DNA from: Pseudomonadota bacterium
Lineage (GTDB): Bacteria; CALINM01
Direction of reading: 5' to 3'
NCBI GenBank assembly: GCA_026418415.1
Contig: JAOABK010000005.1
Coordinates: forward strand, 1,943-65,942
DNA: 64,000 nucleotides
The notes under the pieces were generated by a model. The model did not search any database, was not told where the DNA came from, and was given only the letters and a program-made list of their open reading frames with translations. This document shows positions 1 through 64,000 of this stretch, piece by piece. The first letter of the stretch is position 1. Every line of letters begins with the position of its first letter. Made by a program: the position numbers and the translations under genes.

Positions 1-2434
1 TACATGTTTTATCAGAACTTATAAGAACTTGAGCTTTATTGTTGCCAATATCTATACAATCCCCACTCCATCCAATAAAAACAGAATTTGATGATGGATT
101 CGCGGTTAGTGTTATTAGACTTCCATAAAGGTACATTTCATTACAATCATTACCACAAGAAATACCTAATGGAGAACTATTTACTAACCCTGTTCCTGTG
201 CCAGTTTTTAAAACATTTAATTTGTAAGAATTTAATCCGAAAAATACTGATAATTCGCATGGGCCTGTAATAATATCTGTTGTAAAAATATTACCATTAA
301 GTGTGCCACCACAATCACTATAAACCTCTTGTATATGATAGTTAGTATTTGGAGTGATTGTGCAATTATAAAATAGATTATTACCCTGCTGATTGATAAC
401 ACAATTAATTTTCCCGCCTTCCTCAGGTACAGGATAAGTAAATATCAATGTTGAATTAATGTCTTCTTCAAAAGTCACATTTAAAGTGCAATTAGCAGTA
501 ATTGGGGATGTACGAAAATAATTACCACTAAGAATTCCAGGACAACCATATACAGTGGATACTTTATATCCTATATTCGGGATTAAGTGGAACAAAACGC
601 TATCTCCATAATTTACTACAAAATTACCATCTGGTGAAACTCTTCCATTTGGTCCCACATTGACATTAATATTAAAAGTCTGTATGCCAAAATTAGCGAC
701 TATGTTTTTATTTGAATTAAGAGTGATTGTTATGGAATTTTGAGTAGAATTAACATCTCCAGACCAGTGGGTAAAGAAAGTCCCTGGAGAAGAATTATAA
801 GCGGTCAGTGTGATCTGTTGGTCTGTATACTCTTTAGTACAAATTGAATTAGGGCAGTATATACCGCTCCCCATAACAAACCCATAGTCATTATTAGGTC
901 TAATTGAAACATTAACAGAAGCTTTCCCTATCCCCGAAAGAGTTAAAAAAGTACTTGTTGATAAAGCACCATCTGAATTAAAGCCTACATAGGCAATCCT
1001 ATTTCCAGTAATAGTCGGTTTGAATTTAACCTCTATAATACATTGATTTAATTGAGGAATTTGGATCCCTACACAATTATTTGTTATTATAAAATCATTA
1101 ACATGACCCTCTACAATAAGATCGCTAATATTTAAAGTTTTAAAGCCAGTATTGTATAAAGTAAATGTTTCTGTTATTGAATTATTGCCAAGTCCAATTA
1201 TACCAAAATCCTTGCTCGCGGGTTCGATATAAATGTCTGAAAAACCAATTTGTGTTGGAAGATCTTTATAGGAAACAGTTGAACCATCACCTAACTGGCC
1301 AGTTCTATTATCACCCCATGTCCACAATGTATAATCATAAGAATTCTGTGAACTTGTTTTTATACCTATTACATTCATACCTCCTATAGCTACTGTTAAC
1401 CAATTTTGTTCATTATCTATATTTATAGGATATCCAATAGGATTGGGAGCATTTCCGTTTCCTAACTGTCCCATTAAATTCAATCCCCATATCCATAATC
1501 TACCATTATTTAAAGCTACTCCATTATACATACCCGCAGTTATCATAGTTCGAGGAGAACTTAAATCAAGGGGAGGGAGATTAGGATTTAATGTAGGAAC
1601 TGGCACGAAGCCCCCTGAAGTCATACCTAAAGTTCCATTATTGTGTCCCCAAACATAAAGTTCGCCATTTTGCTTGACGCCATAGGAAAAGAAATGTCCT
1701 GCTGAAACTAATGCCCAATCAGATGCATCTCCTATCTTTTTAGGAGATAAGACATCATTTATATTTCCAGCATTACCATCACCAATCTGTGCAAAAAAAT
1801 TACCACCCCATGCATATAGTTCACCATTATTTGAAATAGCTAACACATGGTCAAAGCCAGTCGAGATTTTTGTAAATGTAACACCTTCTGGGATTAAAAC
1901 TCTTATAGGAAATCTACTCGAAGTTTTGCGGTTATCCCCTAATTGGCCAGCACCACCATCTCCAAAGGCCCATAAAGATCCATCTGATTTTCTTGCAATG
2001 GTAAAAAATCCCCCCGCATAAACTTCAGTCCAATCATTGTCATTACCTATTTTAACAGGATAATTAACCCTATAATAATCATATCCTAACCCCAACTGCC
2101 CGAATGAGTTGTCACCCCATCCCCATAATGTTCCATCCTCTTTTATTGCTACCGTATGACTATAACCTGCTGATACATCCTTCCATCTCGATTGCCCACC
2201 TACTAAAACGGGTAAAGATCTATCAGTATTTGTTCCATCTCCAACCTGACCATCGTTATTTCTCCCCCAAGACCATAGCTTACCATCTGGTTTTAAAACA
2301 AGCATATGTGCGGTATAAGAATTTTCAACACCATTACCACTTACCACAACTTTTGGCTTAATTGGCTCAAAGGAATACAATAAATTTGCATTTAAAAACA
2401 ATATCAGAGAGATTAGATATAATTTCTTCAGCAT
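1..2434 (-). CDS. Secreted RCC1-repeat (regulator of chromosome condensation-like beta-propeller) protein with a C-terminal beta-rich region. The 5' part only is present; the 3' end lies beyond the window start.
   Basis: Manual minus-strand translation from ATG at 2434 gives MLKKLYLISLILFLNANLLYSFEP (signal peptide). It is followed by repeated WGxNxxGQLGxG / WAWGxNxxGQLG blades typical of RCC1/ATS1 repeats. The frame stays open to position 1. The ORF track misses it because it runs off the window. Confidence 0.75.
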   Translation of the reverse strand, partial: MLKKLYLISLILFLNANLLYSFEPIKPKVVVSGNGVENSYTAHMLVLKPDGKLWSWGRNNDGQVGDGTNTDRSLPVLVGGQSRWKDVSAGYSHTVAIKEDGTLWGWGDNSFGQLGLGYDYYRVNYPVKIGNDNDWTEVYAGGFFTIARKSDGSLWAFGDGGAGQLGDNRKTSSRFPIRVLIPEGVTFTKISTGFDHVLAISNNGELYAWGGNFFAQIGDGNAGNINDVLSPKKIGDASDWALVSAGHFFSYGVKQNGELYVWGHNNGTLGMTSGGFVPVPTLNPNLPPLDLSSPRTMITAGMYNGVALNNGRLWIWGLNLMGQLGNGNAPNPIGYPINIDNEQNWLTVAIGGMNVIGIKTSSQNSYDYTLWTWGDNRTGQLGDGSTVSYKDLPTQIGFSDIYIEPASKDFGIIGLGNNSITETFTLYNTGFKTLNISDLIVEGHVNDFIITNNCVGIQIPQLNQCIIEVKFKPTITGNRIAYVGFNSDGALSTSTFLTLSGIGKASVNVSIRPNNDYGFVMGSGIYCPNSICTKEYTDQQITLTAYNSSPGTFFTHWSGDVNSTQNSITITLNSNKNIVANFGIQTFNINVNVGPNGRVSPDGNFVVNYGDSVLFHLIPNIGYKVSTVYGCPGILSGNYFRTSPITANCTLNVTFEEDINSTLIFTYPVPEEGGKINCVINQQGNNLFYNCTITPNTNYHIQEVYSDCGGTLNGNIFTTDIITGPCELSVFFGLNSYKLNVLKTGTGTGLVNSSPLGISCGNDCNEMYLYGSLITLTANPSSNSVFIGWSGDCIDIGNNKAQVLISSDKTC

Positions 2435-2463
2435 ATCTTTATTTTATCAAAAATTAAAAATTT

Positions 2464-3330
2464 TTACTCCTTTTTTTCAATACCTGGAAAAATTTGGTAT
2501 TCTGGGGGAGTCTCAAGTCCCCTTTTTACCCTATCAAAATAGGAATTCTCCTTAACAGATGCCTTTGGGAAGTTCACAATGGGCAAGGGGTCTAAAATTA
2601 ATCCTTTCTTCTTTAATTCTTCTATTCCTGCTTTAATAATAATCGCACTTTCAGCTACTGTTTTACCTAAATTTCTAATACTTCTTATATTCATTAATCC
2701 GCTTATTGGGGGTCTCGTCCGAGAAGAATCGGTATGGAAGGCATTTTCTCCTAAGGGCATAATTGAATCACATGTATCAACCAACCCACCTAAAAAGGAA
2801 GATTGAGGTGGTGGATCGGATTTGTGTGGTCTTGCTCCAACTATAAAACTACTCCCTATTGATAAAGCCCATTTATGAATAGTTGACAATGCTGACTCCT
2901 GACCACCACGTCTCTCAAAGGCTACAACAATACCTCCAACAACTTTATGGCTAATAGCACCACTCAAAGATGAACCAGCATAATGACAGAAAGGTGCTCC
3001 CCTTTCAAAGAGTGCCTTTAGTTTAGCAGAAACATCAAAGGCATAGGAAGGACTACCAATAATTACTCCATCAGCTAATGAGATCTCTTTGTATATCTCT
3101 CCTACATCATCCCGATGAATGTAACAAACATTCTCCCAGGTTGCACCTTTATTAAATCCATAACACTGATAACATCCTTCACATGGATAAACTCTTTTTT
3201 CCGCAAGGCTTATAAAAAAAGTTTCAATACCTTCATATACTTCTTTTGCAGATTCTAACGCTAACTTTACTGCATTTTCTGTATTACCCTTTCTTGGACT
3301 ACCTGCGATACCAAGTATTCTAACTTTCAT
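2464..3330 (-). CDS. Iron-sulfur flavoprotein (Isf-like), NADPH-dependent FMN reductase/flavodoxin-like fold
   Basis: N-terminal GIAGSPRKGNT flavodoxin-like FMN-binding motif; compact Cys cluster CEGCYQCYG...C typical of Isf 4Fe-4S site; 288 aa. Confidence 0.7.
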   Translation of the reverse strand: MKVRILGIAGSPRKGNTENAVKLALESAKEVYEGIETFFISLAEKRVYPCEGCYQCYGFNKGATWENVCYIHRDDVGEIYKEISLADGVIIGSPSYAFDVSAKLKALFERGAPFCHYAGSSLSGAISHKVVGGIVVAFERRGGQESALSTIHKWALSIGSSFIVGARPHKSDPPPQSSFLGGLVDTCDSIMPLGENAFHTDSSRTRPPISGLMNIRSIRNLGKTVAESAIIIKAGIEELKKKGLILDPLPIVNFPKASVKENSYFDRVKRGLETPPEYQIFPGIEKKE

Positions 3331-3332
3331 AA

Positions 3333-4010
3333 TTACTCCCTAAGCTTTTCTTCAACAAATTCTTTTAAATCGTAGAAAGTATAATATGGCTCACCGATAA
3401 ACCTTTTAATATCATTCTTTTCTTTTACCAGGGTTTCTATAGTTTCTTTTAATAACATGTCTAATTTTAGACTCTTAGCACAGTCATTATAAAAAATCAG
3501 GGGATGTAAATATGTCCAACTTTCTTTTAACCTATCATACATTTTTATTAAAGATCTGTGAATAATATTTTTGATAGATCTTTCTGTGTATTCATCTTTA
3601 ACAAAAAAATTTTCTAAAAACTCTTTTTTTATTTCCCCACTTAGAAGTTTATTTTTCTGTACTATGAATCCAAAGATTATATTTCCATCAATTTTTATAT
3701 AAAAGATGTAATTTTTGTATTTTGAATTAAGTATAGTAAATGGCAAAAAGGGTTCTTTAAAATTTCTATCAAATGATATTTCAAAATTATAAGGATATAA
3801 CTCAACGTCAATCTTTTGAATGAGACCTGCTAATTCATCTCTTAATTTTGGTATTAAAGGAAATCTTAAATATACTCCTCTATCTCTTACTTCAGCAGAA
3901 ATTAAATTTGAAATATGGTTTTTATATTCAGGAAATTTTTCTTCTAAGCTTTTTAATATCTCAAGGATGGTTACCATAAAGAATAAAAGGAGCGGTTTTA
4001 ACCGCTCCAT
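3333..4010 (-). CDS. Hypothetical protein with no recognisable domain. The true start may be the downstream Met at 3977.
   Basis: Long ORF, 225 aa. The annotated start codon lies inside a GC-rich hairpin, and neither candidate start has a clear Shine-Dalgarno sequence. Confidence 0.45.
   Translation of the reverse strand: MERLKPLLLFFMVTILEILKSLEEKFPEYKNHISNLISAEVRDRGVYLRFPLIPKLRDELAGLIQKIDVELYPYNFEISFDRNFKEPFLPFTILNSKYKNYIFYIKIDGNIIFGFIVQKNKLLSGEIKKEFLENFFVKDEYTERSIKNIIHRSLIKMYDRLKESWTYLHPLIFYNDCAKSLKLDMLLKETIETLVKEKNDIKRFIGEPYYTFYDLKEFVEEKLRE
3978..4008 (-). terminator. Terminator-like or attenuator hairpin followed by a U-tract, immediately upstream of or overlapping the start of the hypothetical gene. 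The stem is GGAGCGGUU/AACCGCUCC and the tract is UUUUAUUCUUU.
   Basis: Perfect 9-bp inverted repeat at 3989..4008, with T-rich run 3978..3988 on the minus strand. A second GC palindrome, GACCCCAGCGGGGTC, lies at 4032..4046. Confidence 0.4.
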
Positions 4011-4109
4011 AAACAGGGAATCTTTTTAACAGACCCCAGCGGGGTCAGCAACCCTCTTTACAATGGGTTACAGGGCGTAACATATATTTTGCTCTTGCTA
4101 CCATATCTT

Positions 4110-4328
4110 TCACCCCCTTTTTTTGTATTCTGTAATTTTTACAACCTGTTGAACACCCGACATATTCTCAAGCTCTGTAGCATCAAAACCAATCACATCT
4201 CCTATTACTCCAATTATAACATGTTTCATCCCTGTTGACTGGTGGATATCAAAATTTTTTGAAATTAGATACTCTTTTACTCTTTCAATATCCTCTTGAG
4301 TTGCTGTGGCTTCCATTATGACTAACAT
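4110..4328 (-). CDS. Free-standing ACT/ferredoxin-like regulatory domain of the type fused to the N-terminus of Thermotoga-type DAHP synthase
   Basis: The 72-aa sequence MLVIMEATATQEDIERVKEYL...HVIIGVIGD...VVKITEYK matches, from memory, the pattern of the Thermotoga maritima DAHPS N-terminal regulatory domain. It lies directly downstream of chorismate mutase. Confidence 0.5.
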   Translation of the reverse strand: MLVIMEATATQEDIERVKEYLISKNFDIHQSTGMKHVIIGVIGDVIGFDATELENMSGVQQVVKITEYKKRG

Positions 4329-4330
4329 AA

Positions 4331-4612
4331 TTAGTCTCCTTTAGCCTTTATTCTCTCTAATCTTCTTGCCTCATCAATTATACGTTCGAATAACCTTATT
4401 ATAGCACTATTTTCAAGAGGCCCGGTATTCTCTTTTAAAAGTCTTTCTATTATTTTTTTCTCACGTTCAGGATCATAAACAGGAAGATTATATTTTTTCT
4501 TTATTTCACCGATTTCTAAAGCTAATTTAGATCTCTCGTTTAACAACTTAAGAAGCTCACTATCGATCTTATCAATTTCCTCTCTTAATAAGTTTATCTC
4601 AGGTATTGTCAT
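4331..4612 (-). CDS. aroQ: Chorismate mutase (AroQ class, monofunctional)
   Basis: 93 aa, all-helical CM_2 signature (LREEIDKIDSELLKLLNERSKLALEIGEIKK...YDPEREKKIIERL); ATGA overlap with nadB stop. Confidence 0.8.
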   Translation of the reverse strand: MTIPEINLLREEIDKIDSELLKLLNERSKLALEIGEIKKKYNLPVYDPEREKKIIERLLKENTGPLENSAIIRLFERIIDEARRLERIKAKGD

Positions 4613-6228
4613 AGATAACCACCAGGTTTTCTAAAAACTATAGTATCCTTTAACCACATTACATCATCAGTCTCAGGATAATCAAGGTTGTAATGTAACC
4701 CTCTTGATTCTTTCCTCATTGAAGCACAGGTTATTATTAAATCAGCTATATTTGTTAAGTTTCTTAATTCCAGCAGATCAGCATTTGGCTTAAAATGTGT
4801 ATAATATTCTCTGATCTCATCTTTAAGAATTTCGATTCTCCTTTTTGCCCTTTCTAACCTTTTATCACTCCTTACTATACCAACATAATTCCACATAAGA
4901 CGCTTTATTTCATCCCAGTTATGTCTAATCATAATCATCTCTTCGGGATCAAAATAAGTATAATATTTCCAAGGAGAGACAAGTTCTAAGGTTACTGTTT
5001 TTGTTTCTGAGAGCTTTTTTACACAATCTTCATATGCATTATGAGCAAAAACTATCGCTTCGAGAAGTGAATTGCTTGCAAGTCGATTAGCCCCATGAAG
5101 ACCTGTACATGCCACTTCACCAATTGCATATAGGTTAGATAATGTTGATTCACCGTTATGATCAGTAAGTACTCCACCGCACATATAATGTGCTGATGGA
5201 ACAACTGGTATCCAATCCTTTCTAATATCAATACCTAAAGTAAGGCAATGTTCAAAGATTTGAGGAAATCTTTTAACTATAAAATCTCCGTTAAGATGGG
5301 TTATATCAAGATACACGTGTTTAAGTCCAAATTTCTTCATTTCTGCATCAATCGCTCTTGCAACTACATCTCTTGGAGCCAATTCTTTCATGGGATGGTA
5401 TTTCTCCATAAAGGTTCTTCCGTCAGGCAATCTCAATACACCACCTTCGCCTCTTACTGCCTCTGATATAAGAAAAGATTGCATCCCATTGGGTTGATAA
5501 AGTGCAGTGGGATGAAATTGGAAAAACTCCATGTTTGCAATCTTTGCTCCAGCTCTATAAGCCATAGCAACACCATCACCTGTTGCTATGGGAGGGTTTG
5601 TAGTATGTAGGTAAACCTGCCCACCACCACCAGTAGCAAGAACAACAAATTTAGCAACAAAAGTTTTAACCTCACCAGTTGCTTCATCAAGAACATAAGC
5701 ACCAAAACATCTATCTTTACTCAAAGTCTGCTTAGTTAAACGAGATTCAATTAATAAATCAATAGCGAAATGATTTTCTAATAACAAAATGTTTGGTATT
5801 TGTTTCACTCTTTCTACAAGTGTTTTCTCTATTTCTCTACCAGTAAAATCTCCTGCATGAAGGATTCTTCTATGAGAGTGCCCACCTTCTTTTCCCAAAT
5901 CAAACCTTTCTACCTTCTCTTCAGAGAGGGTGAACTTCATTCCCATGTCAATTAAATCTTGAATTCTATCGGGTGCAGATTTTACAACCATTTCAACAAC
6001 ATCTTCATGGCAAAGACCTGCACCAGCAATAAGAGTGTCTCTAATATGATTTTCAAAGGAATCATCTTTACTGAATACCGCTGCTATCCCGCCTTGAGCA
6101 AAGTTTGTGCTTGAATCAGTCCTCGCTTTTTTTGTAATTATACAGACGTCACAATAATTTGAAGCTTTTATTGCAAAAAAGAGACCTGCTATACCACTAC
6201 CAATTACAAGAATGTCTGTTATTATCAT
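4609..6228 (-). CDS. nadB: L-aspartate oxidase
   Basis: 539 aa; N-terminal FAD dinucleotide fold VIGSGIAGL; flavoprotein core (HYMCGGV, GEVACTGLHGANRL); C-terminal NadB-type helical domain. Confidence 0.85.
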   Translation of the reverse strand: MIITDILVIGSGIAGLFFAIKASNYCDVCIITKKARTDSSTNFAQGGIAAVFSKDDSFENHIRDTLIAGAGLCHEDVVEMVVKSAPDRIQDLIDMGMKFTLSEEKVERFDLGKEGGHSHRRILHAGDFTGREIEKTLVERVKQIPNILLLENHFAIDLLIESRLTKQTLSKDRCFGAYVLDEATGEVKTFVAKFVVLATGGGGQVYLHTTNPPIATGDGVAMAYRAGAKIANMEFFQFHPTALYQPNGMQSFLISEAVRGEGGVLRLPDGRTFMEKYHPMKELAPRDVVARAIDAEMKKFGLKHVYLDITHLNGDFIVKRFPQIFEHCLTLGIDIRKDWIPVVPSAHYMCGGVLTDHNGESTLSNLYAIGEVACTGLHGANRLASNSLLEAIVFAHNAYEDCVKKLSETKTVTLELVSPWKYYTYFDPEEMIMIRHNWDEIKRLMWNYVGIVRSDKRLERAKRRIEILKDEIREYYTHFKPNADLLELRNLTNIADLIITCASMRKESRGLHYNLDYPETDDVMWLKDTIVFRKPGGYL

Positions 6229-6385
6229 TTTAAAATCATTATATCAGAAACAAACTTATAAGCAAAATTTTATGATTGTTTATAGATTGTGAACAACAAC
6301 TTATAATAAAATAACTTTTTATACAATCATATATGAAGCTTTTTATTGTTGCTTTTTTTAATATATATTTCATAAAATTTTATAG

Positions 6386-7579
6386 ATGAAAAAAATCATA
6401 TTTATATTAGTCACAATTTTGCTATTTAACGGTTGTGGAAAAAGGGATATTGAAAAGAAAATTGAACAATTAATAAAAGCAAAGGATTTTGAAAACGCTA
6501 TAAAACTCCTTGATGAAAAAATAAAGGAAAATCCGTCAAATGATCTTTACAGAATATTAAAAACAAAGGTCTATTCACGTTCTGGTAATATAGAGTTAGC
6601 TTTTAAAGAATATGAAAGGTATTATTTACTAAAGGGCAAGATAAATAAAGAATTATTAAAAGAGTTAGGATTAAGTCCCTTAAATGCCCAAATATCCCCC
6701 TATAAATTTATGGTATTACTAACTCTTGCTGATTTTAGAGAGATCCCAGAGGATATAAAAAAAATTGTACGAACATCTTTATCTGATGGTGATGAAACAG
6801 TTAGAGTAGGAGCTTGTTGGCTTGCAGGAAGGCAAAAAATTAAAGAATGGGAAAAGGATCTAATTAGGCTAACATCTGATGGAAGAAGCATCGTTTCATG
6901 GAACGCTATATGGGCTTTGGGTGAAATTAGAGAAGAAAAATCTTTCAACACTCTATCTGAAATACTTGATAATGCTAAAGATCCTTCAATTATAACAGAG
7001 ACAATAAATGCCCTTGGAAAATTTCGAGATAAAAATGCCTTGATTAAGTTACGAAGATTTTTAAACCATCCGGGTAAACATTTATCAACTGCTTCTCTTG
7101 CAGCAGTCGAGTATATCGAGAAAGGCAGTATTAAAGATACCTATTATTTCATTAAAAATCAAAAAGATGAACAATTGCTTGGATTTTTATACCTTTTGAT
7201 AGGCGAATATAAACAAAAAGAGTTATACAATGAAATCTTATCAGTTTTAAAAGATAAAAATGCTAAATTCAAAGAAAATGCAATTAGAGCGTTTGGAGAG
7301 ATTGGAAATGAAAAGGACTTACACATTCTAAAACCCTACTTGATCTCAAAAAATCAAACCGAGAAAATTCATGCCTATTTTTCATCTTACAAGCTCGGCT
7401 TGAAAGACTATGAAATCTATAAAAAGGGGCTTGATGATTCATCAGTAGAAATTAGAAGAATAAGCGCAATTGCTTTGGGACAAAGCAAAGATAAGGACGT
7501 CGAAAAAATTCTTCACGATAGACTATTAAAGGCTCCAATTTTAGATAAAGTTTTTCTAAGCTTAGCCCTAATACAATAA
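6386..7579 (+). CDS. HEAT/PBS-lyase-repeat lipoprotein
   Basis: Signal peptide with lipobox LFNGC; repeated AIWALGEI / IRAFGEIG / ALGQS HEAT-like repeats. Confidence 0.6.
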   Translation: MKKIIFILVTILLFNGCGKRDIEKKIEQLIKAKDFENAIKLLDEKIKENPSNDLYRILKTKVYSRSGNIELAFKEYERYYLLKGKINKELLKELGLSPLNAQISPYKFMVLLTLADFREIPEDIKKIVRTSLSDGDETVRVGACWLAGRQKIKEWEKDLIRLTSDGRSIVSWNAIWALGEIREEKSFNTLSEILDNAKDPSIITETINALGKFRDKNALIKLRRFLNHPGKHLSTASLAAVEYIEKGSIKDTYYFIKNQKDEQLLGFLYLLIGEYKQKELYNEILSVLKDKNAKFKENAIRAFGEIGNEKDLHILKPYLISKNQTEKIHAYFSSYKLGLKDYEIYKKGLDDSSVEIRRISAIALGQSKDKDVEKILHDRLLKAPILDKVFLSLALIQ

Positions 7580-7587
7580 ATTAGGAT

Positions 7588-8082
7588 TTAATCACAATCC
7601 ATTATTTTAAATACCTCTACAAGAATTTTGCATGTTTTTTCATAAATTCCAGGACATTTAGATTCTCTCGGTCCTGCTATATTTAAAACAGATGGTTTAA
7701 TTTTATTTATCCAATCTACTATCTTTAAAACTGGGTTCCCTTCGTCATCTAAATTCACAACTAAATAAGGTTTTTTTAGTATTTTTGCAAAATTAAGCGT
7801 TAATGCGGTTCCTCCTTCAAGCACTCCTAAATTGAAAATCAATGTGGCATCTGCATCTTCAACATTCTTCTTGGTTCTAACTTCATAATCAGGGGAATCA
7901 ATCTCATATAAACAGTCATATTTAATATCTATAACCCCATCTTCTGCAAGCCTGCCTTTTGGTATTGCTCCACCATAAGGAAGCCCACAGGATATTGCAG
8001 TATCAATTGCAGCCCTATCTACTCCAGTTTGGCCACCTGATATAACCTTTAATGATTTCATGTTTTTAATTATAATATTCAA
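7588..8082 (-). CDS. SLOG-superfamily Rossmann protein (putative molybdenum-cofactor-carrier-like / LOG-DprA-like)
   Basis: ISGGQTGVDRAAIDTAI motif, characteristic of the putative Moco carrier / YpsA-like SLOG clade; 164 aa. Confidence 0.5.
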   Translation of the reverse strand: MNIIIKNMKSLKVISGGQTGVDRAAIDTAISCGLPYGGAIPKGRLAEDGVIDIKYDCLYEIDSPDYEVRTKKNVEDADATLIFNLGVLEGGTALTLNFAKILKKPYLVVNLDDEGNPVLKIVDWINKIKPSVLNIAGPRESKCPGIYEKTCKILVEVFKIMDCD

Positions 8083-8569
8083 TGTTATAATTAATCAACG
8101 ATCCGATTCGAGGCTAATTGTGGAAAAAACATCTATTTTACAAAACGTTTATATTTTTAAAGATTTAACCTTAGAAGAGTTAAATAAAATAAGCAATATT
8201 TCAACCTTGTTAGAGATGAAATCAGGGCAGAAGTTATTTTCAGAAAATGATGACAGTGATGCTTTATATATTGTAAAACAAGGTAGTGTAATGGTTAAAA
8301 AAGGGTCAATAGTGCTATCTGTGTTAAATGAGGGCGAGTGTATAGGAGAAATTACTTTTATAAACAGAGAGAAAAGAACCGCTACAATAACAGTTATTGA
8401 AAACACCTCGATACTTAAAATAAAATATAAAGACCTTGATGAGCTAATTAAGGAGGATGCAAAAATAGCTTCAAAAATATATAAAGCTATAGCCTTAACA
8501 TTAAGTAAAAGACTAAAAGAAATGACTGAAAATGTTGAAAAAAGATTTCAGCCATTAAAGTTTTTATGA
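8060..8569 (+). CDS. Cyclic-nucleotide-binding domain protein (single cNMP domain, no DNA-binding domain). The true start is probably downstream, around 8118-8121.
   Basis: FKDLTLEELNKI...GECIGEITFINREKRTATITVIE, a cNMP-binding beta-roll. The annotated start overlaps the convergent upstream gene by 23 nt. Confidence 0.6.
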   Translation: MFLIIIFNVIINQRSDSRLIVEKTSILQNVYIFKDLTLEELNKISNISTLLEMKSGQKLFSENDDSDALYIVKQGSVMVKKGSIVLSVLNEGECIGEITFINREKRTATITVIENTSILKIKYKDLDELIKEDAKIASKIYKAIALTLSKRLKEMTENVEKRFQPLKFL

Positions 8570-9546
8570 TGTATATCACTATTAGAAGATTCTTTTATCT
8601 TTTTTTCTATTTACTAATTATCAATGCTTGCTCTCTATCTAATAACCTTTTTGTTGTATACAATTCTGAAAAAAATGAGGAAGATCCGCTTATTGTGGCA
8701 AAAAATTTAATAGATCAGAATAAATATCAAGAAGCCATAAAATATTTAGACAAAGCGATATTAAAGGATAATAGAAGTGAATATTTTTTTCTAAGAGGAC
8801 TTGTATATAAAAAAATGGGTGATTTGGATAAGGCCTTGCTTGATTTTGATACAACTATAAAATTAAACGGCAAAAATATAGAAGCATACAAATACAAAAG
8901 TGAAATATACTATGAAAAAAACAAACTATATCATGCTATTATAACTATCAACAGGGCTCTTAATATAGAACCTGAAAATATAGAATTACTCCATATTAAA
9001 GCAAATCTTTTTTTACAAGCAGGTATGATTGATGATGCAATAACTGTATATAACAGGTTAATTGAAATAAATCCAAATGATAGCGATAGTTACGCAATGC
9101 TCGGGATATTGTATACTACTAAAAATGAGTTAAATAAAGCTTTAGATATGTATAATAAATCTATAGAGCTTAATCCAAATGATTGGAGTGTATTCTATAA
9201 TAGAGGAACTAACTTTAATCGGATGCAAAAATTTCAAGAAGCCATAAAGGATTTTAATACTGCTCTCGAAATAAATAAGAATTTTACTGAAATTTATTTC
9301 GAGAGAGGATATTCCTATTTTCATTTGGGATTGTATTATCAAGCTATTGACGATTTAAAAACTGTCCTCTCTAAAGATCCTAACAAATTAGATGCCCTTT
9401 ACTTTTTAGGTCTTGCATACGAGAGAGTGGGGGAAAAAGACAAAGCGATTGAACTATATAAAAGCTTTTTAAATAATGAAAAATCAAAGAACTTTGGTGA
9501 GTTTGAAAAATATATAAGACAAAGTTTAGAAGAATTAGAAAAATAA
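8566..9546 (+). CDS. TPR-repeat lipoprotein
   Basis: Signal peptide ending in Cys; about 8 tandem 34-aa TPR units (AxxYxxxGxxYxxxxxxxxAIxxxxxALELNP pattern). Confidence 0.7.
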   Translation: MMYITIRRFFYLFFYLLIINACSLSNNLFVVYNSEKNEEDPLIVAKNLIDQNKYQEAIKYLDKAILKDNRSEYFFLRGLVYKKMGDLDKALLDFDTTIKLNGKNIEAYKYKSEIYYEKNKLYHAIITINRALNIEPENIELLHIKANLFLQAGMIDDAITVYNRLIEINPNDSDSYAMLGILYTTKNELNKALDMYNKSIELNPNDWSVFYNRGTNFNRMQKFQEAIKDFNTALEINKNFTEIYFERGYSYFHLGLYYQAIDDLKTVLSKDPNKLDALYFLGLAYERVGEKDKAIELYKSFLNNEKSKNFGEFEKYIRQSLEELEK

Positions 9547-9566
9547 ATTTTCAGGAAAAATAACAA

Positions 9567-10151
9567 ATGAATTATCAAATTTTACAAGAGTATCTGAATA
9601 AAAGAGAAAGGCAAACAATTTCTGAAAATGGATATAAGCCTGCATCTATACTAATACCATTAACAGAAAATGGAAGAATTTACATACTTCTTACTAAAAG
9701 AGCGAAACACCTAACAAACCATCCAGGAGAGATCTCATTTCCCGGTGGAAGATTTGATTTATCCGATGAAAACAGACTACAAACTGCTTTAAGAGAAGTA
9801 GAAGAAGAAATTGGTATACCTCGATATGAGGTTAATGTTATTGGAGCTCTTGACGACGCTATAAGTATTACAAATTTCCATATAGTACCATACGTAGGAA
9901 TAATACCCTTTTTTTGCCCTTACCACTATAATAAATCTGAGATCGATGAAATAATTTTAATCCCCCTTGCCTTTTTTTTGAATGAACCTAAACATGAGAT
10001 ATATGAAAAGGGAAGTATAAGGAAAGAAAATTTTATATACATTTATGAAGACAAAAAAATATTTGGATTAACAGCATTTTTATTAAAAAGTTTTGTCAAG
10101 ATACTTGAAGAATCAGGATTCCTTAAAATAAATAGCAAGCTTATTTTCTAA
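9567..10151 (+). CDS. Nudix hydrolase, CoA pyrophosphatase (NudL-like)
   Basis: Nudix box GGRFDLSDENRLQTALREVEEEIGI; upstream CoA-pyrophosphatase-type motif LLTKRAKHL..HPGEISFPGG. Confidence 0.75.
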   Translation: MNYQILQEYLNKRERQTISENGYKPASILIPLTENGRIYILLTKRAKHLTNHPGEISFPGGRFDLSDENRLQTALREVEEEIGIPRYEVNVIGALDDAISITNFHIVPYVGIIPFFCPYHYNKSEIDEIILIPLAFFLNEPKHEIYEKGSIRKENFIYIYEDKKIFGLTAFLLKSFVKILEESGFLKINSKLIF

Positions 10152-10553
10152 GTTCTTACTTTCAAAAAACTCTCCTGTTGCAAAAGCAAACAAGTTCTTG
10201 TTATTGTCAAAAATCTCAGCCTTTCCAATCCAAAGAGAAGCTCTAAGCTTTTTTATGACCTCACCTTTTATCATAATTGGATAATTTACTGGAACACTTT
10301 TTTTAAATGTTATAGAAAGCTTTCTTGTGAAGGTAAATAAATTTTTAAAATAAAAGGCATACCAAAGGGCTTCATCTAAAAGTGTTGATATTATTCCACC
10401 ATGTACAATTCCGGGATAACTTTCATATTCGGATGGAATGCTACACTTAATTAGAGAATACTCATCGTGTTTTTCAACAACTAATGAAAGGCCTTTAATA
10501 TTCTTACTACCACAACAAAAGCAGTGGTCTGTGAAAAAATACTTATTGCTCAT
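10113..10553 (-). CDS. PaaI/4HBT hotdog-fold thioesterase
   Basis: GIVHGGIISTLLDEALWYA motif; 146 aa. Confidence 0.7.
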   Translation of the reverse strand: MSNKYFFTDHCFCCGSKNIKGLSLVVEKHDEYSLIKCSIPSEYESYPGIVHGGIISTLLDEALWYAFYFKNLFTFTRKLSITFKKSVPVNYPIMIKGEVIKKLRASLWIGKAEIFDNNKNLFAFATGEFFESKNLENKLAIYFKES

Positions 10554-11196
10554 ATACTACGTAAGAACCCGCAATTTTATCATGCCAACCCTGTTTTTTA
10601 TTGTCCACGCCAATCATAATTGCTAAAGCAAGGTATAATAAAATTCCAGCGTAAGGAATTACACCGGGCAAGAAATACCCCATCAACCATCTTAAAAAAG
10701 CTCTTCCTGTAGAGATATTTTTACCTTCACTATTCACAACTTTTATACCCAATATTTTCATTCCAATCGTCTTTCCCCATTTACTCCAGGATATAATGTA
10801 ATAACCTACACTTACAATTATTATAAAAAGCAAGGTAATTAAGAAAAACGAAATATTAAGCAATACAAAAAAATCCCCCGAATGAAGTCTTTCAATAATT
10901 CTTTCAGGACTGAACCCCTGTCTTAAAAAAATCATTGGAATAGCAAATAGTATTAACAATAAAAGACTGTCTATAATATAGGCTACAAATCTAATCCAAA
11001 ATCCTGCATATCTAAATTTTGCCTGAGATAGGTTTAATTCATCCTCACTTATTGAATTGGTGAAAACAAAATCGCCCGAAGCATAGTCAAAGGTATTCTG
11101 ACATTTTGGACACTTAACCCTAACCCTACTACTGGGGATTAGTTTTTCATCAACGTCTTTTTCAAAATTACAAAAAGGACATCTAATTAATGGCAT
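10543..11196 (-). CDS. RDD-family membrane protein with N-terminal zinc ribbon
   Basis: CPFCNF...CPKCQ zinc ribbon; RDD domain with conserved R..D..D spacing (RFVAYIIDSLL...GMKILGIKVV...GWHDKIAGSYVV); multiple TM helices. Confidence 0.7.
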   Translation of the reverse strand: MPLIRCPFCNFEKDVDEKLIPSSRVRVKCPKCQNTFDYASGDFVFTNSISEDELNLSQAKFRYAGFWIRFVAYIIDSLLLLILFAIPMIFLRQGFSPERIIERLHSGDFFVLLNISFFLITLLFIIIVSVGYYIISWSKWGKTIGMKILGIKVVNSEGKNISTGRAFLRWLMGYFLPGVIPYAGILLYLALAIMIGVDNKKQGWHDKIAGSYVVYEQ

Positions 11197-11258
11197 AATT
11201 TATAATACAATCACTTTCCCATTTATACAATAAAAACTCTTCAATTTATAGAAAAAAT

Positions 11259-11684
11259 ATGATTAAATATTCAAAAAACAACATTAGGGCTTTAACTATG
11301 CATGAGATCAAGGTCAAGGTTTATTATGAAGATACAGATGCGGGTGGAGTAGTTTATTATGGAAACTACTTAAGATATTTAGAAAGAGCACGTACAGAGT
11401 TTCTCGCAGATAAAGGTATAGATGTTGTAAAGTATCACCATTTGGGATATTTTTTTGTTGTTGTTAATGTGGACATTAATTATAAAAAGCCAGCAAAATT
11501 AGGGGATATAATAACAATAACAACCGAAGCCATAGATGTAAAAAATGCTACAATAACCTTCTTAAATAGAATTTTAAAAGATAACATAGTACTTGTGGAA
11601 GCGAAGGTAACAATCGCATGTATGGGATTGGATGGAAAACCAAAAAGGTTCCCTGATGAGGTGAAATTTGCTTTACAATCATAA
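11259..11684 (+). CDS. ybgC: Acyl-CoA thioesterase of the YbgC/FadM 4HBT family. The true start is likely at 11298.
   Basis: VYYEDTDAGGVVYYGNYLRYLERARTEFL hotdog signature. Confidence 0.7.
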   Translation: MIKYSKNNIRALTMHEIKVKVYYEDTDAGGVVYYGNYLRYLERARTEFLADKGIDVVKYHHLGYFFVVVNVDINYKKPAKLGDIITITTEAIDVKNATITFLNRILKDNIVLVEAKVTIACMGLDGKPKRFPDEVKFALQS

Positions 11685-11685
11685 T

Positions 11686-12168
11686 CTATTTAATAAAAAC
11701 CAATTCCCCCTTTTCAGCATTGACAAAAACCTCTGATATAACCGTGCCATCTAAAACAAGAGGAACCTTCCAGTTTTTATCAATTCCTAACCAGGGACTA
11801 CCTACTTTAAGAGCAGGTAAAATCTCTTCTACCCTTTTTAAAGCAAAATCTTCAGAAATTTTGGATTCTGGATAATAGGTTCTATATCCCTTAGGCAGAA
11901 TTTCTCCTGTTTGGGGGTTTAGGCGGATAATTGATATTTTCTTCCCCTTTATTTCTAAAGGCACATCTAATGACTTTATACCGCTTTTACCTTTAGATAG
12001 ATATACGCTTCCAACCGTTAACATGGGAATGTTTTTTCTTACAATTTCTATTGCTTCATCGGAGCTTACTTTAGGAGTAAACACATTGTGATGGGCTTTC
12101 AATTCTTGGGATTGAGAAAATTTGACAAATACAATAAGACAAAAAAAGAAAATAAATATCTTTTTCAC
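11686..12168 (-). CDS. Secreted hypothetical protein (possible PepSY-like fold)
   Basis: N-terminal signal peptide; no strong motif. Confidence 0.45.
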   Translation of the reverse strand: MKKIFIFFFCLIVFVKFSQSQELKAHHNVFTPKVSSDEAIEIVRKNIPMLTVGSVYLSKGKSGIKSLDVPLEIKGKKISIIRLNPQTGEILPKGYRTYYPESKISEDFALKRVEEILPALKVGSPWLGIDKNWKVPLVLDGTVISEVFVNAEKGELVFIK

Positions 12169-12272
12169 AGAATTTTTATACTACAATCTTCATTTGTTAT
12201 CAATTAAAATAATTGACAAAACTTAAAAAATAAGGGAAAATATTAAAAAAAAATAATGCGAGGTTATGCGAT

Positions 12273-12455
12273 ATGAAAGAATGTCCTAATTTAGAAAAAT
12301 GTAAATTTTTACAAAACTTCTCAAATGAGAAATGCGCTGAAGCTCTAATTTTGCTCTATTGCAGAGATGATTTTGAAAAATGTGCAAGATATAAAATTAG
12401 AAGTGAAGGTAAAATGCCACCAGACAATCTCTGGCCAAATGGCGAAATGGTTTAA
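12273..12455 (+). CDS. Small cysteine-rich protein (5 Cys, 60 aa), uncharacterised
   Basis: It has its own sigma70-like promoter, TTGACA-17-GAAAAT, at about 12218-12246, and a GAGG RBS 9 nt upstream of ATG. Cys pattern is C-x5-C-x9-C-x7-C-x6-C. The coding call is tentative. Confidence 0.4.
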   Translation: MKECPNLEKCKFLQNFSNEKCAEALILLYCRDDFEKCARYKIRSEGKMPPDNLWPNGEMV

Positions 12456-13876
12456 TTCACTTTTAATATCTCGATTTTTATTTTGCCGATAAGCATCGCA
12501 ACATCTTCCATATTGTCCTCATCGGTGAGCTTTAAGTGTGTTGCATCGGCAGGAAACTGACCAAATGTAGCATCTACCGGAAAAAAAACGCCATCAATAT
12601 AAACCTCGTTCCATGCATGATAGAGAAACCCTTTATTTTCCCTTGAATATGCGATTCCCCCTACGATTCTTGTAGGAATTCCAATACTTCTTAAAAGGGC
12701 AGTTGTAAGCATGGCATGAGCTTCACATTCTCCTTCTTTTGTTATAAGGACTTCAAGAGCACTTGACCTGTCACGTAACCTTTTCTTAATATTCTTGTTA
12801 ACCCATGTAACTATAGCCTTTGCTTTTTCACTATTATCTTTAATCCCCCTTGTAATATCTTCCGCAAGATCTTTAATCTTCTTATTGTTTTTTTGAATTT
12901 TTGGTGTTTCTCTAAGATATTTTTCTATATTTATATCTTCTTTAAGGATTTTTTCTGACCCTTTAGTTGTCAATGATATTAAATGAATGCCGTCCTTGAT
13001 TTCTACTTTTTGGTAGGAACTTTCAGGTATTTTAAAATTACCAGCGCCCTTTAAAGCTAACTTTAACTCCTTGACCTCACCTATTATTGGCTTATCAACA
13101 GGTACCAAGCTATAAGAAAATAAATCATACAGAGATAATTCTCCATCAAATTTAATAGCCTCTTCCTTAGAAAGTTTTTTCATTGTAAATCCATGAATGG
13201 ATTCTTCCTTAAAAATATCACCGTTTTCAAGGATTTCTGATTCTATCTCTATATTTCCCAATCTTTGCTTTAGTGGATAAACCTTTTTTCCTTCTATAAA
13301 TTTAGGTGTACCTATCTCCATTATGATGTCTTCTTTTTTCTGCAAAGCTTCTACAAAAACCTTGTATTCCTTCTTTTTGCCTTCCTTTATTCCATCTTGC
13401 CATAACAAGAAGCCAGCAGAAGCAAGAGGCATATAATAGTCCTCAATTTCTAAAGTCTGAACACTACCCCCAGTTTCTATTCTTAGCACTATTTGCTTCC
13501 CCTGAAGACTTCCAATAATCCTTAAATCTGAATCACCAATTTGTTGTCTGTAATTAAAATATAAAGTCTTTTTTGACTCTCCATCTATAATAATCTCTTC
13601 ATTTAATATCGTATTAACTACATCATTCTCCAATTTCAATCTGATTAAGGCATTTCCATATAAATAAAATATTTTTTTGTTTTCAAGAAGTGCTTCATAG
13701 GCACTTCCATGAAAGTATCCAATCTTTTTATCTTGAAAAAACAATCCTAAATACTCGTTTTTAAGTTCATTAACGATTTTTATTGATGGTTTCTCAAAGG
13801 TATACCCTTTTTCACCACTACATGCTAATAAGAGAAAAAAGAAGAATAAAAAAAAGCGTTTAAAATTTCCAATCAT
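12452..13876 (-). CDS. Transglutaminase-like (Cys-His-Asp) domain lipoprotein
   Basis: Lipobox LLLACSG; C-terminal GECEAHAMLTTALLRSIGIPTRIV...YHAWNEVYIDGVFFPVDAT transglutaminase core. Confidence 0.75.
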   Translation of the reverse strand: MIGNFKRFFLFFFFLLLACSGEKGYTFEKPSIKIVNELKNEYLGLFFQDKKIGYFHGSAYEALLENKKIFYLYGNALIRLKLENDVVNTILNEEIIIDGESKKTLYFNYRQQIGDSDLRIIGSLQGKQIVLRIETGGSVQTLEIEDYYMPLASAGFLLWQDGIKEGKKKEYKVFVEALQKKEDIIMEIGTPKFIEGKKVYPLKQRLGNIEIESEILENGDIFKEESIHGFTMKKLSKEEAIKFDGELSLYDLFSYSLVPVDKPIIGEVKELKLALKGAGNFKIPESSYQKVEIKDGIHLISLTTKGSEKILKEDINIEKYLRETPKIQKNNKKIKDLAEDITRGIKDNSEKAKAIVTWVNKNIKKRLRDRSSALEVLITKEGECEAHAMLTTALLRSIGIPTRIVGGIAYSRENKGFLYHAWNEVYIDGVFFPVDATFGQFPADATHLKLTDEDNMEDVAMLIGKIKIEILKVN

Positions 13877-14343
13877 GGTCTTTCTATAGATAGTATTTCA
13901 AATTCCTTTACACCAATTGGAACTTGAACCTTAACGACATCCCCCTCTCTTTTACCAATCAAGGCTTTACCTATGGGAGAGGTATATGATATTTTGCCAA
14001 TATTAACGTCTGCTTCATCCTCTGATACTATCTGATATGTGAATTCTTCATCTGTATTTAAGTCAAGTATTGTGACCTTTAACCCAAAGGCTACCTTATC
14101 TGTTGGTAACTTGGAAGGGTCAACAATAACTGCTCTGCTTAATTTCCCCTCTAACTCCCTAATTTTTGCTTCTATCATGCCCTGTCTTTCTTTTGCAGCA
14201 TCGTATTCTGCGTTTTCGGAAAGATCTCCATGAGCCCTTGCTTCAGCAATGTCTTTAACTACTTTAGGTCTTTCTACCTTTTTTAAATGCTCTAATTCTC
14301 TTTGTAATCTTTCATAGCATTCCTTTGTCATTGGATAGTTCAT
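13873..14343 (-). CDS. greA: Transcription elongation factor GreA
   Basis: 156 aa; HGDLSENAEYDAAKERQ coiled-coil tip and C-terminal FKBP-like domain. Confidence 0.9.
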   Translation of the reverse strand: MNYPMTKECYERLQRELEHLKKVERPKVVKDIAEARAHGDLSENAEYDAAKERQGMIEAKIRELEGKLSRAVIVDPSKLPTDKVAFGLKVTILDLNTDEEFTYQIVSEDEADVNIGKISYTSPIGKALIGKREGDVVKVQVPIGVKEFEILSIERP

Positions 14344-14345
14344 TG

Positions 14346-17300
14346 TTATACCCCCTTTCCAGACCGATAGTATTCTTTTATTGACATAACCTTTTTATAG
14401 CCCTTTAAAAGTTCTGGTATAGCAAAACATCCAGCCTTTGCAGCTGAAATTGTTGTAAAATAAGGTACCCCCATCTCTAAGGCAGTCCTTCTAATTAAAT
14501 AGGAATCTTCTAACTCTTTCACCCCAAAAGTTGTATTTATAATTAAATCTATCTCTCCATTTTTTATCATATCAACAATGTTTGGTCTTCCTTCAATAAC
14601 TTTTAAAACAGGTTCATTTTCAATTCCTCTATCTTTTAGATACAGAGAAGTTCCTTTTGTACACACAATCTTAAATCCATACTCTTTTAAAAGCTTTGCT
14701 ATCTCAACTACGTTCTTTTTATCATCATCCTTCACACTTATAAAAACAGTTCCTTTAAGGGGAATACTATTGCCCGCAGCAATCTGAGACTTTGCAAAGG
14801 CAAGATATGGATTATCTGCTATTCCCATAACTTCACCAGTTGACTTCATCTCTGGTCCTAAAACTGTATCTACACCCCTAAACTTAATAAAGGGAAACAC
14901 CGCTTCTTTCGCAGAATAATAATGGGGTACTATCTCTTTAGTAAATCCTAATTCTTTTAAAGTCCTTCCTACCATGCACTTAGCAGCTAATTTTGCAAGA
15001 GGCACTCCAATTGCTTTGCTTACAAAAGGGATAGTACGAGATGCCCTTGGATTCACCTCTAAAATATAGATTTCTTTATCTTTTATTGCAAATTGAATAT
15101 TCATAAGTCCAATTACATTTAGCTCTTTTGCTAAAAGTTTAGCTTGCCTCATAATCTCGTCAATTAAGTCATTTGATAGAGAAAATGGCGGAATCAAACA
15201 AGCACTGTCACCAGAATGAACACCCGCCTCTTCAATGTGCTCCATTATACCACCAATTACACAATCTCTCCCATCGCTTATTGCATCTACATCTACTTCA
15301 ATAGCATCCTTTAAAAATTTATCTATTAAAACTGGATGTTCTGAAGAAGCTCTTACCGCTTCATTCATATATCTCTTAAGACTCTTTCTATCATAAACAA
15401 TTTCCATTGCTCTTCCACCTAAAACATAGGAAGGTCTAACCATAACTGGATACCCAATTCTTTCGGCTACCACTATTGCTTCTTCTTCAGATCGAGCAAT
15501 TCCACTTTCTGCCTGTTTCAAGCCTAATTTAAGCAGTATTTCTCTGAAACGCTCTCTGTCTTCAGCTTTATCTATACTATCAGAGCTTGTTCCTAAAATT
15601 TTAACACCCGCTTTTTCAAGAGGTACTGCTAATTTGAGTGGTGTCTGGCCACCAAATTGAACAACTATTCCAATAGGTTTTTCTCTTTCAATAATTGTTA
15701 AAACATCTTCGTAAGTCAAGGGTTCAAAATAAAGCCTATCGGCGGTATCATAATCAGTACTTACTGTTTCTGGATTACAGTTAATCATGATAGTTTCATA
15801 ACCTTCCTCTTTCAGCGCAAAAACTGCGTGAACACAGCAATAATCAAACTCAATTCCTTGACCAATTCTATTGGGACCACCACCTAAAATTATCACCTTT
15901 TTCTTATCTGTTGGGTGTGCTTCTTCTTCCTCTTCGTAAGTTGAATAAAGATAAGGGGTTTTTGCTCTGAACTCTGCAGCGCAGGTATCAACCATTTTAT
16001 AGACTGGCCATATTTTTCTCTTTTTTCTTAACTCTCTAATCTTAATTTCATCGACTCCAAAAATCTTAGCAAGCCTTCTATCAGAAAAACCCATTTTCTT
16101 TGCTTCGGCAAGAGTCTCATTTGAAAGGCTTTCAATATTAAAATCCCTATCCTCTGTAAGCTTTAAAAGTCCCTCTTCAAAGTCAATAATTTCCTTTATA
16201 TTTTTCAAAAACCATCTATCAATTTTTGTATGCTCATAAACCTCTTCTATATCCATCCCATATCTAAAAGCTTCTCCAACATACCATAATCTCTCTGCAT
16301 CGGGATTTCTTAATTTATCAATAATTATCTTTTTCTTCTCCTTTGTGTCTAAATTTCCAGTAATTTTAATATCAAATCCATAACTATCTATTTCAAGTGA
16401 TCTTATTGCTTTTTGTAAAGCTTCCTTAAAAGTTCTTCCAATAGCCATGACTTCACCGACAGATTTCATCTGGGTTCCAAGCCTTGCATCAGCCTTTGGA
16501 AACTTTTCAAAAGCAAATCTCGGAATCTTAACTACTACATAATCAAGAGCTGGCTCAAAAGATGCTGGGGTCTCACCAGTGATATCGTTTTTAATTTCAT
16601 CAAGTGTATATCCAATAGCAAGCTTTGCTGCAATCTTTGCAATTGGATAGCCAGTTGCTTTGGAAGCAAGGGCGGAACTTCTTGAAACACGGGGATTCAT
16701 CTCTATTACAACCATCTCACCATTTTCTGGATTTATCGCAAATTGTATATTCGAACCACCTGTATCTACTCCAATTTCCCTTATTATTTTAATCGCCGCA
16801 TCCCTCATTATTTGATATTCTTTATCGGTTAGAGTTTGAGCAGGTGCAACTGTAATACTATCCCCAGTATGAATACCCATTGGGTCTAAATTTTCAATTG
16901 AACAAATAATTACAACATTGTCCATCCTATCCCTCATAACCTCTAACTCAAACTCTTTCCATCCAATAACTGATTCTTCTATTAGAACTTGATGAACAGG
17001 ACTTAAATCAAGCCCCCATTTAACCATCCTTTCATATTCTTCCATGTTATAGGCAATACCTCCACCTGTACCTCCCAAAGTAAAAGCAGGACGAATAATA
17101 GCTGGAAATTTAACATGTTTTATTACATCCATAGCCTCATTCATACTTGTTGCAAGCCCACTTTTAGGAACCTTTAAACCAATCTTTTCCATAGATTTCT
17201 TAAATAATTCCCTATCTTCACCTTTTTTTATGGCTTCTATATTTGCACCAATAAGCTTAACACCATATTTATCAAGCACACCTCTTTGATGCAAGAATAG

Positions 17301-17597
17301 TGTTAAATTTAAAGCTGTCTGACCACCTAAAGTTGGCAATAGTGCATCAGGTCTCTCTTTTTTAATAATTTCCTCTAAATACTCTACCGTCAATGGCTCA
17401 ATGTAGGTTACATCAGCAAGTTCTGGATCAGTCATTATTGTTGCAGGATTTGAATTAACAAGAATTACTTTATACCCCTCCTGTTTGAGAGCCTTTACTG
17501 CCTGGGTACCAGAATAATCAAACTCACAAGCCTGTCCTATAACAATTGGTCCAGAACCAATTACAAAAATACTCTTGATGTCTTCTCTTTTGGGCAT
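14346..17597 (-). CDS. carB: Carbamoyl-phosphate synthase large subunit
   Basis: 1083 aa; duplicated ATP-grasp halves; C-terminal MGS-like domain. Confidence 0.95.
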
Positions 17598-17621
17598 CTT
17601 TTCAAACTCCAGTTATAAAAT

Positions 17622-18755
17622 TTACTTAGTACTTTCTATCAAATCATAAAATCTTTTAAATAGGTAAGAAGCATCATGGGGACCTGGAGATGCTTCTGGA
17701 TGATATTGTACTGAAAAAATTGGATATTCTCTATGCCTTAATCCTTCAACAGTATTGTCATTTAAATTAATATGGGTTACTTCTGCTTTGCCTTTGAGTG
17801 AATCTATGTCAACTGCAAATCCATGATTTTGTGATGTAACCTCAACCTTACCAGTTGTTAAATCTTTAACTGGTTGATTACCACCCCTGTGTCCAAATTT
17901 AAGTTTGAAGGTTCTACCACCTAAGGCAAGTCCCAGGATCTGATGTCCTAAACAGATTCCAAACATAGGTTTTTTTGTAATTAGCTTCTTAACATTTTCT
18001 ATAGCATATTTAACTGGTTCTGGATCTCCCGGTCCATTTGAAAGGAATACCCCATCAGGATTTATTTTTAAAACCTCTTCTGCAGGAAAATCTGCGGGGA
18101 CAACAAGAACTCTAAATCCCGCATTAACTAAATTTCTCAAAATGTTGTACTTAATGCCATAATCATAGGCTACTATGAAATACTTACCATCATCTTTCCT
18201 TACATATCCCTTTTCCAATGTCCAGAGTCCTTGATTCCACTGATAGGGCTGGTCAGTTGTTACATATCTAACAAGATCAAGCCCTGCCATTGATGGTACC
18301 TCTTCTAATTTTTCCATCAACTTATTCTTATCAAACTCAATGGTAGATATAATTCCATTCATAGCACCCTTTTCTCTTAAATGGGAAGTTAGCGCTCTTG
18401 TATCAATACCTTCTATACCAACGATATTATATTTTTTGAGAAATTCTTCTAAACTACCTTTGCTTCTATAATTGCTTGGATATTCCTGATACTCTTTCAC
18501 CACAAACCCTGCTACAAATGGTTTTCTTGACTCCATATCCTCTTCGTTGATGCCATAATTACCAATTTGAGTATATGTCATGGTAACTATCTGCTTATCA
18601 TAAGAAGGATCTGTCAATATTTCTTGATAACCACACATAGAAGTGGTAAAAACAACTTCACCTGCGGTTTCTCCTTCAGCTCCAAAGTTGTAGCCAGTAA
18701 ACATTCTACCGTCTTTTAATAATAAAACTGCCTTCTTTTTAGTCTTTAACTTCAA
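17622..18755 (-). CDS. carA: Carbamoyl-phosphate synthase small subunit (glutamine amidotransferase)
   Basis: 377 aa; GATase class I triad region GICLGHQ...HGFAV. Confidence 0.95.
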
Positions 18756-20016
18756 AAACCTGACCTCCTTTTATAGTATAAACAGCTCTGCCTTTCATTT
18801 TTTTACCAAGAAAGGGAGTGTTATAGCTTTTAGATGCTATATTACTTTTTTCTAAAATCCATTCGCAATGGGGATCTATAATTGTTAAGTTTGCTTCTTC
18901 GCCTTCTTTTATTACTGGTGGTCTTAATCTTAAAATTTGATGAGGTTTTCTCGATAATTTTTCTGCCAGGGTCTGAAAATCAATTACACCAAGCCTTACA
19001 AGCTCTAAAGATAATGGAACCATCGTTTCTAATCCAATCATTCCAAAAGATGCAGATTCAAACTCTCTTTCTTTCTCATCAATATGATGGGGAGCATGGT
19101 CTGAGGCAATTACATCTATAGTACCATCCTTAAGCCCCTCTCTTATTGCTAATATATCATCTTTATTTCTTAACGGTGGATTGACCTTAGCAAAGGTATT
19201 ATATCCAAGCACCTCTTCTTCGGTAAGTAAAAAATAATGTGGACACGTTTCACAGGTAACATTAATACCAGCTTTCTTTGCCCATCTAATTATATTTACA
19301 GATTCTTTTGTACTAACATGGGCAATATGGATCCTTGCATTTGTAAGTTTTGCCAGCATTAAATCTCTAAAAATTCCAATGATTTCAGACTCCCTCGGGA
19401 TACCTTTTAAACCCAATTTTAAAGATATTTCACCTTCATTTATCTGTCCATCTTTGCTCAATTTCTTCTCTTCAGAATGACAAATTATAGGCATATCGAA
19501 GCATTTCGAATATTCCATTGCCTTTCTTAAAATTTCGGCATTTTCTACTGGATTACCATCGTCTGAAAAGGCAACTGCACCAGCATCTTTCAGGTCTCCC
19601 ATCTCAACTATTTGCTCACCTTTAAGGCCTATAGTAATTGCAGATATTGGGTAAACATCTACAGGTAAATCAGTTTCTTTTGACCTACACTTTATGTAAT
19701 GTGTCACAGTAGCATTGTCATTAACTGGATTTGTATTAGCCATACATGCAACAGCAGTAAAACCACCCTTCAATGCTGATTTTTGTCCTGATTCTATATC
19801 TTCTTTGTACTCAAAACCGGGTTCTCTTAAATGTACATGCATATCTAAAAAACCAGGAAAAACCAATAAATCTTCATTTTCTATTGTAAAATCAACATTC
19901 TTAGCTTGTATCGGTTTTTCAGAAACTCTTTTAATTATGCCCTTTTCTATAAGTAAACTTCTTCTAAATAGCCCTGAAGAAGTAACTATTGTTAAATTAT
20001 CTATTTTAATTTTCAA
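18739..20016 (-). CDS. pyrC: Dihydroorotase
   Basis: [14 protein letters not shown] metal-binding motif; amidohydrolase fold; 425 aa. Confidence 0.9.
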
Positions 20017-20950
20017 CTTTACCTCCGGTTAATAAAAGGTATAAAACCGCCATTCTTACCGCTACACCTTTTGTAACCTGATCAAGAACAACACACCTTT
20101 TATCATCAAGCACATCTGATGTTATCTCAAGCCCTCTATTAACTGGTCCTGGATGCATTATTATTGCATCTTTTTTTGCAAAGTTTATTGAGTTTTTATT
20201 TATTGAAAAACATCTTGCGTATTCTCTTTCTGTTGGATAAAATCCACTTCCCATTCTTTCTTTCTGAATTCGCAATGCCATCACTACATCAGCATCATAA
20301 AGCCCTTCTTCAAGATTATAATATATTTCGGCACCAAGTTCCCTGAATGTTTCGGGTATAAAAGTTGCTGGCCCAACAAACCTAACTTCATTACCCAACT
20401 TCTTGAGGGCAATTAAATTAGACCGTGCTACTCTACTATGTAGAATATCCCCAACAATTGCTATTTTTAGACCACTAAGGATATTTTTATATTCCCATAT
20501 CGTCAATATGTCAAGCAATGCCTGAGTTGGATGTTCATGTCTACCATCACCACCATTTATGACAGAAGCTTTAACTCTCTTTGACAAAAATTCAGCCGCT
20601 CCTGAGAAACTATGCCTTATTATTATTGCATCAATACTCATTGCCTCTAAATTTTTTACTGTATCAAGGAGTGTTTCACCTTTGCTTACACTGCTTGCGG
20701 AAGTAGATATGTTGATTGTGTCTGCAGAAAGGATTTTAGCAGCCATTTCAAAAGAAGTACGAGTTCTTGTGGAAGGCTCATAAAAAAGGGTCAAAACACT
20801 CTTACCTCTTAGTGTTGGCACCTTCTTTACATCCCTTTTTAGAACCTCTTCAAAGGATTTTGCTGTTTCAAGGATATATATCAGCTCTTCCTTACTAAGG
20901 GGCTCGAGCGAAACGAGATCTTTATGATTCCACTTTATTTTTTCTGTCAT
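20006..20950 (-). CDS. pyrB: Aspartate carbamoyltransferase catalytic subunit
   Basis: STRTR carbamoyl-phosphate motif; HPTQ; 314 aa. Confidence 0.95.
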   Translation of the reverse strand: MTEKIKWNHKDLVSLEPLSKEELIYILETAKSFEEVLKRDVKKVPTLRGKSVLTLFYEPSTRTRTSFEMAAKILSADTINISTSASSVSKGETLLDTVKNLEAMSIDAIIIRHSFSGAAEFLSKRVKASVINGGDGRHEHPTQALLDILTIWEYKNILSGLKIAIVGDILHSRVARSNLIALKKLGNEVRFVGPATFIPETFRELGAEIYYNLEEGLYDADVVMALRIQKERMGSGFYPTEREYARCFSINKNSINFAKKDAIIMHPGPVNRGLEITSDVLDDKRCVVLDQVTKGVAVRMAVLYLLLTGGKVEN

Positions 20951-21494
20951 TTTTTTCCCTCAAAACAACACCATCTTTTCCATCAACTTCTTTAAACATA
21001 ACTTCTACAATTTCTTTTCTTGATGTTGGAACTACTTTACCAACAAAATCAGCCTGAATCGGTAATTCCCTATGTCCCCTATCAATCAGAACTGCAAGTT
21101 GTATTCTCTTTGGTCTTCCAAAATCAAAAATGGCATCTATTCCCGCTCGAACCGTTCTGCCAGTAAATAACACATCATCAATTAAAACAACATTTTTATC
21201 GTCTATACTAAAAAGCAGTTCCGTGGTTTCTATTTTATGTTTAGGGCTTATTTTAAAGATATCATCTCTATACATTGTTATGTCAATATCTCCTGAAAGC
21301 ACTTCTATGCCTTCCATCTTCTTAATTGCATTTTTAATTCTTTCTTTCAGCAGACTTCCCCCTTTTTTAATTCCTATGAGAACTAAATCAGACAAATCTG
21401 GATTTTTTTCCATTATTTCATGGGCAATACGATTAATAACCCGAGGAAAGGTTTTCTCATCAATAATAATGATCTCTTTCTTAGACTTACTCAT
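20922..21494 (-). CDS. pyrR: Bifunctional pyrimidine operon regulator / uracil phosphoribosyltransferase PyrR
   Basis: 190 aa; PRTase motif VVLIDDVLFTGRTVRAGIDAI; first gene of the pyr operon. Confidence 0.9.
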   Translation of the reverse strand: MSKSKKEIIIIDEKTFPRVINRIAHEIMEKNPDLSDLVLIGIKKGGSLLKERIKNAIKKMEGIEVLSGDIDITMYRDDIFKISPKHKIETTELLFSIDDKNVVLIDDVLFTGRTVRAGIDAIFDFGRPKRIQLAVLIDRGHRELPIQADFVGKVVPTSRKEIVEVMFKEVDGKDGVVLREKNDRKNKVES

Positions 21495-21499
21495 AAAAA

Positions 21500-21519
21500 A
21501 ACCTCCCTGCAGGGAGGTT
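21500..21519 (-). promoter_or_regulatory. GC hairpin that sequesters the GGAGG Shine-Dalgarno of pyrR, followed by U7 and the ATG. It is a candidate PyrR-responsive attenuator or translational operator.
   Basis: Minus-strand RNA AACCUCCCUGCAGGGAGGUUUUUUUAUG. CCUCCC/GGGAGG is a perfect stem. The loop-3' arm CAGGGAGGUU resembles the PyrR box CAGAGAGGCU. Confidence 0.55.
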
Positions 21520-21564
21520 TTCTATATTGCTATACTTTAACGCAACAATATTCATCAAAGCTAA

Positions 21565-21593
21565 ATTTTAATTGTAAAACAAATTTATGTCAA
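21565..21593 (-). promoter_or_regulatory. Sigma70-type promoter of the pyr operon (TTGACA-17-TAAAAT)
   Basis: Minus-strand TTGACA at 21593..21588; -10 TAAAAT at 21570..21565; 17-nt spacer; about 60-nt leader to ATG. Confidence 0.5.
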
Positions 21594-21691
21594 TTAAAAA
21601 ATCTAAGTTTTATACCTTTTATAAAAAGTTTTGTTTCACAATTTTCAAAAAGAAATATAAGTACTTGTTGTTAAAAATAATTCATAAAAAT

Positions 21692-23686
21692 TCAGATTTT
21701 GCAAACCACTCCACAAACCTCATTGAAATATAAAATAGCTCTATTAATATCACTCCCCCTTCCTACAAATATAATAATATCGTTCTCCATAAACTCAAAA
21801 TCTGGATCAGGGTTAACAATCAACTGTTCACCTCTTTTTATTGCTATTATTGTTACATTTGTTTTTTTTCTAATCTCCAGTTCTCTTATGCTTCGATTAA
21901 TTAGACTGCATTTGTCTGTAACAAGGTAACTTTCTACCTCAAGTTCCTTCAGAGCTGAAGTATGGTCATATAAACTATGTTTTGGAATTGTAACCCTTCT
22001 CAATGCTTTGTAGCTATCTTCTCTAAGGCTTTCTGCAATATCAAGTATTATATTACTTGGATAGTGGTAATATTTTAAGACCCTTGAAAAAATTTCAATG
22101 GATGTCTCGAGCTCTTCAGGAATTACCTCATTTGCACCTAATCTTTTTAGATCCTCTACTTCAAGAACGTATCTTGTTCTAACTATTATATATACAGTTT
22201 TGTTCTCCTTTCTAATTAATGAAACAATCCTTCTTGTTGCTGCAGCATCTGAGATGGCAATAACGACAGCCCTTGCCCTATCAAGACCTAAATGTTTCAA
22301 AACTTCTATACTCGTTCCATCGCCATAATATATTGGTTCTCCCCTTTTTTTCATTTCAGCAACAGTCACACTATTTATTTCAAGAATTACATAGGGAATA
22401 TTTAGCTCTTTCAAGATTTTCGCTAAATTTCTACCGTTTAAGCCAAAGCCTATTATAATAACATGATCATTTTTCTTTACTGCTCTGATCTCTTCATATT
22501 CCTTTGACTTTGTGTATAAATATTTTAGTATATTAAAAACTTCTGTCTTCTCTGAAATTTTATATGCAAAATTAATCATAAAGGGAGATAAAATCATAGT
22601 CATCACAGTTACCGATAATACCAATTGATAGACATCATCTCCTATCAAGTTCGCACTTTTTCCTGCAAATGCCAAAACAAAAGAAAATTCTCCTATCTGA
22701 GCAAGGCCAATTGAACTTATTATTGAAACTCTTTGAGATAATCTAAGGAAATAGGCTACAACTAAAATAGAAAATACTTTTATAAAAATTACAAGAAAAA
22801 GACTGAATAATACAAATATTAAATTTTGATAGATAAAATTTAGATTCATAAGCATTCCAACAGAAACAAAGAAAAGCCCCATAAAACTCTCTTTAAAGGG
22901 TATTATGTCTGACAAAGCCTGATGGGCATATTCTGATTCAGATATCATCAATCCTGCTAAAAATGCCCCAAGGGCCAGGGAAAGCCCTACATAGGAAGTT
23001 AAAATTGCGATACCTAAACAAATAACTATAATTGTGATAATAAAGAGCTCCCTACTCTTTGTTTTTACTATTTGATGCAAGAAATAGGGAAAGAGAAATC
23101 TCGCTCCTAAAAGAACAACAACAATTATCAAGCCTGCTTTAAATATTTTAAAAAAAATATCTTTTGCTGTAATACCCTCTCCTGCAAGTATTGGAACAAG
23201 CAGCATTAGAACTACAACAAATAGATCTTGAAAAATAAGTATCCCAATCATCGTTTTGCCATGGGGAGTATCAATATCTCCTTTATCTGCAAGTATTTTT
23301 AAGACAACTGCAGTACTGCTTAATGAAATAAGAAAACCTATAAAAATAGCAATTTTTAGGTTATTAAAATAATAATAGGCTAATATAAAAATTAATGCAG
23401 TTGTTATTAAAACTTGAAGTAATCCACCACCAAAAACAACCCTTTTTATTTTCAATAATTTTTTCAGAGAAAACTCGATACCAATTGAAAAAAGGAGCAA
23501 AACAACCCCAATCTCAGCAATTACCTCAATGCTATGGGTATTTGTTATAATACCAAGCATAGATGGCCCAATTAAAATTCCAGCCAGAAGAAATCCTACG
23601 AGTGAGGGTATTTTTACTTTTGTAAGTATAAAAACTATAATAGCGGAAACAATAAAAATTATCTCAATTATCCCGAGAAATTCCAT
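21692..23686 (-). CDS. kefB: Monovalent cation:proton antiporter of the CPA2 family, KefB/KefC-like, with C-terminal RCK (TrkA-N/TrkA-C) domains
   Basis: 664 aa; about 12 TM segments; Rossmann motif IIIGFGLNGRNLA; TrkA-C tail. Confidence 0.8.
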   Translation of the reverse strand: MEFLGIIEIIFIVSAIIVFILTKVKIPSLVGFLLAGILIGPSMLGIITNTHSIEVIAEIGVVLLLFSIGIEFSLKKLLKIKRVVFGGGLLQVLITTALIFILAYYYFNNLKIAIFIGFLISLSSTAVVLKILADKGDIDTPHGKTMIGILIFQDLFVVVLMLLVPILAGEGITAKDIFFKIFKAGLIIVVVLLGARFLFPYFLHQIVKTKSRELFIITIIVICLGIAILTSYVGLSLALGAFLAGLMISESEYAHQALSDIIPFKESFMGLFFVSVGMLMNLNFIYQNLIFVLFSLFLVIFIKVFSILVVAYFLRLSQRVSIISSIGLAQIGEFSFVLAFAGKSANLIGDDVYQLVLSVTVMTMILSPFMINFAYKISEKTEVFNILKYLYTKSKEYEEIRAVKKNDHVIIIGFGLNGRNLAKILKELNIPYVILEINSVTVAEMKKRGEPIYYGDGTSIEVLKHLGLDRARAVVIAISDAAATRRIVSLIRKENKTVYIIVRTRYVLEVEDLKRLGANEVIPEELETSIEIFSRVLKYYHYPSNIILDIAESLREDSYKALRRVTIPKHSLYDHTSALKELEVESYLVTDKCSLINRSIRELEIRKKTNVTIIAIKRGEQLIVNPDPDFEFMENDIIIFVGRGSDINRAILYFNEVCGVVCKI

Positions 23687-23740
23687 AATATAGAGTATAG
23701 AACAAAAGCAAATTTTTACAACGTCTTTGTGCAGTTTTAA

Positions 23741-24508
23741 TTAAAGTTTATCTTCCTTTAAAATTGGCAAAACTATTGAAATACCTTTTACATTCTCAAT
23801 TGTTGCATCAATTAAGTATACATTCTTAATCACATCTGAAGTAATCGTGTTTTTATTTCCATATACATGTACTTGACCATCTTTTAAAAATAAAAATTTA
23901 TCAGCAAACCTTATAGCCATGCTAATGTCATGTATTACTAAAAGGGTTGTTAAATTCATTTTTTTTGTAATTCTTCTAATCAGTGTCATCATCTCCATCT
24001 GGTTTTTTATATCCAGATGACTTATTGGCTCATCAAGCAATAGTACTTTTGGTTCTTGAGCAAGAGCACGAGCTATAAAAACTTTCTGAAGTTCACCGCC
24101 ACTAAGTTCATGTGTATTCCTAAAAGCTATTTCACTTAAATTAAGCATTGTTAATATTTCTTCTACCTTATCTAAATCTTTTTTTGATACCTCAAAATTT
24201 ATATGGGGCCTTCTTCCTAATAAAACTGTATCAAAAACAGTCGATGATATGCCATCTACTCTTTGTTGCATATAAGCAATATTTTTAGCAACATCTCTTT
24301 TGGTGAGTTCAGTTAGAAGTCTACCATCCAGATAAACATTTCCATTTTTTGGTTTCAAAATTCCACAAATGATTTTAAGAAGTGTTGTTTTACCAGATCC
24401 ATTAACACCAAGTATTGAAACAATATCACCCTTAGACGCCTCAAAACTAATTTCTTCCAACACATTCCTATCTTTATAGGAAAAATTTATTCTTTCAACC
24501 TTGAGCAA
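23741..24508 (-). CDS. ABC transporter ATP-binding protein (FecE/BtuD-type iron-chelate/cobalamin import)
   Basis: Walker A GVNGSGKTT; LSGGELQKV signature; Walker B LLLDEP. Confidence 0.85.
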   Translation of the reverse strand: MLKVERINFSYKDRNVLEEISFEASKGDIVSILGVNGSGKTTLLKIICGILKPKNGNVYLDGRLLTELTKRDVAKNIAYMQQRVDGISSTVFDTVLLGRRPHINFEVSKKDLDKVEEILTMLNLSEIAFRNTHELSGGELQKVFIARALAQEPKVLLLDEPISHLDIKNQMEMMTLIRRITKKMNLTTLLVIHDISMAIRFADKFLFLKDGQVHVYGNKNTITSDVIKNVYLIDATIENVKGISIVLPILKEDKL

Positions 24509-24511
24509 TGC

Positions 24512-25597
24512 TTAAAATCCTCTCTTAAATATAAGAAGATATAAAAAAAGAAAGGCACCTGCAAAAGATGTAATTATACCAACTGGCAAAACAACTGGTT
24601 TTAATACCTCTCTCGCAACTATATCTGAAAGAAGTAAGAGGAACGAGCCCGCAAGAGCAGAATAAGGAATCAAAAACCTATAATCATTACCCACCAAAAA
24701 TCTCATAATATGGGGCGCTATAAGACCTATAAAGCCTATTATTCCCAAGAAAGAAGTTATAACAGCAACTATTAGAGAACTCAAAAGCATTGAGATTACC
24801 CTGAGCCTCTCAACGTTCACCCCTAAACTTTTTGCAGATTCATCTCCCCACTGGATCGCATTGTAGTCCCATCTTACTATTAAAAAATATACAAAGGGGA
24901 TCATAAATGCCAAAAACATTATTTTATTGTAATACCAGTTAGCCTTTCCTAAGTCTCCAAAGGTCCAGAAAACTGTTGCAGAAACCTGAAAATCAGAAGC
25001 AAAGTATTGTAAAAACATTGTTCCTGCACCAAAAAATGAGCTTAACGCTACACCCGCAAGAATTATTGACTCTTTCGTTATATTTTTTAGTGACGAAAGC
25101 ATTAATATGAAAACCACAGAGAGAAGTGAAAAAATAAAAGCAGAAATTGTAACTAAATAGGGATTGTTTACTGTTACCATCTCATTACCCGTTATATGTG
25201 TTTGCCCAGCACCAAGAATAATTATTGCGAAGGCAGCACCGAAGGCAGCCCCCTGTGATACGCCTATTGTAAAAGGGGAAGCTAAAGGATTTCTTAAAAC
25301 ATTTTGCATAATAACACCAGCAACACCAAGACCAGCCCCTGCAATTATAGCTCCCACTGAGCGTGTAAACCTGATATCCCATATTACATGTCTATATTCG
25401 CTCTTTTCTTCAAAAAGCAATGTAGACAAAATCTCTTTAAAACTTATATTAATAGAACCTACTTTTAGTGAGTAAAAAAAGATTATTGAAAGGCTGAAAG
25501 CTAAAAATAATCCAACTAAAAGCTTTTTTCCTATTAAATTTAAATAAATTTTTTTACTATTCAACTCTAATTGTCTCTTTGAAACTAATCTTTCCAT
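24512..25597 (-). CDS. FecCD/BtuC-family ABC permease
   Basis: 361 aa; about 10 TM; FecCD fold. Confidence 0.85.
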   Translation of the reverse strand: MERLVSKRQLELNSKKIYLNLIGKKLLVGLFLAFSLSIIFFYSLKVGSINISFKEILSTLLFEEKSEYRHVIWDIRFTRSVGAIIAGAGLGVAGVIMQNVLRNPLASPFTIGVSQGAAFGAAFAIIILGAGQTHITGNEMVTVNNPYLVTISAFIFSLLSVVFILMLSSLKNITKESIILAGVALSSFFGAGTMFLQYFASDFQVSATVFWTFGDLGKANWYYNKIMFLAFMIPFVYFLIVRWDYNAIQWGDESAKSLGVNVERLRVISMLLSSLIVAVITSFLGIIGFIGLIAPHIMRFLVGNDYRFLIPYSALAGSFLLLLSDIVAREVLKPVVLPVGIITSFAGAFLFLYLLIFKRGF

Positions 25598-26651
25598 ATC
25601 CCAAGTAGTTACTTTTTAATTTTTCATAAGCATAAACACCATTAAACATATAAATGATTTCTTCGGTTTTTTTCACTATATCAATATCTTTGAACAGGTG
25701 GGGATAAATTATCTTCCCCATATAGTAGGCATTTGCAAGTGCTATCTCTATATTAGTGTGATAGAAGTTAAAGGGTAAAACAGAAAAAACTTTTTTCTCC
25801 TTTACAGCCCTTAATCTTTTAAAATAATCAGGGTTTCTACTGTAATCTTCCTTTAGCATCTCAAAACCACCAGTATCTAAAAAAATAAAATCTGGATCCC
25901 ATTCAATTATTTTTTCTTTATCAATAAATAAATGCTCTCTTTTGCCTAAAACGTCCACAACGTTGTTCCCATTTATAAGTTTTAATGGAAAATAATTTCC
26001 TTGGGTGCTTGTAATTGTATGTCTTCCAGCATAAGATACCGCTCCTACATAAACCTTTGGTTTATTTTTTACTTTTGATGTTCTTTTATATAAATCTTTA
26101 ACAACACTATCTAAATAAACTACAAGTTCTTTAGCCCTCTTCTCCTTATCAAGTAATCTACCAAGTATGGTTAAAGAGGCTTTGACTGAATCTAAATCGA
26201 CAAAACCTCTTCCCCCATAACTCAGATATAAAACTGGTAAATTAGTTTTTTGCTGAATTGTCTCAACAAGACTCAAATCTAACCCCATTGTTATAATAAG
26301 ATCGGGTTTTACTGAAATGATTTTTTCAAAATCAGGCAGTTTATTAGGCCCACCTTCTCCAATTACAGGAAGATTATCTACTACATTTGATATTGCCAGA
26401 GTATATGGTCTGCCCGATTCATTTTTGTTTTTTCTTTCATAGGCTTCTATTCCAACCACTTTATCTATTGCTTTTAAATAAGTAATAAATCTCATTGCAC
26501 TTCCCAAAGGGACGATTTTCTTTATTTTTTTTGGTATTAATAGCTTTCTTCTCGCCATATCCTCAAATAAAATTTGATCGTTAGCATAGGAGAGGGATAT
26601 CGAAAAGAAAAGAATTACAAAAATTGAGGAGAAAAAGATTTTTTTTAACAT
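25557..26651 (-). CDS. Periplasmic substrate-binding protein, class 8 (FecB/BtuF/FhuD-like)
   Basis: Signal peptide; PBP8-type bilobal architecture motifs; 364 aa. Confidence 0.75.
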   Translation of the reverse strand: MLKKIFFSSIFVILFFSISLSYANDQILFEDMARRKLLIPKKIKKIVPLGSAMRFITYLKAIDKVVGIEAYERKNKNESGRPYTLAISNVVDNLPVIGEGGPNKLPDFEKIISVKPDLIITMGLDLSLVETIQQKTNLPVLYLSYGGRGFVDLDSVKASLTILGRLLDKEKRAKELVVYLDSVVKDLYKRTSKVKNKPKVYVGAVSYAGRHTITSTQGNYFPLKLINGNNVVDVLGKREHLFIDKEKIIEWDPDFIFLDTGGFEMLKEDYSRNPDYFKRLRAVKEKKVFSVLPFNFYHTNIEIALANAYYMGKIIYPHLFKDIDIVKKTEEIIYMFNGVYAYEKLKSNYLGYGKISFKETIRVE

Positions 26652-26669
26652 ACTATTACCAGTTATAAA

Positions 26670-27209
26670 TTACCAACCCCTTGTATATTCTTTGTAACAA
26701 TCTAAACAAACCTTTTTCCCGTCTTGTAATCTCACTCTATTTTCAGCAGTTCTTTCTCCACAAATTTCACAATCATAGCTTTGAAAAATCAATGCTTTCT
26801 CTGGCAATTCAAAACTTGGCTCTTTAACTTCAAAGAGATCAAAAAAATCTGCCTGTAATATATAGTTTTGTATTGCATCTCTATCTTCTTCCATCCAGTT
26901 AATTTTTCTTTTAAAGACAATTCTAAATTTTTTATCACTCCCTCTTTTAAAAAAAGTGAAAGCAAGTTTGCCTCTATCATGATAAATAAGATTTCCCTTC
27001 CCTAAAGTACAGCCAGTTATAACCTGAATGGCATCAACACAACAGGCATCATTTTCAGAAACACAAACAATCTCCTCATCCTCTGAATACCTTACCCCTA
27101 ATCTACTTAAAGCAAATTCTCCAGCTCTGTAACCTATTGCAAGAACTGGGCAACTATGACCATGAAACTCAATGCATCTTTCCCATAGACTTCTTTGCAT
27201 ACACATTTT
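26670..27209 (-). CDS. FmdE-family protein with C-terminal zinc ribbon. The ORF track extends it to 27305; the true start is probably at 27209 or 27203.
   Basis: FHGHSCPVLAIGYRAGEFAL FmdE motif; C-terminal CEICGER...CLDCY zinc ribbon. The longer annotated start overlaps the upstream TBDR gene by 85 nt. Confidence 0.7.
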   Translation of the reverse strand, partial: KMCMQRSLWERCIEFHGHSCPVLAIGYRAGEFALSRLGVRYSEDEEIVCVSENDACCVDAIQVITGCTLGKGNLIYHDRGKLAFTFFKRGSDKKFRIVFKRKINWMEEDRDAIQNYILQADFFDLFEVKEPSFELPEKALIFQSYDCEICGERTAENRVRLQDGKKVCLDCYKEYTRGW

Positions 27210-27219
27210 CAAGCCTCCA

Positions 27220-29457
27220 TTAAAAGTTAAATGATAAATTCGCTTTAAAGCTAAAAGGAGCACCAACACCATATGTTGTTCCAGCCACCGCATCATCCAT
27301 AGCATTAATTAACGAAACATATTTCTTATCAAAGATATTATCAAAATCTAAAGACAGCTTTAGAGTCTTTATTTTTCCTAAATTCTCCATAGTATAGCCA
27401 ATACTTAAATCAAAAACTGTATATGAAGGAATTCTTTCTTTATGCTCAACATCACCATATCTTTTCCCTATATATCTCATCTTAGGTATAACTTCAAAGC
27501 CCTTTATCTTAGCTATAAATCCAGATGTTATAACCCATTTAGGCACGTCAACAACCTGTCTACCATCTGTTTTTAACATTTGTCCAGAATAGGTAATATT
27601 TCCATCATAAGTTAAGTTTGTATAAGCAGGGTTTAGATAAAAGATAAATTTATCTGTGAAATAAATATTAGCACCAAATTCAAATCCATAGCCATCCGCT
27701 TTGCCAATATTTTGCTGATAATTTACAGGCTTCCCAGTTAAAGGATCTATAACTCTTGGATCTGTTATAACTGTAAGGAGATTTTTATTTTTTGAAAAAA
27801 ATAATGTCGGATTGAATTCAAAATAATTGGTTCTTATTCTCAGACCAATATCAAGATTATTGCTTTCTTCAATATCTCTATCTTTAAAAAGATCTTTTAG
27901 TGTTATGCCTGCCGATAAAAACCTTGTCCTTAATCTGTTATACAAAGTAACTAATGGCAAGTAAGCATAGGGTCTTATAAAGGTTTTGCCATAACTAATA
28001 TAGGATTCTACATTGTCATTAAAAGAATAAGACAAGCCTGCAGTAGGTAGCCATATATCGTACGTTACTTTCTCTCTATCAAGATCAATAGCCCTCTGAA
28101 GAACTGGGATACCACTTATAAACCTCGTTATATAACCCTGACTATCTGAATCTTCAAATCTAAAATATTTTAAACCTGCCTGCCAGTTTAATTTATATAT
28201 CGTGCCAGCAACCTTAAGATACGGACTCTTGATAAATGCATCTCCAGAAGTAGCTGTTACGCCATACCCTCTATATCTAAGAGAGCCATCTGGATTTAAC
28301 CAGTAATTTTCAGTATATATGTTCATATTTGAGATTTCATAATGATACCCACCGATTAACTTTATATTTTCTGAATCAAAAGTCAGCTCTCCTATCAATC
28401 CCTTTCTCTCTATGTCTCTTGTCCTGTCTAAAACGCCCGGTCTTCCCTGTATGTTTTGAGTACCATCCCTTAACTTTGCATCTTCCAATGATAGATAAGG
28501 TTTTAAGACAAGTTTTAACTTATCTGCTAATTTTGCTGAAAAAGCTATATACATATCTTTGTTTCTATGTGTTTCCCAGTTATATTTATAGTATAAATAA
28601 TCCTTAGCTGGTACACCCAAAAGAGAACTATTAAAATCTAGGCGATAAAAGGTACTCAGATTTTCTACAAGTTTGTAAGTTAGAAACCTATATTTATAAT
28701 GTTCAACTTCATTAAAATTACTCCATAATTTTATCTCTATCTTTTCTCCAATTGGTTGAACAAGAGTAAAATTAAGATTATTTCTTGGGCTTATTTCTCC
28801 TGGACCTTTCCATTTATCCTGTTCAGAAAAAGAATAGGATAGAGAGAACTTAGTATTAAGATGATAAATAGCGCCAGTATCAAGTCTTGCATAGGTTTTC
28901 TTATAATCAAAGTTTCCAAGAGACTGAGAAAACTTAATGCCAAAATTCTCCTTAGCCCAAAGTGGTCTAAGCTCCAAAGCTCCTGCTCTATTACCAATAC
29001 CAGAACCAAGATCTGCGGGAACCGCACCTTTATAAATCGCTACACTCTCGAAATTTTCAAGATCATAAATATAAGCCCTTGGTCCTATTGGATTTCCACC
29101 ATAGTTAGGAATACCTTCAACAGTTAGAGCACCTAAATATCCCCTAACTCCTCTTATCCTTAAGTTAGTTTGTTCAGAAGCCATATTATTTGGATCAATA
29201 CTTTCATAAACAATTCCCGGTAAAATTGTAATCGTTTCATAAATATTTTGTTTTGCCTTATCACCAACGATTTCAATCCCCTTGCTTGTTATTTCTGTTC
29301 CAGTATAAACTGTCTCACCTGTCTGTTTTGTCGGTATAACAATTTTATCTCCTATAACAATAACTTCTTCTAATTCAGTTTCTTTTTCTTTTCCTAAAAC
29401 ATATGTAAAACTAAACAATAAAAAACTAATAAGAAGCATTAATCTGCATATAAACAT
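27220..29457 (-). CDS. TonB-dependent outer-membrane receptor
   Basis: 745 aa; signal peptide; plug domain then 22-strand barrel; terminal aromatic residue (…NLSFNF). Confidence 0.85.
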   Translation of the reverse strand: MFICRLMLLISFLLFSFTYVLGKEKETELEEVIVIGDKIVIPTKQTGETVYTGTEITSKGIEIVGDKAKQNIYETITILPGIVYESIDPNNMASEQTNLRIRGVRGYLGALTVEGIPNYGGNPIGPRAYIYDLENFESVAIYKGAVPADLGSGIGNRAGALELRPLWAKENFGIKFSQSLGNFDYKKTYARLDTGAIYHLNTKFSLSYSFSEQDKWKGPGEISPRNNLNFTLVQPIGEKIEIKLWSNFNEVEHYKYRFLTYKLVENLSTFYRLDFNSSLLGVPAKDYLYYKYNWETHRNKDMYIAFSAKLADKLKLVLKPYLSLEDAKLRDGTQNIQGRPGVLDRTRDIERKGLIGELTFDSENIKLIGGYHYEISNMNIYTENYWLNPDGSLRYRGYGVTATSGDAFIKSPYLKVAGTIYKLNWQAGLKYFRFEDSDSQGYITRFISGIPVLQRAIDLDREKVTYDIWLPTAGLSYSFNDNVESYISYGKTFIRPYAYLPLVTLYNRLRTRFLSAGITLKDLFKDRDIEESNNLDIGLRIRTNYFEFNPTLFFSKNKNLLTVITDPRVIDPLTGKPVNYQQNIGKADGYGFEFGANIYFTDKFIFYLNPAYTNLTYDGNITYSGQMLKTDGRQVVDVPKWVITSGFIAKIKGFEVIPKMRYIGKRYGDVEHKERIPSYTVFDLSIGYTMENLGKIKTLKLSLDFDNIFDKKYVSLINAMDDAVAGTTYGVGAPFSFKANLSFNF

Positions 29458-29608
29458 TTTTCCCTCCTAAGTTTTTTACTTTTCACCTCCCTTGTGATAA
29501 AATTAGTGTTGCGGGAGGTTTATACCTTCTTCGCAGGGGCAGAAAAGAACTCATACTTGGCAGGGTACTGGTCTTTTCTGCCCTTTTCAATAAAACTTAT
29601 ATTTCCTG
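29458..29608 (-). promoter_or_regulatory. Structured 151-nt leader between exbD and the TBDR gene. It has a 12-bp hairpin and a CCUCCC anti-SD that can pair with either of two GGGAGG/GGAGGG sites.
   Basis: Stem 29537..29548/29572..29583, GGGCAGAAAAGA/UCUUUUCUGCCC; anti-SD at 29513..29518; decoy GGGAGG at 29486..29491; true SD at 29462..29467. Confidence 0.4.
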
Positions 29609-30013
29609 TCACCTCCTTTCAGTTGCTATACTATAATTTTTTATCCCCGCTAACCTAACCTCATCGATAACACTAATTAAAATGCCCACATCAGCCTCTT
29701 TATCCGCTTTTATCCTTATAAAATCATTTTCGTTATTTTGATTTAATAAGATTGCTTCTTTTAACTTATTTATACTGACCTCGCCACCCATAAAATAAAC
29801 CCTACCTTCCTTAGTAATGTATATATCCTTTAAATCTTCTTTTATATTCTGAGAGGTCTTAGATTCTGGAAGTTTTAGTTTTAAAACAGGTTCTTTTATA
29901 AAATTGGAAGAAAGCATAAAAAATAAGAGCAACAAAAAAACAACATCCACAAGAGGTGCTATGTTTATATGTGTGTGATTATATTTTTTTCTTTCAAATT
30001 CCATAAATATCAC
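29609..30013 (-). CDS. exbD: Biopolymer transport protein ExbD/TolR
   Basis: 134 aa; single N-terminal TM (APLVDVVFLLLLFFM); ExbD fold. Confidence 0.85.
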   Translation of the reverse strand: MIFMEFERKKYNHTHINIAPLVDVVFLLLLFFMLSSNFIKEPVLKLKLPESKTSQNIKEDLKDIYITKEGRVYFMGGEVSINKLKEAILLNQNNENDFIRIKADKEADVGILISVIDEVRLAGIKNYSIATERR

Positions 30014-30552
30014 TTTTCCTTATTTCTCTTAGTAAAAATTGACAGGGAAATCTCTTTCAAGAGAAAGACTATTTCATCTAATTGTTTCTCTAAATAGTGA
30101 TGTCCCACATGAATTGGTATTGCCACAAGAAGGCCAAAAGCTGTTGTAATTAATGCTTCCCAGATACCACCAGCCAACATTGAAGGGTTTACACTATTAT
30201 TTTGAGAGATGACCATAAATGCCTTTATCATTCCTGTTACAGTACCAGTAAGTCCTAACAATGGAGCGATTGTTGAAATCAAAGCGAGCCAGCTAAGACC
30301 TCTTTCCATCAAACGAACTTGTTTAGTACCTATAATTGATATCTCTTTTTCACTTAATCCATCATAGATCGCTTTAATTATTGGCTTTATAATATCTGGT
30401 TTGTTTTTGATTATTTCTTCTAAAGGTTGTTCTAAAATTTGATATAATTTTCTATATTCCAAAAATTTATTTATAATTATTGCTAATCCAAAAAAAGAGC
30501 ACACTGCTATGGGATACATTAAAAATCCACCCTTTATAAAATACTCAAACAT
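30010..30552 (-). CDS. exbB: MotA/TolQ/ExbB proton channel protein
   Basis: 180 aa; 3 TM; ExbB family. Confidence 0.85.
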   Translation of the reverse strand: MFEYFIKGGFLMYPIAVCSFFGLAIIINKFLEYRKLYQILEQPLEEIIKNKPDIIKPIIKAIYDGLSEKEISIIGTKQVRLMERGLSWLALISTIAPLLGLTGTVTGMIKAFMVISQNNSVNPSMLAGGIWEALITTAFGLLVAIPIHVGHHYLEKQLDEIVFLLKEISLSIFTKRNKEK

Positions 30553-31271
30553 TACTCACTCCTTAAACTAAATTTGATGGGCAGTATAGCCTTTGATGAT
30601 ACTGGCTTACCATCAACCATTGCTGGCAAAAAAGTTGATTTTTTTACTGCATCAATAGCAGACTCTGTAAATCCATATCCTGCTGATTCAATAACCTCAA
30701 CATTAAGCAATTTGCCATTTTCATCTATTGTAAGTCTTAAAACTACTTTTCCTTCTTTGCCAATTTTCCTTGCAAGAAGAGGATATTGAGGTATAACCCT
30801 ATTCAAAAATTTTGGAGCCTCTTTCTTACCAAATTCAATATCAATTAAAGGTTTTACATCCAAAACTGGTTTTTTGTCTGTTTTATCAATTTTAGAAACG
30901 ATTTTATTTTCTTCTAATGTAGAGACACTCTCTTTATCCTGTCTGTTTTGACTATTTTCCGCCACAATTTTCATAGATTCTCCATTTTCTTGTTTTTCAA
31001 TAATATCCTCTTTGTTATTCGTTAAATTTTCCTCAAACTCTTTAATTTTTATTACAGGAGATTCTTTTTTATCGACTGTATCAACTTTATTTAAAAACTT
31101 ATTTTCTTTATTATTCCTAACGGTTTTTTCAATTGGTCGTTCATCAACAAAAAGTATCTCCATATCCGTATAATCATTCTTAATTAAAATAGGCATCGGT
31201 ATAGCAATTAACCCTATGTGTACAAACAAAGAAATCAAAAAAGCAGATAATCTGCTTTTTTCCATAATCAT
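30552..31271 (-). CDS. tonB: TonB energy transducer (Lys/Glu-rich linker instead of Pro-rich)
   Basis: N-terminal TM anchor; C-terminal TonB_C domain VIPQYPLLARKIGKEGKVVLRLTIDENGKL... Confidence 0.75.
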   Translation of the reverse strand: MIMEKSRLSAFLISLFVHIGLIAIPMPILIKNDYTDMEILFVDERPIEKTVRNNKENKFLNKVDTVDKKESPVIKIKEFEENLTNNKEDIIEKQENGESMKIVAENSQNRQDKESVSTLEENKIVSKIDKTDKKPVLDVKPLIDIEFGKKEAPKFLNRVIPQYPLLARKIGKEGKVVLRLTIDENGKLLNVEVIESAGYGFTESAIDAVKKSTFLPAMVDGKPVSSKAILPIKFSLRSE

Positions 31272-31309
31272 ACCCCAATTTTTTGATTTTACCTTCTGGA
31301 TGATAATTT

Positions 31310-31360
31310 ATAGCATCTTCAAGATGCTATAGATCTGATATGTATAAACCTGATCTGATA
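31310..31360. promoter_or_regulatory. Candidate operator in the tonB promoter region: a perfect 10-bp inverted repeat, ATAGCATCTT-c-AAGATGCTAT, plus two GATCTGATA direct repeats spaced 20 bp apart
   Basis: Palindrome at 31310..31330; direct repeats at 31332..31340 and 31352..31360; 40-90 nt upstream of the tonB start. Confidence 0.4.
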
Positions 31361-31450
31361 CCTTCTAGTATCGATTTTGTCAAAATTGATTATATTAACC
31401 TTAAAAAAATTGTCAAGGGATTTAATTTGCTATTTTTAAAGTATATTAAA

Positions 31451-31804
31451 TCAAAACACTATATTCTCTACATGATCGAAAACTGGCTTATTGTTAATTA
31501 CTTCTATGCCTATAGCCTCGAACCTGATTGGTTTATCGGCTATTTTATTTTTCATACAATAGAACTCTGCAACTCTTATCATTCTTTTTTGCTTTTGTAA
31601 GGTTATTGCTGAAAGAGGTGTGCCAAAAATATCTTTTGTTCGAGCTTTAACCTCTATGAAGCACAGGATACTGTTTTTTTCTGCAATTATATCTATCTCA
31701 CCGAAAGAACAGTTAAAATTTCTTTGAATAATCTTGTAGCCTTTATTTTTTAAAAAATCCACAGCGAGGTCTTCAAAAAACTTACCATGAGCCCTTTTAT
31801 TCAT
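31451..31804 (-). CDS. yraN: YraN-family (UPF0102) endonuclease
   Basis: GEIDIIAEKNSILCFIEVKAR motif. Confidence 0.8.
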   Translation of the reverse strand: MNKRAHGKFFEDLAVDFLKNKGYKIIQRNFNCSFGEIDIIAEKNSILCFIEVKARTKDIFGTPLSAITLQKQKRMIRVAEFYCMKNKIADKPIRFEAIGIEVINNKPVFDHVENIVF

Positions 31805-32412
31805 ATCAAAGCAATATTATAAGTCTTAGGTAGAAAGGTCTTTCTATGGATAGGACAAGGCCCATATTTCTTGATCATTTCTAAATGCAATTTTGTTCCG
31901 TATCCTTTATGCTTTTCAAAGGCATATTGGGGAAATGTTTTTGCATATTCAAGCATTAAGCTATCCCTAAAATCTTTTGCAACTATCGATGCAGCAGCAA
32001 TTGCGATAGATTTAGTTTCACCCTTTACAAAAGCAATTTGTTCAACTCCTTTTATAAAGGGATTTTTTAGATTTCCGTCTATGTAAACAATAGAAGGCTT
32101 TATCATTAAATTATTAAAAGCTTCTTCCATGGCTTTAAAAGTGGCAGTTAATATATCATTTTTATCAATGAATTCTTGATCTTTTAAGCCAATACCAAAA
32201 GAAACTGCTTCTTTTTTAATTTTTTCGGCAAGTTCTTTTATTTTTTTTGATGTTAGTTTTTTTGAGTCAATAATGGCAGGATTATAATAATCTTTTCTAA
32301 AAACTACCGCACAAGCAACAACAGGCCCTGCTAACGGACCCCTCCCTACTTCATCTATTCCACATATTAATTCATGATCAAAACTTGTAGGGTCATCTAA
32401 AAGAGGCTTCAT
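31801..32412 (-). CDS. rnhB: Ribonuclease HII
   Basis: GIDEVGRGPLAGPVV active site motif; 203 aa. Confidence 0.9.
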   Translation of the reverse strand: MKPLLDDPTSFDHELICGIDEVGRGPLAGPVVACAVVFRKDYYNPAIIDSKKLTSKKIKELAEKIKKEAVSFGIGLKDQEFIDKNDILTATFKAMEEAFNNLMIKPSIVYIDGNLKNPFIKGVEQIAFVKGETKSIAIAAASIVAKDFRDSLMLEYAKTFPQYAFEKHKGYGTKLHLEMIKKYGPCPIHRKTFLPKTYNIALI

Positions 32413-32421
32413 AGAATGGGA

Positions 32422-32448
32422 GTTGGCAAAGTTTTAAACTTTGCCAAC
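32422..32448. promoter_or_regulatory. Perfect 13-bp palindromic hairpin between rplS and rnhB (GTTGGCAAAGTTT-t-AAACTTTGCCAAC). It lacks a U-tract. It may be an attenuator, a processing site or a protein-binding site.
   Basis: Seen directly in the sequence; 10 nt upstream of the rnhB ATG. Confidence 0.4.
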
Positions 32449-32457
32449 CTATTCCCT

Positions 32458-32805
32458 TTATCTAATCTCTTTAATACGTGCAGCCTTACCTCTTAAACCT
32501 CTTAAATAATAAAGCTTAGCTCTACGAACCTTACCTTTACTTACAACCTCAATCTTATCAATAACTGGGGAGTAAAGGGGAAAAACCTTTTCTACCCCTA
32601 CTCCATACGAAACCTTTCTCACAGTAAAAGATGTCCTTATTCCATCGTGTTTTAAAGCAATTACTACTCCCTCAAAAACCTGAATACGTTCTTTATCCCC
32701 TTCTTTAACTTTGGTATGGACACGAACATTATATCCGGGTCTTAATTCAGGCATCTCTTTGCCTGCTATAAAACTTCTTTCAATTTCCAAAACTTTGCTA
32801 TTCAT
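32458..32805 (-). CDS. rplS: 50S ribosomal protein L19
   Basis: [25 protein letters not shown]...; likely start at MNSKVLEI (32805) rather than the track start at 32832. Confidence 0.9.
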
Positions 32806-32819
32806 AACTAACCTCCTTA

Positions 32820-33380
32820 TTATCTTCCACATAACCTGTCTAATATTATGGCAACTGCTGATCTAACGGATAGGTGATTATAACTACCTTCACCATAGAC
32901 AGGTTTTAATCTATAATCAGCAGAATTAATAAAATCCTCTGTCAATCCCCAACCGGTTCCAAAAACAATTAAATAGGGATTATCACTTTTATAAATTTTT
33001 TCTTTTAACTCCTCATACCCTATACTGTTAGGAAATGGCTTTGCATCAGTAACTACCACAAAAGGTTTTTTACCAAAATCACTTTCTATATCAACTATTA
33101 CATCGTCAAAATTCTCTTTTAACACAACCCCCGTAAGGGCCTCTTTCCTTCGAGGATTATAGGCACTTCCCCAGTCGAATATCCAATGATATAAAATTTT
33201 CTTGCCTAATTCAAGTTGTTTTTGTATAGGTTGAACAATAAAAAATTTTTCAACTCCATAAGTCTTTGATATTCTTGAAATATCATGTATGTCATAATTA
33301 AAAATTGCTGTCGCAGTAACCTGTTTATTTTTGTTATACACAGGATAATGTAAAAGTGCTATATATAAGTTTCTTGGCAT
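32820..33380 (-). CDS. Predicted SPOUT-class RNA methyltransferase (Methyltrn_RNA_4-like), encoded between trmD and rplS
   Basis: C-terminal trefoil-knot signature [23 protein letters not shown]...[16 protein letters not shown]; 186 aa. Confidence 0.6.
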
Positions 33381-33389
33381 TGAATTTTC

Positions 33390-34076
33390 CTAAGAATTTT
33401 CTCTTTGTTTTAAAAGTTCAGGACGTAATTTACTCGTTTTCAAAATTGCTTGTTTTGTTCTCCATTCAGTAATTTTTTTATGATCACCAGAAATTAGAAT
33501 ATCCGGAACCTTAAAGCCTCTAAAATCATAGGGTCTTGTATATTGGGGGTATTCTAACAATCCATCACTAAATGATTCAAAAATAACTGACTCATCTTTA
33601 CCAACAACACCTTTTACAAATCTAACAGATGCCTCGAGTACGACAAGAGTTGCAACCTCACCTCCCATTATTATGTAATCACCTATTGATATTTCTCTAT
33701 CAATAAAGTTTTCTATTCGAGCATCAATACCTTCATATCTACCACAAATAAATATTAGATGCTCTGAGTTACCAAAATCTCTTGCTGTCTTATGGTTAAA
33801 TACTTCTCCTGATGGAGTAAGCAAGATTTTCAAGCCCTTACCTCTCTGTCTTTCAACTTCTTCAAGGCATTCAACAACTGGCTCAATTTTCATAACCATA
33901 CCTACACCACCACCATAAGGTTCATCGTCAACTACCTTATGTTTATCTTTTGCAAAATCTCTAATATTCCAGATTTTTATATCAAGAATACCATTCTCCC
34001 TTGCCTTTGCAATTAAACTCTGAGAAAGAGGAGTTGTAAAATAGTCTGGGAAAAGTGTTAAGATATCAATTTTCAT
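33390..34076 (-). CDS. trmD: tRNA (guanine37-N1)-methyltransferase
   Basis: MKIDILTLFPDYF...; SPOUT C-terminal motifs; 228 aa. Confidence 0.9.
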   Translation of the reverse strand: MKIDILTLFPDYFTTPLSQSLIAKARENGILDIKIWNIRDFAKDKHKVVDDEPYGGGVGMVMKIEPVVECLEEVERQRGKGLKILLTPSGEVFNHKTARDFGNSEHLIFICGRYEGIDARIENFIDREISIGDYIIMGGEVATLVVLEASVRFVKGVVGKDESVIFESFSDGLLEYPQYTRPYDFRGFKVPDILISGDHKKITEWRTKQAILKTSKLRPELLKQRENS

Positions 34077-34084
34077 AATTTGGC

Positions 34085-34600
34085 TTAAAAATTTTCAAAT
34101 GCTGATTCATCGATGATAATTTTCTTCTCATTAATATCAACTTTTTTAACAACATTTTCGGAAAAGGGAAATAAAAACTCCTTTTTCCCATCCCTAACTA
34201 CAATAACATCTACCCCACCGGTTTCAATTAATGACTCTACCTTACCGATGAACTTATCATTTATTGTAAAAACATTACAGCCAATTAAATCAACCCAATA
34301 ATATTCATGTTCTTCAGTTTCTGGCAAATCTTTTCTTTTAATTAAAACTTCAGAATCAACGAGCTCTTCAGCACTATTTCTATCATCTATTCCTTCAAAT
34401 TTAACAAGGAAACCTTTTTTATAAGGTCTGCTTTCTAAAATTTTTAAATTGATAAAGCCTTTTTTATTGGTTTTTATAGACAAAAAAATTCCTCGGAGAA
34501 GGCTTGTACCTTCTCCGCTGAAAGTTTTTAATATTACGTGGCCTTTAATTCCGTGTGGGCTTAAAATATAGCCGAGGGGTAAGTATTCTTCCCCTTGCAT
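34085..34600 (-). CDS. rimM: Ribosome maturation factor RimM
   Basis: LGYILSPHGIKGHV PRC-barrel/RimM N-terminal motif. Confidence 0.85.
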   Translation of the reverse strand: MQGEEYLPLGYILSPHGIKGHVILKTFSGEGTSLLRGIFLSIKTNKKGFINLKILESRPYKKGFLVKFEGIDDRNSAEELVDSEVLIKRKDLPETEEHEYYWVDLIGCNVFTINDKFIGKVESLIETGGVDVIVVRDGKKEFLFPFSENVVKKVDINEKKIIIDESAFENF

Positions 34601-34836
34601 TATTCAACTATTTCTAAAACCGCCCTTTTACGAGCCTTCGCTGATGCAGCTGAGAGTATTGTTCTCATTGCACGAGCAGTACGGCCTTCCTTACCAATTA
34701 CTTTACCACGATCTTCGCTTGCAACAGAAAGTTCGATTACAGTTGTACGTTCACCGTCCACTTCTGCCACTTTTACAGCATCTGGATTATCTACCAGTGC
34801 TTTTGCAATGTACTCAATCAGTTCTTTCATTCCCAT
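34600..34836 (-). CDS. KH-domain RNA-binding protein (UPF0109/YlqC)
   Basis: [22 protein letters not shown] motif; 78 aa; conserved position between rpsP and rimM. Confidence 0.85.
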
Positions 34837-34870
34837 ATCTGCCTCCCGTCAGTTGTTTTTTATCGCACCT

Positions 34871-35110
34871 TTATTTTGTTAGACTCTTAACTATATTTTT
34901 AACAGTCTGTGTTGGTTCTGCACCTTTTGTTATCCAAGCTTCATAAAGTTCTTTCTTTAAATTTGCATTTTCAATACCCTTTGCAGGATCATAATAACCA
35001 AGAACTTCTATAAACTTGCCATCTCTTGGAGATGTTGAATCACTTACAACAATCCTGTAGAAAGGTTTCTTCTTGCTACCAGCACGAAATAATCTAATCT
35101 TTACTGCCAT
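34871..35110 (-). CDS. rpsP: 30S ribosomal protein S16
   Basis: MAVKIRLFRAGSKKKPFYRIVV... Confidence 0.95.
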   Translation of the reverse strand: MAVKIRLFRAGSKKKPFYRIVVSDSTSPRDGKFIEVLGYYDPAKGIENANLKKELYEAWITKGAEPTQTVKNIVKSLTK

Positions 35111-35125
35111 CTATTCCTCCTCTTT

Positions 35126-36463
35126 TTATTTAAAAAGACCGCCTATTCCTCTTAAAAAGTTCTTTTCTCCCTTTTTCTTTATCTGGGTGAAAATCCTTTT
35201 TGCCTCAAAATAATTTTTCAATAATGTGTTTACTTCCTGTACAGTTGTACCACTACCCATCGCTATTCTTCTTTTTCTACTACCGTTTATAATATCTGGA
35301 TTACGTCTCTCCTTTAACGTCATAGAATCAATAATTGCATTCATCCTTTTAAAATCTTTTTCTATTTTATCCCAATCTATTTCTTTTTTCAACTTATTCA
35401 TTCCTGGAATAAAGCTCATAATACTTTCAATGGATCCCATCTTTTTTAAATACTTAAACTGTTCTCTAAAATCCTCTAAAGTAAAAGAACCCTTTTTTAA
35501 CTTTTGTTGCCACTCAATGGCCTTTTCTTTCTCTACTACCTCTTGCACCTTCTCAACATAGGAGATTACATCTCCCATACCAAGGATTCTTGAAGCCATT
35601 CTATCGGGATGAAAAACTTCAAGGGCATTTAATTTTTCACCAATACCAGCAAATTTAATGGGTACACCGGTAACTATTTTAGCCGAAAGAGCAGCTCCAC
35701 CCCTTGCATCACCATCGAGTTTTGTCAATACGAGTCCAGTCAGTTTTATTTCCTGATTAAATTTTTCCGCTACATTAAGGGCTTCCTGACCTATCATAGA
35801 GTCAACTACTAATAAAACTTCATTGATCTTTATATTATTTCTTAACGTCTTTAGCTCATCCATTAACTCTTGATCAATATGAAGTCTCCCAGCCGTATCA
35901 AAAATCAATGTATCAAGACCTTGTTTATCAGCAAAGATTAAAGATTCTTTTGCAATATTTAATGGATCCTTAGGTTTATCATACTCAAAAAAGGGAACTG
36001 AAATCTGCCCTGCAAGTTTTTTTAGCTGATCATATGCAGCAGGGCGATAAATATCCAGACAAACCAACCCTGGCTTTCTTTTTTTATTTCTAAGAAAAAG
36101 GGCTAATTTTGCTGCCTGGGTGGTTTTACCTGAACCTTGAAGCCCCACAAGCATAATTACTACAGGTGGCTTACCAGAGAAATCGAGCTCTGAAGTTTGA
36201 CTACCCAAAACATTAACAAGCTCATCTGCAACAATCTTAATGAATTGTTGGGCAGGCGTTACACTATTTAAAACTTCCTGACCTAAAGCCTTCTCCTTTA
36301 CTTTGTCAAGAAATTCTTTTACAACTTTGAGATGCACATCTGCTTCAAGAAGTGCTATTCGCACTTCCCTCAAAGCTTCTGTAATATTGGACTCGGTAAT
36401 TTTGCCGTGTCCCCTTAATTTCTTAAAGACCTGTCCTAATTTATCAGTTAAACTATCAAACAT
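35126..36463 (-). CDS. ffh: Signal recognition particle protein Ffh
   Basis: N/G domains with GLQGSGKTT P-loop, DTAGR, TKLDGDARGG; Met-rich M domain. Confidence 0.95.
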   Translation of the reverse strand: MFDSLTDKLGQVFKKLRGHGKITESNITEALREVRIALLEADVHLKVVKEFLDKVKEKALGQEVLNSVTPAQQFIKIVADELVNVLGSQTSELDFSGKPPVVIMLVGLQGSGKTTQAAKLALFLRNKKRKPGLVCLDIYRPAAYDQLKKLAGQISVPFFEYDKPKDPLNIAKESLIFADKQGLDTLIFDTAGRLHIDQELMDELKTLRNNIKINEVLLVVDSMIGQEALNVAEKFNQEIKLTGLVLTKLDGDARGGAALSAKIVTGVPIKFAGIGEKLNALEVFHPDRMASRILGMGDVISYVEKVQEVVEKEKAIEWQQKLKKGSFTLEDFREQFKYLKKMGSIESIMSFIPGMNKLKKEIDWDKIEKDFKRMNAIIDSMTLKERRNPDIINGSRKRRIAMGSGTTVQEVNTLLKNYFEAKRIFTQIKKKGEKNFLRGIGGLFK

Positions 36464-36513
36464 AAAGTAACATTAAATTTTATTGAAAAGATAATTTAAA
36501 GTCAATAAATATC

Positions 36514-36543
36514 TTGACAAAGGAAATTTGAATAATGTAATAT
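36514..36543 (+). promoter_or_regulatory. Sigma70-type promoter for the initiator tRNA-Met (TTGACA-18-TAATAT)
   Basis: TTGACA 36514..36519; TAATAT 36538..36543; tRNA 5' end at 36560. Confidence 0.5.
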
Positions 36544-36559
36544 AATTATCTACATTAGA

Positions 36560-36636
36560 CGCGGGGTGGAGCAGCTTGGTAGCTCGTCGGGCTCATAACC
36601 CGAAGGCCAGAGGTTCAAATCCTCTCCCCGCTACCA
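36560..36636 (+). tRNA. tRNA-Met (CAU), initiator type
   Basis: Cloverleaf folds by hand. Anticodon loop CUCAUAA is closed by three G-C pairs (GGG/CCC). A11:U24 is present in the D stem. Positions 1:72 are unpaired (C1·U72). The 3' CCA is encoded. Confidence 0.85.
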
Positions 36637-36708
36637 AATTTATCCTTTCATACACAATCACAATATAAACTTTCTTTTTACATCAAAAAACTATAAAATA
36701 TTAAACCT

Positions 36709-37365
36709 ATGCAAGAAACTATTTTACAAATTGCAATTTATGCATTCCCAGTCTTACTGTCTATTACTGTCCATGAGTTCTTTCATGGTTACTCAGCCTA
36801 TAAATTAGGCGACCCAACAGCAAAAATGCTTGGTAGGCTTACTTTTAACCCCTTTGCTCACATTGATTTGTTTGGGACCATACTTTTACCCCTCATTTTA
36901 ATCATAACCAATTCAAGTTTTTTAATTGCCTGGGCGAAGCCAGTTCCTATAAATCCCCTAAATTTTAAAAGACCTTACAGAGATATGGCCTTATCTTCTT
37001 TAGCAGGACCACTTTCAAATATCATATTATGTATTATCTTTTTTGTTGCACTTACTTTTTTCTTTAAAAATTCTACCCCTATTAGCGGCTATGGTAACAG
37101 TGAATTAATTAAACAAATGCTTCGTGCGGGTTTTTTCATGAATTTCGCCCTCTTTGCTTTTAATATGCTTCCAATCCCACCCCTTGATGGTAGTAAAGTA
37201 TTAACTGCCATACTACCGAAAGGTGGAAGAATTTTTATGGAAAAAATTGAACCCTATGGATTTTTTATTGTTTTAGGCTTACTCTTTTTTAGAATAATAG
37301 ATTTGTACATGCTTTTGATGGCAAATTTACTAAAACATGTTCTAATTTTTATTGGAGGATTTTGA
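36709..37365 (+). CDS. Site-2 protease family (peptidase M50) membrane zinc metalloprotease
   Basis: HEFFHG HExxH motif within a TM helix; 218 aa polytopic. Confidence 0.8.
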   Translation: MQETILQIAIYAFPVLLSITVHEFFHGYSAYKLGDPTAKMLGRLTFNPFAHIDLFGTILLPLILIITNSSFLIAWAKPVPINPLNFKRPYRDMALSSLAGPLSNIILCIIFFVALTFFFKNSTPISGYGNSELIKQMLRAGFFMNFALFAFNMLPIPPLDGSKVLTAILPKGGRIFMEKIEPYGFFIVLGLLFFRIIDLYMLLMANLLKHVLIFIGGF

Positions 37366-38345
37366 TGAAAACTGTTTTAAGTGGCATGCGTCCAACGGGA
37401 AAACTTCATTTCGGACACCTTCATGGTGTGTTAAAAAATTGGTTAAAACTGCAACAGGAATATAAATGCTTTTTCTTTGCCGCAGATTGGCATGCGCTAA
37501 CAAGTGAATATGAAGATACCTCAAATATAAAGAAGGATACCATTGAGATGTTCATTGACTGGCTTTCAGTAGGGATTGACCCAGAAAAGGCCACTGTCTT
37601 TATTCAATCTGCCATTAAAGAACATGCGGAACTTCATCTTATTTTTTCCATGATTACACCTCTATCTTGGTTAGAAAGAAATCCTACATACAAAGAACAG
37701 CTTCAAGAAATAAATAACAAAGATTTGAGTACCTATGGTTTTTTGGGTTATCCAGTACTTCAGTCAGCAGACATATTGATTTATAAAGCATCTTACGTCC
37801 CAGTTGGAATAGACCAGGTACCTCACGTTGAATTAACAAGAGAGATTGCAAGGAGATTTAATTTTATTTTTAAAACAAAACTATTTCCAGAACCAGAACC
37901 ACTACTTACTGACACACCCAAGTTATTAGGGGTTGATGGCAGAAAAATGAGCAAAAGTTATAACAACGCAATATATCTATCAGATAAGCCAGAAGTAGTG
38001 GAAAAGAAGATTTTAACAATGATGACAGACCCCCATAGGGTTAAAAAAACAGACCCAGGAGATCCCGATTTGTGTCCCCTTTTCCTTTTTCATAAAATTT
38101 ATACTGATGATGAAGAACGTGCAGAAATTATTAAAAGCTGTAAAGAAGCCCTTTTTGGATGCATTGATTGCAAAAAAAGACTACTTGCGAAAATGAGGGA
38201 CGAGATCAATGCTTACTGGGAAAAGAGACAATATTACGAAAATAATACCGACAGATTATTAAAAATAATTGAAGAAGGAAATGAAAAAGCAAGAGAATTT
38301 GCAGTAAAAACAATGGAAGAGGTTCGTGAAATTATAGGTTTATGA
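37362..38345 (+). CDS. trpS: Tryptophan--tRNA ligase
   Basis: Class I motifs GKLHFGHLHG (HIGH) and KMSKS; 327 aa. Confidence 0.95.
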   Translation: MMKTVLSGMRPTGKLHFGHLHGVLKNWLKLQQEYKCFFFAADWHALTSEYEDTSNIKKDTIEMFIDWLSVGIDPEKATVFIQSAIKEHAELHLIFSMITPLSWLERNPTYKEQLQEINNKDLSTYGFLGYPVLQSADILIYKASYVPVGIDQVPHVELTREIARRFNFIFKTKLFPEPEPLLTDTPKLLGVDGRKMSKSYNNAIYLSDKPEVVEKKILTMMTDPHRVKKTDPGDPDLCPLFLFHKIYTDDEERAEIIKSCKEALFGCIDCKKRLLAKMRDEINAYWEKRQYYENNTDRLLKIIEEGNEKAREFAVKTMEEVREIIGL

Positions 38346-39070
38346 GCATATCTGTAAAATTAGAACAGTTCGAAGGTCCCTTAGACTTATTACTTCACCT
38401 CATAAAAAAAGAAAAGATAGACATTTATGATATACCTATATCAGAAATCACCGCCCAGTATTTAGAGTATATAGAAAACATGAAAAAACTAAATATTTAT
38501 GTTGCCAGTGAATTTCTTGTAATGGCAGCAACATTAATTTATATTAAATCAAAAATGCTACTTCCCAAGAAGGTTACAATTAACGAAGAGATTCAAAATG
38601 ATGATATAATTGCTGAGGATGATCCAAGACTTCCTCTTGTTCAAAGATTATTAGAGTACCAGAAAATTAAAGATCTTGTAGAAATTTTGGAAAAAAAGGA
38701 TTGTTTGTACCGGGACTTTTTTCCAAGGGGATATACAGAATTTACAATAGACTTTGCTGAAAAAGAGTTTGATTCCTATGAACTGGTCAAAATTTTCTAT
38801 TCTCTTATTGAAAAAATGCCCGATAGCCTCTCCCTTGAAGTAGAATTAGAGAAAATAACAATAAGGGATATGATAAACAATATCCTTGAGACATTAAGGG
38901 AAAGAAAAAAGATTACCTTTATTGAATATGCAAGTCAGCTAAAGTCTAAGATTGAATTAATAGTTTTTTTCCTTGCCCTTCTTGAGCTTGCAAAAATTAG
39001 AATGATTACTTTGATGCAATCAGCATTATTTCAAGATATTGATATTTCCCTGAGGATAGAGCAAGCATGA
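38342..39070 (+). CDS. scpA: Segregation and condensation protein A
   Basis: FEGPLDLLLHLIKKEKIDIYDIPISEITAQYLEYI... kleisin N-terminus. Confidence 0.9.
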   Translation: MSISVKLEQFEGPLDLLLHLIKKEKIDIYDIPISEITAQYLEYIENMKKLNIYVASEFLVMAATLIYIKSKMLLPKKVTINEEIQNDDIIAEDDPRLPLVQRLLEYQKIKDLVEILEKKDCLYRDFFPRGYTEFTIDFAEKEFDSYELVKIFYSLIEKMPDSLSLEVELEKITIRDMINNILETLRERKKITFIEYASQLKSKIELIVFFLALLELAKIRMITLMQSALFQDIDISLRIEQA

Positions 39071-39669
39071 ATAACCCACTGAAAGAAAAATATGGACCAT
39101 TACCAATCGTTGAAGCAATGATATTTTCATCTGAAAATCCTCTATCGGCTGAGAAAATTGCCAGCATATTAGAGCTAAACAAAGAGGATGTTGAAGAAAT
39201 AATAAAAATACTTATGAAAGAATATAACCACAATGAGATGCATGGTATAGAAATAGTAGAAATTGGTGGTGGATATTTCTTTAGAACTAAGATTCCCTAT
39301 GCACCCTTTATAAGAAAGATTGTTATGGGAAAAGAATCGGACCTATCAAAATCAGCCATGGAAACTTTAGCAATTATTGCATATAAACAACCTATTACAA
39401 GAGCTGAGATCGAACATATAAGAGGTGTTGATTCAAGTAATCCCATCCGCTCACTTTTAGAAAAAAAGCTGATTAAGATTCAGGGAAGAAAAGACGTACC
39501 TGGTAGACCCCATGTTTATGGAACAACTAAGGAATTTCTAAAAGCCTTTGGACTTAAAGACTTAAGTGAACTACCAAATATAAAAGAAATTAAAGAAATT
39601 ATAAAAGAACCACAACTAAAACTAATTGGAGAAGAGGATGAAGATAAGACTTCAGAAAATAATAGCTGA
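39067..39669 (+). CDS. scpB: Segregation and condensation protein B
   Basis: Tandem winged-helix ScpB pattern (ETLAIIAYKQPITRAEIEHIRGVDSS). Confidence 0.9.
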   Translation: MNNPLKEKYGPLPIVEAMIFSSENPLSAEKIASILELNKEDVEEIIKILMKEYNHNEMHGIEIVEIGGGYFFRTKIPYAPFIRKIVMGKESDLSKSAMETLAIIAYKQPITRAEIEHIRGVDSSNPIRSLLEKKLIKIQGRKDVPGRPHVYGTTKEFLKAFGLKDLSELPNIKEIKEIIKEPQLKLIGEEDEDKTSENNS

Positions 39670-40363
39670 CGCAGGTATTGCTTCAAGAAGAGATGCTGAA
39701 AAAATAATAGAAGAAGGAAGGGTAACTGTTAATGGCATTATAGCAAAATTAGGAGATAAGGCTGATCCAGAAAAGGACCATATTAAAATAGATGGCAAAT
39801 TGTTGAAACCCCAAAAAATAGAATATATATATATAATTCTTAACAAACCTAAAAAGGTAATGTGTACAACAAGTGATCCAGAGGGAAGAGAAACTGTAAT
39901 GGACTTAATTAAGGGCATAAAAACCCGAATATGGCCAGTGGGAAGGCTCGATTATCATTCCGAAGGGTTGGTTTTGCTTACAAATGATGGTGAACTATCA
40001 TTAAGGCTAACCCATCCAAGATATAAAATAGAAAAAGTCTATGAAGTAAAAGTTAAAGACTTGCCTGATGAAAAGAAGATAGAAAAATTAAAAAAGGGCA
40101 TCTGGTTGGAAGATGGCAAAACAGCACCTTGTGAGATTACTTTTATTAAAAGAACAAAAGAAAATAGCTGGTTTAAAGTTATATTAACCGAAGGGAAAAA
40201 AAGACAAATAAGAAGAATGTTTCATTCAATAGGTCATGATGTAATGAAACTTAAACGGGTGTCTATAGGCCCAATAAAATTGGGCAAACTTCCCATAGGT
40301 TCCTTTAGATTTTTGACTGAAAAGGAAATAACCGCACTAAAAAAATCAGTTGGTTTACTGTAG
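39626..40363 (+). CDS. rluB: 23S rRNA pseudouridine synthase of the RluB/RsuA family. The start may be at 39638.
   Basis: S4 domain (RLQKIIADAGIASRRDAEKII); catalytic GRLD motif. Confidence 0.85.
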   Translation: MEKRMKIRLQKIIADAGIASRRDAEKIIEEGRVTVNGIIAKLGDKADPEKDHIKIDGKLLKPQKIEYIYIILNKPKKVMCTTSDPEGRETVMDLIKGIKTRIWPVGRLDYHSEGLVLLTNDGELSLRLTHPRYKIEKVYEVKVKDLPDEKKIEKLKKGIWLEDGKTAPCEITFIKRTKENSWFKVILTEGKKRQIRRMFHSIGHDVMKLKRVSIGPIKLGKLPIGSFRFLTEKEITALKKSVGLL

Positions 40364-42370
40364 AAATTCTGTTGAACTTAATGGCAATTTGATTGTAAAT
40401 GTAGTACCTTTACCATAGGTACTTTCAACCTGAACATTACCATAATGAAGATTTATAAGCTCTCTTACGAGGTAAAGGCCAATACCTGTTCCACGAGTAG
40501 TTCTATTTGGACCAGCATCAATCATATAAAATTTGTCAAAAATCTTAGATAAATCTTCTTCCTTAATACCTATACCAAAGTCTTTAATTTTAATATAAAC
40601 GAGATTTCCGCTTATAGTTGTACTCACTTCAACCCTACCATTGGTTTTTGAATATTTTATGGCGTTTGAAATGAGATGATAAAAGCACTGCATGAGAAGT
40701 TCTTCGTCTCCCTCAACTTTTATAGGTCTATCATGAAAAGCTTTTATGAAAGTTATCTTTTTAGATTCCGCCTCTTTTTTTAACTCTTCAATTGCCTTTC
40801 TTATTAAGGAATGAATATCAACAGGAGCATGCCTAATCTTAAGGAAAGAAGGAATATTCTCAAACTTGCTTATAGTTAGAAGATTATCTATTAGTCTTAC
40901 AAGCTTATTTACCTCATTTAGCATATTATTTAAAATCACCTGCTTTGATTCTTCATCTTTTAGAATCTTCTGACAAAGTATTTCATTAAAGCCCTTTATA
41001 ATAGTTAGTGGAGTTCTTAGTTCATGCGATATATTTGCCATATAATTTTGACGCCAAATATTTAAATCTTTAAGCCTTCTGTATCTTAGAGCATTTTCCA
41101 ATGCAATACTACTAAAGTTTATTAATGGTTCAAACATCTGAAAGATTCTTTCATCAAAATCTTTATTCTGATTTAAAAACAAAATAACACCTAAATAATG
41201 CTTTTGAAATTTTATGGGCAGAACTAATGCTCTCTCTGGATTATAGCCTAAATCACTCACAATATTTTTCAAATAATTATGAATATCTTTATGGGCTTTT
41301 AAGTAAAGAAAAGTTACGCCTTCTGATAACTTTAACAATATGTTAGAACTAATTGTATTTCCTGGTGTTAACCTGTTATTTATACCCACAACTGACTTGA
41401 CAAAAAATTCGTTAATAGTATTTTCTTTATTCTGTAAAAAAACTAAAGTATCCGATGGTAATAAATTATTAAACTCATGTACTATTTTTTCTATTACCTC
41501 TTCTAACTCAAGCTCTGCAGTAAGGGTTTTGCCAAAATTATTGACTATAGAAAGATGATTAATCCTCTGCATCAACTCAGAAACATCTTCAAAAACTATT
41601 AAAATCCCCCTATCTGTATATCCCGTATTCAAAGAGTTGATATTTATGGAAAAAGTTCTTTCTCCTAAATTCATACAAAACTGCGTAGAAATATTTTCAT
41701 TCGACTTTATTGCTTCAGAAGAGGGAAACATACCCTTAATGCTTATATCACTATCCATTCCCAATACTTTAAAGAGATTTTTCCCGAGCATCTCTCTTTC
41801 TGTAATTCCAAGAAGATCTTGAGCAGACTTATTTACAAAAAAAACTTTATAATCGCTATTGCACTCTATAACACCTTCTTTCATGGTAGAAAGGATCTGA
41901 GAAAGATGATTCTCTATTTCAATTAATTCCTTTGTCATTTCACGGGGATAAATTTTTTCTATACCAACAATACTATTTCTCAAAGAATTTACATCACTTT
42001 TGGTTTCAAAACGTTCTATTACTGAACGAATACTCTCTACAAAGTTCTGTATAGGACTTTTAGCAATATAGGCATCTGCATTTATTTCTTTAACACGATT
42101 TGCAACTTCTATTGCAACTCCAGTCATTATTATTACTGGTGTTTTCGACTTATTAGGATCTTCCTTTAAATATTTACAAAGCTTAGAGCCATCAATTTGA
42201 GGCATTATATGATCTATGAGAATATAGTCAAAATCCCTTTTTTGTAAACAATCCCAAGCTTTGATTGGATCTGTATAAGATTCAACATCAAACCCCAAGG
42301 GCATTAAAGCTTCTTTTATAGTTTCAAGAAAAAAAGGATTGTTATCAACTATGAGTACTTTCTTTGCCAT
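40355..42370 (-). CDS. Hybrid sensor histidine kinase with N-terminal receiver domain (REC-PAS-GAF-HisKA-HATPase)
   Basis: REC domain with phospho-acceptor region ILIDHIMPQIDG; H-box ISHELRTPLTII; C-terminal G1/G2 boxes (GTGIGLYLV). Confidence 0.85.
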   Translation of the reverse strand: MAKKVLIVDNNPFFLETIKEALMPLGFDVESYTDPIKAWDCLQKRDFDYILIDHIMPQIDGSKLCKYLKEDPNKSKTPVIIMTGVAIEVANRVKEINADAYIAKSPIQNFVESIRSVIERFETKSDVNSLRNSIVGIEKIYPREMTKELIEIENHLSQILSTMKEGVIECNSDYKVFFVNKSAQDLLGITEREMLGKNLFKVLGMDSDISIKGMFPSSEAIKSNENISTQFCMNLGERTFSININSLNTGYTDRGILIVFEDVSELMQRINHLSIVNNFGKTLTAELELEEVIEKIVHEFNNLLPSDTLVFLQNKENTINEFFVKSVVGINNRLTPGNTISSNILLKLSEGVTFLYLKAHKDIHNYLKNIVSDLGYNPERALVLPIKFQKHYLGVILFLNQNKDFDERIFQMFEPLINFSSIALENALRYRRLKDLNIWRQNYMANISHELRTPLTIIKGFNEILCQKILKDEESKQVILNNMLNEVNKLVRLIDNLLTISKFENIPSFLKIRHAPVDIHSLIRKAIEELKKEAESKKITFIKAFHDRPIKVEGDEELLMQCFYHLISNAIKYSKTNGRVEVSTTISGNLVYIKIKDFGIGIKEEDLSKIFDKFYMIDAGPNRTTRGTGIGLYLVRELINLHYGNVQVESTYGKGTTFTIKLPLSSTEFLQ

Positions 42371-42452
42371 TTTTTACTATTATTTTACAAGTTTATTTGC
42401 TTTTTACAAGTCTTTTATTCTTTTTTCAATATTTTTTAGTTACAATTAAAGA

Positions 42453-43346
42453 ATGATTGATCTCCATATTCACACTACTTTTAGTTCAGATGGAATTTAT
42501 AGACCTGAAACTATTTTAAAAAAGGCTGTTGAAAAAGGTTTAAAGGCTTTATCATTTACAGACCATAACGAAATTTTGGCAAATTATATAGGTTTAAAGA
42601 AAGCAAAAAACTTTAATTTGAAATATATAATTGGAACTGAAATCACAAGTTATTACAAAAAAAGAGAGTTACATATACTTGGATATTTCTTTTCTATTGA
42701 CTCACAAATAATTAAGGATCTATTAAAAAACATAAGAAACGAAAAGTTAATGCAAGCCAAAAAGATCTGTAAAAAATTACAAAACTTGGGATTTGAAATA
42801 TATTTAGAAGATGTTTTGAAGTTTTCTAAAAGAAAGCCTCCAACTGGTGTAAGCTTTTTAAAAGCAATTCTAAAAAATAATAAAAATTTGAAAGATGAAA
42901 GGCTAATTCCTTATATAAAAGGGGGAAAAAAACGCTCACCATTTATGCATTTTTATAACGATTGGCTTACTCCTAATAAACCCGCATATGTTCCAGGAAA
43001 GGAAATCACTACTGAAGAAGCAATTTATAGTATAATAAAAAGCAATGGATTAGCAGTTATTGCCCATCCACAAAACCTTTCTGAAGCAGATATAGAGGAA
43101 CTGATAAGAATGGGGTTGAATGGAATTGAGGTATATACAACATATCACGATGAAAAGAAAAGACTTTTTTATAAGACCATTGCAGAAAAAAGGGGCCTCA
43201 TAATGACCGCTGGCTCAGATTATCATGGAGAAAGAATTAAAAAGGACGTTCATTTGGGAGAGATTGGGGAAAATGATATTGTTTTATTAGAAAGAATGGA
43301 GGAATATTACAAAAAATACTATGGCAAGAACCCTTATAGCATGTGA
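42453..43346 (+). CDS. PHP-domain metal-dependent phosphoesterase (TrpH/YciV-like)
   Basis: MIDLHIHTTFSSDG PHP motif I; 297 aa. Confidence 0.75.
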   Translation: MIDLHIHTTFSSDGIYRPETILKKAVEKGLKALSFTDHNEILANYIGLKKAKNFNLKYIIGTEITSYYKKRELHILGYFFSIDSQIIKDLLKNIRNEKLMQAKKICKKLQNLGFEIYLEDVLKFSKRKPPTGVSFLKAILKNNKNLKDERLIPYIKGGKKRSPFMHFYNDWLTPNKPAYVPGKEITTEEAIYSIIKSNGLAVIAHPQNLSEADIEELIRMGLNGIEVYTTYHDEKKRLFYKTIAEKRGLIMTAGSDYHGERIKKDVHLGEIGENDIVLLERMEEYYKKYYGKNPYSM

Positions 43347-44631
43347 TTTTGATGGCACAGTTAATAAAATCGATATTGGAAGAGCAATTTCAAAGTATTT
43401 GTTTCCAGATACATGGAAAGACATAGATAGCAAATTTAAAAAGGGGCTTATAAATAATTTTGAGTTCTATTCAAAATATTTAAAACCACATTTTAGTAAA
43501 AACTATCAAGAGATAAAAAAAGTTATATCAAAAAATTTACGAATAAATGAAGGGTTTAAAGAATTTTATTCAGAATCGTTAAAAAGGGGCGATAAACTAA
43601 TCATTCTTAGTGATGGTTTCGATATTTATATTGATGCCTTTTTAAAAAAATATAACCTATCTATTGATTACTTTTCAAATAGAATAACAGAAATTGATGA
43701 AAAAACATTTTCTTTAGCCTATCCTTTCCATTGCTTAGCCTGCCCAATATGTGGAACATGCAAATCAAAGATATTAGAAAAAATAAAAAAGAATTTTGCA
43801 AGGACTATTTATATTGGAGATGGAGATTCAGATATCTGTCCATCCTTTCAATCTGAAGTTTTTTTTGGCAAAAGAAAAGTTTTAATAAAAATACTAAATA
43901 CAGAAGATATTGCAAATATTAATTCTGCCTTCTTTTACCTCTATGACTTTCATTCCCTAAATCAAAATTTGAAAAAATTTAACAAAATTAAATGTGTAAT
44001 TTTCGATTTAGACGGAACCTTAGTTGATGGCTTTGATATTATTTATGAAAGTTTTAATTTTGCTTTAAAACAAATGGGTTTGAAAACTGTTCCCAATTAT
44101 AAGATTAGAAAAGTGATAGGACCAGCTCTATCAGAAGGTTTCAAAAGACTTGTTCCAGAACACTTAGTAGAAAAGGGGGTTAGGCTTTATAGAGAATATT
44201 ACAAAGAAAGATATTTACAAAGAACCTTATTATTTGAAGGAATTAGAGAATTGTTAATCATGTTAAAGGACAGAAAAATTATTGTTGGTCTTATAACAAA
44301 TAAAAAGGGCAACTTTGCAAAGGACCTTCTTGAATATCTTAATTTAATTAAGCTTTTCGATTTTGTTATGGGAGCAGAAGAAGGATTTCTTCCCAAACCC
44401 CATGGTGATTCGATAAACCATATTAAAGAGAAATATAACTTAAGTTCTGAAGAAATTGTATATATAGGTGATTCTTCTATCGATGGAGAGTTTGCAAACA
44501 AATCAAAAGTAAATTTCCTATCAGTTGGTATGGGATTGGGAAAAGAAAAAGAATTATATAAATTTAAACCCCTCAGTTTCTGTTACAATACCATACAGCT
44601 AAGAAATGTTTTAGATAAGTTAGTTATCTAA
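43321..44631 (+). CDS. Tandem HAD-superfamily phosphatase (N-terminal MtnX-like HAD plus C-terminal Gph/PpaX-like HAD)
   Basis: Two DxDGT motif I copies (ACDFDGTV, IFDLDGTL); motif IV IGDGDSD / IGDSSIDGEFA. Confidence 0.7.
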   Translation: MARTLIACDFDGTVNKIDIGRAISKYLFPDTWKDIDSKFKKGLINNFEFYSKYLKPHFSKNYQEIKKVISKNLRINEGFKEFYSESLKRGDKLIILSDGFDIYIDAFLKKYNLSIDYFSNRITEIDEKTFSLAYPFHCLACPICGTCKSKILEKIKKNFARTIYIGDGDSDICPSFQSEVFFGKRKVLIKILNTEDIANINSAFFYLYDFHSLNQNLKKFNKIKCVIFDLDGTLVDGFDIIYESFNFALKQMGLKTVPNYKIRKVIGPALSEGFKRLVPEHLVEKGVRLYREYYKERYLQRTLLFEGIRELLIMLKDRKIIVGLITNKKGNFAKDLLEYLNLIKLFDFVMGAEEGFLPKPHGDSINHIKEKYNLSSEEIVYIGDSSIDGEFANKSKVNFLSVGMGLGKEKELYKFKPLSFCYNTIQLRNVLDKLVI

Positions 44632-44643
44632 AACTTTTATAAT

Positions 44644-45129
44644 TCATTTTTTCCAGAAAGTCTCAACCAGACCCACCTTCCATTCTCCATTCTCTTTAAT
44701 CATCTTCAAGTTAAAGGGATTCTCTGATTTTTTATGTCTAATAATGATCTCAGCACTGTCCCTTTTCTTAAGAACCTTTTCCCAAATGCAATCGTTCAAT
44801 ACAGTATGGGGATCAAAATCTTTTAGAAAACCATTCCAATAGGATTTGGCAATAAAACCATTTATACTAAAATCGGATCTTAATTGTTCAATCGAATAGG
44901 TCACACCCGTTGATTTTGATGCATTATATACATCATCTATCAATTTTTCCTGAGATTTTTTTGACAAATAAAACCACACCTTATCAAAATTTCTATCTTC
45001 AAGAGACTTAAAAAAAGTTTCTGCTGAATCAAGAATAATGTTTACTTCATTATTATTATCTATAGCAAAGCATAGTTGAAAAAACAAAGGAAAAGTTAAA
45101 ACTACAAAAAGCTTAATAATCCCTTTCAT
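44644..45129 (-). CDS. Secreted hypothetical protein
   Basis: Signal peptide; no recognisable motif; last gene of the export module. Confidence 0.45.
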   Translation of the reverse strand: MKGIIKLFVVLTFPLFFQLCFAIDNNNEVNIILDSAETFFKSLEDRNFDKVWFYLSKKSQEKLIDDVYNASKSTGVTYSIEQLRSDFSINGFIAKSYWNGFLKDFDPHTVLNDCIWEKVLKKRDSAEIIIRHKKSENPFNLKMIKENGEWKVGLVETFWKK

Positions 45130-45141
45130 TTACGATTAATT

Positions 45142-45678
45142 TTAATGGTGTCCAGTAGTAATCACGGGCGTGGTTCCACCACCTCCTCCACCGGCACCAG
45201 TAATAGCAATAGCACCACCCACAACTACTGCTGTTATTCCTGCACCCACTGCAATTGTTCCAGCAGTTATTCCACCAAGCACATTTGCTCCTGCGAGTGA
45301 ACCGCTTAGTGTTATAGAACCTGATGCAGCAGTTGCTTTAATTACATTTGCTGATGTAGCACCAATAGCAATACCAGAATTATTTAAAGCAGAAGCGATT
45401 GCTTCTGGAGAACCAATAATATAACCTCCTCCCAATTCCTGAGGGAGTGGGATTGCCATCTGTTCGCCAACTAATTTTGGTGGAACAGAAAGTTGAGTAT
45501 ACATTATCCCTGGATGATTAATTAAAAGTTGAAGTTGGTCTTGAGATAGTTTTACAACTGTTCCATCACCTAAAGTCATCACAGGATACTGAGCTTGTGC
45601 ATACGAAAATTTTGGAACTATAAAGGATGTTAAAAAGGTAATCATTAAAAAAACTGCTACAAAGCCCCTCTTACCCAT
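45142..45678 (-). CDS. Secreted Gly/Ala-rich low-complexity protein (YjbE/GfcA-like composition)
   Basis: Signal peptide; C-terminal half made of G/A/I/T runs ending GAGGGGGGTTPVITTGHH. Confidence 0.5.
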   Translation of the reverse strand: MGKRGFVAVFLMITFLTSFIVPKFSYAQAQYPVMTLGDGTVVKLSQDQLQLLINHPGIMYTQLSVPPKLVGEQMAIPLPQELGGGYIIGSPEAIASALNNSGIAIGATSANVIKATAASGSITLSGSLAGANVLGGITAGTIAVGAGITAVVVGGAIAITGAGGGGGGTTPVITTGHH

Positions 45679-45710
45679 AATTGCCTCACTATTTTTTATT
45701 AATTTGAAGT

Positions 45711-47768
45711 TTACCTTTGAAAAATATCCCTGTCAATATAAATTTTCTGGTTTCTACCAACAAAATCAAAGAGATTATTATAATGGGAGATGTCCTGTGC
45801 TACATCTCTTGTCCAAGGAGAGAGAGAGTATAAATAAGAGGTTTTAGAATCACTTCCTTCAAACAATCTTATGGGAATAGAAACAGATATTCCCTTATCA
45901 TGATAGCCTGAATTTAGTTTATCTTTAAATACAGATGTATCTGTAAAACTATACCAACCAGTTATTACAACTCCACTTATAAATTTAGATATAGAAACTC
46001 TTGTACCAAAATCACCCGCTAAAAATCTACCTGTTTTTATATCTAAAAAGATATCTTTTTCAGGTATATTTAATCTCATATTAAAAAAGCCTGTAACATA
46101 GTAATCTTTAGCTTTTTCAGTATCTAATCTAAAAGGACTATCTATAGATCTCTTTTTTACAATGCTCGAGTTTATACCTAAAAAAACCCTTCCATCCAAA
46201 AAAGGTTTTGCAATCTCAAAATCAATCCCTGCATACTGAATTTCAAGGAAGCCAAAAGAAAGCCTTGTATATATCTCTTTTTGAAATTTATTTATTTGAT
46301 CTACCATAAATCTTCCAAGGGAGACATTTTCTTTCATGTAAAGAGGTAAATCAGTCCTCACTGGAACTGACAACGGTTCGTTCACTGTAGAAACTGTATT
46401 TATGGGATACCCTTCAATGGCAGTAATAAAAGAATTACCTTCCCATAAGTGAAAACTTGCCCACAAAGAAAGCCCAAGCCTGTACTTAAAGAAACCAGAG
46501 GGATCGTTTAAAAAGGTTTGTAGAGATGGTTTAATGCCATATCTAACTATTTTTTTATAAACACCCTCTTCTATAGAAGTTTTATAAATATCTGTTTTAA
46601 TCTCTGATAGGAGATAAAAATCCTTTTTTGTTATTTCATTTTCGAAATATTCCTTTATTATCTCTTTTTTTGAAGAAAAACCTATTAGGGGTATACCATG
46701 ATTTTTTAAAACAATTTCTACATCATCGAGTTCTATCTCTTTGATCTCATTAACAAGCCTTAAAATAACTTCGATTGCCCTTGGAGCATAAAAATATTTA
46801 TCATTTTGCATTTCTAAGCATAGTTTACTCCCCTTATAAGAGACACCAATATCACTAAATCCAATCATTTCAAGGCTTTTCGCAATCTTATCTTCAATTG
46901 ACATTTCATTTTCAATTAATTTGGGTTCTTTATCTATAATTGGTATTAAAGGTTTCCCTATTTGAAAGTTAAAATTAATATTTACCCCAAATTCTTCTCC
47001 TCTCTGATAGGTTAAATCTACTCCCATCCAGTCAAAGGGCTTGAATCTCAGTCCATAATTGAAATGTGAAGACACAGGGCTTTTAAAATGTTTTTTTTGG
47101 GCAGGATCTCTAATTTGTCTATGAAACTCAATAGGGCTGTATTCTACCATCAATGCAAATTTATTATTTGGTGAAAATTGAACACCACCAAAAAATTTTG
47201 ATTCCCTTAACCAATCGAGGGGATTTTGAATCATTTCTATTTTGATACCCTCTCCTTGTTCATTTAACTGCTTTTCTCCGAATCTGCCATTTCCAAAACC
47301 CAATGTAAAATCAAAGGGATAGATTTGCTTACTCGCAACAATATACTGCGAACTATAAAGCCTTGTACCATGGGGATCCATAATACCTATAGCAACTGAA
47401 GGTAGATACTTACTCTCGGGCACTAACTTATACTTGATATCAAAAGCTTTGTCTTTATAGTTCCCATATCCTTTCCATTTAGGGTCTTTTTTTGAAGCAG
47501 GCACATCAAGTATCTCTGTAATTCTCCCTGTAATCTCTAAATTTTTCAGAGGACTAAAAACTACATAAAAATACCTATAAGGCTCAACCTGAGAGATACC
47601 AAAGGTGTATGAATTTTGTTTTATTGTTCTTGCAGAGGGGATTTCCATAAGACCTGATGTACCTATATTAGATGGTGTATCAAAGGGCTGATCTATACAA
47701 TAAAGATTTTTACAAGAAAAGAATATAAAAAAAACGACAAGAAAAGCCTTCTTCCTTATAAAAGACAT
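45711..47768 (-). CDS. Outer-membrane beta-barrel protein, YjbH/GfcD-like (group-4-capsule-type polysaccharide translocon component)
   Basis: 685 aa; signal peptide with Cys; amphipathic beta-strand periodicity. Its size and its position immediately downstream of wza match gfcD/yjbH. Assignment rests on context and size. Confidence 0.5.
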   Translation of the reverse strand: MSFIRKKAFLVVFFIFFSCKNLYCIDQPFDTPSNIGTSGLMEIPSARTIKQNSYTFGISQVEPYRYFYVVFSPLKNLEITGRITEILDVPASKKDPKWKGYGNYKDKAFDIKYKLVPESKYLPSVAIGIMDPHGTRLYSSQYIVASKQIYPFDFTLGFGNGRFGEKQLNEQGEGIKIEMIQNPLDWLRESKFFGGVQFSPNNKFALMVEYSPIEFHRQIRDPAQKKHFKSPVSSHFNYGLRFKPFDWMGVDLTYQRGEEFGVNINFNFQIGKPLIPIIDKEPKLIENEMSIEDKIAKSLEMIGFSDIGVSYKGSKLCLEMQNDKYFYAPRAIEVILRLVNEIKEIELDDVEIVLKNHGIPLIGFSSKKEIIKEYFENEITKKDFYLLSEIKTDIYKTSIEEGVYKKIVRYGIKPSLQTFLNDPSGFFKYRLGLSLWASFHLWEGNSFITAIEGYPINTVSTVNEPLSVPVRTDLPLYMKENVSLGRFMVDQINKFQKEIYTRLSFGFLEIQYAGIDFEIAKPFLDGRVFLGINSSIVKKRSIDSPFRLDTEKAKDYYVTGFFNMRLNIPEKDIFLDIKTGRFLAGDFGTRVSISKFISGVVITGWYSFTDTSVFKDKLNSGYHDKGISVSIPIRLFEGSDSKTSYLYSLSPWTRDVAQDISHYNNLFDFVGRNQKIYIDRDIFQR

Positions 47769-47793
47769 ATATCAGAATTTTTTCCTGTCATCT

Positions 47794-50715
47794 TTAGAAA
47801 AGATTTATTACAACGCCAGCAGTTACTGCCATTTGCATTAGAATTTGCGTAATATCTTTAATCTCTCTTAACCAGGCTATCCTATCCAATTTTTCGGGAA
47901 CAACAATCGTATCGCCTGGCTCTATCTCTTTTTCTTCTTCACCAAAGGATGATAGTTCCCAACGTGACTTTATAGAGTTCCAATTAATCCAGCCCTTTGA
48001 AATTCTTTTAGCAGTTCCATCAACTTTTAAAATATAAACATTATCTTTGTCAGCAAACCTCGAAAATCCACCCGCTAAATTTATATAATCCATATAAACA
48101 TATTTTTCAGAGTAAATTACACTTGTTTGTGACATTACAGATCCTGTTACTGTAACAACACTACTTTTGGCTGGTATATATAAAGAATCTCCATCTTCAA
48201 GTTCAATATCATACTCACTATTCTTTAAAAGCCTTAAATGGGCAAGTTTGATACTCATTCTTCCCGTTGCTTTAAATTTTTTCAGAGAATCAATAAACCT
48301 TTTTTTACTCTCTAACTCGACCTTTTTGGCTGTTATCTCTTCTTGGGATACAGAAGTTGAGGCTGAAATAGCTCCCTCTGCTAAAAGCTCCCTCTCAAGC
48401 TTTGCTATCATTTCATCAAGAGATTTCTGTTGAAGTTCCTTTACGCTTTTTCTTGTAAATATTGCCCCTCTTAAATAAGCATTCTTTGTATAACCACCAG
48501 CTCTCTCTATTAAAGAAGAAATCTTCTCTCCCTTTTTAAGTATATATCTCCCAGGAAATAAAACCTCACCCGATATTGTTGCATACTCCTCTTTACGCCA
48601 ATCTGAAAGCCTTTTAATAAAAATTCTATCATAGGGTTTTAATAATATATTGTGTTCTCTAACATCCATAAGGGCTTTTGCAAGATTTATTTTTTTATGA
48701 TCTATCTTTACAATTTTATTATTTTCTATTACCTGTGAAGAAATCTCTGCTTCTTCAAGATAGGCAGACTCTAAAAGGTTGCCCGCTTTAAAAATAAGGT
48801 CTCTGACTGTCATACCTTCTGTATATTGATACTCTCCAGGCTTTAAAACTTCTCCACTAATGAAAACCACTTGTTTGTATTTTTCTTCATTAATAGAATG
48901 TATAATAATTCTATCTTCATCTTGTACCTTTATATTTTCATTTGGATCGCCAGATATTACCTTCTCAAGATTAAAGTATATTGTTTTATAATCTCTACTT
49001 GGAGTAACCCTTATAAGCTCGCCTTGCTTCATATAAGCCAATCTCGTAAGTCCACCTGCAAGAGCAATTACATCTCTGATAGTAGTATTTTCCATTATGG
49101 CAAACTTACCTGCTTTTCTTACTTCTCCTTGAATAGTAACAATGGGCTTATCTTTAAAGAACCATTTATTAAATACATAAATTATATCTTGGGGTTTTAG
49201 TTCAATATTATGTTCATCATTGCCACTTAAGATTGCTTTTTCTAAATTAAAGGGAACAAGTTCAGTTCTTAAATCTGGCAAAGCTAATCTTTTTATGAGG
49301 GCATAATCAAAATATGTTTCTGGTAATAGATCATTTGCATCTTTTATAATATCTTTCAGCCTCATTCCTATTTTATATTCATATTTACCCTGTTTTTTAA
49401 CATTTCCATATAGGTAGACTACATTAATATCCTTTTCTACAATATTGAAAATGTTTATTAAATCTCCATCTTCAAGTTTGAAGTTTTTTGACTTTTCAAG
49501 ATTTTTATCATCTATATCAATGATTATCTGTCTTTCATTCTTTATTATCCTCTCTACCTGAATTTGCTGAGTATAACCTGTTGGTAAAATTCCTCCAGCA
49601 AGTTCTATTAGATCATTTAAAGTATTTCCTTCTTTGAGCTCATAAATTGCTGGCCTTTTAACATTTCCAACTATTCCCACTATTGGACCAGCAACTGGTA
49701 CAAATATAACATCCCCTGCTTGTAAAATTTTATCCTGTGACTTGTCTCCTTTTAGAAGAAGGTCGTATAAATCAAATACCGCAACAACTTTATCCCTTCT
49801 TTTTAACTGAACATTCCGCATACTACCAATATTATTTGGTCCACCAGCTATAAGAAGAGCGTCTGTAATCGTAGCAAAAGAACCAATATTATATGCACCA
49901 GGCTTCCTTACGTCACCTAATACAAAGATGGGTATGCTTTTTAAATTACCCATGGTTATACTTATATTAGTACCAACTATCTCTTCCGCCCTTTTAGAAA
50001 TTAAACTTACCATCTGGTCATATGTTAATCCAGAGATCTGAATAGGACCTATATTTGGGATTGTAATGTTTCCATTTCTATCAATAACAAGGTTATACTG
50101 GGCATTTATTCTGCCCCACATTAGAATTCTTATTTCATCTCCTGGACCAACTACATATTTACCTGGAACAGGCATATCCCTTCTATCAGTTATAATTCTT
50201 GAGCCAGCAGTTTTAAAAAACTCATAACCAAAGGGCTTTAAATCTTTTTTGATTGTCTGGTATCCCTGTATATCCCTGAACCTTTTAAATAATATATCTT
50301 CCAAATCTTTTTCCATTTCTACTTTGTTTATTTCTTCCTTTTTCTTCTCCGTTTCTACTGTTTCCTTACTTTTTGATTCTAATTCTTCTTTACCCTTTAT
50401 TACTTCATCTAATGTCAACCCCTGAAATTCTGGCATATTTTTTATTGCTTCTACAGCTTCTGGTGTTAATCCCTTTTGTTGAATTATCTCCTGGGCAGAT
50501 TTTCTTTGTTCTGGACTTATATTCTTTAGTTGTTCTGGAGTAATATTTGTATTAGAAGGCTGGTTTAAATCTGGAGAAATATTTATTATCTGTAATTGAT
50601 TTGGATTTGATCCACTAAAATCTGCAGTTTGCTGTGCAAGGATATTAATACCTGAAATGAAAAAAATGAAAGAAGAGAGTAAATATATTTTCAATTTTTT
50701 AATGATATTACACAT
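47794..50715 (-). CDS. wza: Polysaccharide export protein, Wza/KpsD family, unusually large (973 aa) with multiple SLBB repeats
   Basis: Poly_export core PGDEIRILMWGRINAQYNLVIDRNGNITIPNIGPIQISGLT; several soluble-ligand-binding beta-grasp repeats; signal peptide. Confidence 0.8.
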   Translation of the reverse strand: MCNIIKKLKIYLLSSFIFFISGINILAQQTADFSGSNPNQLQIINISPDLNQPSNTNITPEQLKNISPEQRKSAQEIIQQKGLTPEAVEAIKNMPEFQGLTLDEVIKGKEELESKSKETVETEKKKEEINKVEMEKDLEDILFKRFRDIQGYQTIKKDLKPFGYEFFKTAGSRIITDRRDMPVPGKYVVGPGDEIRILMWGRINAQYNLVIDRNGNITIPNIGPIQISGLTYDQMVSLISKRAEEIVGTNISITMGNLKSIPIFVLGDVRKPGAYNIGSFATITDALLIAGGPNNIGSMRNVQLKRRDKVVAVFDLYDLLLKGDKSQDKILQAGDVIFVPVAGPIVGIVGNVKRPAIYELKEGNTLNDLIELAGGILPTGYTQQIQVERIIKNERQIIIDIDDKNLEKSKNFKLEDGDLINIFNIVEKDINVVYLYGNVKKQGKYEYKIGMRLKDIIKDANDLLPETYFDYALIKRLALPDLRTELVPFNLEKAILSGNDEHNIELKPQDIIYVFNKWFFKDKPIVTIQGEVRKAGKFAIMENTTIRDVIALAGGLTRLAYMKQGELIRVTPSRDYKTIYFNLEKVISGDPNENIKVQDEDRIIIHSINEEKYKQVVFISGEVLKPGEYQYTEGMTVRDLIFKAGNLLESAYLEEAEISSQVIENNKIVKIDHKKINLAKALMDVREHNILLKPYDRIFIKRLSDWRKEEYATISGEVLFPGRYILKKGEKISSLIERAGGYTKNAYLRGAIFTRKSVKELQQKSLDEMIAKLERELLAEGAISASTSVSQEEITAKKVELESKKRFIDSLKKFKATGRMSIKLAHLRLLKNSEYDIELEDGDSLYIPAKSSVVTVTGSVMSQTSVIYSEKYVYMDYINLAGGFSRFADKDNVYILKVDGTAKRISKGWINWNSIKSRWELSSFGEEEKEIEPGDTIVVPEKLDRIAWLREIKDITQILMQMAVTAGVVINLF

Positions 50716-51580
50716 CCAAAGCGCCCCCAGATTTTAAATTTTCAAAATATTCCTTTACAAAGGCATAAAAAATTCCAATGATTAAAGATGCCAATAAAGA
50801 GATCAAACCCATCAACGCTCTTTTAGGTTTCACCTTTTTATCAGGTGGTTTAGGTGGATCTATTACTTTAAAGGAAAAGTTTTCTTTCGCTTCCGCTAAC
50901 ATGCTTTGTTCTATTTGATTAGCTATGAGGTTGTAAATTTTAGCTCTTATAAAGGGATCCATTGTCTTATTTAGTTGTGATTCTAAATACATTTTGTTTG
51001 TTTTAGCAACTCTTTTCATCTCTTCACTCATATGCTCTTTTAATTCTTGAATTAAAAAATTTACTATATCAGCAGACATTTTAGGATCTTTGAACTGCAT
51101 GGACACCTGAACTAAGTTATCTTTTTGTTTATAATTAACTTTTAAGTTATCTTCAAAAAACCTCAATGCTTCCCAAACTTTTTCATCTTCAGTTTTATCT
51201 TTAAGATCATCTTTTTCAAAAAAAACATCAATTAGATTATACTTTTTAATTACTCTTTCCTGCAAAACTTTACTTTTTAAAAGTGCAACTACTTCTGATA
51301 ATTCAGGAGACTGGGGAGTAATAATCCCTAACTGAGAAGCAAAGGCGGTCATAAATGAAGGATTAGACTGTGTATTTGATGGGGCCAAAACCGCTGTAGC
51401 TTCATATATTGGAGTCATTAAAAAAGATATCCCAACTGTTAGAGATACAACAGCAAAGACAAATAATAGAATTTTTTTTCTATATTTTTTTAAAATGCTG
51501 TAAATTTCAATAAGATCTATCTCGTCTTCATTATATTTAATTCCTTTTATTTTTCCTATTTTTTTTGTTTCTTCATCCAT
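50708..51580 (-). CDS. wzz: Polysaccharide co-polymerase (Wzz/PCP-family chain-length determinant, no kinase domain)
   Basis: N-terminal Wzz motif IDLIEIYSILKKYRKKILLFVFAV (TM1); periplasmic coiled region; C-terminal TM2 ALMGLISLLASLIIGIF. Confidence 0.75.
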   Translation of the reverse strand: MDEETKKIGKIKGIKYNEDEIDLIEIYSILKKYRKKILLFVFAVVSLTVGISFLMTPIYEATAVLAPSNTQSNPSFMTAFASQLGIITPQSPELSEVVALLKSKVLQERVIKKYNLIDVFFEKDDLKDKTEDEKVWEALRFFEDNLKVNYKQKDNLVQVSMQFKDPKMSADIVNFLIQELKEHMSEEMKRVAKTNKMYLESQLNKTMDPFIRAKIYNLIANQIEQSMLAEAKENFSFKVIDPPKPPDKKVKPKRALMGLISLLASLIIGIFYAFVKEYFENLKSGGALDV

Positions 51581-51730
51581 AAAAAACTTTCCCTAAACAT
51601 ATAAGTTTATGATACATTTTGTTTATATATACAAAATTTGTCAAGAATTTTAAATATTGCGATGAGTTATAATTTCGGAGTGTTATTAGAAGATATACGC
51701 TTTCTTTTTAATAAATTATAAAGATAAAGA

Positions 51731-51769
51731 GGTTAAGGAAGAGGTTTTATATTAACCTCAACCTTAACC
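51731..51769 (-). terminator. Imperfect 16-bp hairpin downstream of the rhodanese gene, followed by a U-rich tract. It is a candidate terminator for the cytochrome-rhodanese operon.
   Basis: GGTTAAGGaaGAGGTT-ttatatt-AACCTCaaCCTTAACC. Confidence 0.45.
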
Positions 51770-51811
51770 TTTATTAGCTATTTTTGACTTTAAATAAAGT
51801 TCTTATTTATT

Positions 51812-52714
51812 TTACTTCCAGCTATATTTTACCATTGGAAGAGTAGCATCTCCCGCCCAATCCTGAGCAGAGCCATCATACATTTTAACATTTTTGTAAC
51901 CCAACATCTTGCTTAATACAAACCACCATCCAGAAGCAAGTCTTCCGGTATCACAATAAGTTATAATCTCTTTTTCTTTATCAGATCCCAAAACTCCCTT
52001 AGCCATAGCCTCTAATTCATCTAACATCTTAAAATTGCCATCTTTTGTGTATATCCAACCTGATGGTAAATTTACAGCACTCTCTATGTGTCCTGCTCTC
52101 GCTACAAAGTCCAGTTTAGCAACACCAAAGAAATATTCTGGCATTCTTGTATCTACTATAACACTTTTTCCAATAGCATTTTTAACTAAATTCTTATCAG
52201 CATAGATCTTCTGATTAATTTTGATTTTGAAATTTCCTGCCTTTGGTTTTTTTGTTTCAGTGGTAACAGTTTTCCCTTCCTTCGACCATTTAGTAAATCC
52301 ACCATCTAAAACTGATACTTTCTCAAAACCTGAATAATTTAAAGTCCAAGCAACTCTTGTCATGTTTACTAATTCTGTTAAGTTATCAGATAATCCTACT
52401 ATAACTACCAATGAGTTATCATTTATACCAGCATTTGTAATCAAATCCTGTAAATCATCATTTTCTGGAAGCTCATTTTTTCTTCCAGCTTTTTCAATTG
52501 CCCATGCACTATAAACTACATTAATAGAATTGGGAATATGATTAGCTTTATAATCCTCCGCTTTCCTAATATCAATAATTACAAGATTAGGATTATTAAG
52601 ATTCTTCTCTAACCAATCTGTTGATACCACAGGACTGTAATCGTTTGCCTGTGCAAAGGCAAAAAAAAGTACTACCAATAACCAGCTACCTAAAAAATTC
52701 TTCAATTTTCTCAT
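51812..52714 (-). CDS. Periplasmic tandem-rhodanese thiosulfate/polysulfide sulfurtransferase
   Basis: Signal peptide; two rhodanese domains; catalytic loop CDTGRLAS in the second domain; 300 aa. Confidence 0.8.
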   Translation of the reverse strand: MRKLKNFLGSWLLVVLFFAFAQANDYSPVVSTDWLEKNLNNPNLVIIDIRKAEDYKANHIPNSINVVYSAWAIEKAGRKNELPENDDLQDLITNAGINDNSLVVIVGLSDNLTELVNMTRVAWTLNYSGFEKVSVLDGGFTKWSKEGKTVTTETKKPKAGNFKIKINQKIYADKNLVKNAIGKSVIVDTRMPEYFFGVAKLDFVARAGHIESAVNLPSGWIYTKDGNFKMLDELEAMAKGVLGSDKEKEIITYCDTGRLASGWWFVLSKMLGYKNVKMYDGSAQDWAGDATLPMVKYSWK

Positions 52715-52729
52715 AATATTACCTCCTTT

Positions 52730-53953
52730 TTATTGTCTAAAATCAAATATTAAACCCTCATTAGCACGAGAGCCATTTGGTATTAAGTCCTCTTTCTTAA
52801 GAAAGTTAATCTTTTCAAGATGGCAGGTATCACAGTTTCTTGTTCTATCTGTTCTCTTTTTAATATTATGTGGTGCCGTATCCCAATAATTTGGTAATTT
52901 ATCAAAATTTTCCATTTTTATACCTACTGAAGCAAAGGTATCTCTTACAGTTGGAACAACTCTCAAAGTTGTTAATTGATTTTTAGCTCGTGGATTTCTT
53001 CCAAGTATAAATCCTGGTTTTGCAGAAGAGCCCTTACCTAAATGACAGTTGTAACAGTTTCTATATTCTCCTCCACTATGACAGGCATAACAGCTAACCT
53101 TATCCTCAGAGTGTATTGAATGTGCCTCTTTAGCTTTATCTGTCTTTTCTAAGCCCGACTTATGACACTTTGTACAAGTATTTTTATATTCTAATAATTT
53201 TCTCGCTGTTTGAGGCTTACCATCCCCATGGATCTCTTTTATCGAATGACAATCCATGCACATCATACCTTTTTGATAATGAATATCTGCTGAACCGCCA
53301 TAATCACCAGTAAATTCAGGATAAACTCTACCCCCATGGCAAAGAGCACAGGTCTTTGTTTCATCTTTTCTTATGAATTTATGACCTTTAATTAATCCTA
53401 AATTTACGCCTCCTATTGTTGGTGATTTTACATGACAATCTCCACAGCTGGCATGACAACTTCTACAGGATTTCTCAAAAACCTTTTCATTAAAAATCTT
53501 TTTTTCTGCTTCTGACAATCTTTCGGAGAATATATTTTTTTGACCATAAGGATAGTAATGAAGAGATAGTTTATAACTACTACCTATTTCTTTGTGGCAT
53601 TTGGCACATAAATCTATATTTTCAGAAGGTCTCTTATCTAAGTTTTTATGGGCTTCTTCTTTTTTTTCTTTCTTGTCATCACCTTTGTGACATTTTACAC
53701 ACCCTAACTTTAAATGAACATCACTATTAATTAAATTTTTGTCAACTAAATAAGCTTTATAATACTCTTCCGCCTTAACTGACGGAGGTGCTCCCGCTCA
53801 GCCCTCTCCTTCTTCACCCCCTAAATGAGGAACCTTAACTAATTTTTTTAAAGTTGCTTCATCGGTATGACAAAAAACACATGTGTTCTTTTCAGCACTT
53901 GCATAGCTAATAAAAACAAAGAAAAAGACAAATAGGATTTTTATAAATTTCAT
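52730..53953 (-). CDS. Periplasmic multihaem cytochrome c with 11 CxxCH motifs. It has a single in-frame TGA at 53798..53800, which is a candidate Sec codon or a nonsense mutation. The ORF track reports only the 3' part (52730..53518), and that part begins at an internal TTG.
   Basis: By manual translation, the ATG at 53953 has a GGGAGG RBS and a TTGACA-16-TATAAA promoter. It encodes MKFIKILFVFFFVFISYASA, then CVFCH, ...GEEGEG-TGA-AGAPPS..., CVKCH and CAKCH. The same frame continues without further stops into the annotated ORF, which carries CRSCH, CGDCH, CALCH, CMDCH, CTKCH, CYACH, CYNCH and CDTCH. Confidence 0.6.
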
Positions 53954-53982
53954 ATCTTACCTCCCTATTCTTTAATGAATAT

Positions 53983-54010
53983 TTTATAATTAAAAAAAAC
54001 ACATTGTCAA
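53983..54010 (-). promoter_or_regulatory. Sigma70-type promoter of the cytochrome-rhodanese operon (TTGACA-16-TATAAA)
   Basis: -35 at 54010..54005; -10 at 53988..53983; RBS GGGAGG at 53965..53961. Confidence 0.5.
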
Positions 54011-54226
54011 ATAACTTAATTTATGTTTAAATTAGCCATATTTTTTGTTATTTGACTTAACAATTCATTAGAGCCTTAATATTCCAACTGCAATATAAAA
54101 TATGTTTCTTAAAAAACTATCTATAACATTATTGCATTTATTAAAAGATTATCATCAAAAATTTGAAAGTCAATTTTGAAAATATCTTCTTTATAAAAAA
54201 AATATAGCTCTATATAATTATTAACG

Positions 54227-55123
54227 ATGCAAAATTTCGCTAAGCTTAAAAATAAACTGCTAAGTTTTATAGATAATTTTTGTTGTACCCTTTTAAAAAG
54301 GGATGTCAAATCATCTCAACTTTTTATAATTGGTTTGCCACGTTCTGGTGCAACTTTGGTATATCAGTATATAGTTCACAGGCTACATGTGGCTTACTTT
54401 ACTAATGGTGCAGGCAACAAGCCATATATACCTTGTCTTACAATCTTCTTACAAAAGACTTTTAGAAGACCCTATGTTTCTGATTTCAAAAGTAATTTTG
54501 GAAGAGTTGCTGGCCCCATGGCTCCTCGAGAAGCAGGCAGGATATGGGGAAAGTTCTTCTTACCTGATAAATATGAGACCTATGAAAATATCATAGAAAA
54601 AAAAAGAAAAGAGCTCTACCGTTTGGTAACCTGCATACAAAGCATTTTTGGAGATGTGCCCTTTGTTAATAAAAATGTCAGAAATTCTCTTCACATAGAT
54701 GCCTTAGCAAAAATTTTTCCTAAATCTAATTTTCTTGTTATAGAAAGGAATCTTGAAGATGTTGCTCTCTCTATACTAAGAGCAAGAAAACTAACCCATG
54801 GAGATTATAATTTATGGTTTTCTGTAAAACCAAGGAACTATGAAGAGATAAAAAATCTCTCAATACCAGAACAAATCTTTCATCAAATAAAAGATATCAG
54901 AGAATGTATTAATGAAAGTATCAAAAAATTACCAAAAGATAGAGTAAAGGTGATAAATTATGAAGACTTCTGTAAAGAACCAGAATTGGTAATCAATTTA
55001 TTTTCTAACATATTTATAAATGTTAAAGAGAAGAACCCACCTGTATCACATTTTCTCTCAAAAAAACAACACCCTAACACTACATTAGAGAAAGAGCTTA
55101 TAAAAACTATAACAAAATTATGA
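54227..55123 (+). CDS. Sulfotransferase-family protein (PAPS-dependent)
   Basis: 5'-PSB loop IIGLPRSGATL; 298 aa. Confidence 0.7.
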   Translation: MQNFAKLKNKLLSFIDNFCCTLLKRDVKSSQLFIIGLPRSGATLVYQYIVHRLHVAYFTNGAGNKPYIPCLTIFLQKTFRRPYVSDFKSNFGRVAGPMAPREAGRIWGKFFLPDKYETYENIIEKKRKELYRLVTCIQSIFGDVPFVNKNVRNSLHIDALAKIFPKSNFLVIERNLEDVALSILRARKLTHGDYNLWFSVKPRNYEEIKNLSIPEQIFHQIKDIRECINESIKKLPKDRVKVINYEDFCKEPELVINLFSNIFINVKEKNPPVSHFLSKKQHPNTTLEKELIKTITKL

Positions 55124-55843
55124 AACAATCTTTTTTTTGATAATTTGGTAAAATCTTCTTAAAACATAAAATAAATAGTGCATATCACCGAAATATTTTT
55201 TAATTAGAACCCCCCTATCAATTTTAAAAGCCTCATCTTCTCTTTTAGAACTTAAGCCATCATCATTATAGATTGATATAACTCTATTTATATATTTTAT
55301 TTTGATTTGCTTATTTCCGAAACATCTCATATTAAATTCATAATCAGCCCAAAGAGGATATTTTAAGTTGAACAAACCTAATCTATCAAAAATTGATCTT
55401 CTATAAAAAATAGCCTGATGACATATGTTTCTAAAATGCATCTTAATTTTATAAAATTTACCATCGTAGATTTTTTTAGTTTGCTTAAAAATTACATTAC
55501 CATATACTAAATCAAAATTGCTGTTTTCTACTGAATTGAAAACATCTTCGAGCACTCTATTGTCATAAAATAGATCATCACTACCCATAAAATATATCCA
55601 CTCACTATCAGATTGTAAAATGCCCTTATTTAAAGCATCGTAGATTCCTGAGTCAGGCTCACTGATAAAGTATTTAATTTTTTTTGAATTTCTCTTGATA
55701 ATATCACATGTCGCATCTTTTGAACATCCATCAATTACAATAATCTCATAGTCTTTCCAGGTTTGGTTATATATACTATCTAAAGTATCTTGAATTGTAC
55801 TCTCTGAATTATAAGTAGCAATTATAATATTAAGTTTACTCAT
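55118..55843 (-). CDS. Family-2 glycosyltransferase
   Basis: IIIATYNSESTIQDTLDSIYNQTWKDYEIIVIDGCSKD GT-A N-terminus with DxD. Confidence 0.85.
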   Translation of the reverse strand: MSKLNIIIATYNSESTIQDTLDSIYNQTWKDYEIIVIDGCSKDATCDIIKRNSKKIKYFISEPDSGIYDALNKGILQSDSEWIYFMGSDDLFYDNRVLEDVFNSVENSNFDLVYGNVIFKQTKKIYDGKFYKIKMHFRNICHQAIFYRRSIFDRLGLFNLKYPLWADYEFNMRCFGNKQIKIKYINRVISIYNDDGLSSKREDEAFKIDRGVLIKKYFGDMHYLFYVLRRFYQIIKKKIVS

Positions 55844-57162
55844 CTTTTAAAAAATGGCACGTAATATGTTACAATGCCAAATTTCCTTTTTACATAGAAT
55901 AGGGAAACTAAATTCCAAAAAACCATACTTATTGCAAATCCTAAAGAAGCACCATCTATTCCTAAAAGAGGCACTAAAATAAGACAAAGTATAAAATTAA
56001 TTAACGTTGCTAATAGGTATATATTTCTAAAAACTATCTGATTGCCAGTCATTGTCAACAAATATCCTACGCTACCACAAAAGGCATTTACAAATTGCCC
56101 TAAAGATATAATAATCAAAGATCTATATCCTTCAACAAACTCTTTACCAAAGAGCCCCATAAAAAACTTTGGTATTATTATAAATAGAGCAAGAAGAGGT
56201 GCTGAACTCCAGAAGTTTAATTTTGCTGATAACAGAGCGGTCTTATTTAGGTCTTCCATTTTTCTATTCCAATAAAATTCTGCAATTTTTGGTGCTACTA
56301 TCGAATTTATTGAAACAAGAAAAAAACTTGTAATTGTAGCAATTTTATAGGCGATATTGAAAACTCCAACACTTTTAGTATCAGTAAAATATGCTAAAGT
56401 AAAAACAGGGGTATAGCTTGATACTAAGCTCGCAACTGAAACATAAAACATTGGCAAAGAAACCAGGAATAATTGTTTTGTGTTAATGTTATTTTTATCA
56501 TTTAAATTTAGCTTAGATTTATTTACTTTACTCATAATAAAGTATGTTGAAATTAGGAATGTAATAAAAAGACCTATAAAATTTGTTAAAATTGGCAAAA
56601 TTATATTAAATTCAATAAATAGCAGAATAATAAAAAATAAAGCTACATTAACGAAATTAATTAAAAACATTCTAAAAATTTCACTTTCTTTTATAAACAG
56701 CATGCCCCTTATAGCCTCTACATTTAAACTGTTTAAGGCTAAAAATACTACTCCTAAAGCAACGAGATTAAAAATCATTGGATTATAAAAATCTCTAAAT
56801 AATATTTCGGATAAAAAGGTCTTAGAAAAAAAAATAATAGAAGAAACAACAAATCCTGAAAACAAGATCCAGGAAAACATTTTTCTGTAAATATAAAAAA
56901 AAGCTAATCTATCCTTACAATGTTCCCCTGCAAATCTTAGAATTGATTGTTCAAATCCAAGAGTAGCTAAGACAGAAGCTAAAGTCATCAAAGAATTGGC
57001 TACATTAATAATACCAACTGTTTTAGCACCAAAATTTCTCGAAATATAAAAAATAAAAAAATAGCTTAAAAGAATAGAAAATGTTTTTATAATAAAAGTT
57101 GTTATAGAATTTAATAAAACCTCTTTCCCAATAGATTCTTTTACAAATATTTTTTCTAACAT
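55840..57162 (-). CDS. wzx: Wzx-type polysaccharide flippase (MOP superfamily)
   Basis: 440 aa; about 12-14 TM helices; polysaccharide-biosynthesis-protein architecture. Confidence 0.75.
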   Translation of the reverse strand: MLEKIFVKESIGKEVLLNSITTFIIKTFSILLSYFFIFYISRNFGAKTVGIINVANSLMTLASVLATLGFEQSILRFAGEHCKDRLAFFYIYRKMFSWILFSGFVVSSIIFFSKTFLSEILFRDFYNPMIFNLVALGVVFLALNSLNVEAIRGMLFIKESEIFRMFLINFVNVALFFIILLFIEFNIILPILTNFIGLFITFLISTYFIMSKVNKSKLNLNDKNNINTKQLFLVSLPMFYVSVASLVSSYTPVFTLAYFTDTKSVGVFNIAYKIATITSFFLVSINSIVAPKIAEFYWNRKMEDLNKTALLSAKLNFWSSAPLLALFIIIPKFFMGLFGKEFVEGYRSLIIISLGQFVNAFCGSVGYLLTMTGNQIVFRNIYLLATLINFILCLILVPLLGIDGASLGFAISMVFWNLVSLFYVKRKFGIVTYYVPFFKR

Positions 57163-57966
57163 TTAGATATAACCAAAAGCATTCATAGTATTTCCAAATC
57201 TATCTTTAAGTTTTCTAATATCATTTTCTGTAAAATAATTTAACCATTCATCAATCCTCCCAGAACGAATGAAGGGAATATCTTTTTTTGTATTTTTTAA
57301 CACCTTAGTCTCATCAGACAGTCTTTTTTCATTCTCTTTCATGTTTTCAAATTTTGACTTTTCAATCGCTTTTAGAAATTTATCGTTCGAGACACTTAAC
57401 CTCAAAAATCTAATCACCTTTCTAACTTCCTCTTCAATGTTATTTGATAAATCCTCGTATTTTATTAAAAGGAAATTTTCTAAATCTTGATTTTTCATAA
57501 AGACCCAGCTTTTAACATTTTCTTCCCAAGTACCATAATTATCCAAAGTCCCATCTAAAAATCTTTCAAGAAAATCTTGAAAACTAATTTTTTCGTCTAA
57601 AACATTAAACTTTTTTAAATGAAAGTAATAAGAAACTGCTACACTTCTTGGATCTCTAACAATATAAATAACTTTTTTATATTTAGGATGATAGTATTCA
57701 TGACTTTTAAGTATTCTTGGTCTTGGATATTTTTTTAAAATTTCATTAGGGACTACATATATATCTGGGATTAACTCCTCCATGTTTTTAAAATTAAAGT
57801 CATCATAAATAAGATTACCTATTATAAATCTCATCCATGTATTGCCACTTTTAGGATAAGAAACAATAAATATATCGTCATCAAAATAATCAATATCCCT
57901 ACCCATTTTTTTCCTATTAATATAATCTACAAGAAACATGTTTATTCTCTTTTTAAACCAGTTCAT
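57163..57966 (-). CDS. Sulfotransferase (Sulfotransfer_1 domain)
   Basis: 5'-PSB motif SYPKSGNTW; 3'-PB motif IYIVRDPRSVAVSYY. Confidence 0.8.
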   Translation of the reverse strand: MNWFKKRINMFLVDYINRKKMGRDIDYFDDDIFIVSYPKSGNTWMRFIIGNLIYDDFNFKNMEELIPDIYVVPNEILKKYPRPRILKSHEYYHPKYKKVIYIVRDPRSVAVSYYFHLKKFNVLDEKISFQDFLERFLDGTLDNYGTWEENVKSWVFMKNQDLENFLLIKYEDLSNNIEEEVRKVIRFLRLSVSNDKFLKAIEKSKFENMKENEKRLSDETKVLKNTKKDIPFIRSGRIDEWLNYFTENDIRKLKDRFGNTMNAFGYI

Positions 57967-58892
57967 AAATCACTTGCCCCTTTGTTTTTTAAAATTATTA
58001 ACAGGTGATCTTTTACATTAAACAAATCTGGCACGGTCTTCTTTTCTAATGTTTCTTTATTCCCATTTCTTAAATAATAGTAAAATCTTTGACTTATAAG
58101 AAAAATTAAATTTTGCAAAAAATTTCTTAAAATAACCTTAACTCTTAAATCTATATTATGAGAAAATTTTTTTATATATAAAATTTCAAAATCTAATTTA
58201 CTACATACAAAATTAATCCATTTCAGGTTAATAAAGCTAATATGTTCTATGATTGAACAATAATAGTATCGGTTTTTGTATATTCTTTTCCATAAAAAAT
58301 ATTCTGAATCTCCTGTTGATAAAAGTATAATCCCCTTTGGCTTAAGAATTTCCTTTAAACTTAATAAGAGTGAAAGAGGGTCACTCACATGTTCAATTAC
58401 ATCAAAGAGAGTGATTACATCAAATCTATTATCTATTCCTCTAATATTCAAAAAATTATTTTCTATAATTTTAATTCCCCTTTTCTCTGCCAACTCAGCA
58501 GCATAGGGATTTAACTCAATGCCATATCTATTGTAATACCCATTTAAAGAATCCAAAAACTTCCCATCCCAACAACCCAAATCAAGAATTGATGCATCTT
58601 TTCTTATATTTTCGAATATAAAGTTCTTAGCAATAATCCAGTCAGCCCTATTTTCATAAACATTATCCCAATGAGTGGGATTTAAATTTTTATATAAATC
58701 TTCCAAAATGCTATAGTCCAATTCTGACCACACAAAACATAGATTACAAGAAAGACATCTAAAAAGAAACCTATCTTTACGAGACTCACAATCTAACTTT
58801 ATATCACCAAGATAATAACTCGTGGGTATTAAGCCTAAATTTTTCAGGTTAATACTTTTACAACAGGGACATTGATATTTGACTATTGCCAT
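57963..58892 (-). CDS. Class I SAM-dependent methyltransferase with N-terminal zinc ribbon (sugar C-/O-methyltransferase-like)
   Basis: CPCC...CLSC zinc ribbon; motif I ILDLGCWDGKF. Confidence 0.7.
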   Translation of the reverse strand: MAIVKYQCPCCKSINLKNLGLIPTSYYLGDIKLDCESRKDRFLFRCLSCNLCFVWSELDYSILEDLYKNLNPTHWDNVYENRADWIIAKNFIFENIRKDASILDLGCWDGKFLDSLNGYYNRYGIELNPYAAELAEKRGIKIIENNFLNIRGIDNRFDVITLFDVIEHVSDPLSLLLSLKEILKPKGIILLSTGDSEYFLWKRIYKNRYYYCSIIEHISFINLKWINFVCSKLDFEILYIKKFSHNIDLRVKVILRNFLQNLIFLISQRFYYYLRNGNKETLEKKTVPDLFNVKDHLLIILKNKGASDL

Positions 58893-58897
58893 AAATT

Positions 58898-60001
58898 TTA
58901 TAGTATATAATTTTCATAATAAGTGCTTTTTATACCATCCCTCAATCCAATTCTATATTGCCAGCCCTTTTTTAATAATCTACTTACATCAAGTAACTTT
59001 CTTGGTGCTCCATCTGGCTTAGAAATATCCCACTTTATTTCTCCTCTAAATCCCACAATCTCCCTAATAATAGACGCTAATTCTTTAATCTTTAAATCTT
59101 CTCCAGTACCTATATTTATAAATTCTCCAACATCTTCAAAATCATATTTTTCCATAATAAATACACAAGCATCCGCAAGATCATCGACATGCAAAAATTC
59201 CCTATATGGCTCACCACTACCCCACAAAATAACAATTACTGAACCATCCTCCTTTATAATACCGTTATCTTTTAAAACATTTAAAATCTTTTGCTCTCCT
59301 TCATTACCATTCACACCATCTATTGGATTTTTGTTAAGATCCTTTCTTATGCTATCCCAATCATCATTTTCAAGACATTTAGCAAGATGAAATTTTCTTA
59401 TCAAAGCAGGTAGAACATGAGAATTTTTAAGATCATAATTATCGTTAGGCCCATAAAGATTTGTTGGCATCACCGATACAAAGTTTGTATTATACTGTTC
59501 ATTGTAGTATCTGCAAAGTTTAATAGCGCAAATTTTAGCAATTGCATAGGGCTCATTGGTAGGTTCAAGAGAACCAGTCAGTAAATATTCTTCTTTCATA
59601 GGCTGTGGACAATTTTTTGGATAGATACATGATGAACCAAGATTTAGCAATTTATTTACACCATATTTATAGGAAGCATGAATTATATTTGTAGAAATCA
59701 TTATATTATCGTAAATAAATTCCCCTTTATATGTATTATTAGCAAGAATACCTCCTACTTTTGCTGCACTTAAAAAAACATATTTTGGTTTCTCCAGTTT
59801 AAAAAATTCTTCTACATCTTTTTGGATTCTTAGGTCTAAATTAACAAAATTAACACTCCCACTCTCTTTTGGAGGCCTCTTATTAAAGTTTGATACGATA
59901 TTTGTATAGCCCTTTTTCTTTAGATCTCGAATTATTGCACTTCCTACCATACCAGTACCACCGGCCACAAAAATTTTATCATCTATCATCATAATCTTCA
60001 C
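58898..60001 (-). CDS. fcl: GDP-L-fucose synthase (GDP-4-keto-6-deoxy-D-mannose 3,5-epimerase/4-reductase), with an internal insertion of about 45 aa
   Basis: IFVAGGTGMVGSAI Rossmann motif; SDR catalytic Y..K (YAIAK); 367 aa versus about 320 typical. Confidence 0.85.
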   Translation of the reverse strand: MKIMMIDDKIFVAGGTGMVGSAIIRDLKKKGYTNIVSNFNKRPPKESGSVNFVNLDLRIQKDVEEFFKLEKPKYVFLSAAKVGGILANNTYKGEFIYDNIMISTNIIHASYKYGVNKLLNLGSSCIYPKNCPQPMKEEYLLTGSLEPTNEPYAIAKICAIKLCRYYNEQYNTNFVSVMPTNLYGPNDNYDLKNSHVLPALIRKFHLAKCLENDDWDSIRKDLNKNPIDGVNGNEGEQKILNVLKDNGIIKEDGSVIVILWGSGEPYREFLHVDDLADACVFIMEKYDFEDVGEFINIGTGEDLKIKELASIIREIVGFRGEIKWDISKPDGAPRKLLDVSRLLKKGWQYRIGLRDGIKSTYYENYIL

Positions 60002-61192
60002 CTATATGTCACATCTATTTCTTATTTCAAACCCAGCACTATGAAGTGTAAAATCCTTATAAGCTCTCACCAAATCTCCTTCTACCATATCCTTTATCAA
60101 ATCCTTAATTGTTAGTTTAGGCTCCCAACCGAGCTTTGTTTTTGCTTTACTATAATCTCCAATTAGCAAGTCAACTTCTGTAGGTCTAAAATATTTAGGA
60201 TCCACATTTATCAAATCTTTCCCCAACAGGGATTTAACATTCTTTTCAATTTTCGAATAGTCAATGCATAATTTTTGGAGTTTATTAAAAAGTATGTCTT
60301 CATCAATCTTTTTTATTATGCCCTTTTCTTCTAAGCCCTTACCATCAAATTCAACACTAATCCCCAACTCGCCAAATACTAATCTAATAAACTCCCTAAC
60401 TTCTGTTGTTTTACCAGTGGCCAAAATGTAATCATCGGGCTTTTCTTGTTGCAACATCAGCCACATACCAACAACATAATCCTTCGCATGCCCCCAATCT
60501 CTTTTTGCATCTAAATTGCCAATATATATTTTTTTATCCAACCCTAAAAGAATTCTCGAAGCACCACGAGTTATCTTCCTTGTAACAAATGTTTCTCCTC
60601 TTATTGGAGATTCATGGTTAAAAAGTATACCATTGCAAGCAAACACATTATATGCTTCTCTATAATTTACAGTAATCCAATAGGCGTATAATTTAGCAAC
60701 ACCATAGGGACTTCTCGGATAAAATGGAGTTGTTTCTCTCTGTGGTATTTCTAAAGCCTTGCCGAATAATTCAGATGTAGATGCCTGATAAATTTTAACC
60801 CTATCAGTTAGCCCAAGCAACCTAACCGCTTCTAATATCCTTAAAGTTCCTAAACCATCGCAGTTTGCTGTATATTCTGGTTGTTCAAAACTAACAGCAA
60901 CATGGGATTGAGCTCCTAAGTTATAAATCTCATCGGGCTGAATCTTCTGAATTAGTCTTGTAATATTTAGGCTATCGGTTAAATCTCCATAATGTAGAAA
61001 AAAGCCCGTCTTTTCTTCGTGAGGATCTTTATATAAGTGATCTATTCTTTCTGTATTAAATAGGGATGTTCTTCTTTTTATGCCATGAACCTCATATCCC
61101 TTAGATAGCAAAAGTTCTGCAAGATAAGCACCATCTTGACCTGTAACGCCAGTTATAAGAGCTTTTTTCATAGAATCCCCATATAAATTCAA
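60002..61192 (-). CDS. gmd: GDP-mannose 4,6-dehydratase (start probably at 61171, MKKALITG)
   Basis: [31 protein letters not shown]; [10 protein letters not shown] catalytic YxxxK. Confidence 0.9.
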
Positions 61193-62061
61193 AATAAAAT
61201 ATTGTATTTATCACTATTAATATGCCTTTTTATATATCTTTCAATTGCATTTTTCCAGTTAGGAATTTCAATATCAAGAATCTTAGATATTTTCTTATTG
61301 CTCATCGCTGAAAAATATGGCCTTTGTGCTGGAACATTGAAAAATGAAGTAGAAACAGGGAGTATGAGATTCTCCTTCCCTAAACATTCTAAAAAGAATC
61401 TTGCCACTTCATATCTTGATGCATAACCGCTATTTGTTAAATGAAATATTCCTCTTAAGCCTTTATCTATAGCTCTCCTTGTTACTTTTACGATGTCTTC
61501 AGTATATGTTGGTATAGAAACCTGATCACTTACTATTTTAATGACCCTATTTCTCTGAGACCACTCCCTTAATTTATGCAGAAAGTTTTGCTTTCCTTCG
61601 CCAAAAACCCAGCTTACTCTAAAAATAAGATAATTATCCGTTTCTTCCAATATACCTTTCTCTCCCCCGAGCTTACTTTTCCCATAAACAGAAATAGGGT
61701 TAGGTTCATCTTCTTCTGTGTAAAAATCCTCTTTTCTGCCATCAAATACATAATCTGTACTAAAATGAACAATCAAGGAACCTATCTTTTTTGCTAAATA
61801 AGCTAAGTTCTTAGGACCTTGAGAATTTATCTTAAATGCTAATTCACCTTCTGTCTCCGCACCATCAACATTATTATAGGCAGCACAATTTATTATTACA
61901 TTTGGTTTAAAGTTTGACACCAATTCTTCCAATGACTGAAAATCAGATATATCCAGTTTCTCCTTTGATAAAGCTAACACTTCTATTGATGAATTATTTT
62001 CGAGATTTTTTCTAAACTCTGTAGCTAACTGACCATTTGCACCAGTTATTAGATACCTCAT
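61189..62061 (-). CDS. rfbD: dTDP-4-dehydrorhamnose reductase
   Basis: [13 protein letters not shown] Rossmann motif; SDR YGKSK. Confidence 0.85.
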
Positions 62062-62624
62062 TACTCATCTCCATAAATGAAGTTGTTTTTAGCATCCCTC
62101 AAAAAAGGTAATTTAGCGTCTTTATCAGATAATATAGGGTCTTTTATTGGCCAGTATATGTTTATTTCGGGATCATCCCATCTGATTCCTGCATCTAATT
62201 CTGCACAATATTCCTCTGTACACTTATATTGAACCTCAGCCTCATCACTTAAAACACAAAAACCATGTGCAAAGCCAACGGGAATGTAAAGCATGTAGAA
62301 ATTATCTTCAGATAACTCAATCCCTACCCATTTACCATAAGTGGGAGAACCTTTTCTTATATCTACACCCACATCCCATATCTTTCCTTTAGTACATCTA
62401 ATTAGCTTACCTTGGGCTTTTGGATTTCTTTGAAAATGTAGCCCCCTTAATACACCTCTAACTGATTTAGAATGATTATCCTGTAAAAATCTCTCTTTAA
62501 TACCAAACTCTAAAAATTCTGAATATTTATAAGTTTCAAGAAAGTAGCCCCTTTGATCTAAAAAAACTTTAGGCTTTATAAGAATAATTTCAGGTATTGC
62601 TAATCTTTCAAAAGTAAAAGGCAT
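62061..62624 (-). CDS. rfbC: dTDP-4-dehydrorhamnose 3,5-epimerase
   Basis: RGLHFQ cupin motif; 187 aa. Confidence 0.9.
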   Translation of the reverse strand: MPFTFERLAIPEIILIKPKVFLDQRGYFLETYKYSEFLEFGIKERFLQDNHSKSVRGVLRGLHFQRNPKAQGKLIRCTKGKIWDVGVDIRKGSPTYGKWVGIELSEDNFYMLYIPVGFAHGFCVLSDEAEVQYKCTEEYCAELDAGIRWDDPEINIYWPIKDPILSDKDAKLPFLRDAKNNFIYGDE

Positions 62625-62630
62625 TTAATG

Positions 62631-63515
62631 TTAAACCCCAGGATTTTTTATTATTCTTAAAAGATATTGTCCATACTCGCTTTTATTAAGTTCATTTGCT
62701 AACTTTAACAGTTGATTCTCTTTAATATACCCAAGCCTGTATGCTATCTCTTCGATGCAAGCAATTTTTAATCCCTGTCTTTTTTCTATAGTGGCAATAA
62801 ATTCTCCAGCTTCAAGAAGACTTTCATGGGTACCTGTATCAAGCCAAGCATAACCTCTTCCCATCAATTCTACTCTCAAATTCCCTTTCTTTAAATACTC
62901 TTTATTAACGTCAGTTATCTCAAGCTCTCCCCTTTCAGAGGGCTGTAAATTTTTTGCTATATCAACTACATTATTGTCATAAAAATAAAGACCTGTTATT
63001 GCATAATTAGACTTGGGATTCTTTGGTTTCTCTTCTACTGATATAACATTCCCTTTTTCATCAAACTCCACAATACCATATCTTTCAGGATCCTTTACAT
63101 AATAACCAAATACCGTTGCACCACCTTTTGTTTGCACATCTTTTACAGATTTTCTCAAAAGTTCAGTTAAACCATGGCCATAAAATATATTATCTCCAAG
63201 AATCAAGCACACATCATCCTTGCCAATAAACCTCTCTCCTATTAAAAATGCGTCAGCGATACCTCTTGGTTCTGGTTGCTCGAGATATGAAAATCTTAAG
63301 CCATAATCAGAACCATCCCTTAACAAATCCCTAAACCTTGGTAAATCATAGGGGGTTGAAATAATGAGTATATCACGTATGCCAGCAAGCATCAAAACTG
63401 ATAAAGGATAGTAAATCATTGGCTTATCGTAAACAGGTAGCAGTTGCTTACATAAAGCCTTGGTGATCGGATAAAGCCTCGTTCCACTTCCACCAGCAAG
63501 AATAATGCCTTTCAT
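62631..63515 (-). CDS. rfbA: Glucose-1-phosphate thymidylyltransferase
   Basis: [18 protein letters not shown]; 294 aa. Confidence 0.95.
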
Positions 63516-63605
63516 CTTATAGCCTCCTGATTTTTATAATATTATAGAGACAGGACAACCCATTTGCAAGGACTTTAGAGGGAAAATATGCAGATTTATG
63601 CTTAT

Positions 63606-63633
63606 AATAAAAAAGGTCTGCACAAGGCAGACC
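63606..63633 (-). terminator. Rho-independent terminator downstream of rplQ (stem GGTCTGC/GCAGACC, then U6)
   Basis: Hairpin 63615..63633; on the minus strand it is followed by UUUUUUAUUAU (plus-strand A-run 63609..63614). Confidence 0.6.
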
Positions 63634-63658
63634 TTTCTATTTTTAAATTATCTTATTT

Positions 63659-64000
63659 TTAAGATTCTTTTTCTTTCAGAGCAATATCAAAATCAACCCA
63701 CTCAAGAATTGCCATAGGTGCTGCATCTCCAAGTCTTCTTTGAAGCTTTAAAACCCTTGTATATCCTCCCTTTCGATTGTTGAATTTAGGTGCTATTTCA
63801 GAAAAGAGTCTTTTTAAAGCCTCATCATCTCTTAGAAATGCAAAGGCCATGCGTCTTGCATGTAAATCTCCCTTTTTACCAAGAGTAACCATTTTGTCTG
63901 CATATCTTTTTACAACCTTAGCCTTTGTTTCGGTCGTTTCTATCCTTCCATGCTTTATTAATGATACTACCATATTCTTAATCATTGCAATACGATGAGG
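63659..64000 (-). CDS. rplQ: 50S ribosomal protein L17 (5' end lies beyond the window end)
   Basis: The frame is open through the window end and reads ...HRIAMIKNMVVSLIKHGRIETTETKAKVVKRYADKM.., as in L17. The track start at 63985 is an internal Met. Confidence 0.85.
   Translation of the reverse strand, partial: PHRIAMIKNMVVSLIKHGRIETTETKAKVVKRYADKMVTLGKKGDLHARRMAFAFLRDDEALKRLFSEIAPKFNNRKGGYTRVLKLQRRLGDAAPMAILEWVDFDIALKEKES

Follow-up and report, generated by a model that had tools for sequence, protein, structure and literature searches.

In Escherichia coli, UTP-sensitive attenuation of pyrBI through the leader gene pyrL and reiterative transcription are established modes of pyrimidine control. 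For Thermus strain ZO5, ribosome-mediated attenuation without an antiterminator was reportedly proposed in 1997, and the PyrR of mycobacteria is said to act by translational repression. The RNA site bound by PyrR, the PyrR box, has been described as a structure in which a lower stem and a bulge rich in purines (UUUAA...) carry an upper stem and terminal loop with the consensus ARUCCAGAGAGGYU (PMC7430163). In a different setting, leaderless short ORFs of mycobacteria were found to unmask a sequestered ribosome-binding site (RBS) (Canestrari et al., bioRxiv 10.1101/834739). A leaderless mRNA is defined by an AUG at or near its 5′ end (PMC9031893). Here, the leader of a pyrR-pyrB-pyrC-carA-carB operon was examined in a stretch of 64 kb (the window) and in related pyrR loci, and it is compared with each of these systems.

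Operon organization and promoter

The pyrR gene was found to head a minus-strand cluster of pyrimidine genes (Table 1). The coding regions overlap by 29 nt (pyrR/pyrB), 11 nt (pyrB/pyrC), and 17 nt (pyrC/carA), while carA and carB are separated by 24 nt. Because the pyr and car genes overlap or sit no more than 24 nt apart, there is no space for internal attenuators. The greA gene, which follows carB, is probably part of the same transcript. Upstream of pyrR is an unrelated Na+/H+-exchanger/TrkA (antiporter) gene (23686..21692), and the 197-nt gap between the two genes holds the promoter. This promoter, TTGACA-17-TAAAAT, agrees with the consensus at 11 of 12 positions and was the top promoter-like site in a 10 kb scan. 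A previous sequence-only reading of this DNA had described the promoter and a short leader; both are present on the minus strand at the place it gave, the hairpin, U-tract, and pyrR AUG following about 62 nt after the promoter. Its proposals that no further elements precede pyrB or carA, and that a single hairpin serves as the only control element of the operon, were likewise supported, with the genes overlapping or abutting and the window devoid of matches to the box model described below.

Table 1. Predicted features of the pyrR leader and the downstream operon, with positions in the window
Feature	Position	Strand	Remarks
-35 hexamer TTGACA	21588..21593	minus	consensus match; TTGAC(A/T) kept in 12/12 related leaders
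-10 hexamer TAAAAT	21565..21570	minus	17-nt spacer; TAAAAT, TAGAAT or TATAAT at equal distance in relatives
TTTG, T-tract plus purine, predicted transcription start	21556..21559	minus	abuts leader ATG; start predicted from promoter geometry
Leader ORF MNIVALKYSNIENLPAGRFFYE followed by stop, 22 codons, no Shine-Dalgarno sequence	21487..21555	minus	translation; stop TAA 21489..21487 within pyrR codons 2-3
A-tract, extends stem by pairing with first U's	21518..21521	minus	at least 4 A's in all related leaders
5′ arm CCUCCC, anti-Shine-Dalgarno-like	21512..21517	minus	kept as RNA, not as peptide
Loop UGCA	21508..21511	minus	differs among relatives
3′ arm GGGAGG, the pyrR Shine-Dalgarno sequence	21502..21507	minus	GGAGG 7 nt before AUG, invariant
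U7 tract, putative terminator tail and Shine-Dalgarno-AUG spacer	21495..21501	minus	exactly 7 T's in 12/12 leaders
pyrR, 190 aa	20922..21494	minus	NCBIfam NF003549, PDB match
pyrB	20950..20006	minus	Pfam/NCBIfam
pyrC	20016..18739	minus	Pfam/NCBIfam
carA	18755..17622	minus	Pfam/NCBIfam
carB	17597..14346	minus	Pfam/NCBIfam
greA	14343..13873	minus	Pfam/NCBIfam; 2 nt past carB

A putative terminator hairpin that buries the pyrR Shine-Dalgarno sequence

The leader was found to end in the arrangement AAAACCUCCC-UGCA-GGGAGG, followed by seven U's and the pyrR AUG at 21494. The predicted minimum free energy (MFE) of the leader is -22.7 kcal/mol (z = -4.2 compared with dinucleotide shuffles), with the hairpin alone contributing a structure of -14.3 kcal/mol. 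Its perfect stem of 10 to 12 bp (5 G-C pairs, with G-U pairing also present), 4-nt loop, U7 tract, and A4 tract are the anatomy of an intrinsic (rho-independent) terminator, for which a GC-rich stem with a short loop, at least 6 U's, and optionally an A-tract upstream are expected, and we consider the hairpin a putative terminator on these grounds. Such structures are rare in the window: the pattern CCTCC-N3-8-GGAGG occurs once in 64 kb versus 0.08 times expected, and strong hairpins with a U-tail were detected at only three sites by our own scan of the whole window. Rfam searches of two side regions (3950-4400 and 29440-29640) gave no match.

Folding was extended to related leaders. When 11 leaders were aligned by MAFFT and analyzed by RNAalifold, only 3 pairs were recovered; since indels in the loop shift the arms out of register, the leaders were instead folded one by one. 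The hairpin was present in the MFE fold of all 11 (-13.6 to -17 kcal/mol), with no conserved competing (antiterminator) helix in any of these individual folds and no G-rich segment found upstream in the leader that could pair with CCUCCC. The sequence-only reading had described the 3′ arm as the GGAGG Shine-Dalgarno (SD) sequence itself, occluded by the hairpin, and this was borne out in both the sequence and the folds; its view of one compact element with terminator anatomy and a buried pyrR SD is similarly consistent with the stem, U7, and A-tract. In one respect it needs amending: a U-tract does stand before the AUG, but the tract totals seven U's rather than GGAGGUU followed by seven more, as two had been counted twice.

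A conserved leader ORF that runs through the hairpin

Relatives of the locus were collected to examine which parts of the leader are kept. Scans of genome and metagenome contigs identified 160 pyrR loci, with one more found by exact look-up, and 12 distinct leaders (the window, L001-L004, L081-L086, and L165) were grouped as the window clade, with PyrR proteins of 66-90% identity; the genomes involved are all uncultured MAGs. Each of the 12 leaders has a TTGAC(A/T) -35 element, a -10 element, a hairpin of the form AAAACCUCC(C)-loop-(G)GGAGG, and a run of exactly seven U's in front of the ATG. The loop, by comparison, was UGCA, ACAA, CAAA, UCAG, UACG, GCAAG, UCAAU, UCAAG, or AAAA in different relatives. 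The genes upstream of the promoter also vary, which indicates that the module travels with pyrR.

The leader of the window was found to include a predicted ORF (21555..21487), absent from the sequence-only account, that spans both arms of the hairpin and the U-tract. This ORF is open in all 12 leaders (11 of 11, plus L165), which represent at least four diverged subgroups, at a length of 19 to 22 codons and with a spacing of 34 to 40 nt between its ATG and the 5′ arm throughout. When stop codons were counted from the ATG to the hairpin in 11 leaders, none was detected in the frame of the ORF, compared with 18 and 12 when the two alternative frames were read; the probability of an open frame in shuffled sequences was 0.20-0.63 per leader, for a product over the 11 leaders of about 9e-7. 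The stop codon of the ORF overlaps the start of pyrR in every case, either as ATGA (TGA at +2..+4) or as ATGAGTAA/ATGAATAA (TAA at +6..+8). The encoded peptide, however, is not conserved. The sequences from the ATG to the hairpin are unrelated among the leaders, with nothing in common except TTT-R-ATG-A, and TTT-R-ATG itself is invariant in 9 of the 12 despite differences in the 5 nt that precede it. Even the hairpin is read differently, as the 5′ arm is translated N-L-P in one group and K-T-S in the others and the 3′ arm G-R-F-F-Y-E or R-E-V-F-L, generating three combinations of frame and hairpin (NLP.GRFFYE, KTSYGRFFYE, and KTS..EVFL). An unconserved peptide and differing frames suggest that selection acts on the open frame and the RNA stem and not on a protein product. 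Overall, the comparison of leader sequences shows promoter, ORF, hairpin, U7, and stop-start overlap to be conserved together.

How the ORF may be translated was suggested by its position relative to the promoter. The leader ATG is located 9 nt after the -10 element in nine leaders and 11 nt after it in L002, L004, and L084, with an SD sequence before it in none of the 12. When the genes of the window were crudely mapped, 24 came first in an operon; only 3 of these, including pyrR, had an SD sequence, and at least 8 had a -10-like hexamer ending 5 to 10 nt before the start codon. With few SD sequences and -10 elements close to start codons, leaderless initiation looks common in this organism. 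Thus, a leaderless start of the leader ORF is plausible, the start of transcription being placed by promoter geometry, while the 9-nt gap between the -10 element and ATG may leave an mRNA 5′ end with 1 to 3 extra nt.

Search for a PyrR box

The sequence-only reading had likened the loop and 3′ arm of the hairpin to the conserved PyrR box, a resemblance that can be scored with covariance models. By Rfam model RF00515, the hairpin scored 20.1 bits (with E = 2 when 451 nt were searched) compared with a gathering threshold of 54, and at that threshold no PyrR element was found in the window, in clade loci, or across 20 loci. Boxes in distant phyla that look canonical by eye (L005, L006, L008, and L015) likewise fall below this threshold, and for this reason our own 36-position covariance model (R1) was built from nine boxes (L005, L006, L008, L015, L020, L031, L129, and two Thermus loci). 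R1 scored its training boxes at 39-51 bits and two boxes outside the training set at 36.7 bits (L095) and 27.9 bits (L149). When applied to the window hairpin with filters off, the R1 score was 3.6 bits, and neither the 64-kb window nor a single clade locus gave a match. The anatomy differs as well: in the window the GGAGG is fully paired in a perfect stem with the bulge and lower stem absent, whereas the canonical box has a top stem of 2-3 bp, a purine loop, and a bulge. The SD sequence and U-tract are sufficient to account for the invariance of GGAGGUU, and the 'CAG' of the loop is not conserved. The apparent likeness to a PyrR box was therefore not upheld by either model, and we conclude from these scores that the window element falls outside the PyrR-binding-site RNA family (RF00515).

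Residues of the PyrR protein

The protein encoded downstream (MCX7769909.1) clearly belongs by sequence to the PyrR family of bifunctional regulators and UPRTases, with 237 bits to NCBIfam NF003549 (cut-off 138), an E-value of 6.5e-55 to PDB 1non, and E-values of 1e-51 to 1e-55 to PyrR chains of the PDB. Residues T18, H22, R141, and R146 are reportedly critical for RNA binding by the PyrR of Bacillus subtilis. The window PyrR has N18, H22, R141, and Q146 at these positions and departs from the B. subtilis set. Across the clade R19, R141, and K152 are kept and H22 is present in most members, while T18 is replaced in all except L003 and Q146 is found in 12 of the 12 proteins tabulated (these represent 11 distinct leaders, with L087 duplicating L004; L165 is outside the table).

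The residue at position 146 was then compared with box content among the 161 homologues. An R or K was found in 11, nine of which have an R1 box upstream of pyrR; the two boxless exceptions are from Proteocatella, in which pyrR is located apart from a pyr operon. Of the 147 homologues with Q146, none had a box within the fetched flanks, a correlation among phylogenetically related proteins that is not a formal test but is independent of the reported mutagenesis. The PyrR of Thermus (PDB 1ufr) has R146. Many proteins annotated as 'pyr operon attenuation protein PyrR' in uncultured phyla are of the Q146 type with no binding loop upstream, which casts doubt on the annotated regulatory role across much of the family.

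Proposed mechanism

Taken together, these results suggest that the pyrR leader is, on balance, probably a leaderless leader-peptide attenuator combined with translational coupling that would operate without a canonical PyrR-binding loop. The observation made in the sequence-only reading stands, as does its interpretation of a compact terminator and SD mask; the PyrR box and the mycobacterial mode do not, and the ORF had been overlooked. Once a conserved ORF is recognized to run through the hairpin, the mechanism becomes one of ribosome-mediated antitermination and translational coupling. With no competing helix in the 11 folded leaders, only a ribosome on the leader ORF could prevent the hairpin from forming. 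Transcription is predicted to start 0-3 nt before the 22-codon ORF, such that the message would be leaderless or nearly so. If no ribosome is close behind the polymerase at U7, AAAACCUCCC would pair with GGGAGGUUUU and transcription would terminate, and in any transcripts that escape, the pyrR SD would still be buried. A coupled ribosome that had loaded at the 5′ AUG would instead cover the 5′ arm, the hairpin would not form, and polymerase would read through into pyrR-pyrB-pyrC-carA-carB. The distances are compatible with this proposal: the U-tract is completed 56 to 61 nt past the A of the ATG, and from the footprints of ribosome and polymerase, a trailing ribosome would cover the 5′ arm at the time of U-tract completion. 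The ribosome would then stop at the TAA in pyrR codons 2-3, beside the exposed GGAGG-U7-AUG, and re-initiate on pyrR; termination 4 to 8 nt past the pyrR AUG with the SD free is a standard setting for re-initiation. In such an attenuator, polymerase would be racing a ribosome loaded at the 5′ end of the message. The device would also be very compact, at about 62 nt with no 5′ UTR and no antiterminator, one hairpin being both terminator and SD mask.

The pyrimidine signal is suggested to be UTP-dependent polymerase speed or start-site choice, as for E. coli pyrBI, and not the binding of PyrR. Of these, we prefer a kinetic explanation in which low UTP would slow the polymerase, at the latest during the seven U additions, and allow the ribosome to catch up. 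U-rich tracts before the hairpin are not conserved (U7 in L003 and U5 in L001, with L085 and L004 A-rich), and without a conserved pause tract the UTP-sensing step would be confined to U7 and the 5′ TTT. A second possibility, which we consider speculative and unlikely, is that the invariant TTT-R before the leader ATG acts as the pyrimidine sensor through start-site choice or stuttering. At high UTP, starting or stuttering in the T-tract would add 5′ U's that spoil leaderless initiation and lead to termination; at low UTP, starting at the purine, or directly on the A of the AUG, would generate a leaderless message on which the ribosome loads and melts the terminator. If true, this would be a protein-free switch that joins UTP start-site choice, leaderless translation, and attenuation, and the Q146 PyrR would be reduced to an enzyme.

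Alternative explanations

An argument against the attenuator reading is that pyrR is the first gene behind the element, an arrangement typical of PyrR autoregulation, and the Q146 PyrR could bind another RNA feature that is invisible to R1. Two alternatives assign PyrR such a role. In the model of the sequence-only reading, PyrR-UMP stabilizes the hairpin as terminator and SD mask, and the small ORF is irrelevant. The position of pyrR directly behind the element, the similarity of GGGAGGUU to the 3′ half of ARUCCAGAGAGGYU (PMC7430163), and the bona fide PyrR homologue all speak for this model, yet the covariance scores are low (3.6 bits by R1 and 20 versus 54 by Rfam), the loop is unconserved, and the GGAGG is fully paired, unlike in a canonical box. 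Moreover, PyrRs with Q146 were without a box in the fetched flanks in each of 147 cases, a perfect stem of -14 kcal/mol needs no stabilizing and has no antiterminator to compete with, and the conserved ORF is left unexplained, such that we regard this model as quite unlikely. Alternatively, PyrR-UMP may act at a non-canonical site on the 5′ end or nascent leader and block the ribosome of the ORF, which would allow the terminator to form. This finds a precedent in Thermus, L005, and L008, which have the same ORF-through-terminator layout and where the box overlaps the leader SD, and it is consistent with the retention of R19, R141, and K152 in the clade and of H22 in most members. Against it, only TTT-R-ATG-A is conserved before the hairpin and R1 detected no box, and Q146 in all clade members tabulated together with the replacement of T18 except in L003 weakens the case further; we judge this alternative unlikely.

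The remaining alternatives leave PyrR aside. The hairpin may seldom terminate, with the ORF opening the SD in a translation-only device that is constitutive or under temperature or growth-rate control. A stop-start overlap with the SD in the 3′ arm is a classic feature of coupling, and the leaderless short ORFs of mycobacteria that unmask an RBS provide an analogy. Nonetheless, the invariant U7, A-tract, and GC-rich stem are textbook terminator anatomy, such structures are rare (3 in 64 kb), and coupling alone would govern pyrR and not the transcription of pyrB to carB, leaving a translation-only function decidedly improbable. Two further roles for the palindrome, as a DNA operator bound by a dimeric transcription factor or as a terminator serving the antiporter gene upstream, are highly improbable. 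The sequence AAAACCTCCCTGCAGGGAGGTTTT is a perfect DNA palindrome, and gene 23686..21692 ends 192 nt upstream of it. Between relatives, however, the distance separating the half-sites shifts by 3-5 nt; such variation is tolerable in an RNA loop but not in an operator, and it excludes the latter. The element is also preceded by a conserved promoter and stays with pyrR in relatives whose upstream genes differ, which excludes a terminator of the upstream gene. A start-site switch of the E. coli pyrC type, in which a hairpin is shortened, was rejected separately: with about 35 nt between the start and the hairpin, neither arm can be removed by start choice.

Comparison with known systems

The window leader shares with the B. 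subtilis PyrR attenuators an element before pyrR, an intrinsic terminator at its end, and a PyrR homologue downstream. It differs in that (i) the binding loop, antiterminator, and anti-antiterminator are absent; and (ii) a single site takes the place of three. Mutually exclusive antiterminator and terminator structures were not found, with only the terminator hairpin recurring in the 11 MFE folds. PyrR-mediated repression in mycobacteria is similar in that a stem-loop encloses the pyrR SD; however, that stem-loop is itself the PyrR box and has no terminator, whereas the window has no box but does have terminator anatomy and a leader ORF. The mycobacterial translational mode invoked in the sequence-only reading does not fit. 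A further parallel is provided by the leaderless short ORFs of mycobacteria, where the first cistron is leaderless and its ribosome keeps the RBS of the following gene from being sequestered in a structure. Those ORFs sense cysteine by polycysteine codons and act on translation (bioRxiv 10.1101/834739), whereas the window leader has no diagnostic codon run, a putative intrinsic terminator, and a pyrimidine synthesis pathway downstream.

The Thermus-type arrangement was examined on loci fetched by means of the 1ufr sequence, with the layout re-derived on L161 and L163. In L161, the promoter is followed by the box GGCCUUUAAACCGGUCCCGCGAGGCCGGAAAGGGGGAG and, 4 nt further on, by the ATG of a 28-codon ORF (MERYKGNPGKKPGGGFGLRFFLEVNRAL, then a stop), which crosses the terminator GCGGAGGC-uuug-GCCUCCGC-UUCUUUUU and ends within pyrR codons 3-4, the pyrR SD being located after the terminator. 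The leader ORF of L163 likewise passes through the terminator and ends over the pyrR start. The same arrangement was found in L005 and L008 (Omnitrophota), while in L020 the leader ORF ends within the terminator loop. Thus, the layout of box, leader ORF, and terminator, reportedly put forward in 1997 on the basis of a single strain, occurs in several other phyla as well. The window resembles Thermus in its promoter, short ORF through an intrinsic terminator ending over the pyrR start, lack of an antiterminator, and pyrR-pyrB-pyrC gene order, and the predicted ORF passes through the putative terminator throughout the window clade. Thermus differs in its canonical box (51 bits by R1), the 3′ AAAGGGGGAG of which is the SD of the leader ORF, in a PyrR with R146, and in a pyrR SD that follows the terminator, whereas in the window the 3′ arm of the terminator is itself the pyrR SD. 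The window, by comparison, has no box, no leader SD, an ATG 9 nt from the -10 element, and Q146; neither an R1 box nor an SD before the leader ATG was found in the window clade.

The E. coli pyrBI leader is similar to that of the window in having a leader ORF that crosses a rho-independent terminator, no need for an RNA-binding regulator, and a T-tract at the transcript start. It differs in that pyrL has an SD and 44 codons, its terminator does not include the SD of the next gene, and E. coli has no pyrR; in addition, E. coli pyrBI depends on a defined U-rich region where polymerase pauses ahead of its terminator, and no such tract is conserved in the window clade. By its sequence features, the window leader has an ORF through a putative terminator with no site for a regulatory protein, as in a pyrBI-type system. 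The window element is probably functionally close to E. coli pyrBI. In its layout the window clade looks like a derivative of the Thermus type that lost the protein-binding part, a stripped-down relative of that arrangement.

Additional features of the window and of related pyrR loci

The gene for the transcription elongation factor GreA lies on the same strand as carB, only 2 nt after it, and is therefore probably co-transcribed with the pyrimidine/arginine genes. When the start sites of the window were surveyed, a Shine-Dalgarno (SD) sequence was found in 3 of the 24 operon-first genes, while many of these genes had no SD and instead carried a -10-like hexamer 5 to 10 nt ahead of the start codon. 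Judged from these sequence features, the organism appears to make wide use of leaderless mRNAs.

Hairpins and repeats other than the pyrR leader were also identified in the window. A strong, terminator-like hairpin lies where the gene calls place the start of ORF 3333..4010, and a gene-free, GC-richer stretch of 320 nt precedes the hairpin; together these may represent an unannotated RNA or leader, and an Rfam search of the hairpin and the stretch gave no match. A second CCUCCC/GGGAGG inverted repeat, likewise with no match when searched against Rfam, was located upstream of a gene cluster encoding (in order) a TonB-dependent receptor, an FmdE/DksA-type zinc-finger protein, a periplasmic binding protein, FecCD and an ABC ATPase, and ahead of that cluster's own SD. 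The window holds only three structures of this kind, among them the canonical terminator after gene 63985..63659.

Two observations were made at the loci of relatives. At L165, the JGI gene call lengthens pyrR by 13 residues, beginning at a GTG inside the leader and crossing the hairpin; this extension is probably an annotation artefact arising because the leader ORF went unrecognised. In one relative, L085, a match to the pan motif (RF01749) scoring 39.4 bits, just above the gathering score of 36.2, precedes pyrR by about 1 kb.

Positions of features in the window and at other pyrR loci
Location	Feature	Position	Strand
Window	Hairpin GGAGCGG-uuaaaa-CCGCUCC with U-rich tail	3989..4008	-
Window	Gene-free stretch	4011..4330	
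Window	greA	13873..14343	-
Window	Inverted repeat, 21-nt spacer	29486..29518	-
Window	Bidirectional-looking terminator, AAAGGUCUGCcuuguGCAGACCUUU plus U's	63612..63636	-
Window	Starts with -10-like hexamer, no SD	6228(-), 6386(+), 12168(-), 23686(-), 36709(+), 42453(+), 54227(+), others	
L005	Thermus-type leader	about 2902-3010	
L008	Thermus-type leader	about 492-620	
L020	Thermus-type leader	about 2864-3000	
L085	pan motif match	431..519	-
L165	pyrR gene call	584..1195	

PyrR residue 146 and the distribution of leader types

Among 161 PyrR homologues (the window and L001-L160), 147 had Q at the column of B. subtilis R146, including most Acidobacteriota and WOR-3/Stahlbacteria as well as the window clade. 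No PyrR box was found near pyrR for any of these 147, and boxes were restricted to homologues with R or K at this position. This distribution suggests that pyr RNA binding may be absent in many 'PyrR attenuation proteins' of these phyla. In the Thermus-type leader, the 3' end of the PyrR box doubles as the SD for a leader ORF, which then enters or crosses an intrinsic terminator just before pyrR. Leaders of this type were found in several further phyla, among them Omnitrophota, an Actinomycetes MAG and unclassified MAGs.

At three loci from a Syntrophales MAG and related metagenome contigs (L007, L088 and L091), all with Q146 and with no PyrR box detected, a hairpin of GAACCUUCCC-auuccaa-GGGGAGGUUU followed by a U-run was observed, with a short upstream ORF (MIGIFSLIKMV*) whose stop is at the hairpin foot. 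Based on this arrangement, the element may be another ribosome-dependent pyr attenuator without a box. The hairpin resembles that of the window pyrR leader and is distant from the pyrR start, lying about 90-150 nt upstream.

Follow-up and report, generated by a model that had tools for sequence, protein, structure and literature searches.

Two minus-strand genes, coding for an 11-haem cytochrome c and a tandem-domain rhodanese, make up a compact operon in the 64-kb window, which is the whole stretch of DNA that was analysed (Table 1). The cytochrome gene is preceded by a GGGAGG ribosome-binding site located 6 nt 5' of its ATG, and the AGGAGG site of the rhodanese gene was read within the intercistronic gap. 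The promoter-like site in front of the operon matches 11 of 12 consensus positions and is the best of the region. It amounts to no more than a match to the consensus, and promoter-like sites as such are not enriched in the region (19 found vs. 14.5 +/- 3.7 expected). A terminator-like hairpin, which a simple terminator scan missed because of its internal loop, lies 41 nt past the rhodanese stop codon. The 122-nt stretch containing it folds with -26 kcal/mol (z = -4.3), and none of 200 shuffled sequences folds as well. The 273-nt spacer on the other side of the operon has a G+C content of only 19% and carries promoter-like sites on both strands. The original prediction of an operon with its own promoter and terminator, a 15-nt gap holding a ribosome-binding site, divergent promoters and an AT-rich spacer agrees with these results, and all of its other statements at the sequence level were confirmed.

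Table 1. Features of the cytochrome-rhodanese operon and its borders, in window coordinates.
Feature	Position	Strand	Remarks
AT-rich divergent spacer	53954..54226	none	between the operon and a plus-strand sulfotransferase gene
Promoter-like site, TTGACA-18-TAAAAT	54010..53981	minus	28 nt 5' of cytochrome start; sigma-70-like
11-haem cytochrome c gene	52730..53953	minus	407 codons including the putative Sec52; TAA stop
In-frame TGA, codon 52	53798..53800	minus	in GEG-U-AGAPP; very probably selenocysteine
SECIS-like hairpin	53769..53786	minus	6-bp stem UCCGUC/GGCGGA, loop AGUUAA; 11-nt spacer from UGA
Intercistronic gap, 15 nt	52715..52729	minus	AAAAGGAGGTAATAT on the coding strand; holds rhodanese RBS
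Tandem-domain rhodanese gene	51812..52714	minus	300 aa; PF00581 x2
Catalytic Cys254 codon	51953..51955	minus	loop C-D-T-G-R-L-A-S
Terminator-like hairpin	51730..51770	minus	9 + 6 bp with internal loop, then CUUUAUCUUUAU

The cytochrome is encoded in a single frame with 11 CxxCH motifs and one in-frame TGA. It starts with a signal peptide for Sec-type export (MKFIKILFVFFFVFISYASA/EK, ending in ASA/EK), in line with the predicted periplasmic location. All 11 CxxCH motifs are kept in 77 of 78 full-length orthologues, together with nine invariant histidines outside the motifs. No extra conserved cysteine was found among these 78 proteins, 44 of which contain exactly 22 cysteines, all within CxxCH. 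Comparison with NCBIfam yielded generic multihaem domains only and no family above its own cut-off. The weak best matches were ExtN (45 bits), ExtO (43 bits) and ExtM (31 bits), which with family cut-offs of 200-800 bits point to shared domains and not to orthology. The DmsE/MtrA decahaem family (TIGR03508) scored 38.5 bits against a cut-off of 192.2 and covered residues 153-293 only, and the GSU2204-family CXXCH selenoprotein model (NF041027) gave no match at E <= 0.01.

The rhodanese also carries a Sec-type signal peptide (AFAQA/ND), followed by two PF00581 domains (E 6.7e-36). Its single cysteine is located in the YCDTGRLAS motif, that is, in the six-residue loop of the C-terminal domain, and the N-terminal domain contains none, as is characteristic of tandem-domain rhodaneses. 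All of the 66 orthologues aligned across the loop retain this residue, and a non-catalytic replacement, which would have spoken against the prediction, was not seen. The consensus of the loop is C-D-[TS]-G-x-x-x-[ST], and many orthologues harbor a second cysteine at position +6. The protein stayed below the cut-offs of the SseA equivalog (NF008557, 94.4 of 250 bits) and of the ExtH equivalog (NF040901, 82.9 of 200 bits).

Position of the operon in the polysaccharide locus

As predicted, the operon is located between wzz/wza and sulfotransferase genes. Genes for Wzz, Wza and YjbH flank it on one side, and on the other side follow those for a sulfotransferase, a GT2 glycosyltransferase, Wzx, a second sulfotransferase, a methyltransferase, an epimerase, Gmd, RmlD, RmlC and RmlA. 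The assumption that the operon was inserted into this locus found no support, as the G+C content of the operon (0.336) matches that of the window (0.323) and the synteny in close relatives argues against it. The pair is found at the corresponding site in its closest relatives (L001 and L082/L083), following wzx and adjoining a sulfotransferase gene. In the close relative L081 it is positioned directly beside pyrR-pyrB-pyrC-carAB; complex-I-like genes are also found in this neighbourhood, and polysaccharide genes are absent from the examined stretch. In the window, putative counterparts of pyrR-pyrB-pyrC-carAB, assigned by matching ORF length and order, are located about 30 kb from the operon. 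It is the polysaccharide genes that seem to vary around a resident operon, and a horizontal insertion of the operon was rejected on composition and synteny. L081-L083 share a nitroreductase gene upstream of the cytochrome gene, of which no trace was detected in the AT-rich spacer of the window.

The in-frame TGA of the cytochrome gene

A TGA is present at the identical codon in 79 of 80 species-level loci from several phyla, and the one exception (L020) has CGA. L081-L083 also have the TGA at this codon. Across the 80 loci the surrounding motif GEG-U-AGAPPxV and the downstream haem motifs are conserved, the frame is intact and amino acid conservation is strong on both sides of the TGA. In the window, TGA acts as an ordinary stop codon in 15 of 52 long ORFs, which shows that the genetic code is not globally reassigned. 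Past the TGA, translation could first start again at codon 146, a TTG, and no start precedes haem motif 4 in the window, so that haem motifs 2 and 3 require read-through. The part of the cytochrome downstream of the TGA has no signal peptide of its own.

The stem of the SECIS-like hairpin that follows the UGA is paired in 94.8% of cells; sliding the partner lowers this value to no more than 57%. Compensatory changes occur in three of its pairs, and all 80 loci have the same G and U in the loop. Synonymous third positions within the stem are frozen (T in 74, G in 71, G in 79 and G in 80 of the 80 loci), whereas those outside vary freely. Two of the stem codons, CCG and GCG, are rare in this genome of 32% G+C, where they make up 4% of the Pro and 10% of the Ala codons. 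When only the window sequence was folded by minimum free energy, the hairpin did not stand out (z = -0.99), and RNAalifold recovered it in part only; it is therefore the pair counts and the pattern of synonymous sites that carry the case for a SECIS element. No Rfam model matches the element. These patterns indicate that an RNA hairpin after the UGA is under selection. The conserved UGA, the paired hairpin with its invariant GU, the compensatory changes and the frozen synonymous sites make it very probable that the cytochrome is a selenoprotein. The phyla hosting the family commonly use selenocysteine (Sec). The tRNA genes in the window comprise tRNA-Met only, and no tRNA-Sec.

Close non-Sec homologues harbor R, S, A, Y or P at the Sec position, but not Cys. 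This is unusual for selenoproteins and counts against the function proposed below. A Cys is aligned at this position in two distant superfamily members, P0135 and P0165 (~30-34% identity). The W found in P0001 and P0007 is most likely a TGA translated under another code, as the flanks of P0001 match those of L001, which has TGA. In the AlphaFold model of P0001, an 80%-identical homologue, the Sec loop (residues 45-58) has a pLDDT below 50 and is therefore modelled unreliably. This Sec family is absent from NCBIfam and from the 2026 selenoproteome review, and searching the literature for 11-haem or 'cytochrome c3 family' selenoproteins yielded only MccSep/ExtKL, the GSU2204 family and Sec-type octahaem tetrathionate reductase (OTR); the Pelobacter carbinolicus genome paper had no bearing on the family.

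Pairing of cytochrome and rhodanese across species

Relatives of the cytochrome were found in 419 species-representative genomes and form 608 protein clusters at 90% identity; the pair is carried by hundreds of anaerobic species. In 69 of 80 related species a rhodanese orthologue is located directly downstream of the cytochrome gene on the same strand. One further locus has it directly upstream, and three more contain a second type of rhodanese in the same operon. Overall, the cytochrome operon includes a rhodanese in 73 of 78 assessable loci. These span the deltaproteobacterial groups Syntrophales, Syntrophorhabdaceae and Geobacter/Desulfuromonadales as well as Nitrospirota and Spirochaetota. 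The pairing is far beyond chance and conserved across phyla, which upholds the functional pair that had been proposed from the window.

An adjacent rhodanese is present in 70 of 77 Sec forms but absent in all four non-Sec variants with enough sequence, which contain R, S, Y and A. The Sec loci without it are L046 and L064, which have the second type only, and L053, L058, L065, L072 and L075, which have no rhodanese in the sequence at hand. The non-Sec variants occur at no fewer than three separate places of the neighbour-joining tree. Variants that lost Sec have thus also lost the adjacent rhodanese. The link to the TGA of the partner gene, which the original prediction had found notable, is real and stronger than assumed there.

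The operons of some relatives are extended and follow the order cytochrome, rhodanese, large multihaem cytochrome, second rhodanese and CbcL-like membrane protein. In the last of these, an FdnI/cytochrome b561-like membrane domain is joined to a 9-haem cytochrome. Twenty loci contain the large cytochrome, 16 the second rhodanese and 12 the membrane protein. The original prediction had suggested to look elsewhere for the cognate membrane quinol dehydrogenase; the CbcL-like protein, encoded in the same operon of these relatives but not in this window, is a candidate for it. No other ORF in the 64-kb window contains a CxxCH motif, and no electron donor is encoded nearby.

Proposed function and alternative readings

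The pair probably constitutes a sulfur-reducing, possibly selenium-reducing, enzyme system that has so far gone unrecognised. Judged from the sequences, with moderate confidence, the operon would encode a periplasmic Sec-dependent reductase of sulfane sulfur (polysulfide or thiosulfate) that is fed by the rhodanese. Export of both proteins by their Sec-type signal peptides would give a two-component periplasmic system. The UGA at codon 52 would be decoded as Sec, directed by the SECIS-like hairpin 11 nt downstream, and the cytochrome would be made only with Sec decoding, as a protein with 11 haems whose one selenol would sit on the flexible loop separating haems 1 and 2. The rhodanese may take sulfane sulfur from polysulfide, thiosulfate or another sulfane donor and hold it as a persulfide on Cys254. 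Transfer of this sulfur to Sec52 would produce a selenenyl-sulfide adduct, which electrons from the haem chain could reduce with release of sulfide. We infer that these electrons ultimately stem from the menaquinol pool; the donor would be the operon-encoded CbcL-like membrane cytochrome in some relatives and a protein encoded outside the window in this genome. Many of the hosts belong to syntrophic lineages that are not known to respire sulfur, which counts against a sulfane-sulfur reductase.

Cleavage of S-S bonds by haem and selenocysteine was first demonstrated in 2026 for the 5-haem MccSep (PMC13510729). MccSep (ExtKL, GSU2937-2936) of Geobacter sulfurreducens is a periplasmic selenoprotein that functions as a polysulfide reductase, with an essential Sec and a weaker selenite activity (Sci Adv 2026, PMC13510729). 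The genes for MccSep, gsu2937-2936 (extKL), are part of the ext cluster, in which the rhodanese-like lipoprotein ExtH is encoded as well (PMC13510729, PMC6148476). The window cytochrome shares with MccSep the architecture of a periplasmic multihaem cytochrome c, an in-frame UGA that is read as Sec (very probably so in the window cytochrome) and a SECIS-like hairpin just downstream. Both are split or shortened by gene callers, occur mainly in Desulfobacterota and Nitrospirota, and are accompanied by a rhodanese-type protein. Plausibly, by analogy, a selenol acts in both as the nucleophile on a chalcogen substrate and the haems serve as the electron source. However, the window cytochrome has 11 haems instead of five, and its Sec is located near the N-terminus in GEG-U-AGAPP, whereas that of MccSep is part of a DG(U/C)P loop in a C-terminal Ig-like domain (PMC13510729). 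A strictly conserved Cys is the distal ligand of the active-site haem in MccSep, but the 78 orthologues of the window cytochrome lack any conserved non-haem Cys that could form such a His/Cys-ligated haem. Non-Sec relatives differ as well, with Cys in the case of MccSep and R, S, A, Y or P in the present family, and the MccSep model (NF040886) gave no match to the window cytochrome at E <= 0.01. The window cytochrome would resemble MccSep in its working, but is not a member of its family. ExtH (GSU2940, NF040901) and the window rhodanese have the rhodanese fold in common and are both genetically tied to a Sec multihaem cytochrome, but the former is a lipoprotein (430 model positions) from a porin-cytochrome cluster, whereas the latter is a soluble, translationally coupled tandem-domain protein of 300 aa.

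Sud/Psr of Wolinella succinogenes is a precedent for a periplasmic rhodanese-like transferase that feeds polysulfide sulfur to polysulfide reductase. Here as well, a rhodanese-type carrier with one catalytic Cys would bring sulfane sulfur to a respiratory reductase in the periplasm. The reductase PsrABC, however, is a molybdopterin enzyme and not a haem selenoprotein, and Sud is a single-domain dimer that is related in sequence to the tandem-domain window rhodanese only at the level of the rhodanese fold. The nearest fold to the window cytochrome is predicted to be that of OTR from Shewanella oneidensis (PDB 1sp3, TIGR04315), another multihaem enzyme of the periplasm that acts on S-S bonds, but with eight haems instead of 11. 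The window cytochrome did not match TIGR04315 at E <= 0.01, and a sequence-level match to 1sp3 was not obtained even by profile. Sec-containing members of the OTR family are listed as GenBank-annotated in the 2026 selenoproteome review. In Dethiobacter alkaliphilus, the multihaem cytochrome DealDRAFT_1917 is encoded beside rhodanese-domain genes, is up-regulated on thiosulfate and was proposed to be a non-canonical sulfur or thiosulfate reductase (PMC10376724). This protein, described as octahaem and SirA/Otr-like, stems from a Gram-positive host and has no reported selenocysteine.

As rhodaneses are known selenium carriers, the operon could also be a selenium/tellurium module. With Se bound to the rhodanese as a perselenide or selenotrisulfide, the Sec-cytochrome would reduce periplasmic selenite or tellurite, either to detoxify them or to respire. 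The weak best NCBIfam matches (ExtN, ExtO, ExtM and ExtH) are indeed proteins of a Geobacter selenite/tellurite reduction operon, but all remain far under the cut-offs given above. MccSep also reduces selenite, but this is its poorer substrate (apparent K0.5 of 0.99 mM vs. 0.19 mM for polysulfide), and its physiological role is sulfur respiration (PMC13510729). Moreover, the family is abundant, judging from record titles, in freshwater, sediments and digesters, most of which contain little selenite, and we consider such a module unlikely. The direction of electron flow might alternatively be reversed, so that sulfide, polysulfide or thiosulfate is oxidised at Sec, the rhodanese handles the sulfane intermediate and electrons leave via the 11 haems to periplasmic or extracellular acceptors, as in TsdA or SoxAX. 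The MccSep reaction has been related by its authors to the reverse of those of TsdA and SoxAX (PMC13510729). Multihaem chains are reversible wires, and some loci harbor extra large multihaem cytochromes of the extracellular-electron-transfer kind. The title of PMC12545173, 'Microbial iron oxide respiration coupled to sulfide oxidation', would fit such a direction. However, the sole characterised Sec-multihaem enzyme is a reductase, and CbcL-like proteins of Geobacter are known above all for oxidising quinol and feeding periplasmic cytochromes; we consider an oxidative role unlikely.

The position of the pair between wzx/GT2/sulfotransferase and export genes in the window, L001 and L082/L083 would fit an operon that serves the polysaccharide locus, for example by redox or sulfur chemistry for a sulfated exopolysaccharide. 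Sulfotransferases, however, use cytoplasmic PAPS and not periplasmic sulfane sulfur. In L081 the pair has pyrimidine-biosynthesis and complex-I-like genes as neighbours, and clustering of neighbour genes in the other 79 loci revealed cytochromes, rhodaneses and flavocytochromes, but not polysaccharide genes. This lack of conserved linkage largely refutes the role in the locus, which is very improbable. Finally, the TGA might be a genuine stop codon, which would turn the cytochrome into a pseudogene or split gene and leave the pairing without function. Gene callers do shorten the protein, most database entries having ~346 aa, and the window cytochrome is missing from the protein collection while the window rhodanese is present (P0270). 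Nevertheless, the retention of the TGA in an intact frame with conserved flanks, the lack of a signal peptide and of an early start in the downstream part, and the selected RNA hairpin effectively refute this explanation, whose remaining probability is negligible.

Returning to the Sec-dependent sulfane-sulfur reductase, we tentatively suggest an extension to a widespread and hitherto unrecognised class of multihaem selenoenzymes. Sec would be their only non-haem chalcogen residue and may ligate, or lie over, one of the two haems without an invariant distal His; each enzyme would form an obligate couple with a dedicated periplasmic rhodanese giving sulfane sulfur directly to the selenol. A second family of different architecture, set apart by 11 haems, an N-terminal Sec, the absence of a His/Cys haem and a hard-wired rhodanese partner, would make haem-Sec chemistry a recurrent solution and not a one-off. 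In nature, it would moreover provide a system in which to study how sulfane sulfur passes from one protein to the selenol of another. The co-loss of Sec and rhodanese leads to a directly testable prediction. If true, this would be an overlooked respiratory polysulfide/thiosulfate reductase and an alternative electron sink for syntrophic Syntrophales and Syntrophorhabdaceae, Nitrospirota and some spirochaetes.

The cytochrome family is systematically mis-annotated, and databases shorten or miss the cytochrome. As a consequence, a candidate reductase of the sulfur cycle is overlooked when the metabolism of syntrophs, Nitrospirota and spirochaetes from sediments, groundwater and digesters is reconstructed, and selenoproteins are under-counted. 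Annotations in the present family include a shortened 'cytochrome c3 family protein', 'thiosulfate sulfurtransferase' and 'hypothetical protein', and the window rhodanese is named 'sulfurtransferase'. DealDRAFT_1917 was earlier misnamed 'thiosulfate sulfurtransferase' (PMC10376724), and the same JGI name is attached to some cytochromes of the present family (P0048, P0053 and P0086).

The operon and the in-frame TGA of its cytochrome gene

The two-gene operon of the original prediction, with its own promoter and terminator, an 11-haem cytochrome, a 15-nt gap and a rhodanese carrying the loop CDTGRLAS, was confirmed in every detail (see table). The cytochrome contains 11 CxxCH haem-binding motifs behind a typical N-terminal signal peptide (MKFIKILFVFFFVFISYASA/EK), and no other CxxCH-containing ORF was found in the whole 64 kb. 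The rhodanese comprises two PF00581 domains (E 6.7e-36) and a single Cys, located within the loop YCDTGRLAS.

Coordinates of the operon and of neighbouring features in the window
Feature	Position	Strand	Remarks
Cytochrome gene	ATG at 53953 to TAA at 52730-52732	-	single frame, 407 codons
In-frame TGA, codon 52	53800..53798	-	sole interruption of the cytochrome frame
Intercistronic gap	between cytochrome stop and rhodanese gene	-	15 nt, AAAAGGAGGTAATAT
Rhodanese gene	52714..51812	-	300 aa; own signal peptide …AFAQA/ND
Promoter-like site TTGACA-18-TAAAAT	54010..53981	-	11/12 matches to consensus
Strong hairpin, then U-rich tract	51770..51730	-	fold of the 122-nt stretch containing the hairpin: -26 kcal/mol, z = -4.3
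Upstream spacer	53954..54226		19% G+C
Two sulfotransferase genes and one methyltransferase gene	54227..55123, 57163..57966, 57963..58892	+, -, -	inside the polysaccharide locus
ORFs of 190, 314, 425, 377 and 1083 aa	14346..21494	-	match pyrR-pyrB-pyrC-carA-carB of L081 by length and order alone

The TGA, already flagged in the original prediction, proved to be conserved. Relatives of the cytochrome were located in 419 genomes, scanned at one genome per species, and 80 loci were fetched from Syntrophales, Syntrophorhabdaceae, Smithellaceae, Geobacter/Desulfuromonadales, Nitrospirota, Rectinemataceae and Treponemataceae. The equivalent codon is TGA in 79/80 loci, inside the conserved motif GEG-U-AGAPPxV (U, selenocysteine, Sec); L020 has CGA. 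It is followed, after an 11-nt spacer, by a hairpin with a 6-bp stem (UCCGYC/GGCGGA) and a 6-nt loop in which one G and one U never vary. A spacing of 11 nt and GU in the apical loop are expected of bacterial SECIS elements, the hairpins that direct UGA read-through. Across the 80 sequences 94.8% of the stem cells are paired, versus no more than 57% after the 3' partners have been shifted along, and compensatory double changes occur in three of the six stem pairs. Synonymous third positions within the stem are nearly frozen (T 74/80, G 71/80, G 79/80, G 80/80) and those immediately outside it vary freely; the window's stem codons CCG and GCG account for merely 4% of its Pro and 10% of its Ala codons. 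Paired stem, frozen synonymous sites and rare codons together indicate selection on the RNA, of the sort expected for a bacterial SECIS element.

Of the window's 52 long ORFs, 15 end in TGA, which shows that the code is not reassigned there. The earliest possible start after the TGA is a TTG at codon 146, past haem motifs 2 and 3, and the part 3' of the TGA lacks a signal peptide. Thus, a functional c-type cytochrome can be made only by read-through. The TGA is very probably a selenocysteine codon (Sec52), and the family one of multihaem selenoproteins.

Coupling of cytochrome and rhodanese

An orthologous tandem rhodanese lies directly downstream of the cytochrome on the same strand in 69/80 loci and directly upstream in L066. 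A shorter, second-type tandem rhodanese takes its place about 3 kb downstream in L020, L046 and L064. The contig stops right after the cytochrome in two loci, and the available sequence of five contains no rhodanese. A non-catalytic residue in orthologues, or a pair conserved nowhere, had been named as grounds against the original prediction. A rhodanese of one type or the other accompanies the cytochrome in 73/78 assessable loci, and every one of the 66 orthologues aligned across the loop keeps the catalytic Cys (consensus C-D-[TS]-G-x-x-x-[ST]). All rhodanese orthologues inspected have signal peptides.

Four variants without Sec have enough flanking sequence, namely CGA (R, L020/P0006), TCA (S, P0008), TAC (Y, P0035) and GCA (A, P0009). 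None of the four has an adjacent rhodanese; in each, a large multihaem cytochrome is encoded directly 3' of the cytochrome gene. Of the Sec forms, 70/77 have an adjacent rhodanese. By our own arithmetic, which takes no account of phylogeny, the four would all belong by chance to the eleven loci that have no adjacent rhodanese with a probability of about 2e-4. In a neighbour-joining tree the non-Sec variants occupy three or more separate positions, which suggests that Sec and the adjacent rhodanese were lost together repeatedly. On these sequence comparisons, the two proteins are a conserved, functionally coupled pair.

In L085 (5001-6239), with Tyr at the Sec position (codon TAC), the former SECIS stem is degraded from GGCGGA to AACGGA, consistent with relaxed RNA-level constraint after Sec loss. 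The non-Sec variants L084 and L086 retain most of the former stem.

Genomic neighbourhood

The operon is flanked by a polysaccharide locus, with Wzz, Wza and YjbH on one side and two sulfotransferases, a GT2 glycosyltransferase, Wzx, a methyltransferase, an epimerase, Gmd and RmlDCA on the other. The sulfotransferase and methyltransferase genes suggest that this locus makes a sulfated and methylated exopolysaccharide. Sulfotransferases also occur in the equivalent locus of L001 and L082.

The original prediction had taken the operon for an insertion into this locus, against which both composition and synteny argue. At 0.336, the G+C content of the operon matches the window's 0.323. In L001 and L082/L083, the closest loci by cytochrome identity (about 80-83%), the pair has the equivalent place after wzx and beside a sulfotransferase. 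In L081 (81%) it lies between complex-I/Mbh-like genes and pyrR-pyrB-pyrC-carA-carB, which follow immediately downstream, and the stretch examined contains no polysaccharide genes. In the window the pyr/car-like ORFs lie about 30 kb downstream of the pair, with wzz, wza, yjbH and a tRNA-Met gene among the genes in between. A 207-aa nitroreductase-family gene directly precedes the cytochrome in L081 (7006-7629), L082 (6943-7566) and L083 (1639-2262); the window's upstream spacer holds no trace of this gene or a remnant. Among the fetched loci, no link between pair and polysaccharide genes was seen outside this small lineage. The simplest reading is that the pair is resident in the lineage and the polysaccharide genes were rearranged around it.

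One clade has an extended operon, in which cytochrome and rhodanese are followed by a multihaem cytochrome of about 535-900 aa (20 loci), a second rhodanese of about 250 aa (16 loci) and a protein of about 625 aa (12 loci). The latter carries nine CxxCH motifs by our count, fused to an FdnI/cytochrome b561-like membrane domain (TIGR01583, 34 bits; PF01292, 29 bits against a cut-off of 30.1), which we take to be the architecture of CbcL-type quinol oxidoreductases. The cognate membrane quinol dehydrogenase proposed for a search in the original prediction thus has a CbcL-like candidate in relatives; the window encodes no CbcL-like or similar partner near the pair.

The second rhodanese is also tandem. 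The extension lies 2-7 kb 3' of the cytochrome in L002, L023, L037, L046, L048, L054-L056, L064, L067, L074, L077 and others. The large cytochrome gene 3' of the rhodanese in L002 contains an in-frame TGA (8485-8487; …SPGIFGKG*TPGISSGR…), where the L046 homologue reads …SPGMYGKWSPFTAAGR…; possible explanations are a second site of recoding, mutation of TGG to TGA, or an error in long-read sequencing. In one clade a Tat-signal flavocytochrome c (TIGR01813, 472 bits in the representative L043) and a small membrane-anchored multihaem cytochrome of about 177 aa are often encoded just upstream of the Sec-cytochrome, at 1-3 kb (L034, L041, L043, L047, L055, L060, L062, L074, L080, L087).

Family relations and proposed function

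The best NCBIfam release 20 matches of the window cytochrome are all weak and sub-threshold: ExtN (45 bits), ExtO (43), ExtM (31) and, of the homologues suggested in the original prediction, the DmsE family (38.5 bits). Octahaem tetrathionate reductase (OTR, TIGR04315), also suggested, gave no match at E <= 0.01, nor did ExtKL/MccSep (NF040886) or the GSU2204 family (NF041027). These three families are the haem-related selenoproteins listed by a review of prokaryotic selenoproteomes from May 2026 (PMC13188914), and no description of an 11-haem selenoprotein was found in the literature searched. Among 78 full-length translations all 11 CxxCH motifs are kept in 77, no extra Cys is conserved, and nine non-motif His are invariant, leaving two haems without an invariant distal His. 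Searching 1.8 billion representative proteins with a profile returned 138 relatives at E <= 1e-30. More distant relatives (about 30-34% identity) share the 11-haem scaffold, two of them with Cys aligned at the Sec position; the loop that follows haem 1 varies among them or is absent, which makes the Sec loop a speciality of the window cytochrome's subfamily. The AlphaFold model of P0001, 80% identical to the window protein, has a mean pLDDT of 78, falling below 50 for residues 45-58. The cytochromes are very probably an unannotated, widespread multihaem selenoprotein family with a dedicated rhodanese partner. The original observation holds up and is of greater interest than first described, and the system varies an enzyme type whose first characterisation dates from 2026.

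In the Sud-Psr pair of Wolinella a periplasmic rhodanese feeds polysulfide reductase, and the window system likewise pairs a periplasmic rhodanese with a putative reductase. The best precedent is the polysulfide reductase that serves sulfur respiration in Geobacter sulfurreducens, the periplasmic 5-haem selenoprotein MccSep (ExtKL), whose Sec325 attacks the substrate beside a His/Cys-ligated haem and whose selenite activity is weaker (PMC13510729). MccSep is encoded in the ext cluster, as is the rhodanese-like ExtH. Both systems combine a haem wire in the periplasm with a single selenol and a rhodanese associated with them, but the window cytochrome differs in haem count and Sec position and has neither a ligand Cys nor an HMM match; it fails every test of MccSep/ExtKL membership. 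A thiosulfate-induced multihaem cytochrome of Dethiobacter is similarly encoded beside rhodanese genes (PMC10376724). From these parallels we propose that a persulfide on the catalytic Cys254 of the rhodanese would pass its sulfane sulfur to Sec52, with electrons from the haem chain then reducing the Se-S adduct to sulfide. A sulfur-reductase function is plausible; which substrate is used (sulfur or selenium), which way electrons flow and how the site at the haem is arranged are all inferred. The residues at the Sec position of non-Sec relatives (R, S, A, Y or P, not Cys) are not easily accommodated by this model. Such relatives may have abandoned the Sec-dependent activity completely, which would agree with their having lost the rhodanese.

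Public protein collections mostly store the cytochrome in a truncated form of about 346 aa. The window cytochrome is absent from the collection, though its rhodanese is present (P0270). Two 'full-length' entries, P0001 and P0007, have W at the Sec position, which most likely stems from translating TGA with a different genetic code, given that P0001 and L001 have identical flanks and the codon is TGA in L001. Some family cytochromes (P0048, P0053, P0086) bear the JGI name 'thiosulfate/3-mercaptopyruvate sulfurtransferase', a misnaming also reported for DealDRAFT_1917 of Dethiobacter (PMC10376724).

Follow-up and report, generated by a model that had tools for sequence, protein, structure and literature searches.

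The closest described system to the gene analysed here is MccSep/ExtKL of Geobacter sulfurreducens (GSU2937-2936), a multihaem cytochrome c selenoprotein that acts as a polysulfide reductase (Sci Adv 2026, PMC13510729). MccSep was the first multihaem selenoenzyme, characterised only in 2025-26 and put forward as a catalyst of a new class for cleaving S-S bonds. It reduces both polysulfide and selenite, and thus sets a precedent for a multihaem enzyme that uses selenocysteine (Sec) (PMC13510729). Sec forms annotated in GenBank have also been recorded for the octahaem tetrathionate reductase (OTR) family, TIGR04315 (2026 AEM review).

We analysed a cytochrome gene interrupted by an in-frame TGA within a 64-kb stretch of bacterial DNA (64,000 nucleotides, hereafter the window). 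From its sequence and that of its homologues we conclude, with a probability of about 0.85, that 53953..52730 on the minus strand is one gene for a secreted 11-haem cytochrome c, whose UGA-52 is predicted to be decoded as Sec by means of a SECIS hairpin. The family to which it belongs is widespread and apparently undescribed: the literature on bacterial selenoproteins, including the deep-Sep and BSepDB papers, yielded MccSep/ExtKL and general reviews, and no description of this cytochrome family. Likewise, none of the NCBIfam selenoprotein models matched the cytochrome at threshold. Membership of MccSep/ExtKL (NF040886) was rejected, as that model was unmatched and the protein carries its predicted Sec at residue 52, has 11 CxxCH motifs and lacks a further conserved Cys. 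The model of OTR, with eight haems and a cut-off of 375 bits, was not matched by the window protein either; one distant relative scored 30 bits with it. The GSU2204-family CXXCH selenoproteins (NF041027) were discarded in the same way, neither NF041027 nor the linked NF041028 being matched at threshold.

A cytochrome frame with a single TGA

Translation of the minus strand from the ATG at 53953 to the TAA at 52732..52730 gave 407 codons with the TGA as the sole interruption (Table 1), which bears out the proposal, made earlier in a sequence-only reading, of a single frame with one TGA at codon 52. An ORF lister instead gives two halves, a 51-aa ORF (53798..53953) and a 262-aa ORF (52730..53518). 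The translation agrees with the earlier view that the latter merely opens at an internal TTG and that the ATG at 53953 is the true start; no in-frame ATG, GTG or TTG occurs in the 94 codons between TGA-52 and the TTG at 53518. The signal peptide and first haem motif (CVFCH) that had been placed before the TGA are both present in the translation, and the count of CxxCH motifs is 11, as had been claimed. A GGGAGG ribosome binding site does precede the ATG, though at a spacing of 6 nt and not the 7 nt first given. The promoter-like TTGACA-16-TATAAA was read directly at the position described; a consensus scan prefers TTGACA-18-TAAAAT at the same site, with 11/12 matches, the best score in the region.

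Table 1. Predicted features of the cytochrome-rhodanese locus (positions in the window)
Feature	Position	Strand	Description
Complete predicted selenoprotein gene	52730..53953	minus	407 codons including UGA-52, then TAA; periplasmic 11-haem c-type cytochrome
UGA codon 52, predicted selenocysteine	53798..53800	minus	motif GEG-U-AGAPP
Promoter-like TTGACA (54010..54005)-16 nt-TATAAA (53988..53983)	53983..54010	minus	putative; consensus match
Shine-Dalgarno GGGAGG	53960..53965	minus	6 nt 5' of the cytochrome ATG
Signal peptide, residues 1-20, MKFIKILFVFFFVFISYASA	53894..53953	minus	...SYASA/EK; putative cleavage after ASA
Haem motif 1, CVFCH, residues 25-29	53867..53881	minus	upstream of UGA; kept in all full-length reconstructions
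Haem motifs 2-11, CxxCH at residues 85, 116, 163, 170, 202, 232, 260, 288, 300, 374	52820..53701	minus	family-invariant
Predicted bacterial SECIS hairpin, +15..+32	53769..53786	minus	begins 11 nt after UGA
SECIS parts: UCCGUC; loop AGUUAA; GGCGGA	53786..53781; 53780..53775; 53774..53769	minus	G22 and U23 invariant
Two-domain periplasmic rhodanese, 300 aa	51812..52714	minus	signal peptide; loop CDTGR; Pfam PF00581, 123 bits

Readthrough of the TGA is needed for any product, because the signal peptide lies solely before it and the attachment of c-type haem is periplasmic. The codon is not reassigned in this genome: TGA is a normal stop in the window, ending full-length nadB and other genes, and the cytochrome provides the one same-frame ORF pair split by TGA in the whole 64 kb. 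Genetic code tables 4 and 25 were therefore rejected.

The sequence-only reading had drawn attention to a GC island around the TGA and put it down to an RNA fold. The island is real, with 58% G+C in 53761..53812 versus 34% in the gene and 32% in the window. Its origin is mixed, since it is partly made of Gly, Ala and Pro codons, while the choice of the rare CCG, GCG and AAG codons is RNA-driven.

At the domain level the protein matches Pfam Cytochrome_C7 (PF14522, 46.9 bits, cut-off 24.8) and Cytochrom_c3_2 (PF14537, 41.4 bits, cut-off 25), which is a generic assignment. A hydrophobic leader precedes the first CxxCH at the N-terminus of almost every homologue reconstructed at full length, and residues 51-60 form one of the best conserved blocks of the cytochrome. 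Outside the haem motifs, the invariant ligand candidates for the eleven haems are nine His and one Met (M230), leaving one haem with no obvious sixth ligand; no conserved Cys lies outside the CxxCH motifs in the family alignment. P0001, the closest database entry of full length, has an AlphaFold2 model with a mean pLDDT of 75.9, in which residues 44-58 and 169-209 fall below 50, so the placement of the Sec loop relative to the haems is not readable from the model. Foldseek of this model against the PDB returned no significant match, and sequence and profile searches of the PDB gave matches at the level of CxxCH alone.

A predicted SECIS hairpin 3' of the UGA

Bacterial Sec insertion depends in the published bSECIS model on a hairpin with a loop of 3-9 nt, a stem of 4-16 bp and a minimum free energy (MFE) of -7.5 kcal/mol or below (PMC13188914, Fig. 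2A), with, further, a G within the first two nucleotides of the loop, then G or U, and 16-37 nt from UGA to loop (PMC13188914). When the model was applied 3' of the UGA, the hairpin at 53786..53769 agreed with all four published criteria (6-nt loop, 6 bp, G then U, 17 nt and -8.7 kcal/mol). It is the MFE structure of +4..+46, at -8.7 kcal/mol alone and -10.5 kcal/mol in context, and the MFE is -7.5 kcal/mol or lower in 78/78 homologues.

The pattern of substitution supports this structure. Across the alignment, 80.5% of hairpin cells are paired, versus 29-57% (maximum 56.5%) in controls with slid partner columns; compensatory changes occur in three pairs (C-G to U-A, G-C to U-A and C-G to G-C), and the covariation score exceeds that of 500/500 shuffles. 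At the third codon positions +15, +18, +27 and +30, 73-77 of the 77 sequences share one base, while +6, +9 and +12 vary freely. Of the 54 four-fold sites in the gene, the two least variable (ranks 1 and 2) are those of P56 and P57. Rare codons are kept in this stretch, namely CCG (4% of Pro), GCG (9.5% of Ala) and AAG (28% of Lys), against a genome GC3 of 24%. Part of the nucleotide conservation reflects the protein, since the hairpin overlaps the conserved peptide AGAPPxV. A distant relative (L085, SEGEG-TGA-AKAMAQLEPY) has a different stem, AUGGCUC/GAGCCAU, with the hairpin position and the AGUUA loop the same.

The expectation of a SECIS placed right after the UGA thus held for the element and failed for the fold that had been drawn for it. 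That fold, GCUGA/UCAGU around GGAG-CAC-CUCC, was rejected: none of the 77 distinct homologous sequences has a compensatory change in it, and most of them break two of its pairs. An 81-nt fold that includes sequence upstream of the UGA is unremarkable (z = -0.84), and was set aside because the relevant stretch is that downstream of a ribosome sitting on the UGA.

The codon in homologous genes and the competing explanations

Our searches found 607 homologues, and species-representative genomes contributed 286 loci. At E <= 1e-3 the wider superfamily numbers 1,055 representatives. We compared the codon in 79 homologous loci from species-representative genomes (77 distinct sequences, 78 full-length reconstructions). 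Codon 52 is TGA in 78 of the 79 and CGA in one; TAA and TAG do not occur. The TGA-bearing loci span Desulfobacterota-type MAGs, Nitrospirota and Spirochaetota. Coding constraint is evident on both sides of the codon, the first CxxCH lying upstream in every reconstruction and the motif GEG-TGA-AG[AP]PP being kept. Most database homologues have been called as N-terminally truncated proteins of ~346 aa, the expected outcome as gene callers stop at a Sec codon.

Cys occupies the aligned column in distant full-length relatives with 8-13 haems, in the contexts GEG-C-GG, GGG-C-GG and ES-C-GG (P0184, P0177, P0145, P0133, P0134, P0169, P0152, P0130 and others). The alignment of orthologues that had been proposed as a check for Sec or Cys at this position thus returned TGA in 78/79 loci and Cys in distant homologues. 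Among the close relatives checked (>50% identity) none has Cys at codon 52. A worry that Cys homologues do not exist was dropped, given their presence in more distant clades and the rarity of genuine Arg, Ala and Trp variants.

Where the close family departs from TGA at codon 52, which is rare, the residue is Arg, Ala, Ser, Tyr or Pro. For a Sec that acts in catalysis, such replacements in place of Cys are unusual. One Ala variant retains the hairpin, and the lone CGA (Arg) locus lacks the otherwise invariant G+31. A more distant relative, P0161, has Trp at the Sec column through a TGG codon. Full-length database entries show W, R, S, A, Y and P at this codon. The W entries are P0001 and P0007; the 'W' of P0001 is TGA read under another code, P0001 being the translation of locus L001 with TGA as W.

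No sel gene was found among the larger ORFs of the 64-kb window, nor any tRNA-Sec or other selenoprotein gene within it; tRNA-Met is the sole tRNA there. In four spirochaete genomes (L027, L033, L041 and L049), the cytochrome, the rhodanese, tRNA-SeC, selA and selB follow one another in this order; their selA scores 404 bits with TIGR00474 and their selB 225 bits with TIGR00475. Selenoprotein genes are known in the lineages that carry the cytochrome, and MccSep homologues occur mainly in Desulfobacterota and Nitrospirota (PMC13510729).

Three other explanations of the TGA were weighed against Sec insertion. It might be a nonsense mutation or a sequencing error that splits an intact cytochrome gene into a 51-aa stub and a dead fragment. 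From one sequence alone this would be reasonable, as a TGA in a low-GC genome is the expected product of a G-to-A or C-to-T error and gene callers do split the gene. However, the same TGA stands in 78/79 homologous loci of different phyla, the frame, signal peptide and haem motif 1 are kept upstream of it and ten haem motifs downstream, and the window holds no second TGA-split ORF. Judged by the conservation of TGA across genomes, a fresh pseudogene or error is effectively refuted. The preference for a single read-through gene over a fresh pseudogene was upheld by this conservation together with the constraint on both sides, the covarying hairpin, the Cys homologues and the adjacent selC-selA-selB of the four spirochaetes. 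A pair of genes, in which the TGA is the real stop of a small secreted mono-haem peptide and the remainder ('cytochrome c3 family protein', ~346 aa) is translated from an internal start, is scarcely credible. Many homologues do have an ATG (MYKG...) 10-13 codons past the TGA, and annotation pipelines use it, but no conserved ribosome binding site precedes this Met, and the stretch after the TGA that such a start would leave untranslated (AGAPPxVxAEE) belongs to the best conserved of the protein. In the window itself the first in-frame start lies so far downstream, at the TTG, that haems 2 and 3 would be lost. The downstream product would moreover have no signal peptide, even though its haems must be attached in the periplasm.

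Readthrough with an amino acid other than Sec, whether by a near-cognate tRNA (Trp, Cys or Arg), by a leaky stop stimulated by the hairpin or by lineage-specific reassignment, we consider very improbable. In its favour, the rare variants Trp (TGG), Arg (CGA) and Ser are each one mutation from TGA, and the Sec trait of the host genome is assumed. On the other side, TGA ends full-length genes such as nadB, with no other interrupted gene in the window; the position of the hairpin, the size of its loop and the G-U loop signature are those of the SelB-binding type of SECIS; selC-selA-selB lie directly after the gene pair in four genomes; the distant homologues carry Cys, the usual counterpart of Sec; and the carrier lineages are already known for selenoprotein genes. 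Under Sec insertion, the ribosome would pause at UGA-52, the hairpin would recruit SelB with Sec-tRNA(Sec), and translation would continue through the remaining haem motifs.

Predicted function and comparison with known systems

The cytochrome is followed by a gene for a rhodanese whose ribosome binding site, AAGGAGG, lies inside the 15-nt gap after the cytochrome stop, and the two are predicted to be co-transcribed partners. The C-terminal domain of the rhodanese carries the active-site loop YCDTGRLAS, and catalytic activity is predicted. Its NCBIfam matches, to 3-mercaptopyruvate sulfurtransferase and ExtH, are below threshold (82.9 bits for ExtH, cut-off 200). A rhodanese gene lies directly downstream of the cytochrome in 71/79 loci; it also adjoins the Cys-type and distant Sec-type relatives, in one case with genes for a membrane cytochrome b and a regulator of the ArsR type as well.

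From this gene neighbourhood, and by analogy, we tentatively propose that the cytochrome could work in the periplasm as a selenoenzyme, reducing the sulfane sulfur or polysulfide (or selenium) that the rhodanese delivers, a role to which we give somewhat less than an even chance. The active-site Cys of the rhodanese would hold the sulfane sulfur, or selenium, in persulfide or polysulfide form. Sec52 would attack this S-S (or S-Se) bond through its selenolate, and electrons from the 11-haem chain would reduce the Se-S adduct with release of sulfide. If true, this would be a second, unrelated multihaem selenoenzyme for sulfur or selenium reduction, alongside MccSep.

It is somewhat unlikely, though worth weighing seriously, that the protein is a selenoprotein with another role, either an electron wire or a thiosulfate or sulfide oxidase like TsdA or SoxAX, with Sec as an axial ligand or redox switch. 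The count of eleven haems against nine invariant non-motif His and M230, with one haem short of an obvious sixth ligand, would suit such a protein, as would the lack of extra conserved Cys in the family. Rhodaneses serve oxidative sulfur pathways too. Haem enzymes with His/Cys ligation act on thiosulfate (PMC13510729, discussion). Against an oxidative role, most carriers are strict anaerobes such as syntrophs, Geobacter/Pelobacter and anaerobic spirochaetes; the quinol-type cytochrome b in the operon of one relative is compatible with either direction of electron flow.

A more specific and speculative form of the reductase proposal, which we think quite unlikely, has Sec52 as the sixth axial ligand of one haem, or directly above it. 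The protein would then have a natural His/selenocysteine-ligated haem and be the terminal reductase of an unrecognised route, in which the haem-selenium site would be supplied by the periplasmic rhodanese with sulfur as persulfide or polysulfide (or with selenium). The route might be respiratory or detoxifying, in syntrophs, Geobacter relatives and anaerobic spirochaetes. This fits the ligand count (11 haems, 9 invariant extra His, 1 invariant Met and 1 Sec), and it fits the observations that the close family almost never replaces Sec and that the Sec machinery travels with the gene pair in spirochaetes.

At present the members of this family, with 286 loci among species-representative genomes and over 600 protein clusters, are annotated as N-terminally truncated 'cytochrome c3 family' proteins without a signal peptide. 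Reading the product as a secreted 11-haem selenoprotein would correct these annotations and add one family to the bacterial selenoproteome. Haem-plus-selenium chemistry may be common in anaerobic sediments, digesters and groundwater. In spirochaetes, the neighbouring selC-selA-selB offer a handle on whether a single selenoprotein can drive the gain or retention of the Sec-decoding trait, and, as cultured carriers of the cytochrome family exist, Geobacter sp. OR-1 (locus L026) among them, the predictions are directly testable.

The predicted hairpin resembles the fdhF-type SECIS of E. coli and the bSECISearch model in lying within the coding sequence 3' of the UGA and in having a 6-nt loop with G-U at loop positions 2-3; it differs in its short stem (a 6-bp core) with no bulged U, and binding of SelB is a prediction. 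The minimal spacer of the E. coli SECIS was reportedly put at 11 nt by Liu and colleagues in 1998, equal to the spacer here.

Among cytochromes, OTR of Shewanella (SO4144, PDB 1sp3) is likewise a periplasmic multihaem enzyme acting on S-S-bonded sulfur compounds, but has 8 haems versus 11; its catalytic haem is said, in work of Mowat and colleagues from 2004, to be Lys-ligated. A secreted rhodanese that serves as a sulfur carrier beside a periplasmic reductase is familiar from Wolinella, where Sud accompanies PsrABC. In Geobacter, too, the gene for a secreted rhodanese with an active-site Cys loop, ExtH, lies next to that for a periplasmic reductase. In contrast to these Sud/ExtH-type carriers, the rhodanese described here has two domains, and its partner is a haem selenoprotein and not a molybdoenzyme. 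The GSU2204 family (NF041027) shares with the cytochrome the CXXCH motif, an in-frame UGA and an occurrence in Geobacter-type bacteria (PMC13188914).

MccSep remains the nearest parallel. Both proteins are periplasmic c-type multihaem cytochromes in which a single UGA encodes Sec, by prediction in the present case, and is followed directly by a stem-loop. Both have been annotated as two ORFs, and MccSep, found mainly in Desulfobacterota and Nitrospirota, likewise has a rhodanese-like protein, ExtH, in its gene cluster. There is, however, no detectable sequence similarity between them: besides the unmatched NF040886, the sequence and profile searches of the PDB returned no entry named MccSep or ExtKL. 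MccSep has 5 haems, not 11, and its Sec lies near the C-terminus (U325, ...HSIPDGUPTPNR), whereas U52 (GEGUAGAPP) is N-terminal. The Sec of MccSep is paired with the haem-ligating Cys239, in contrast to the family here, which has no conserved Cys outside CxxCH. By analogy, MccSep is a plausible functional counterpart for Sec-dependent reduction of S-S bonds or selenium. A family unrelated to MccSep, with a fixed Sec, no partner Cys and a tie to a rhodanese, suggests that haem-plus-selenium chemistry on sulfur and selenium compounds arose more than once.

The split cytochrome gene and its relatives

Translated through its TGA, the gene encodes a cytochrome with an N-terminal signal peptide (MKFIKILFVFFFVFISYASA|EK) and 11 CxxCH motifs, one upstream of the TGA and 10 downstream. 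A mechanical ORF list returned only two halves, a 51-aa ORF and a 262-aa ORF starting at an internal TTG, and no in-frame ATG, GTG or TTG lies between the TGA and that TTG. GGGAGG occupies the Shine-Dalgarno position 6 nt upstream of the ATG; farther upstream, TTGACA-16-TATAAA was the top promoter-like site of the region in a consensus scan. The G+C content is 58% around the TGA, versus 34% for the gene and 32% for the window. Translation and composition thus bore out, in all material points, the sequence-only reading of a single TGA-interrupted frame with 11 haems and a GC island. The cytochrome halves are the only TGA-split ORF pair in the 64 kb, and TGA terminates full-length genes of the window such as nadB, indicating that this genome uses the standard genetic code.

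Coordinates of the features in the window
Feature	Position	Strand	Remark
Cytochrome reading frame	ATG 53953 to TAA 52732..52730	minus	407 codons, by translation
In-frame TGA	53800..53798	minus	codon 52; sole interruption of the frame
Putative SECIS hairpin	53786..53769	minus	+15..+20 UCCGUC pairs with +27..+32 GGCGGA; loop AGUUAA
Rhodanese partner	52714..51812	minus	secreted, two-domain, CDTGR active-site loop; downstream of cytochrome
Unmatched ORF	6386..7579	plus	NCBIfam search
Unmatched ORF	12452..13876	minus	NCBIfam search
Unmatched ORF	45711..47768	minus	NCBIfam search
Unmatched ORF	55840..57966	minus	NCBIfam search

A protein search found 607 homologues, most of them ~346 aa long and starting 10-13 residues past the TGA position, the signature of gene callers halting at a recoded stop. 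Scanning one genome per species gave 286 loci, and sequences were taken for 80. The site codon could be located in 79 of these and is TGA in 78, CGA in one and TAA or TAG in none. Reconstructed genes have their first CxxCH ahead of the TGA, nearly always behind a hydrophobic leader; the motif around the UGA is [E/G]EG-TGA-AG[AP]PP[SP]V, and residues 51-60 belong to the most conserved parts of the cytochrome. A pseudogene or sequencing error, which would leave just the two halves, is excluded by this retention of TGA and by coding conservation on both sides; the gene is very probably read through, as proposed from the sequence alone.

Some database entries have Trp at the Sec position. One of them, P0001, is identical to the translation of L001:5992-7215 with TGA read as W and is an artefact of genetic code 4 calling of a low-GC contig; the other, P0007, is possibly the same. 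Genuine sense variants are rare and none is Cys: CGA (Arg) at L020:6157-6159, GCA (Ala) at L081:1325-1327 (gene 1142-2401) and TGG (Trp) in L086 (P0161). Such non-Cys replacement in the close family is unusual for a selenoprotein family.

Carriers include Syntrophales/Syntrophorhabdaceae/Smithella-type MAGs, Geobacter, Pelobacter, Nitrospirota and Spirochaetota (Rectinemataceae, Treponemataceae). The window organism itself seems to represent a deep, uncultured lineage of low G+C (32%): relatives at 75-92% identity come from metagenomes only, and the nearest relatives of its Ffh (35126..36463) outside its own clade are delta-proteobacterial and ~60% identical.

A conserved hairpin downstream of the UGA

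The SECIS fold drawn in the sequence-only reading did not survive comparison: 77 distinct sequences contain no compensatory change in it, and most of them cannot form two of its pairs. A different hairpin, at +15..+32 (U of UGA as +1), takes its place. Here 80.5% of cells are paired; sliding the partner columns lowers this to 29-57%. Compensatory changes occur in three pairs (C-G to U-A, G-C to U-A and C-G to G-C), and the covariation score lies above all 500 shuffles. Third positions within the stem are near-fixed (+15 T in 73/77, +18 G in 69/77, +27 G in 76/77, +30 G in 77/77), those outside it (+6, +9, +12) vary freely in the 77 sequences, and of 54 conserved four-fold-degenerate codons in the gene, those of the stem prolines P56 and P57 rank lowest in third-position entropy. 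In a genome with a GC3 of 24%, the stem retains exactly the rare codons CCG (4% of Pro), GCG (9.5% of Ala) and AAG (28% of Lys).

In folds of the sequence 3' of the UGA, the minimum-energy structure is this hairpin (-8.7 kcal/mol by itself, -10.5 in context), and the energy is <= -7.5 kcal/mol in 78/78 homologues. The bacterial SECIS consensus asks for a stem of 4-16 bp, a loop of 3-9 nt with a G in its first two positions and then G or U, a UGA-to-loop distance of 16-37 nt and <= -7.5 kcal/mol (PMC13188914); the window hairpin, with a distance of 17 nt, agrees in every respect. Two natural 'experiments' also agree with the SECIS reading. L020, alone among the genome loci in having CGA instead of TGA, no longer has G+31, which is invariant elsewhere, and pair C16-G31 is broken; the hairpin is intact in the GCA variant. 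In L085 (<50% identity; SEGEG-TGA-AKAMAQLEPY) the peptide and stem differ (AUGGCUC/GAGCCAU), and the hairpin keeps the same position and AGUUA loop.

Selenocysteine as the probable inserted residue

Among 1.8 billion cluster representatives, a profile search picked out 1,055 relatives. Distant full-length ones, with 8-13 haems, carry Cys in the UGA-aligned column (e.g. GEG-C-GG, GGG-C-GG, ES-C-GG), which by alignment is the classical Sec/Cys pair. In four spirochaete genomes (L027, 6001-11650; L033; L041; L049) tRNA-SeC (e.g. L027:8204-8294), selA (TIGR00474, 404 bits) and selB (TIGR00475, 225 bits) come after the cytochrome-rhodanese pair, all on one strand. This cluster may hold the whole Sec-insertion machinery with one selenoprotein, and is conceivably a mobile 'Sec trait plus client' cassette. 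The 64-kb window contains no detected sel genes and, as tRNAs, tRNA-Met only. The distant Cys homologues and the adjacent selC-selA-selB favour Sec over other readthrough; we put the probability that UGA-52 is decoded as selenocysteine, with hairpin +15..+32 as the SECIS, at about 0.85-0.9, supporting the recoding proposal with its SECIS corrected.

Among distant relatives, L085:522-2481 (P0135) has the stub-TGA-body architecture and a downstream rhodanese, and many other representatives likewise begin at profile position ~70-90. Several subfamilies, all of them annotated as truncated, probably use Sec.

Partner genes, possible function and known selenoproteins

In 71/79 loci the gene after the cytochrome encodes a rhodanese, and Cys-type and distant Sec-type relatives have one alongside too. 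The operon L083:220-3135 (Cys-type P0145, 11 haems) encodes an ArsR/HTH_5 regulator, the cytochrome, a Ni_hydr_CYTB membrane cytochrome b and a single-domain rhodanese; it resembles a full quinol-to-periplasm module whose regulator may be a persulfide-sensing repressor. Candidate electron donors are a 665-aa multihaem cytochrome adjoining the pair in 26/79 loci (e.g. L018:8225-10222, L081:2414-4411), a small c3-type cytochrome (~177 aa) upstream in 16 loci and, in some loci, a flavocytochrome-c-like FAD protein. No obvious electron-donor gene lies beside the window pair, which sits within an exopolysaccharide cluster (47794..51580 and 54227..62061), with a 973-aa polysaccharide export protein and a Wzz-like chain-length determinant downstream, and a divergently transcribed sulfotransferase, glycosyltransferases and a methyltransferase upstream. 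Elsewhere in the window, ORFs of 397, 474 and 685 aa had no NCBIfam match at E <= 1e-10, and ORFs of 440 and 267 aa none at E <= 1e-3.

MccSep, a 5-haem selenoprotein, reduces polysulfide and selenite via a Sec nucleophile (PMC13510729). By analogy, the cytochrome may be a sulfur/selenium reductase: the rhodanese would offer sulfane sulfur or selenium to Sec52 for nucleophilic attack, and sulfide would be released with electrons delivered along the haem chain. An oxidative role, or one with Sec as a haem ligand, is a somewhat less probable alternative. For its 11 haems the family has nine invariant His outside the motifs and one invariant Met, with no conserved extra Cys.

Recoding follows the standard bacterial mechanism. 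The family appears, from these comparisons, to be new and undescribed as a selenoprotein: a 2026 review lists only ExtKL, the GSU2204 family and OTR as cytochrome-type selenoproteins, our literature search found no description beyond that list, and no NCBIfam model, including ExtKL NF040886, GSU2204 NF041027 and OTR TIGR04315, reached its cut-off. The family is widespread, has cultured carriers and is systematically mis-annotated, NCBI labelling the truncated forms 'cytochrome c3 family protein'. It would constitute a second, independent multihaem selenoenzyme lineage, linked to Sec machinery in spirochaetes. Unlike MccSep, it has no partner Cys; the two share no detectable sequence similarity and differ in haem number (5 versus 11), Sec position and motif.

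Follow-up and report, generated by a model that had tools for sequence, protein, structure and literature searches.

A gene block with two predicted sulfotransferases downstream of rplQ, probably part of a Wzx-dependent surface-glycan pathway

The window analysed here, a 64 kb stretch of DNA, carries at 54227-63515 a tight array of nine genes on the minus strand (rmlA, rmlC, rmlD, gmd, fcl, a methyltransferase gene (MT), the sulfotransferase gene ST2, wzx and the glycosyltransferase gene GT2), together with a convergent second sulfotransferase gene, ST1. Gene identities were assigned from Pfam and NCBIfam profile matches, where NCBIfam scores were read against equivalog cut-offs, and every gene call of the initial annotation was reproduced at the same coordinates (Table 1). 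From 63515 to 55118 each gap or overlap between genes is 6 nt or less, and the 3′ ends of ST1 and GT2 overlap by 6 nt. As originally described, the block starts directly after the rplQ terminator, whose hairpin and T-run set the ribosomal operon apart from rmlA, and a promoter-like site lies ahead of rmlA at 63569-63541. GC content, earlier proposed for comparison, does dip in GT2, wzx, ST2 and MT (0.26-0.27 versus 0.33 ± 0.03 in housekeeping genes), but third-position GC in the block genes equals that of housekeeping genes, so that composition does not argue for a foreign origin.

Table 1. Features of the block and its surroundings, with the supporting profile match or context
Feature	Coordinates	Strand	Support or context
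YjbH/GfcD-family protein	45711..47768	-	PF06082, 7e-140
Wza/OPX, 973 aa	47794..50715	-	Poly_export + seven SLBB domains
Wzz/PCP-like chain-length protein, no kinase domain	50708..51580	-	Wzz + GNVR domains
Periplasmic rhodanese	51812-52714		between export genes and block
Multihaem cytochrome c	52730-53953		between export genes and block
ST1, predicted PAPS-dependent sulfotransferase, Sulfotransfer_3 family	54227..55123	+	PF13469, 1.3e-13
GT2 glycosyltransferase, 241 aa	55118..55843	-	PF00535, 1e-27
wzx, lipid-linked oligosaccharide flippase	55840..57162	-	Polysacc_synt 2e-16, plus MatE
ST2, predicted PAPS-dependent sulfotransferase, Sulfotransfer_1 family	57163..57966	-	PF00685, 8.8e-46
MT, SAM-dependent methyltransferase	57963..58892	-	Methyltransf_23, 1.8e-20
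fcl, probable GDP-L-fucose synthase	58898..60001	-	best NCBIfam match GDPFucSynFcl, 430 bits
gmd	60002..61192	-	TIGR01472, 577 bits vs 415-bit cut-off
rmlD, dTDP-4-dehydrorhamnose reductase	61189..62061	-	TIGR01214, 298 bits vs 224-bit cut-off
rmlC, dTDP-4-dehydrorhamnose 3,5-epimerase	62061..62624	-	TIGR01221, 256 bits vs 156-bit cut-off
rmlA, glucose-1-phosphate thymidylyltransferase	62631..63515	-	TIGR01207, 497 bits vs 361-bit cut-off
rplQ terminator hairpin	63612-63636	-	10-bp stem, 5 GC pairs, then T-run on minus strand
rplQ	63659-63985	-	end of ribosomal operon, upstream of block

NCBIfam confirms rmlA, rmlC and rmlD as well as the gmd/fcl branch, with fcl scoring below its model cut-off (500 bits) because the match is split into two stretches by an insertion of ~50 aa. 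The SxxC...YxxxK...SHV residues of fcl are present, as read from the sequence, and it shares 49% identity with the fcl-like gene in an Algoriphagus locus. Translation of gmd probably begins at the ATG at 61171, which would yield 389 aa, the length found in the related contig L001; rmlA, the first gene of the operon, is 89% identical to its orthologues in L001, L004 and L005. The reported lack of rmlB in the cluster was borne out by tblastn and Pfam, and extends to the entire 64 kb window. GT2, the sole glycosyltransferase in the block, and Wzx were also upheld by their Pfam matches. MT, a putative sugar O-methyltransferase, had been described as a zinc-ribbon enzyme; it has the methyltransferase domain and N-terminal Cys clusters (CPCC...CLSCNLC, read from the sequence) but no match to a Pfam zinc-ribbon model. 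Methyltransferases of this class also adjoin ST1 homologues in L004 and L032.

ST1 and ST2 are indeed two different PAPS-type sulfotransferases, of the Sulfotransfer_3 and Sulfotransfer_1 families, respectively, with PAPS-binding and catalytic motifs kept in both. ST1 contains the motifs GLPRSGTT and R174...S182, and residues G36-P38-R39-G41-T43, E102, N148-K149-N150, R174 and S182 are invariant across 43 homologues. It adjoins wzx in all five related contigs, and homologues at 42-48% identity sit in DegT-FemAB-ST-wzx (aminotransferase-acyltransferase-ST-wzx) modules. In ST2, S36-Y37-P38-(K39)-S40-G41-T43-W44, K87-S88-H89-E90, R104 and S112 are invariant across 30 homologues, and alignment to SULT structures shows conservation of the PKSG loop, the catalytic His and the RxxxxxxxS motif. 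Three distant homologues of ST2 were examined (L002, L033 and L034; 44-51% identity). Each of them adjoins wzx and belongs to a Wzx/Wzy locus that also carries glycosyltransferase genes, rml or gmd/fcl, and cysC, cysD, cysN and cysQ. This gene context and the wzx adjacency argue for a glycan rather than a small molecule as the likely ST2 substrate, and gene neighbourhoods support the view that both families have members inside polysaccharide loci. The ST2 search returned 5,979 proteins at E<=1e-3. On plasmids of rhizobia and other Alphaproteobacteria, the relatives of ST2 share only 23-31% identity with it (28% in S. meliloti). Given the number of hits and the published clusters discussed below, the initial description of sulfotransferases in Wzx/Wza loci as uncommon was overstated.

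Comparison with related contigs divides the block into two parts. L001 is colinear with the window and also has GT2, while L003, L004 and L005 keep ST1-wzx-rmlDCA and lack GT2, ST2, MT, fcl and gmd. The boundaries of the variable part are sharp in blastn (55122/55846 and 56399/61192); its right-hand edge is the 3′ end of rmlD, where nucleotide similarity to L003, L004 and L005 stops at 61191-61229. wzx itself is a mosaic, with a 3′ third common to relatives and cassette-specific 5′ two-thirds: its blastn match to the same three contigs is limited to 55847-56409, and its protein is only 55% identical to that of L005, compared with 80-89% for the rml genes. The frame kept throughout this uncultured clade consists of rmlACD, ST1 and the 3′ part of wzx. 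The gmd-fcl-MT-ST2-5′wzx segment and GT2 are a swapped-in, serotype-like exchangeable cassette, which would add fucose, methylation and a second sulfation. The suggested insertion hotspot after rplQ therefore has to be narrowed: rmlACD, wzx and ST1 are a conserved frame at this site in relatives, and variation is confined to the internal cassette.

The Wzz/Wza/YjbH export genes to which the block was said to be adjacent are nearby (45711-51580) but do not abut it, with the rhodanese and cytochrome c genes intervening. The Wzz/PCP-like protein is a possible export partner of the sulfotransferase block, a link that we infer, as we do that to Wza. As a separate observation, an 11-haem cytochrome c just outside the block has a conserved in-frame UGA, probably encoding selenocysteine, and is rated more unusual than the block itself.

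Within a Wzx-dependent pathway for a surface glycan, the block probably supplies precursors and decorates the repeat unit of an O-antigen, capsule or EPS. The best reading of its product is a sulfated, possibly methylated, deoxyhexose-containing glycan, as both sulfotransferase families occur in polysaccharide loci, their motifs are kept, and wzx, GT2, MT and the precursor genes share one operon. Motifs, operon and homologue context support such decoration, but the original statement that the locus builds a sulfated, methylated deoxyhexose polysaccharide is too strong. The locus alone cannot build a polymer, since it has one glycosyltransferase and the 64 kb window contains no manB/C, priming phosphoglycosyl transferase, Wzy or PAPS-synthesis genes in addition to lacking rmlB; none of these was found in the related contigs examined either. 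In the proposed mechanism, a single promoter downstream of the rplQ terminator would drive nine co-translated genes. RmlA, RmlC and RmlD, with RmlB encoded elsewhere, would make dTDP-L-rhamnose, and Gmd and Fcl would convert GDP-mannose made elsewhere to GDP-L-fucose. GT2 would add one sugar onto an undecaprenyl-diphosphate-linked oligosaccharide, and genes outside the window would have to provide PAPS, the priming step, most of the glycosyl transfers and polymerisation. PAPS is confined to the cytoplasm, and MT and the cytoplasmic, signal-peptide-less ST1 and ST2 would decorate the lipid-linked unit at the cytoplasmic face, on acceptor sugars and with a timing of sulfation that are presumed, before Wzx flips it; the nearby PCP/OPX/YjbH genes may then serve export.

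The same enzymes could instead decorate an LPS O-antigen or lipooligosaccharide ligated by WaaL, rather than a Wza-exported capsule or EPS, with the proximity of Wzz/Wza/YjbH being inherited synteny that implies no functional tie. We consider this possible, if somewhat unlikely. The frame-plus-cassette organization resembles classical O-antigen loci (conserved rml, divergent wzx, low-GC centre), the rhodanese and cytochrome genes separate export genes from block, and the ST1-wzx-rml module of L003 and L004 lies away from any Wza gene; sulfated LPS, and an O-antigen that may be sulfated, have also been discussed (PMC11641403). Against this, the locus of the ST2 homologue in L034 has genes for a very similar large OPX (961 aa) and a PCP immediately upstream, and neither waaL nor wzy is visible to decide either way. 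Proximity of PCP, OPX and YjbH genes likewise weighs against the idea that the product is a short lipid-linked oligosaccharide destined for the glycosylation of proteins or an S-layer, and the window shows no oligosaccharyltransferase of the PglB, PglL or AglB type. Such a product would explain the missing Wzy and single glycosyltransferase, and beside the L004 module lie genes for a PMT_2/ArnT-like transferase and for a WsaF-like rhamnosyltransferase, of a kind that takes part in the synthesis of S-layer glycans; however, functions not in the window may be encoded elsewhere, and we find this explanation improbable.

Most improbable is that ST1, ST2 or both are operon passengers that sulfate something other than a glycan, for example a peptide, a lipid or a small metabolite of phenolic or steroid-like type. 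Among solved structures, ST2 is closest to cytosolic SULTs for aryl, steroid and bile-salt substrates (E about 1e-28); Teg12, Teg14 and StaL, enzymes of glycopeptide antibiotics, rank next, and no heparan-type carbohydrate sulfotransferase reaches E 1e-3. Technically, this is the better match to aryl or small-molecule enzymes that the initial annotation had named as counting against it, but the test is uninformative for ST2 because the gene context is conserved. The AlphaFold model of ST1 (pLDDT 94) has a sulfotransferase fold, with neighbours that include the CurM sulfotransferase domain (polyketide intermediate), tyrosylprotein sulfotransferase (TPST; protein tyrosine) and mycobacterial Stf1 and Stf9, at TM-scores of only 0.4-0.54. 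Against a non-glycan acceptor, ST2 overlaps MT by 4 nt and abuts wzx without a gap, ST1 and ST2 homologues adjoin wzx in polysaccharide loci of several phyla, and no biosynthesis genes for a small-molecule acceptor lie nearby.

Bacterial glycans that contain rhamnose or fucose and carry sulfate have been published already, as have their gene clusters. The Wzx/Wzy-type synechan (xss) cluster on Synechocystis sp. PCC 6803 plasmid pSYSM resembles the window in its Wzx dependence, two sulfotransferases of different subfamilies, a product containing rhamnose and sulfate (here predicted), sulfation proposed on the lipid-linked unit, and an OPX gene encoded away from the cluster (PMC8205485). In contrast to the window, with one glycosyltransferase and no Wzy or priming transferase, xss is essentially complete, with eight glycosyltransferases, a priming transferase, Wzy and PCP-2a (PMC8205485). 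XssA and XssE, both Sulfotransfer_3, are related to ST1 and ST2 at superfamily level only: tblastn of ST1 and ST2 against pSYSM gave no match at 1e-3, and the hhalign matches were partial, at probabilities of 3-97%. Cobetia marina KMM 1449 and Vibrio sp. KMM 8419 have Rha-2-sulfate capsules, and in the corresponding clusters a sulfotransferase gene likewise adjoins the rml operon (PMC11766843, PMC11641403). There, sulfated L-rhamnose was chemically determined, whereas the sulfated deoxyhexose of the window is predicted; those capsules depend on kps-type ABC transporters rather than Wzx, and their clusters carry rmlB, their own cysC, cysD, cysN and cysQ, and a sulfate permease, while the window has no rmlB or PAPS-synthesis genes and adds a fucose branch and methyltransferase (PMC11766843, PMC11641403). 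Mesorhizobium loti KpsS, with reported fucosyl sulfotransferase activity, and rhizobial NodH and LpsS-type enzymes are PAPS-dependent and act on surface glycans or lipo-oligosaccharides, a likeness to ST1 and ST2 by description only (PMC11625862). The Bacteroidota loci L002 (Algoriphagus vanfongensis) and L033 (Psychroserpens sp.), for which no experimental characterisation was found in the literature, share an ST2-family gene beside wzx. L002 also has gmd and fcl, and L033 has rml genes, a GT2 and an additional sulfotransferase, of the Sulfotransfer_3 family. Unlike the window, both loci are complete, with Wzy, GT4s, Bac_transf, cysC, cysD, cysN and cysQ. A putative cluster of Pontiella sulfatireligans F21 places a PF13469 sulfotransferase, likened to ST1 by family only, beside a methyltransferase, the Wzx-like TuaB, gmd and glycosyltransferases, together with a DegT/VioA transaminase; its polymer, unlike that predicted here, resembles a glycosaminoglycan, is N-sulfated for the most part and involves many hexosaminyltransferases (PMC7356697). 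Because this cluster places sulfated exopolymers in strict anaerobes, the unusual chemistry initially ascribed to a presumed anaerobe was likewise overstated (PMC7356697).

The genes listed by the initial annotation are all recovered, at the positions it gave, in the ORF map and by Pfam and NCBIfam (see table). Consecutive minus-strand genes are separated by gaps or overlaps of no more than 6 nt, and rmlA through GT2 is thus read as a single operon, with a promoter-like site upstream of rmlA and, at the end of rplQ, a 10-bp hairpin followed by a T-run (63612-63636). The Sulfotransfer_3 gene, ST1, is convergent with this operon and shares a 6-nt overlap with the GT2 stop. The fcl-like protein falls under its cut-off since its match is interrupted by an insertion of about 50 residues. 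The methyltransferase carries clusters of Cys at its N-terminus, as read straight from its sequence.

Features of the sulfotransferase block and its surroundings (window positions unless a contig is named)
Feature	Position	Strand	Assignment
YjbH	45711-47768		Pfam
Wza-like protein (OPX), 973 aa	47794-50715		Poly_export and seven SLBB domains
Wzz-like protein (PCP)	50708-51580		Wzz/GNVR (Pfam)
Two-domain rhodanese, periplasmic	51812-52714	-	signal peptide
Multihaem cytochrome c, periplasmic	52730-53953	-	11 CxxCH motifs
ST1	54227-55123	+	Sulfotransfer_3, 1.3e-13
GT2, 241 aa	55118-55843	-	1e-27
wzx	55840-57162	-	Polysacc_synt PF01943 and MatE
ST2	57163-57966	-	Sulfotransfer_1 PF00685, 8.8e-46
Methyltransferase	57963-58892	-	Methyltransf_23, 1.8e-20
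fcl-like	58898-60001	-	GDP-L-fucose synthase, best NCBIfam match by far; 430 bits, cut-off 500
gmd	60002-61192	-	577 bits, cut-off 415
rmlD	61189-62061	-	above equivalog cut-off
rmlC	62061-62624	-	above equivalog cut-off
rmlA	62631-63515	-	497 bits, cut-off 361
rplQ	63659-63985	-	upstream of rmlA
Cytochrome orthologue, related contig L005	8298-9527	-	
Cytochrome orthologue, related contig L003	7866-9101	-	

The host is a member of an uncultured lineage, and about 28 relatives of its Ffh protein stand at 75-92% identity, followed by a gap down to about 60%, where the few named matches are 'Deltaproteobacteria' or 'Proteobacteria' MAGs. Four contigs of the same clade reveal how the locus is built. 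Contig L001 is colinear with the window, in the order rplQ-rmlACD-gmd-fcl-MT-ST2-wzx-GT2-ST1 (MT, the methyltransferase). L005 has the same left flank (HAD, two small genes, YjbH, Wza, Wzz, rhodanese, cytochrome) and the same right flank (rplQ, rpoA, rpsD), with only ST1-wzx-rmlDCA between them. This set of genes also occurs in other neighbourhoods in L003, where a GT2 and a Bac_transf gene lie beyond the cytochrome/rhodanese pair, two genes from ST1, and in L004, where its companions are a methyltransferase, a PMT_2 protein, three glycosyltransferases (one of them WsaF-like) and a second sulfotransferase that differs from ST2. Nucleotide similarity to L003, L004 and L005 is confined to ST1 (54179-55121), the final (3′) third of wzx (55847-56409) and, beginning at 61191, rmlD and what follows. 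None is seen in GT2 (55122-55846) or in 56399-61192, the stretch with gmd, fcl, the methyltransferase, ST2 and the 5′ portion of wzx. Within wzx, nucleotide identity to these contigs is 70-76% over the 3′ third, and the 5′ two-thirds (56410-57162) show no similarity, a mosaic that points to a recombination breakpoint inside the flippase gene. At the protein level, Wzx is 55% identical to its L005 counterpart, compared with 80-89% for the Rml proteins. Such sharp boundaries argue that this is a conserved polysaccharide locus in which the frame is fixed and a serotype-like cassette can be exchanged. The region after rplQ had been described as an insertion hotspot; a variable cassette is indeed present, but the ST1-wzx-rmlDCA frame is fixed across the relatives, and a bare hotspot describes the site less well.

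The GC content of GT2, wzx, ST2 and the methyltransferase shows a real dip, to 0.26-0.27 against 0.33 ± 0.03 in fourteen housekeeping genes. Third-position GC, however, is indistinguishable between the two groups (0.19-0.23 and 0.20-0.28, respectively), on which ground recent horizontal transfer is rejected as its cause and the dip is attributed to amino-acid composition. The ST1 side of the locus also varies: a nitroreductase gene lies beside ST1 in L001 (9899-10486, at the contig end) and L003 (9229-9852, between ST1 and the cytochrome), while the same position holds a 99-aa ORF in L005 (9598-9897) and a 270-bp AT-rich spacer in the window (53954-54226), where the gene appears to have been lost.

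Both sulfotransferases are PAPS-type enzymes, as judged from loops, motifs and fold matches. ST2 aligns over its full length with cytosolic SULT structures (E ~1e-28), its best PDB matches being SULT1, SULT2 and SULT7. Across 30 homologues there is little or no variation in its YPKSGNTW segment (residues 37-44), H89 or R104...S112, and the PKSG(N/T)TW loop, the 3′-phosphate motif (R104...S112) and the catalytic His (H89) align with the same elements of the SULT structures. ST2 therefore carries the 5′-phosphosulfate-binding loop, 3′-phosphate motif and catalytic His by which the PAPS-dependent superfamily is recognized. ST1 has no sequence relative in the PDB. Its loop GLPRSG(A/T)T (residues 36-43) and R174...S182 are invariant in the family alignment, on which an AlphaFold model was built (pLDDT 94). 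The top 25 PDB matches to this model are all sulfotransferases, among them the CurM ST domain, the mycobacterial Stf1 and Stf9, TPST2 and NDST, with TM-scores of only 0.4-0.54. An RxG variant of the PSB loop, the PB helix serine and the alpha/beta fold place ST1 in the same superfamily. Neither protein has a signal peptide.

What the two enzymes sulfate is a separate question, and one rival reading is that their acceptors are not glycans. The initial annotation had set better matches to aryl, small-molecule or lipid sulfotransferases against a carbohydrate role. Taken literally, this is the outcome for ST2: aryl and small-molecule enzymes lead its PDB matches, among which no carbohydrate sulfotransferase of the heparan type reaches E 1e-3. 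However, similarity to PDB entries mirrors what has been crystallized, and gene context, which was therefore used to address the substrate, favours a glycan acceptor. A search with ST2 returns 5,979 proteins at E≤1e-3, and identity is 40% or higher throughout the best 120. Gene neighbourhoods were inspected for three distant members located on long contigs, from Algoriphagus vanfongensis (L002), Psychroserpens sp. (L033) and a 4 Mb genome (L034). On all three, the ST2 homologue directly adjoins wzx within a full Wzx/Wzy locus that also carries glycosyltransferases, rml or gmd/fcl genes, a priming transferase and a dedicated cysC-cysD-cysN-cysQ set. L033 encodes a second sulfotransferase of the Sulfotransfer_3 type, and in L034 a 961-aa OPX and a PCP lie directly upstream of the locus. 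Homologues of ST1 (42-48% identity) likewise occur in modules of a DegT aminotransferase, a FemAB-like acyltransferase, the sulfotransferase and wzx (L031, L032, L006-L009). This conserved association with polysaccharide genes is the main reason for accepting a glycan as the predicted substrate of both enzymes. A functional pairing of ST1 with the neighbouring cytochrome and rhodanese was also considered and is rejected as the main reading, since the polysaccharide modules of its homologues lack the pair, as does L004.

Several functions needed to complete the pathway lie outside the window, essentially all of which was annotated with Pfam and searched with targeted tblastn queries. The reported lack of rmlB is confirmed, as an RmlB query matches only gmd in the 64 kb, at 25% identity (tblastn), leaving the dTDP-L-rhamnose pathway with rmlA, rmlC and rmlD. 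Nor is rmlB found beside rmlACD in L001, L003, L004 or L005, so it is evidently encoded elsewhere in the lineage. For GDP-L-fucose, the window holds gmd and the fcl-like gene, with no manB or manC in the 64 kb. There is likewise no Wzy (Wzy_C), no Bac_transf or other priming enzyme (tblastn, Pfam) and no GT4 in the 64 kb, while a Bac_transf gene does lie beside the module in L003. Measured as a Wzx/Wzy locus, the window thus has the flippase and the PCP/OPX pair but not the polymerase or priming enzyme. Algoriphagus CysC, CysD, CysN and CysQ queries give no tblastn match in the window, APS_kinase and PAPS_reduct domains are absent from every window ORF scanned, and sulfate permease is likewise absent from the window. 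Sulfotransferases together with PAPS-synthesis genes (cysC, cysD, cysN, with or without cysQ) have been proposed as the hallmark of sulfated-polysaccharide clusters (PMC11641403); the window has the sulfotransferases without the synthesis genes.

The export genes Wzz, Wza and YjbH had been placed next to the block. They are near it, with the PCP/OPX pair 2.6 kb away, but do not abut it, as the rhodanese and multihaem cytochrome c genes intervene. The PCP/OPX pair may be functionally tied to the block. Downstream of yjbH, two small secreted proteins are encoded at 45142-45678 (-) and 44644-45129 (-), both kept in L005 and neither matching a Pfam or NCBIfam family. The former has a long low-complexity tail rich in Gly, Ala and Thr, and is reminiscent of E. 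coli YjbE.

The intervening cytochrome is itself unusual in having an in-frame TGA at codon 52 (53798-53800), within GEGEG-U-AGAPPSVK. Its orthologues in L005 and L003 keep the TGA, the protein sequence around it and a 6-bp stem-loop 15-32 nt downstream. The family comprises 502 cluster representatives, many with gene calls that start just past the TGA position, and 4 of 15 full-length homologues have a Cys opposite the TGA, a classic selenoprotein signature. From these features, the 11-haem cytochrome is probably a selenoprotein. No PDB entry is related to it in sequence. In NCBIfam the cytochrome has only weak matches (ExtN, ExtM) and the rhodanese matches ExtH weakly, all three being proteins of the Geobacter selenite/tellurite operon. 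In MccSep, a multihaem selenoenzyme described recently, there are five haems and the Sec lies in a C-terminal Ig-like domain (PMC13510729). These differences in haem count and Sec position rule out membership of the MccSep family, and the window protein apparently represents a different family of Sec-cytochromes. The rhodanese and Sec-cytochrome stand together amid polysaccharide genes in the window, L005 and L003, with Wzz and Wza as neighbours in the first two and GT2 and Bac_transf in the third.

Elsewhere in the window, Rfam and tRNA scans return only one tRNA-Met. The gene at 1-2444 (minus strand), which continues past the window start, encodes a large secreted protein (over 800 aa) in which RCC1-like repeats (WGxNxxGQLGxG) and, after them, repeated beta-rich modules can be recognized by eye. 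A TonB-dependent receptor/ExbBD/FecCD-type ABC uptake cluster (23741-31271) includes a gene (26670-27305, minus strand) for an FmdE-domain protein that has a DksA/TraR-type zinc finger.

A mechanism for the block can be proposed in which sugars are supplied, a lipid-linked unit is decorated and Wzx flips the product, and in this general form we think it has a good chance of being correct. RmlA, RmlC and RmlD, with an external RmlB, would provide dTDP-L-rhamnose, GDP-L-fucose would be formed from externally made GDP-mannose, and GT2 would add one sugar to the growing unit. The undecaprenyl-diphosphate-linked unit would then be methylated and sulfated twice in the cytoplasm, the only compartment with PAPS and SAM, before being flipped by Wzx. 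It is plausible, purely by inference, that the conserved frame yields a sulfated rhamnose-containing unit through ST1, to which the cassette (GT2, methyltransferase, ST2) adds fucose, an O-methyl group and a second sulfate. For any one particular acceptor sugar we rate the chance as less than even. Polymerization, export or ligation would depend on genes outside the block, and export may run through the nearby PCP/OPX/YjbH system. The fate of the flipped unit is where two further rivals enter, namely that the product is an O-antigen and not a capsule, or a short glycan for protein glycosylation. The PCP/OPX pair near the block and the lack of a Wzy in the window both bear on this stage. The most far-reaching reading has an uncultured, low-GC, deltaproteobacteria-like lineage making a doubly sulfated, O-methylated fucose/rhamnose ('fucoidan-like') glycan through two never-characterized sulfotransferase subfamilies, with PAPS drawn from general metabolism and not from a dedicated cluster, and with the wedged cytochrome and rhodanese coupling sulfur respiration to glycan sulfation. 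Taken as a whole, we regard it as improbable.

Enzymes that sulfate rhamnose or fucose at specific positions are wanted for producing materials that resemble fucoidan, rhamnan sulfate and heparin, and the characterized bacterial examples are few. The locus and its relatives provide two compact, soluble candidates, along with natural comparison sets, as the fucose/methyl/ST2 cassette is present in some and missing from others and L004 carries a different second sulfotransferase. They also point to the pairing of wzx with a sulfotransferase as a widespread module in environmental bacteria. The general picture of how such glycans are made is unchanged.

Known systems already establish the predicted chemistry and the logic of the locus, so the expectation of unusual chemistry is overstated. 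The synechan xss locus is of the Wzx/Wzy type, with two sulfotransferases and a sulfated, rhamnose-containing product (PMC8205485). Orthology with its sulfotransferases XssA and XssE is ruled out for ST1 and ST2, which have no tblastn match on pSYSM and only partial hhalign matches. Capsules of Cobetia and Vibrio contain sulfated L-rhamnose, with sulfotransferase genes beside rml (PMC11766843, PMC11641403); these systems depend on an ABC transporter and have their own PAPS-synthesis genes, whereas the window is of the Wzx type with none linked. KpsS of Mesorhizobium loti is reported to be a fucosyl sulfotransferase (PMC11625862), and the DegT-FemAB-ST-wzx modules of the ST1 homologues resemble a cluster of the anaerobe Pontiella that putatively makes a sulfated exopolymer (PMC7356697). 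Against this background, the new elements are the lineage of the host, the sulfotransferase subfamilies involved, an inventory that combines rhamnose, fucose, methyl and double sulfate, a clear-cut cassette structure and the lack of linked PAPS genes.
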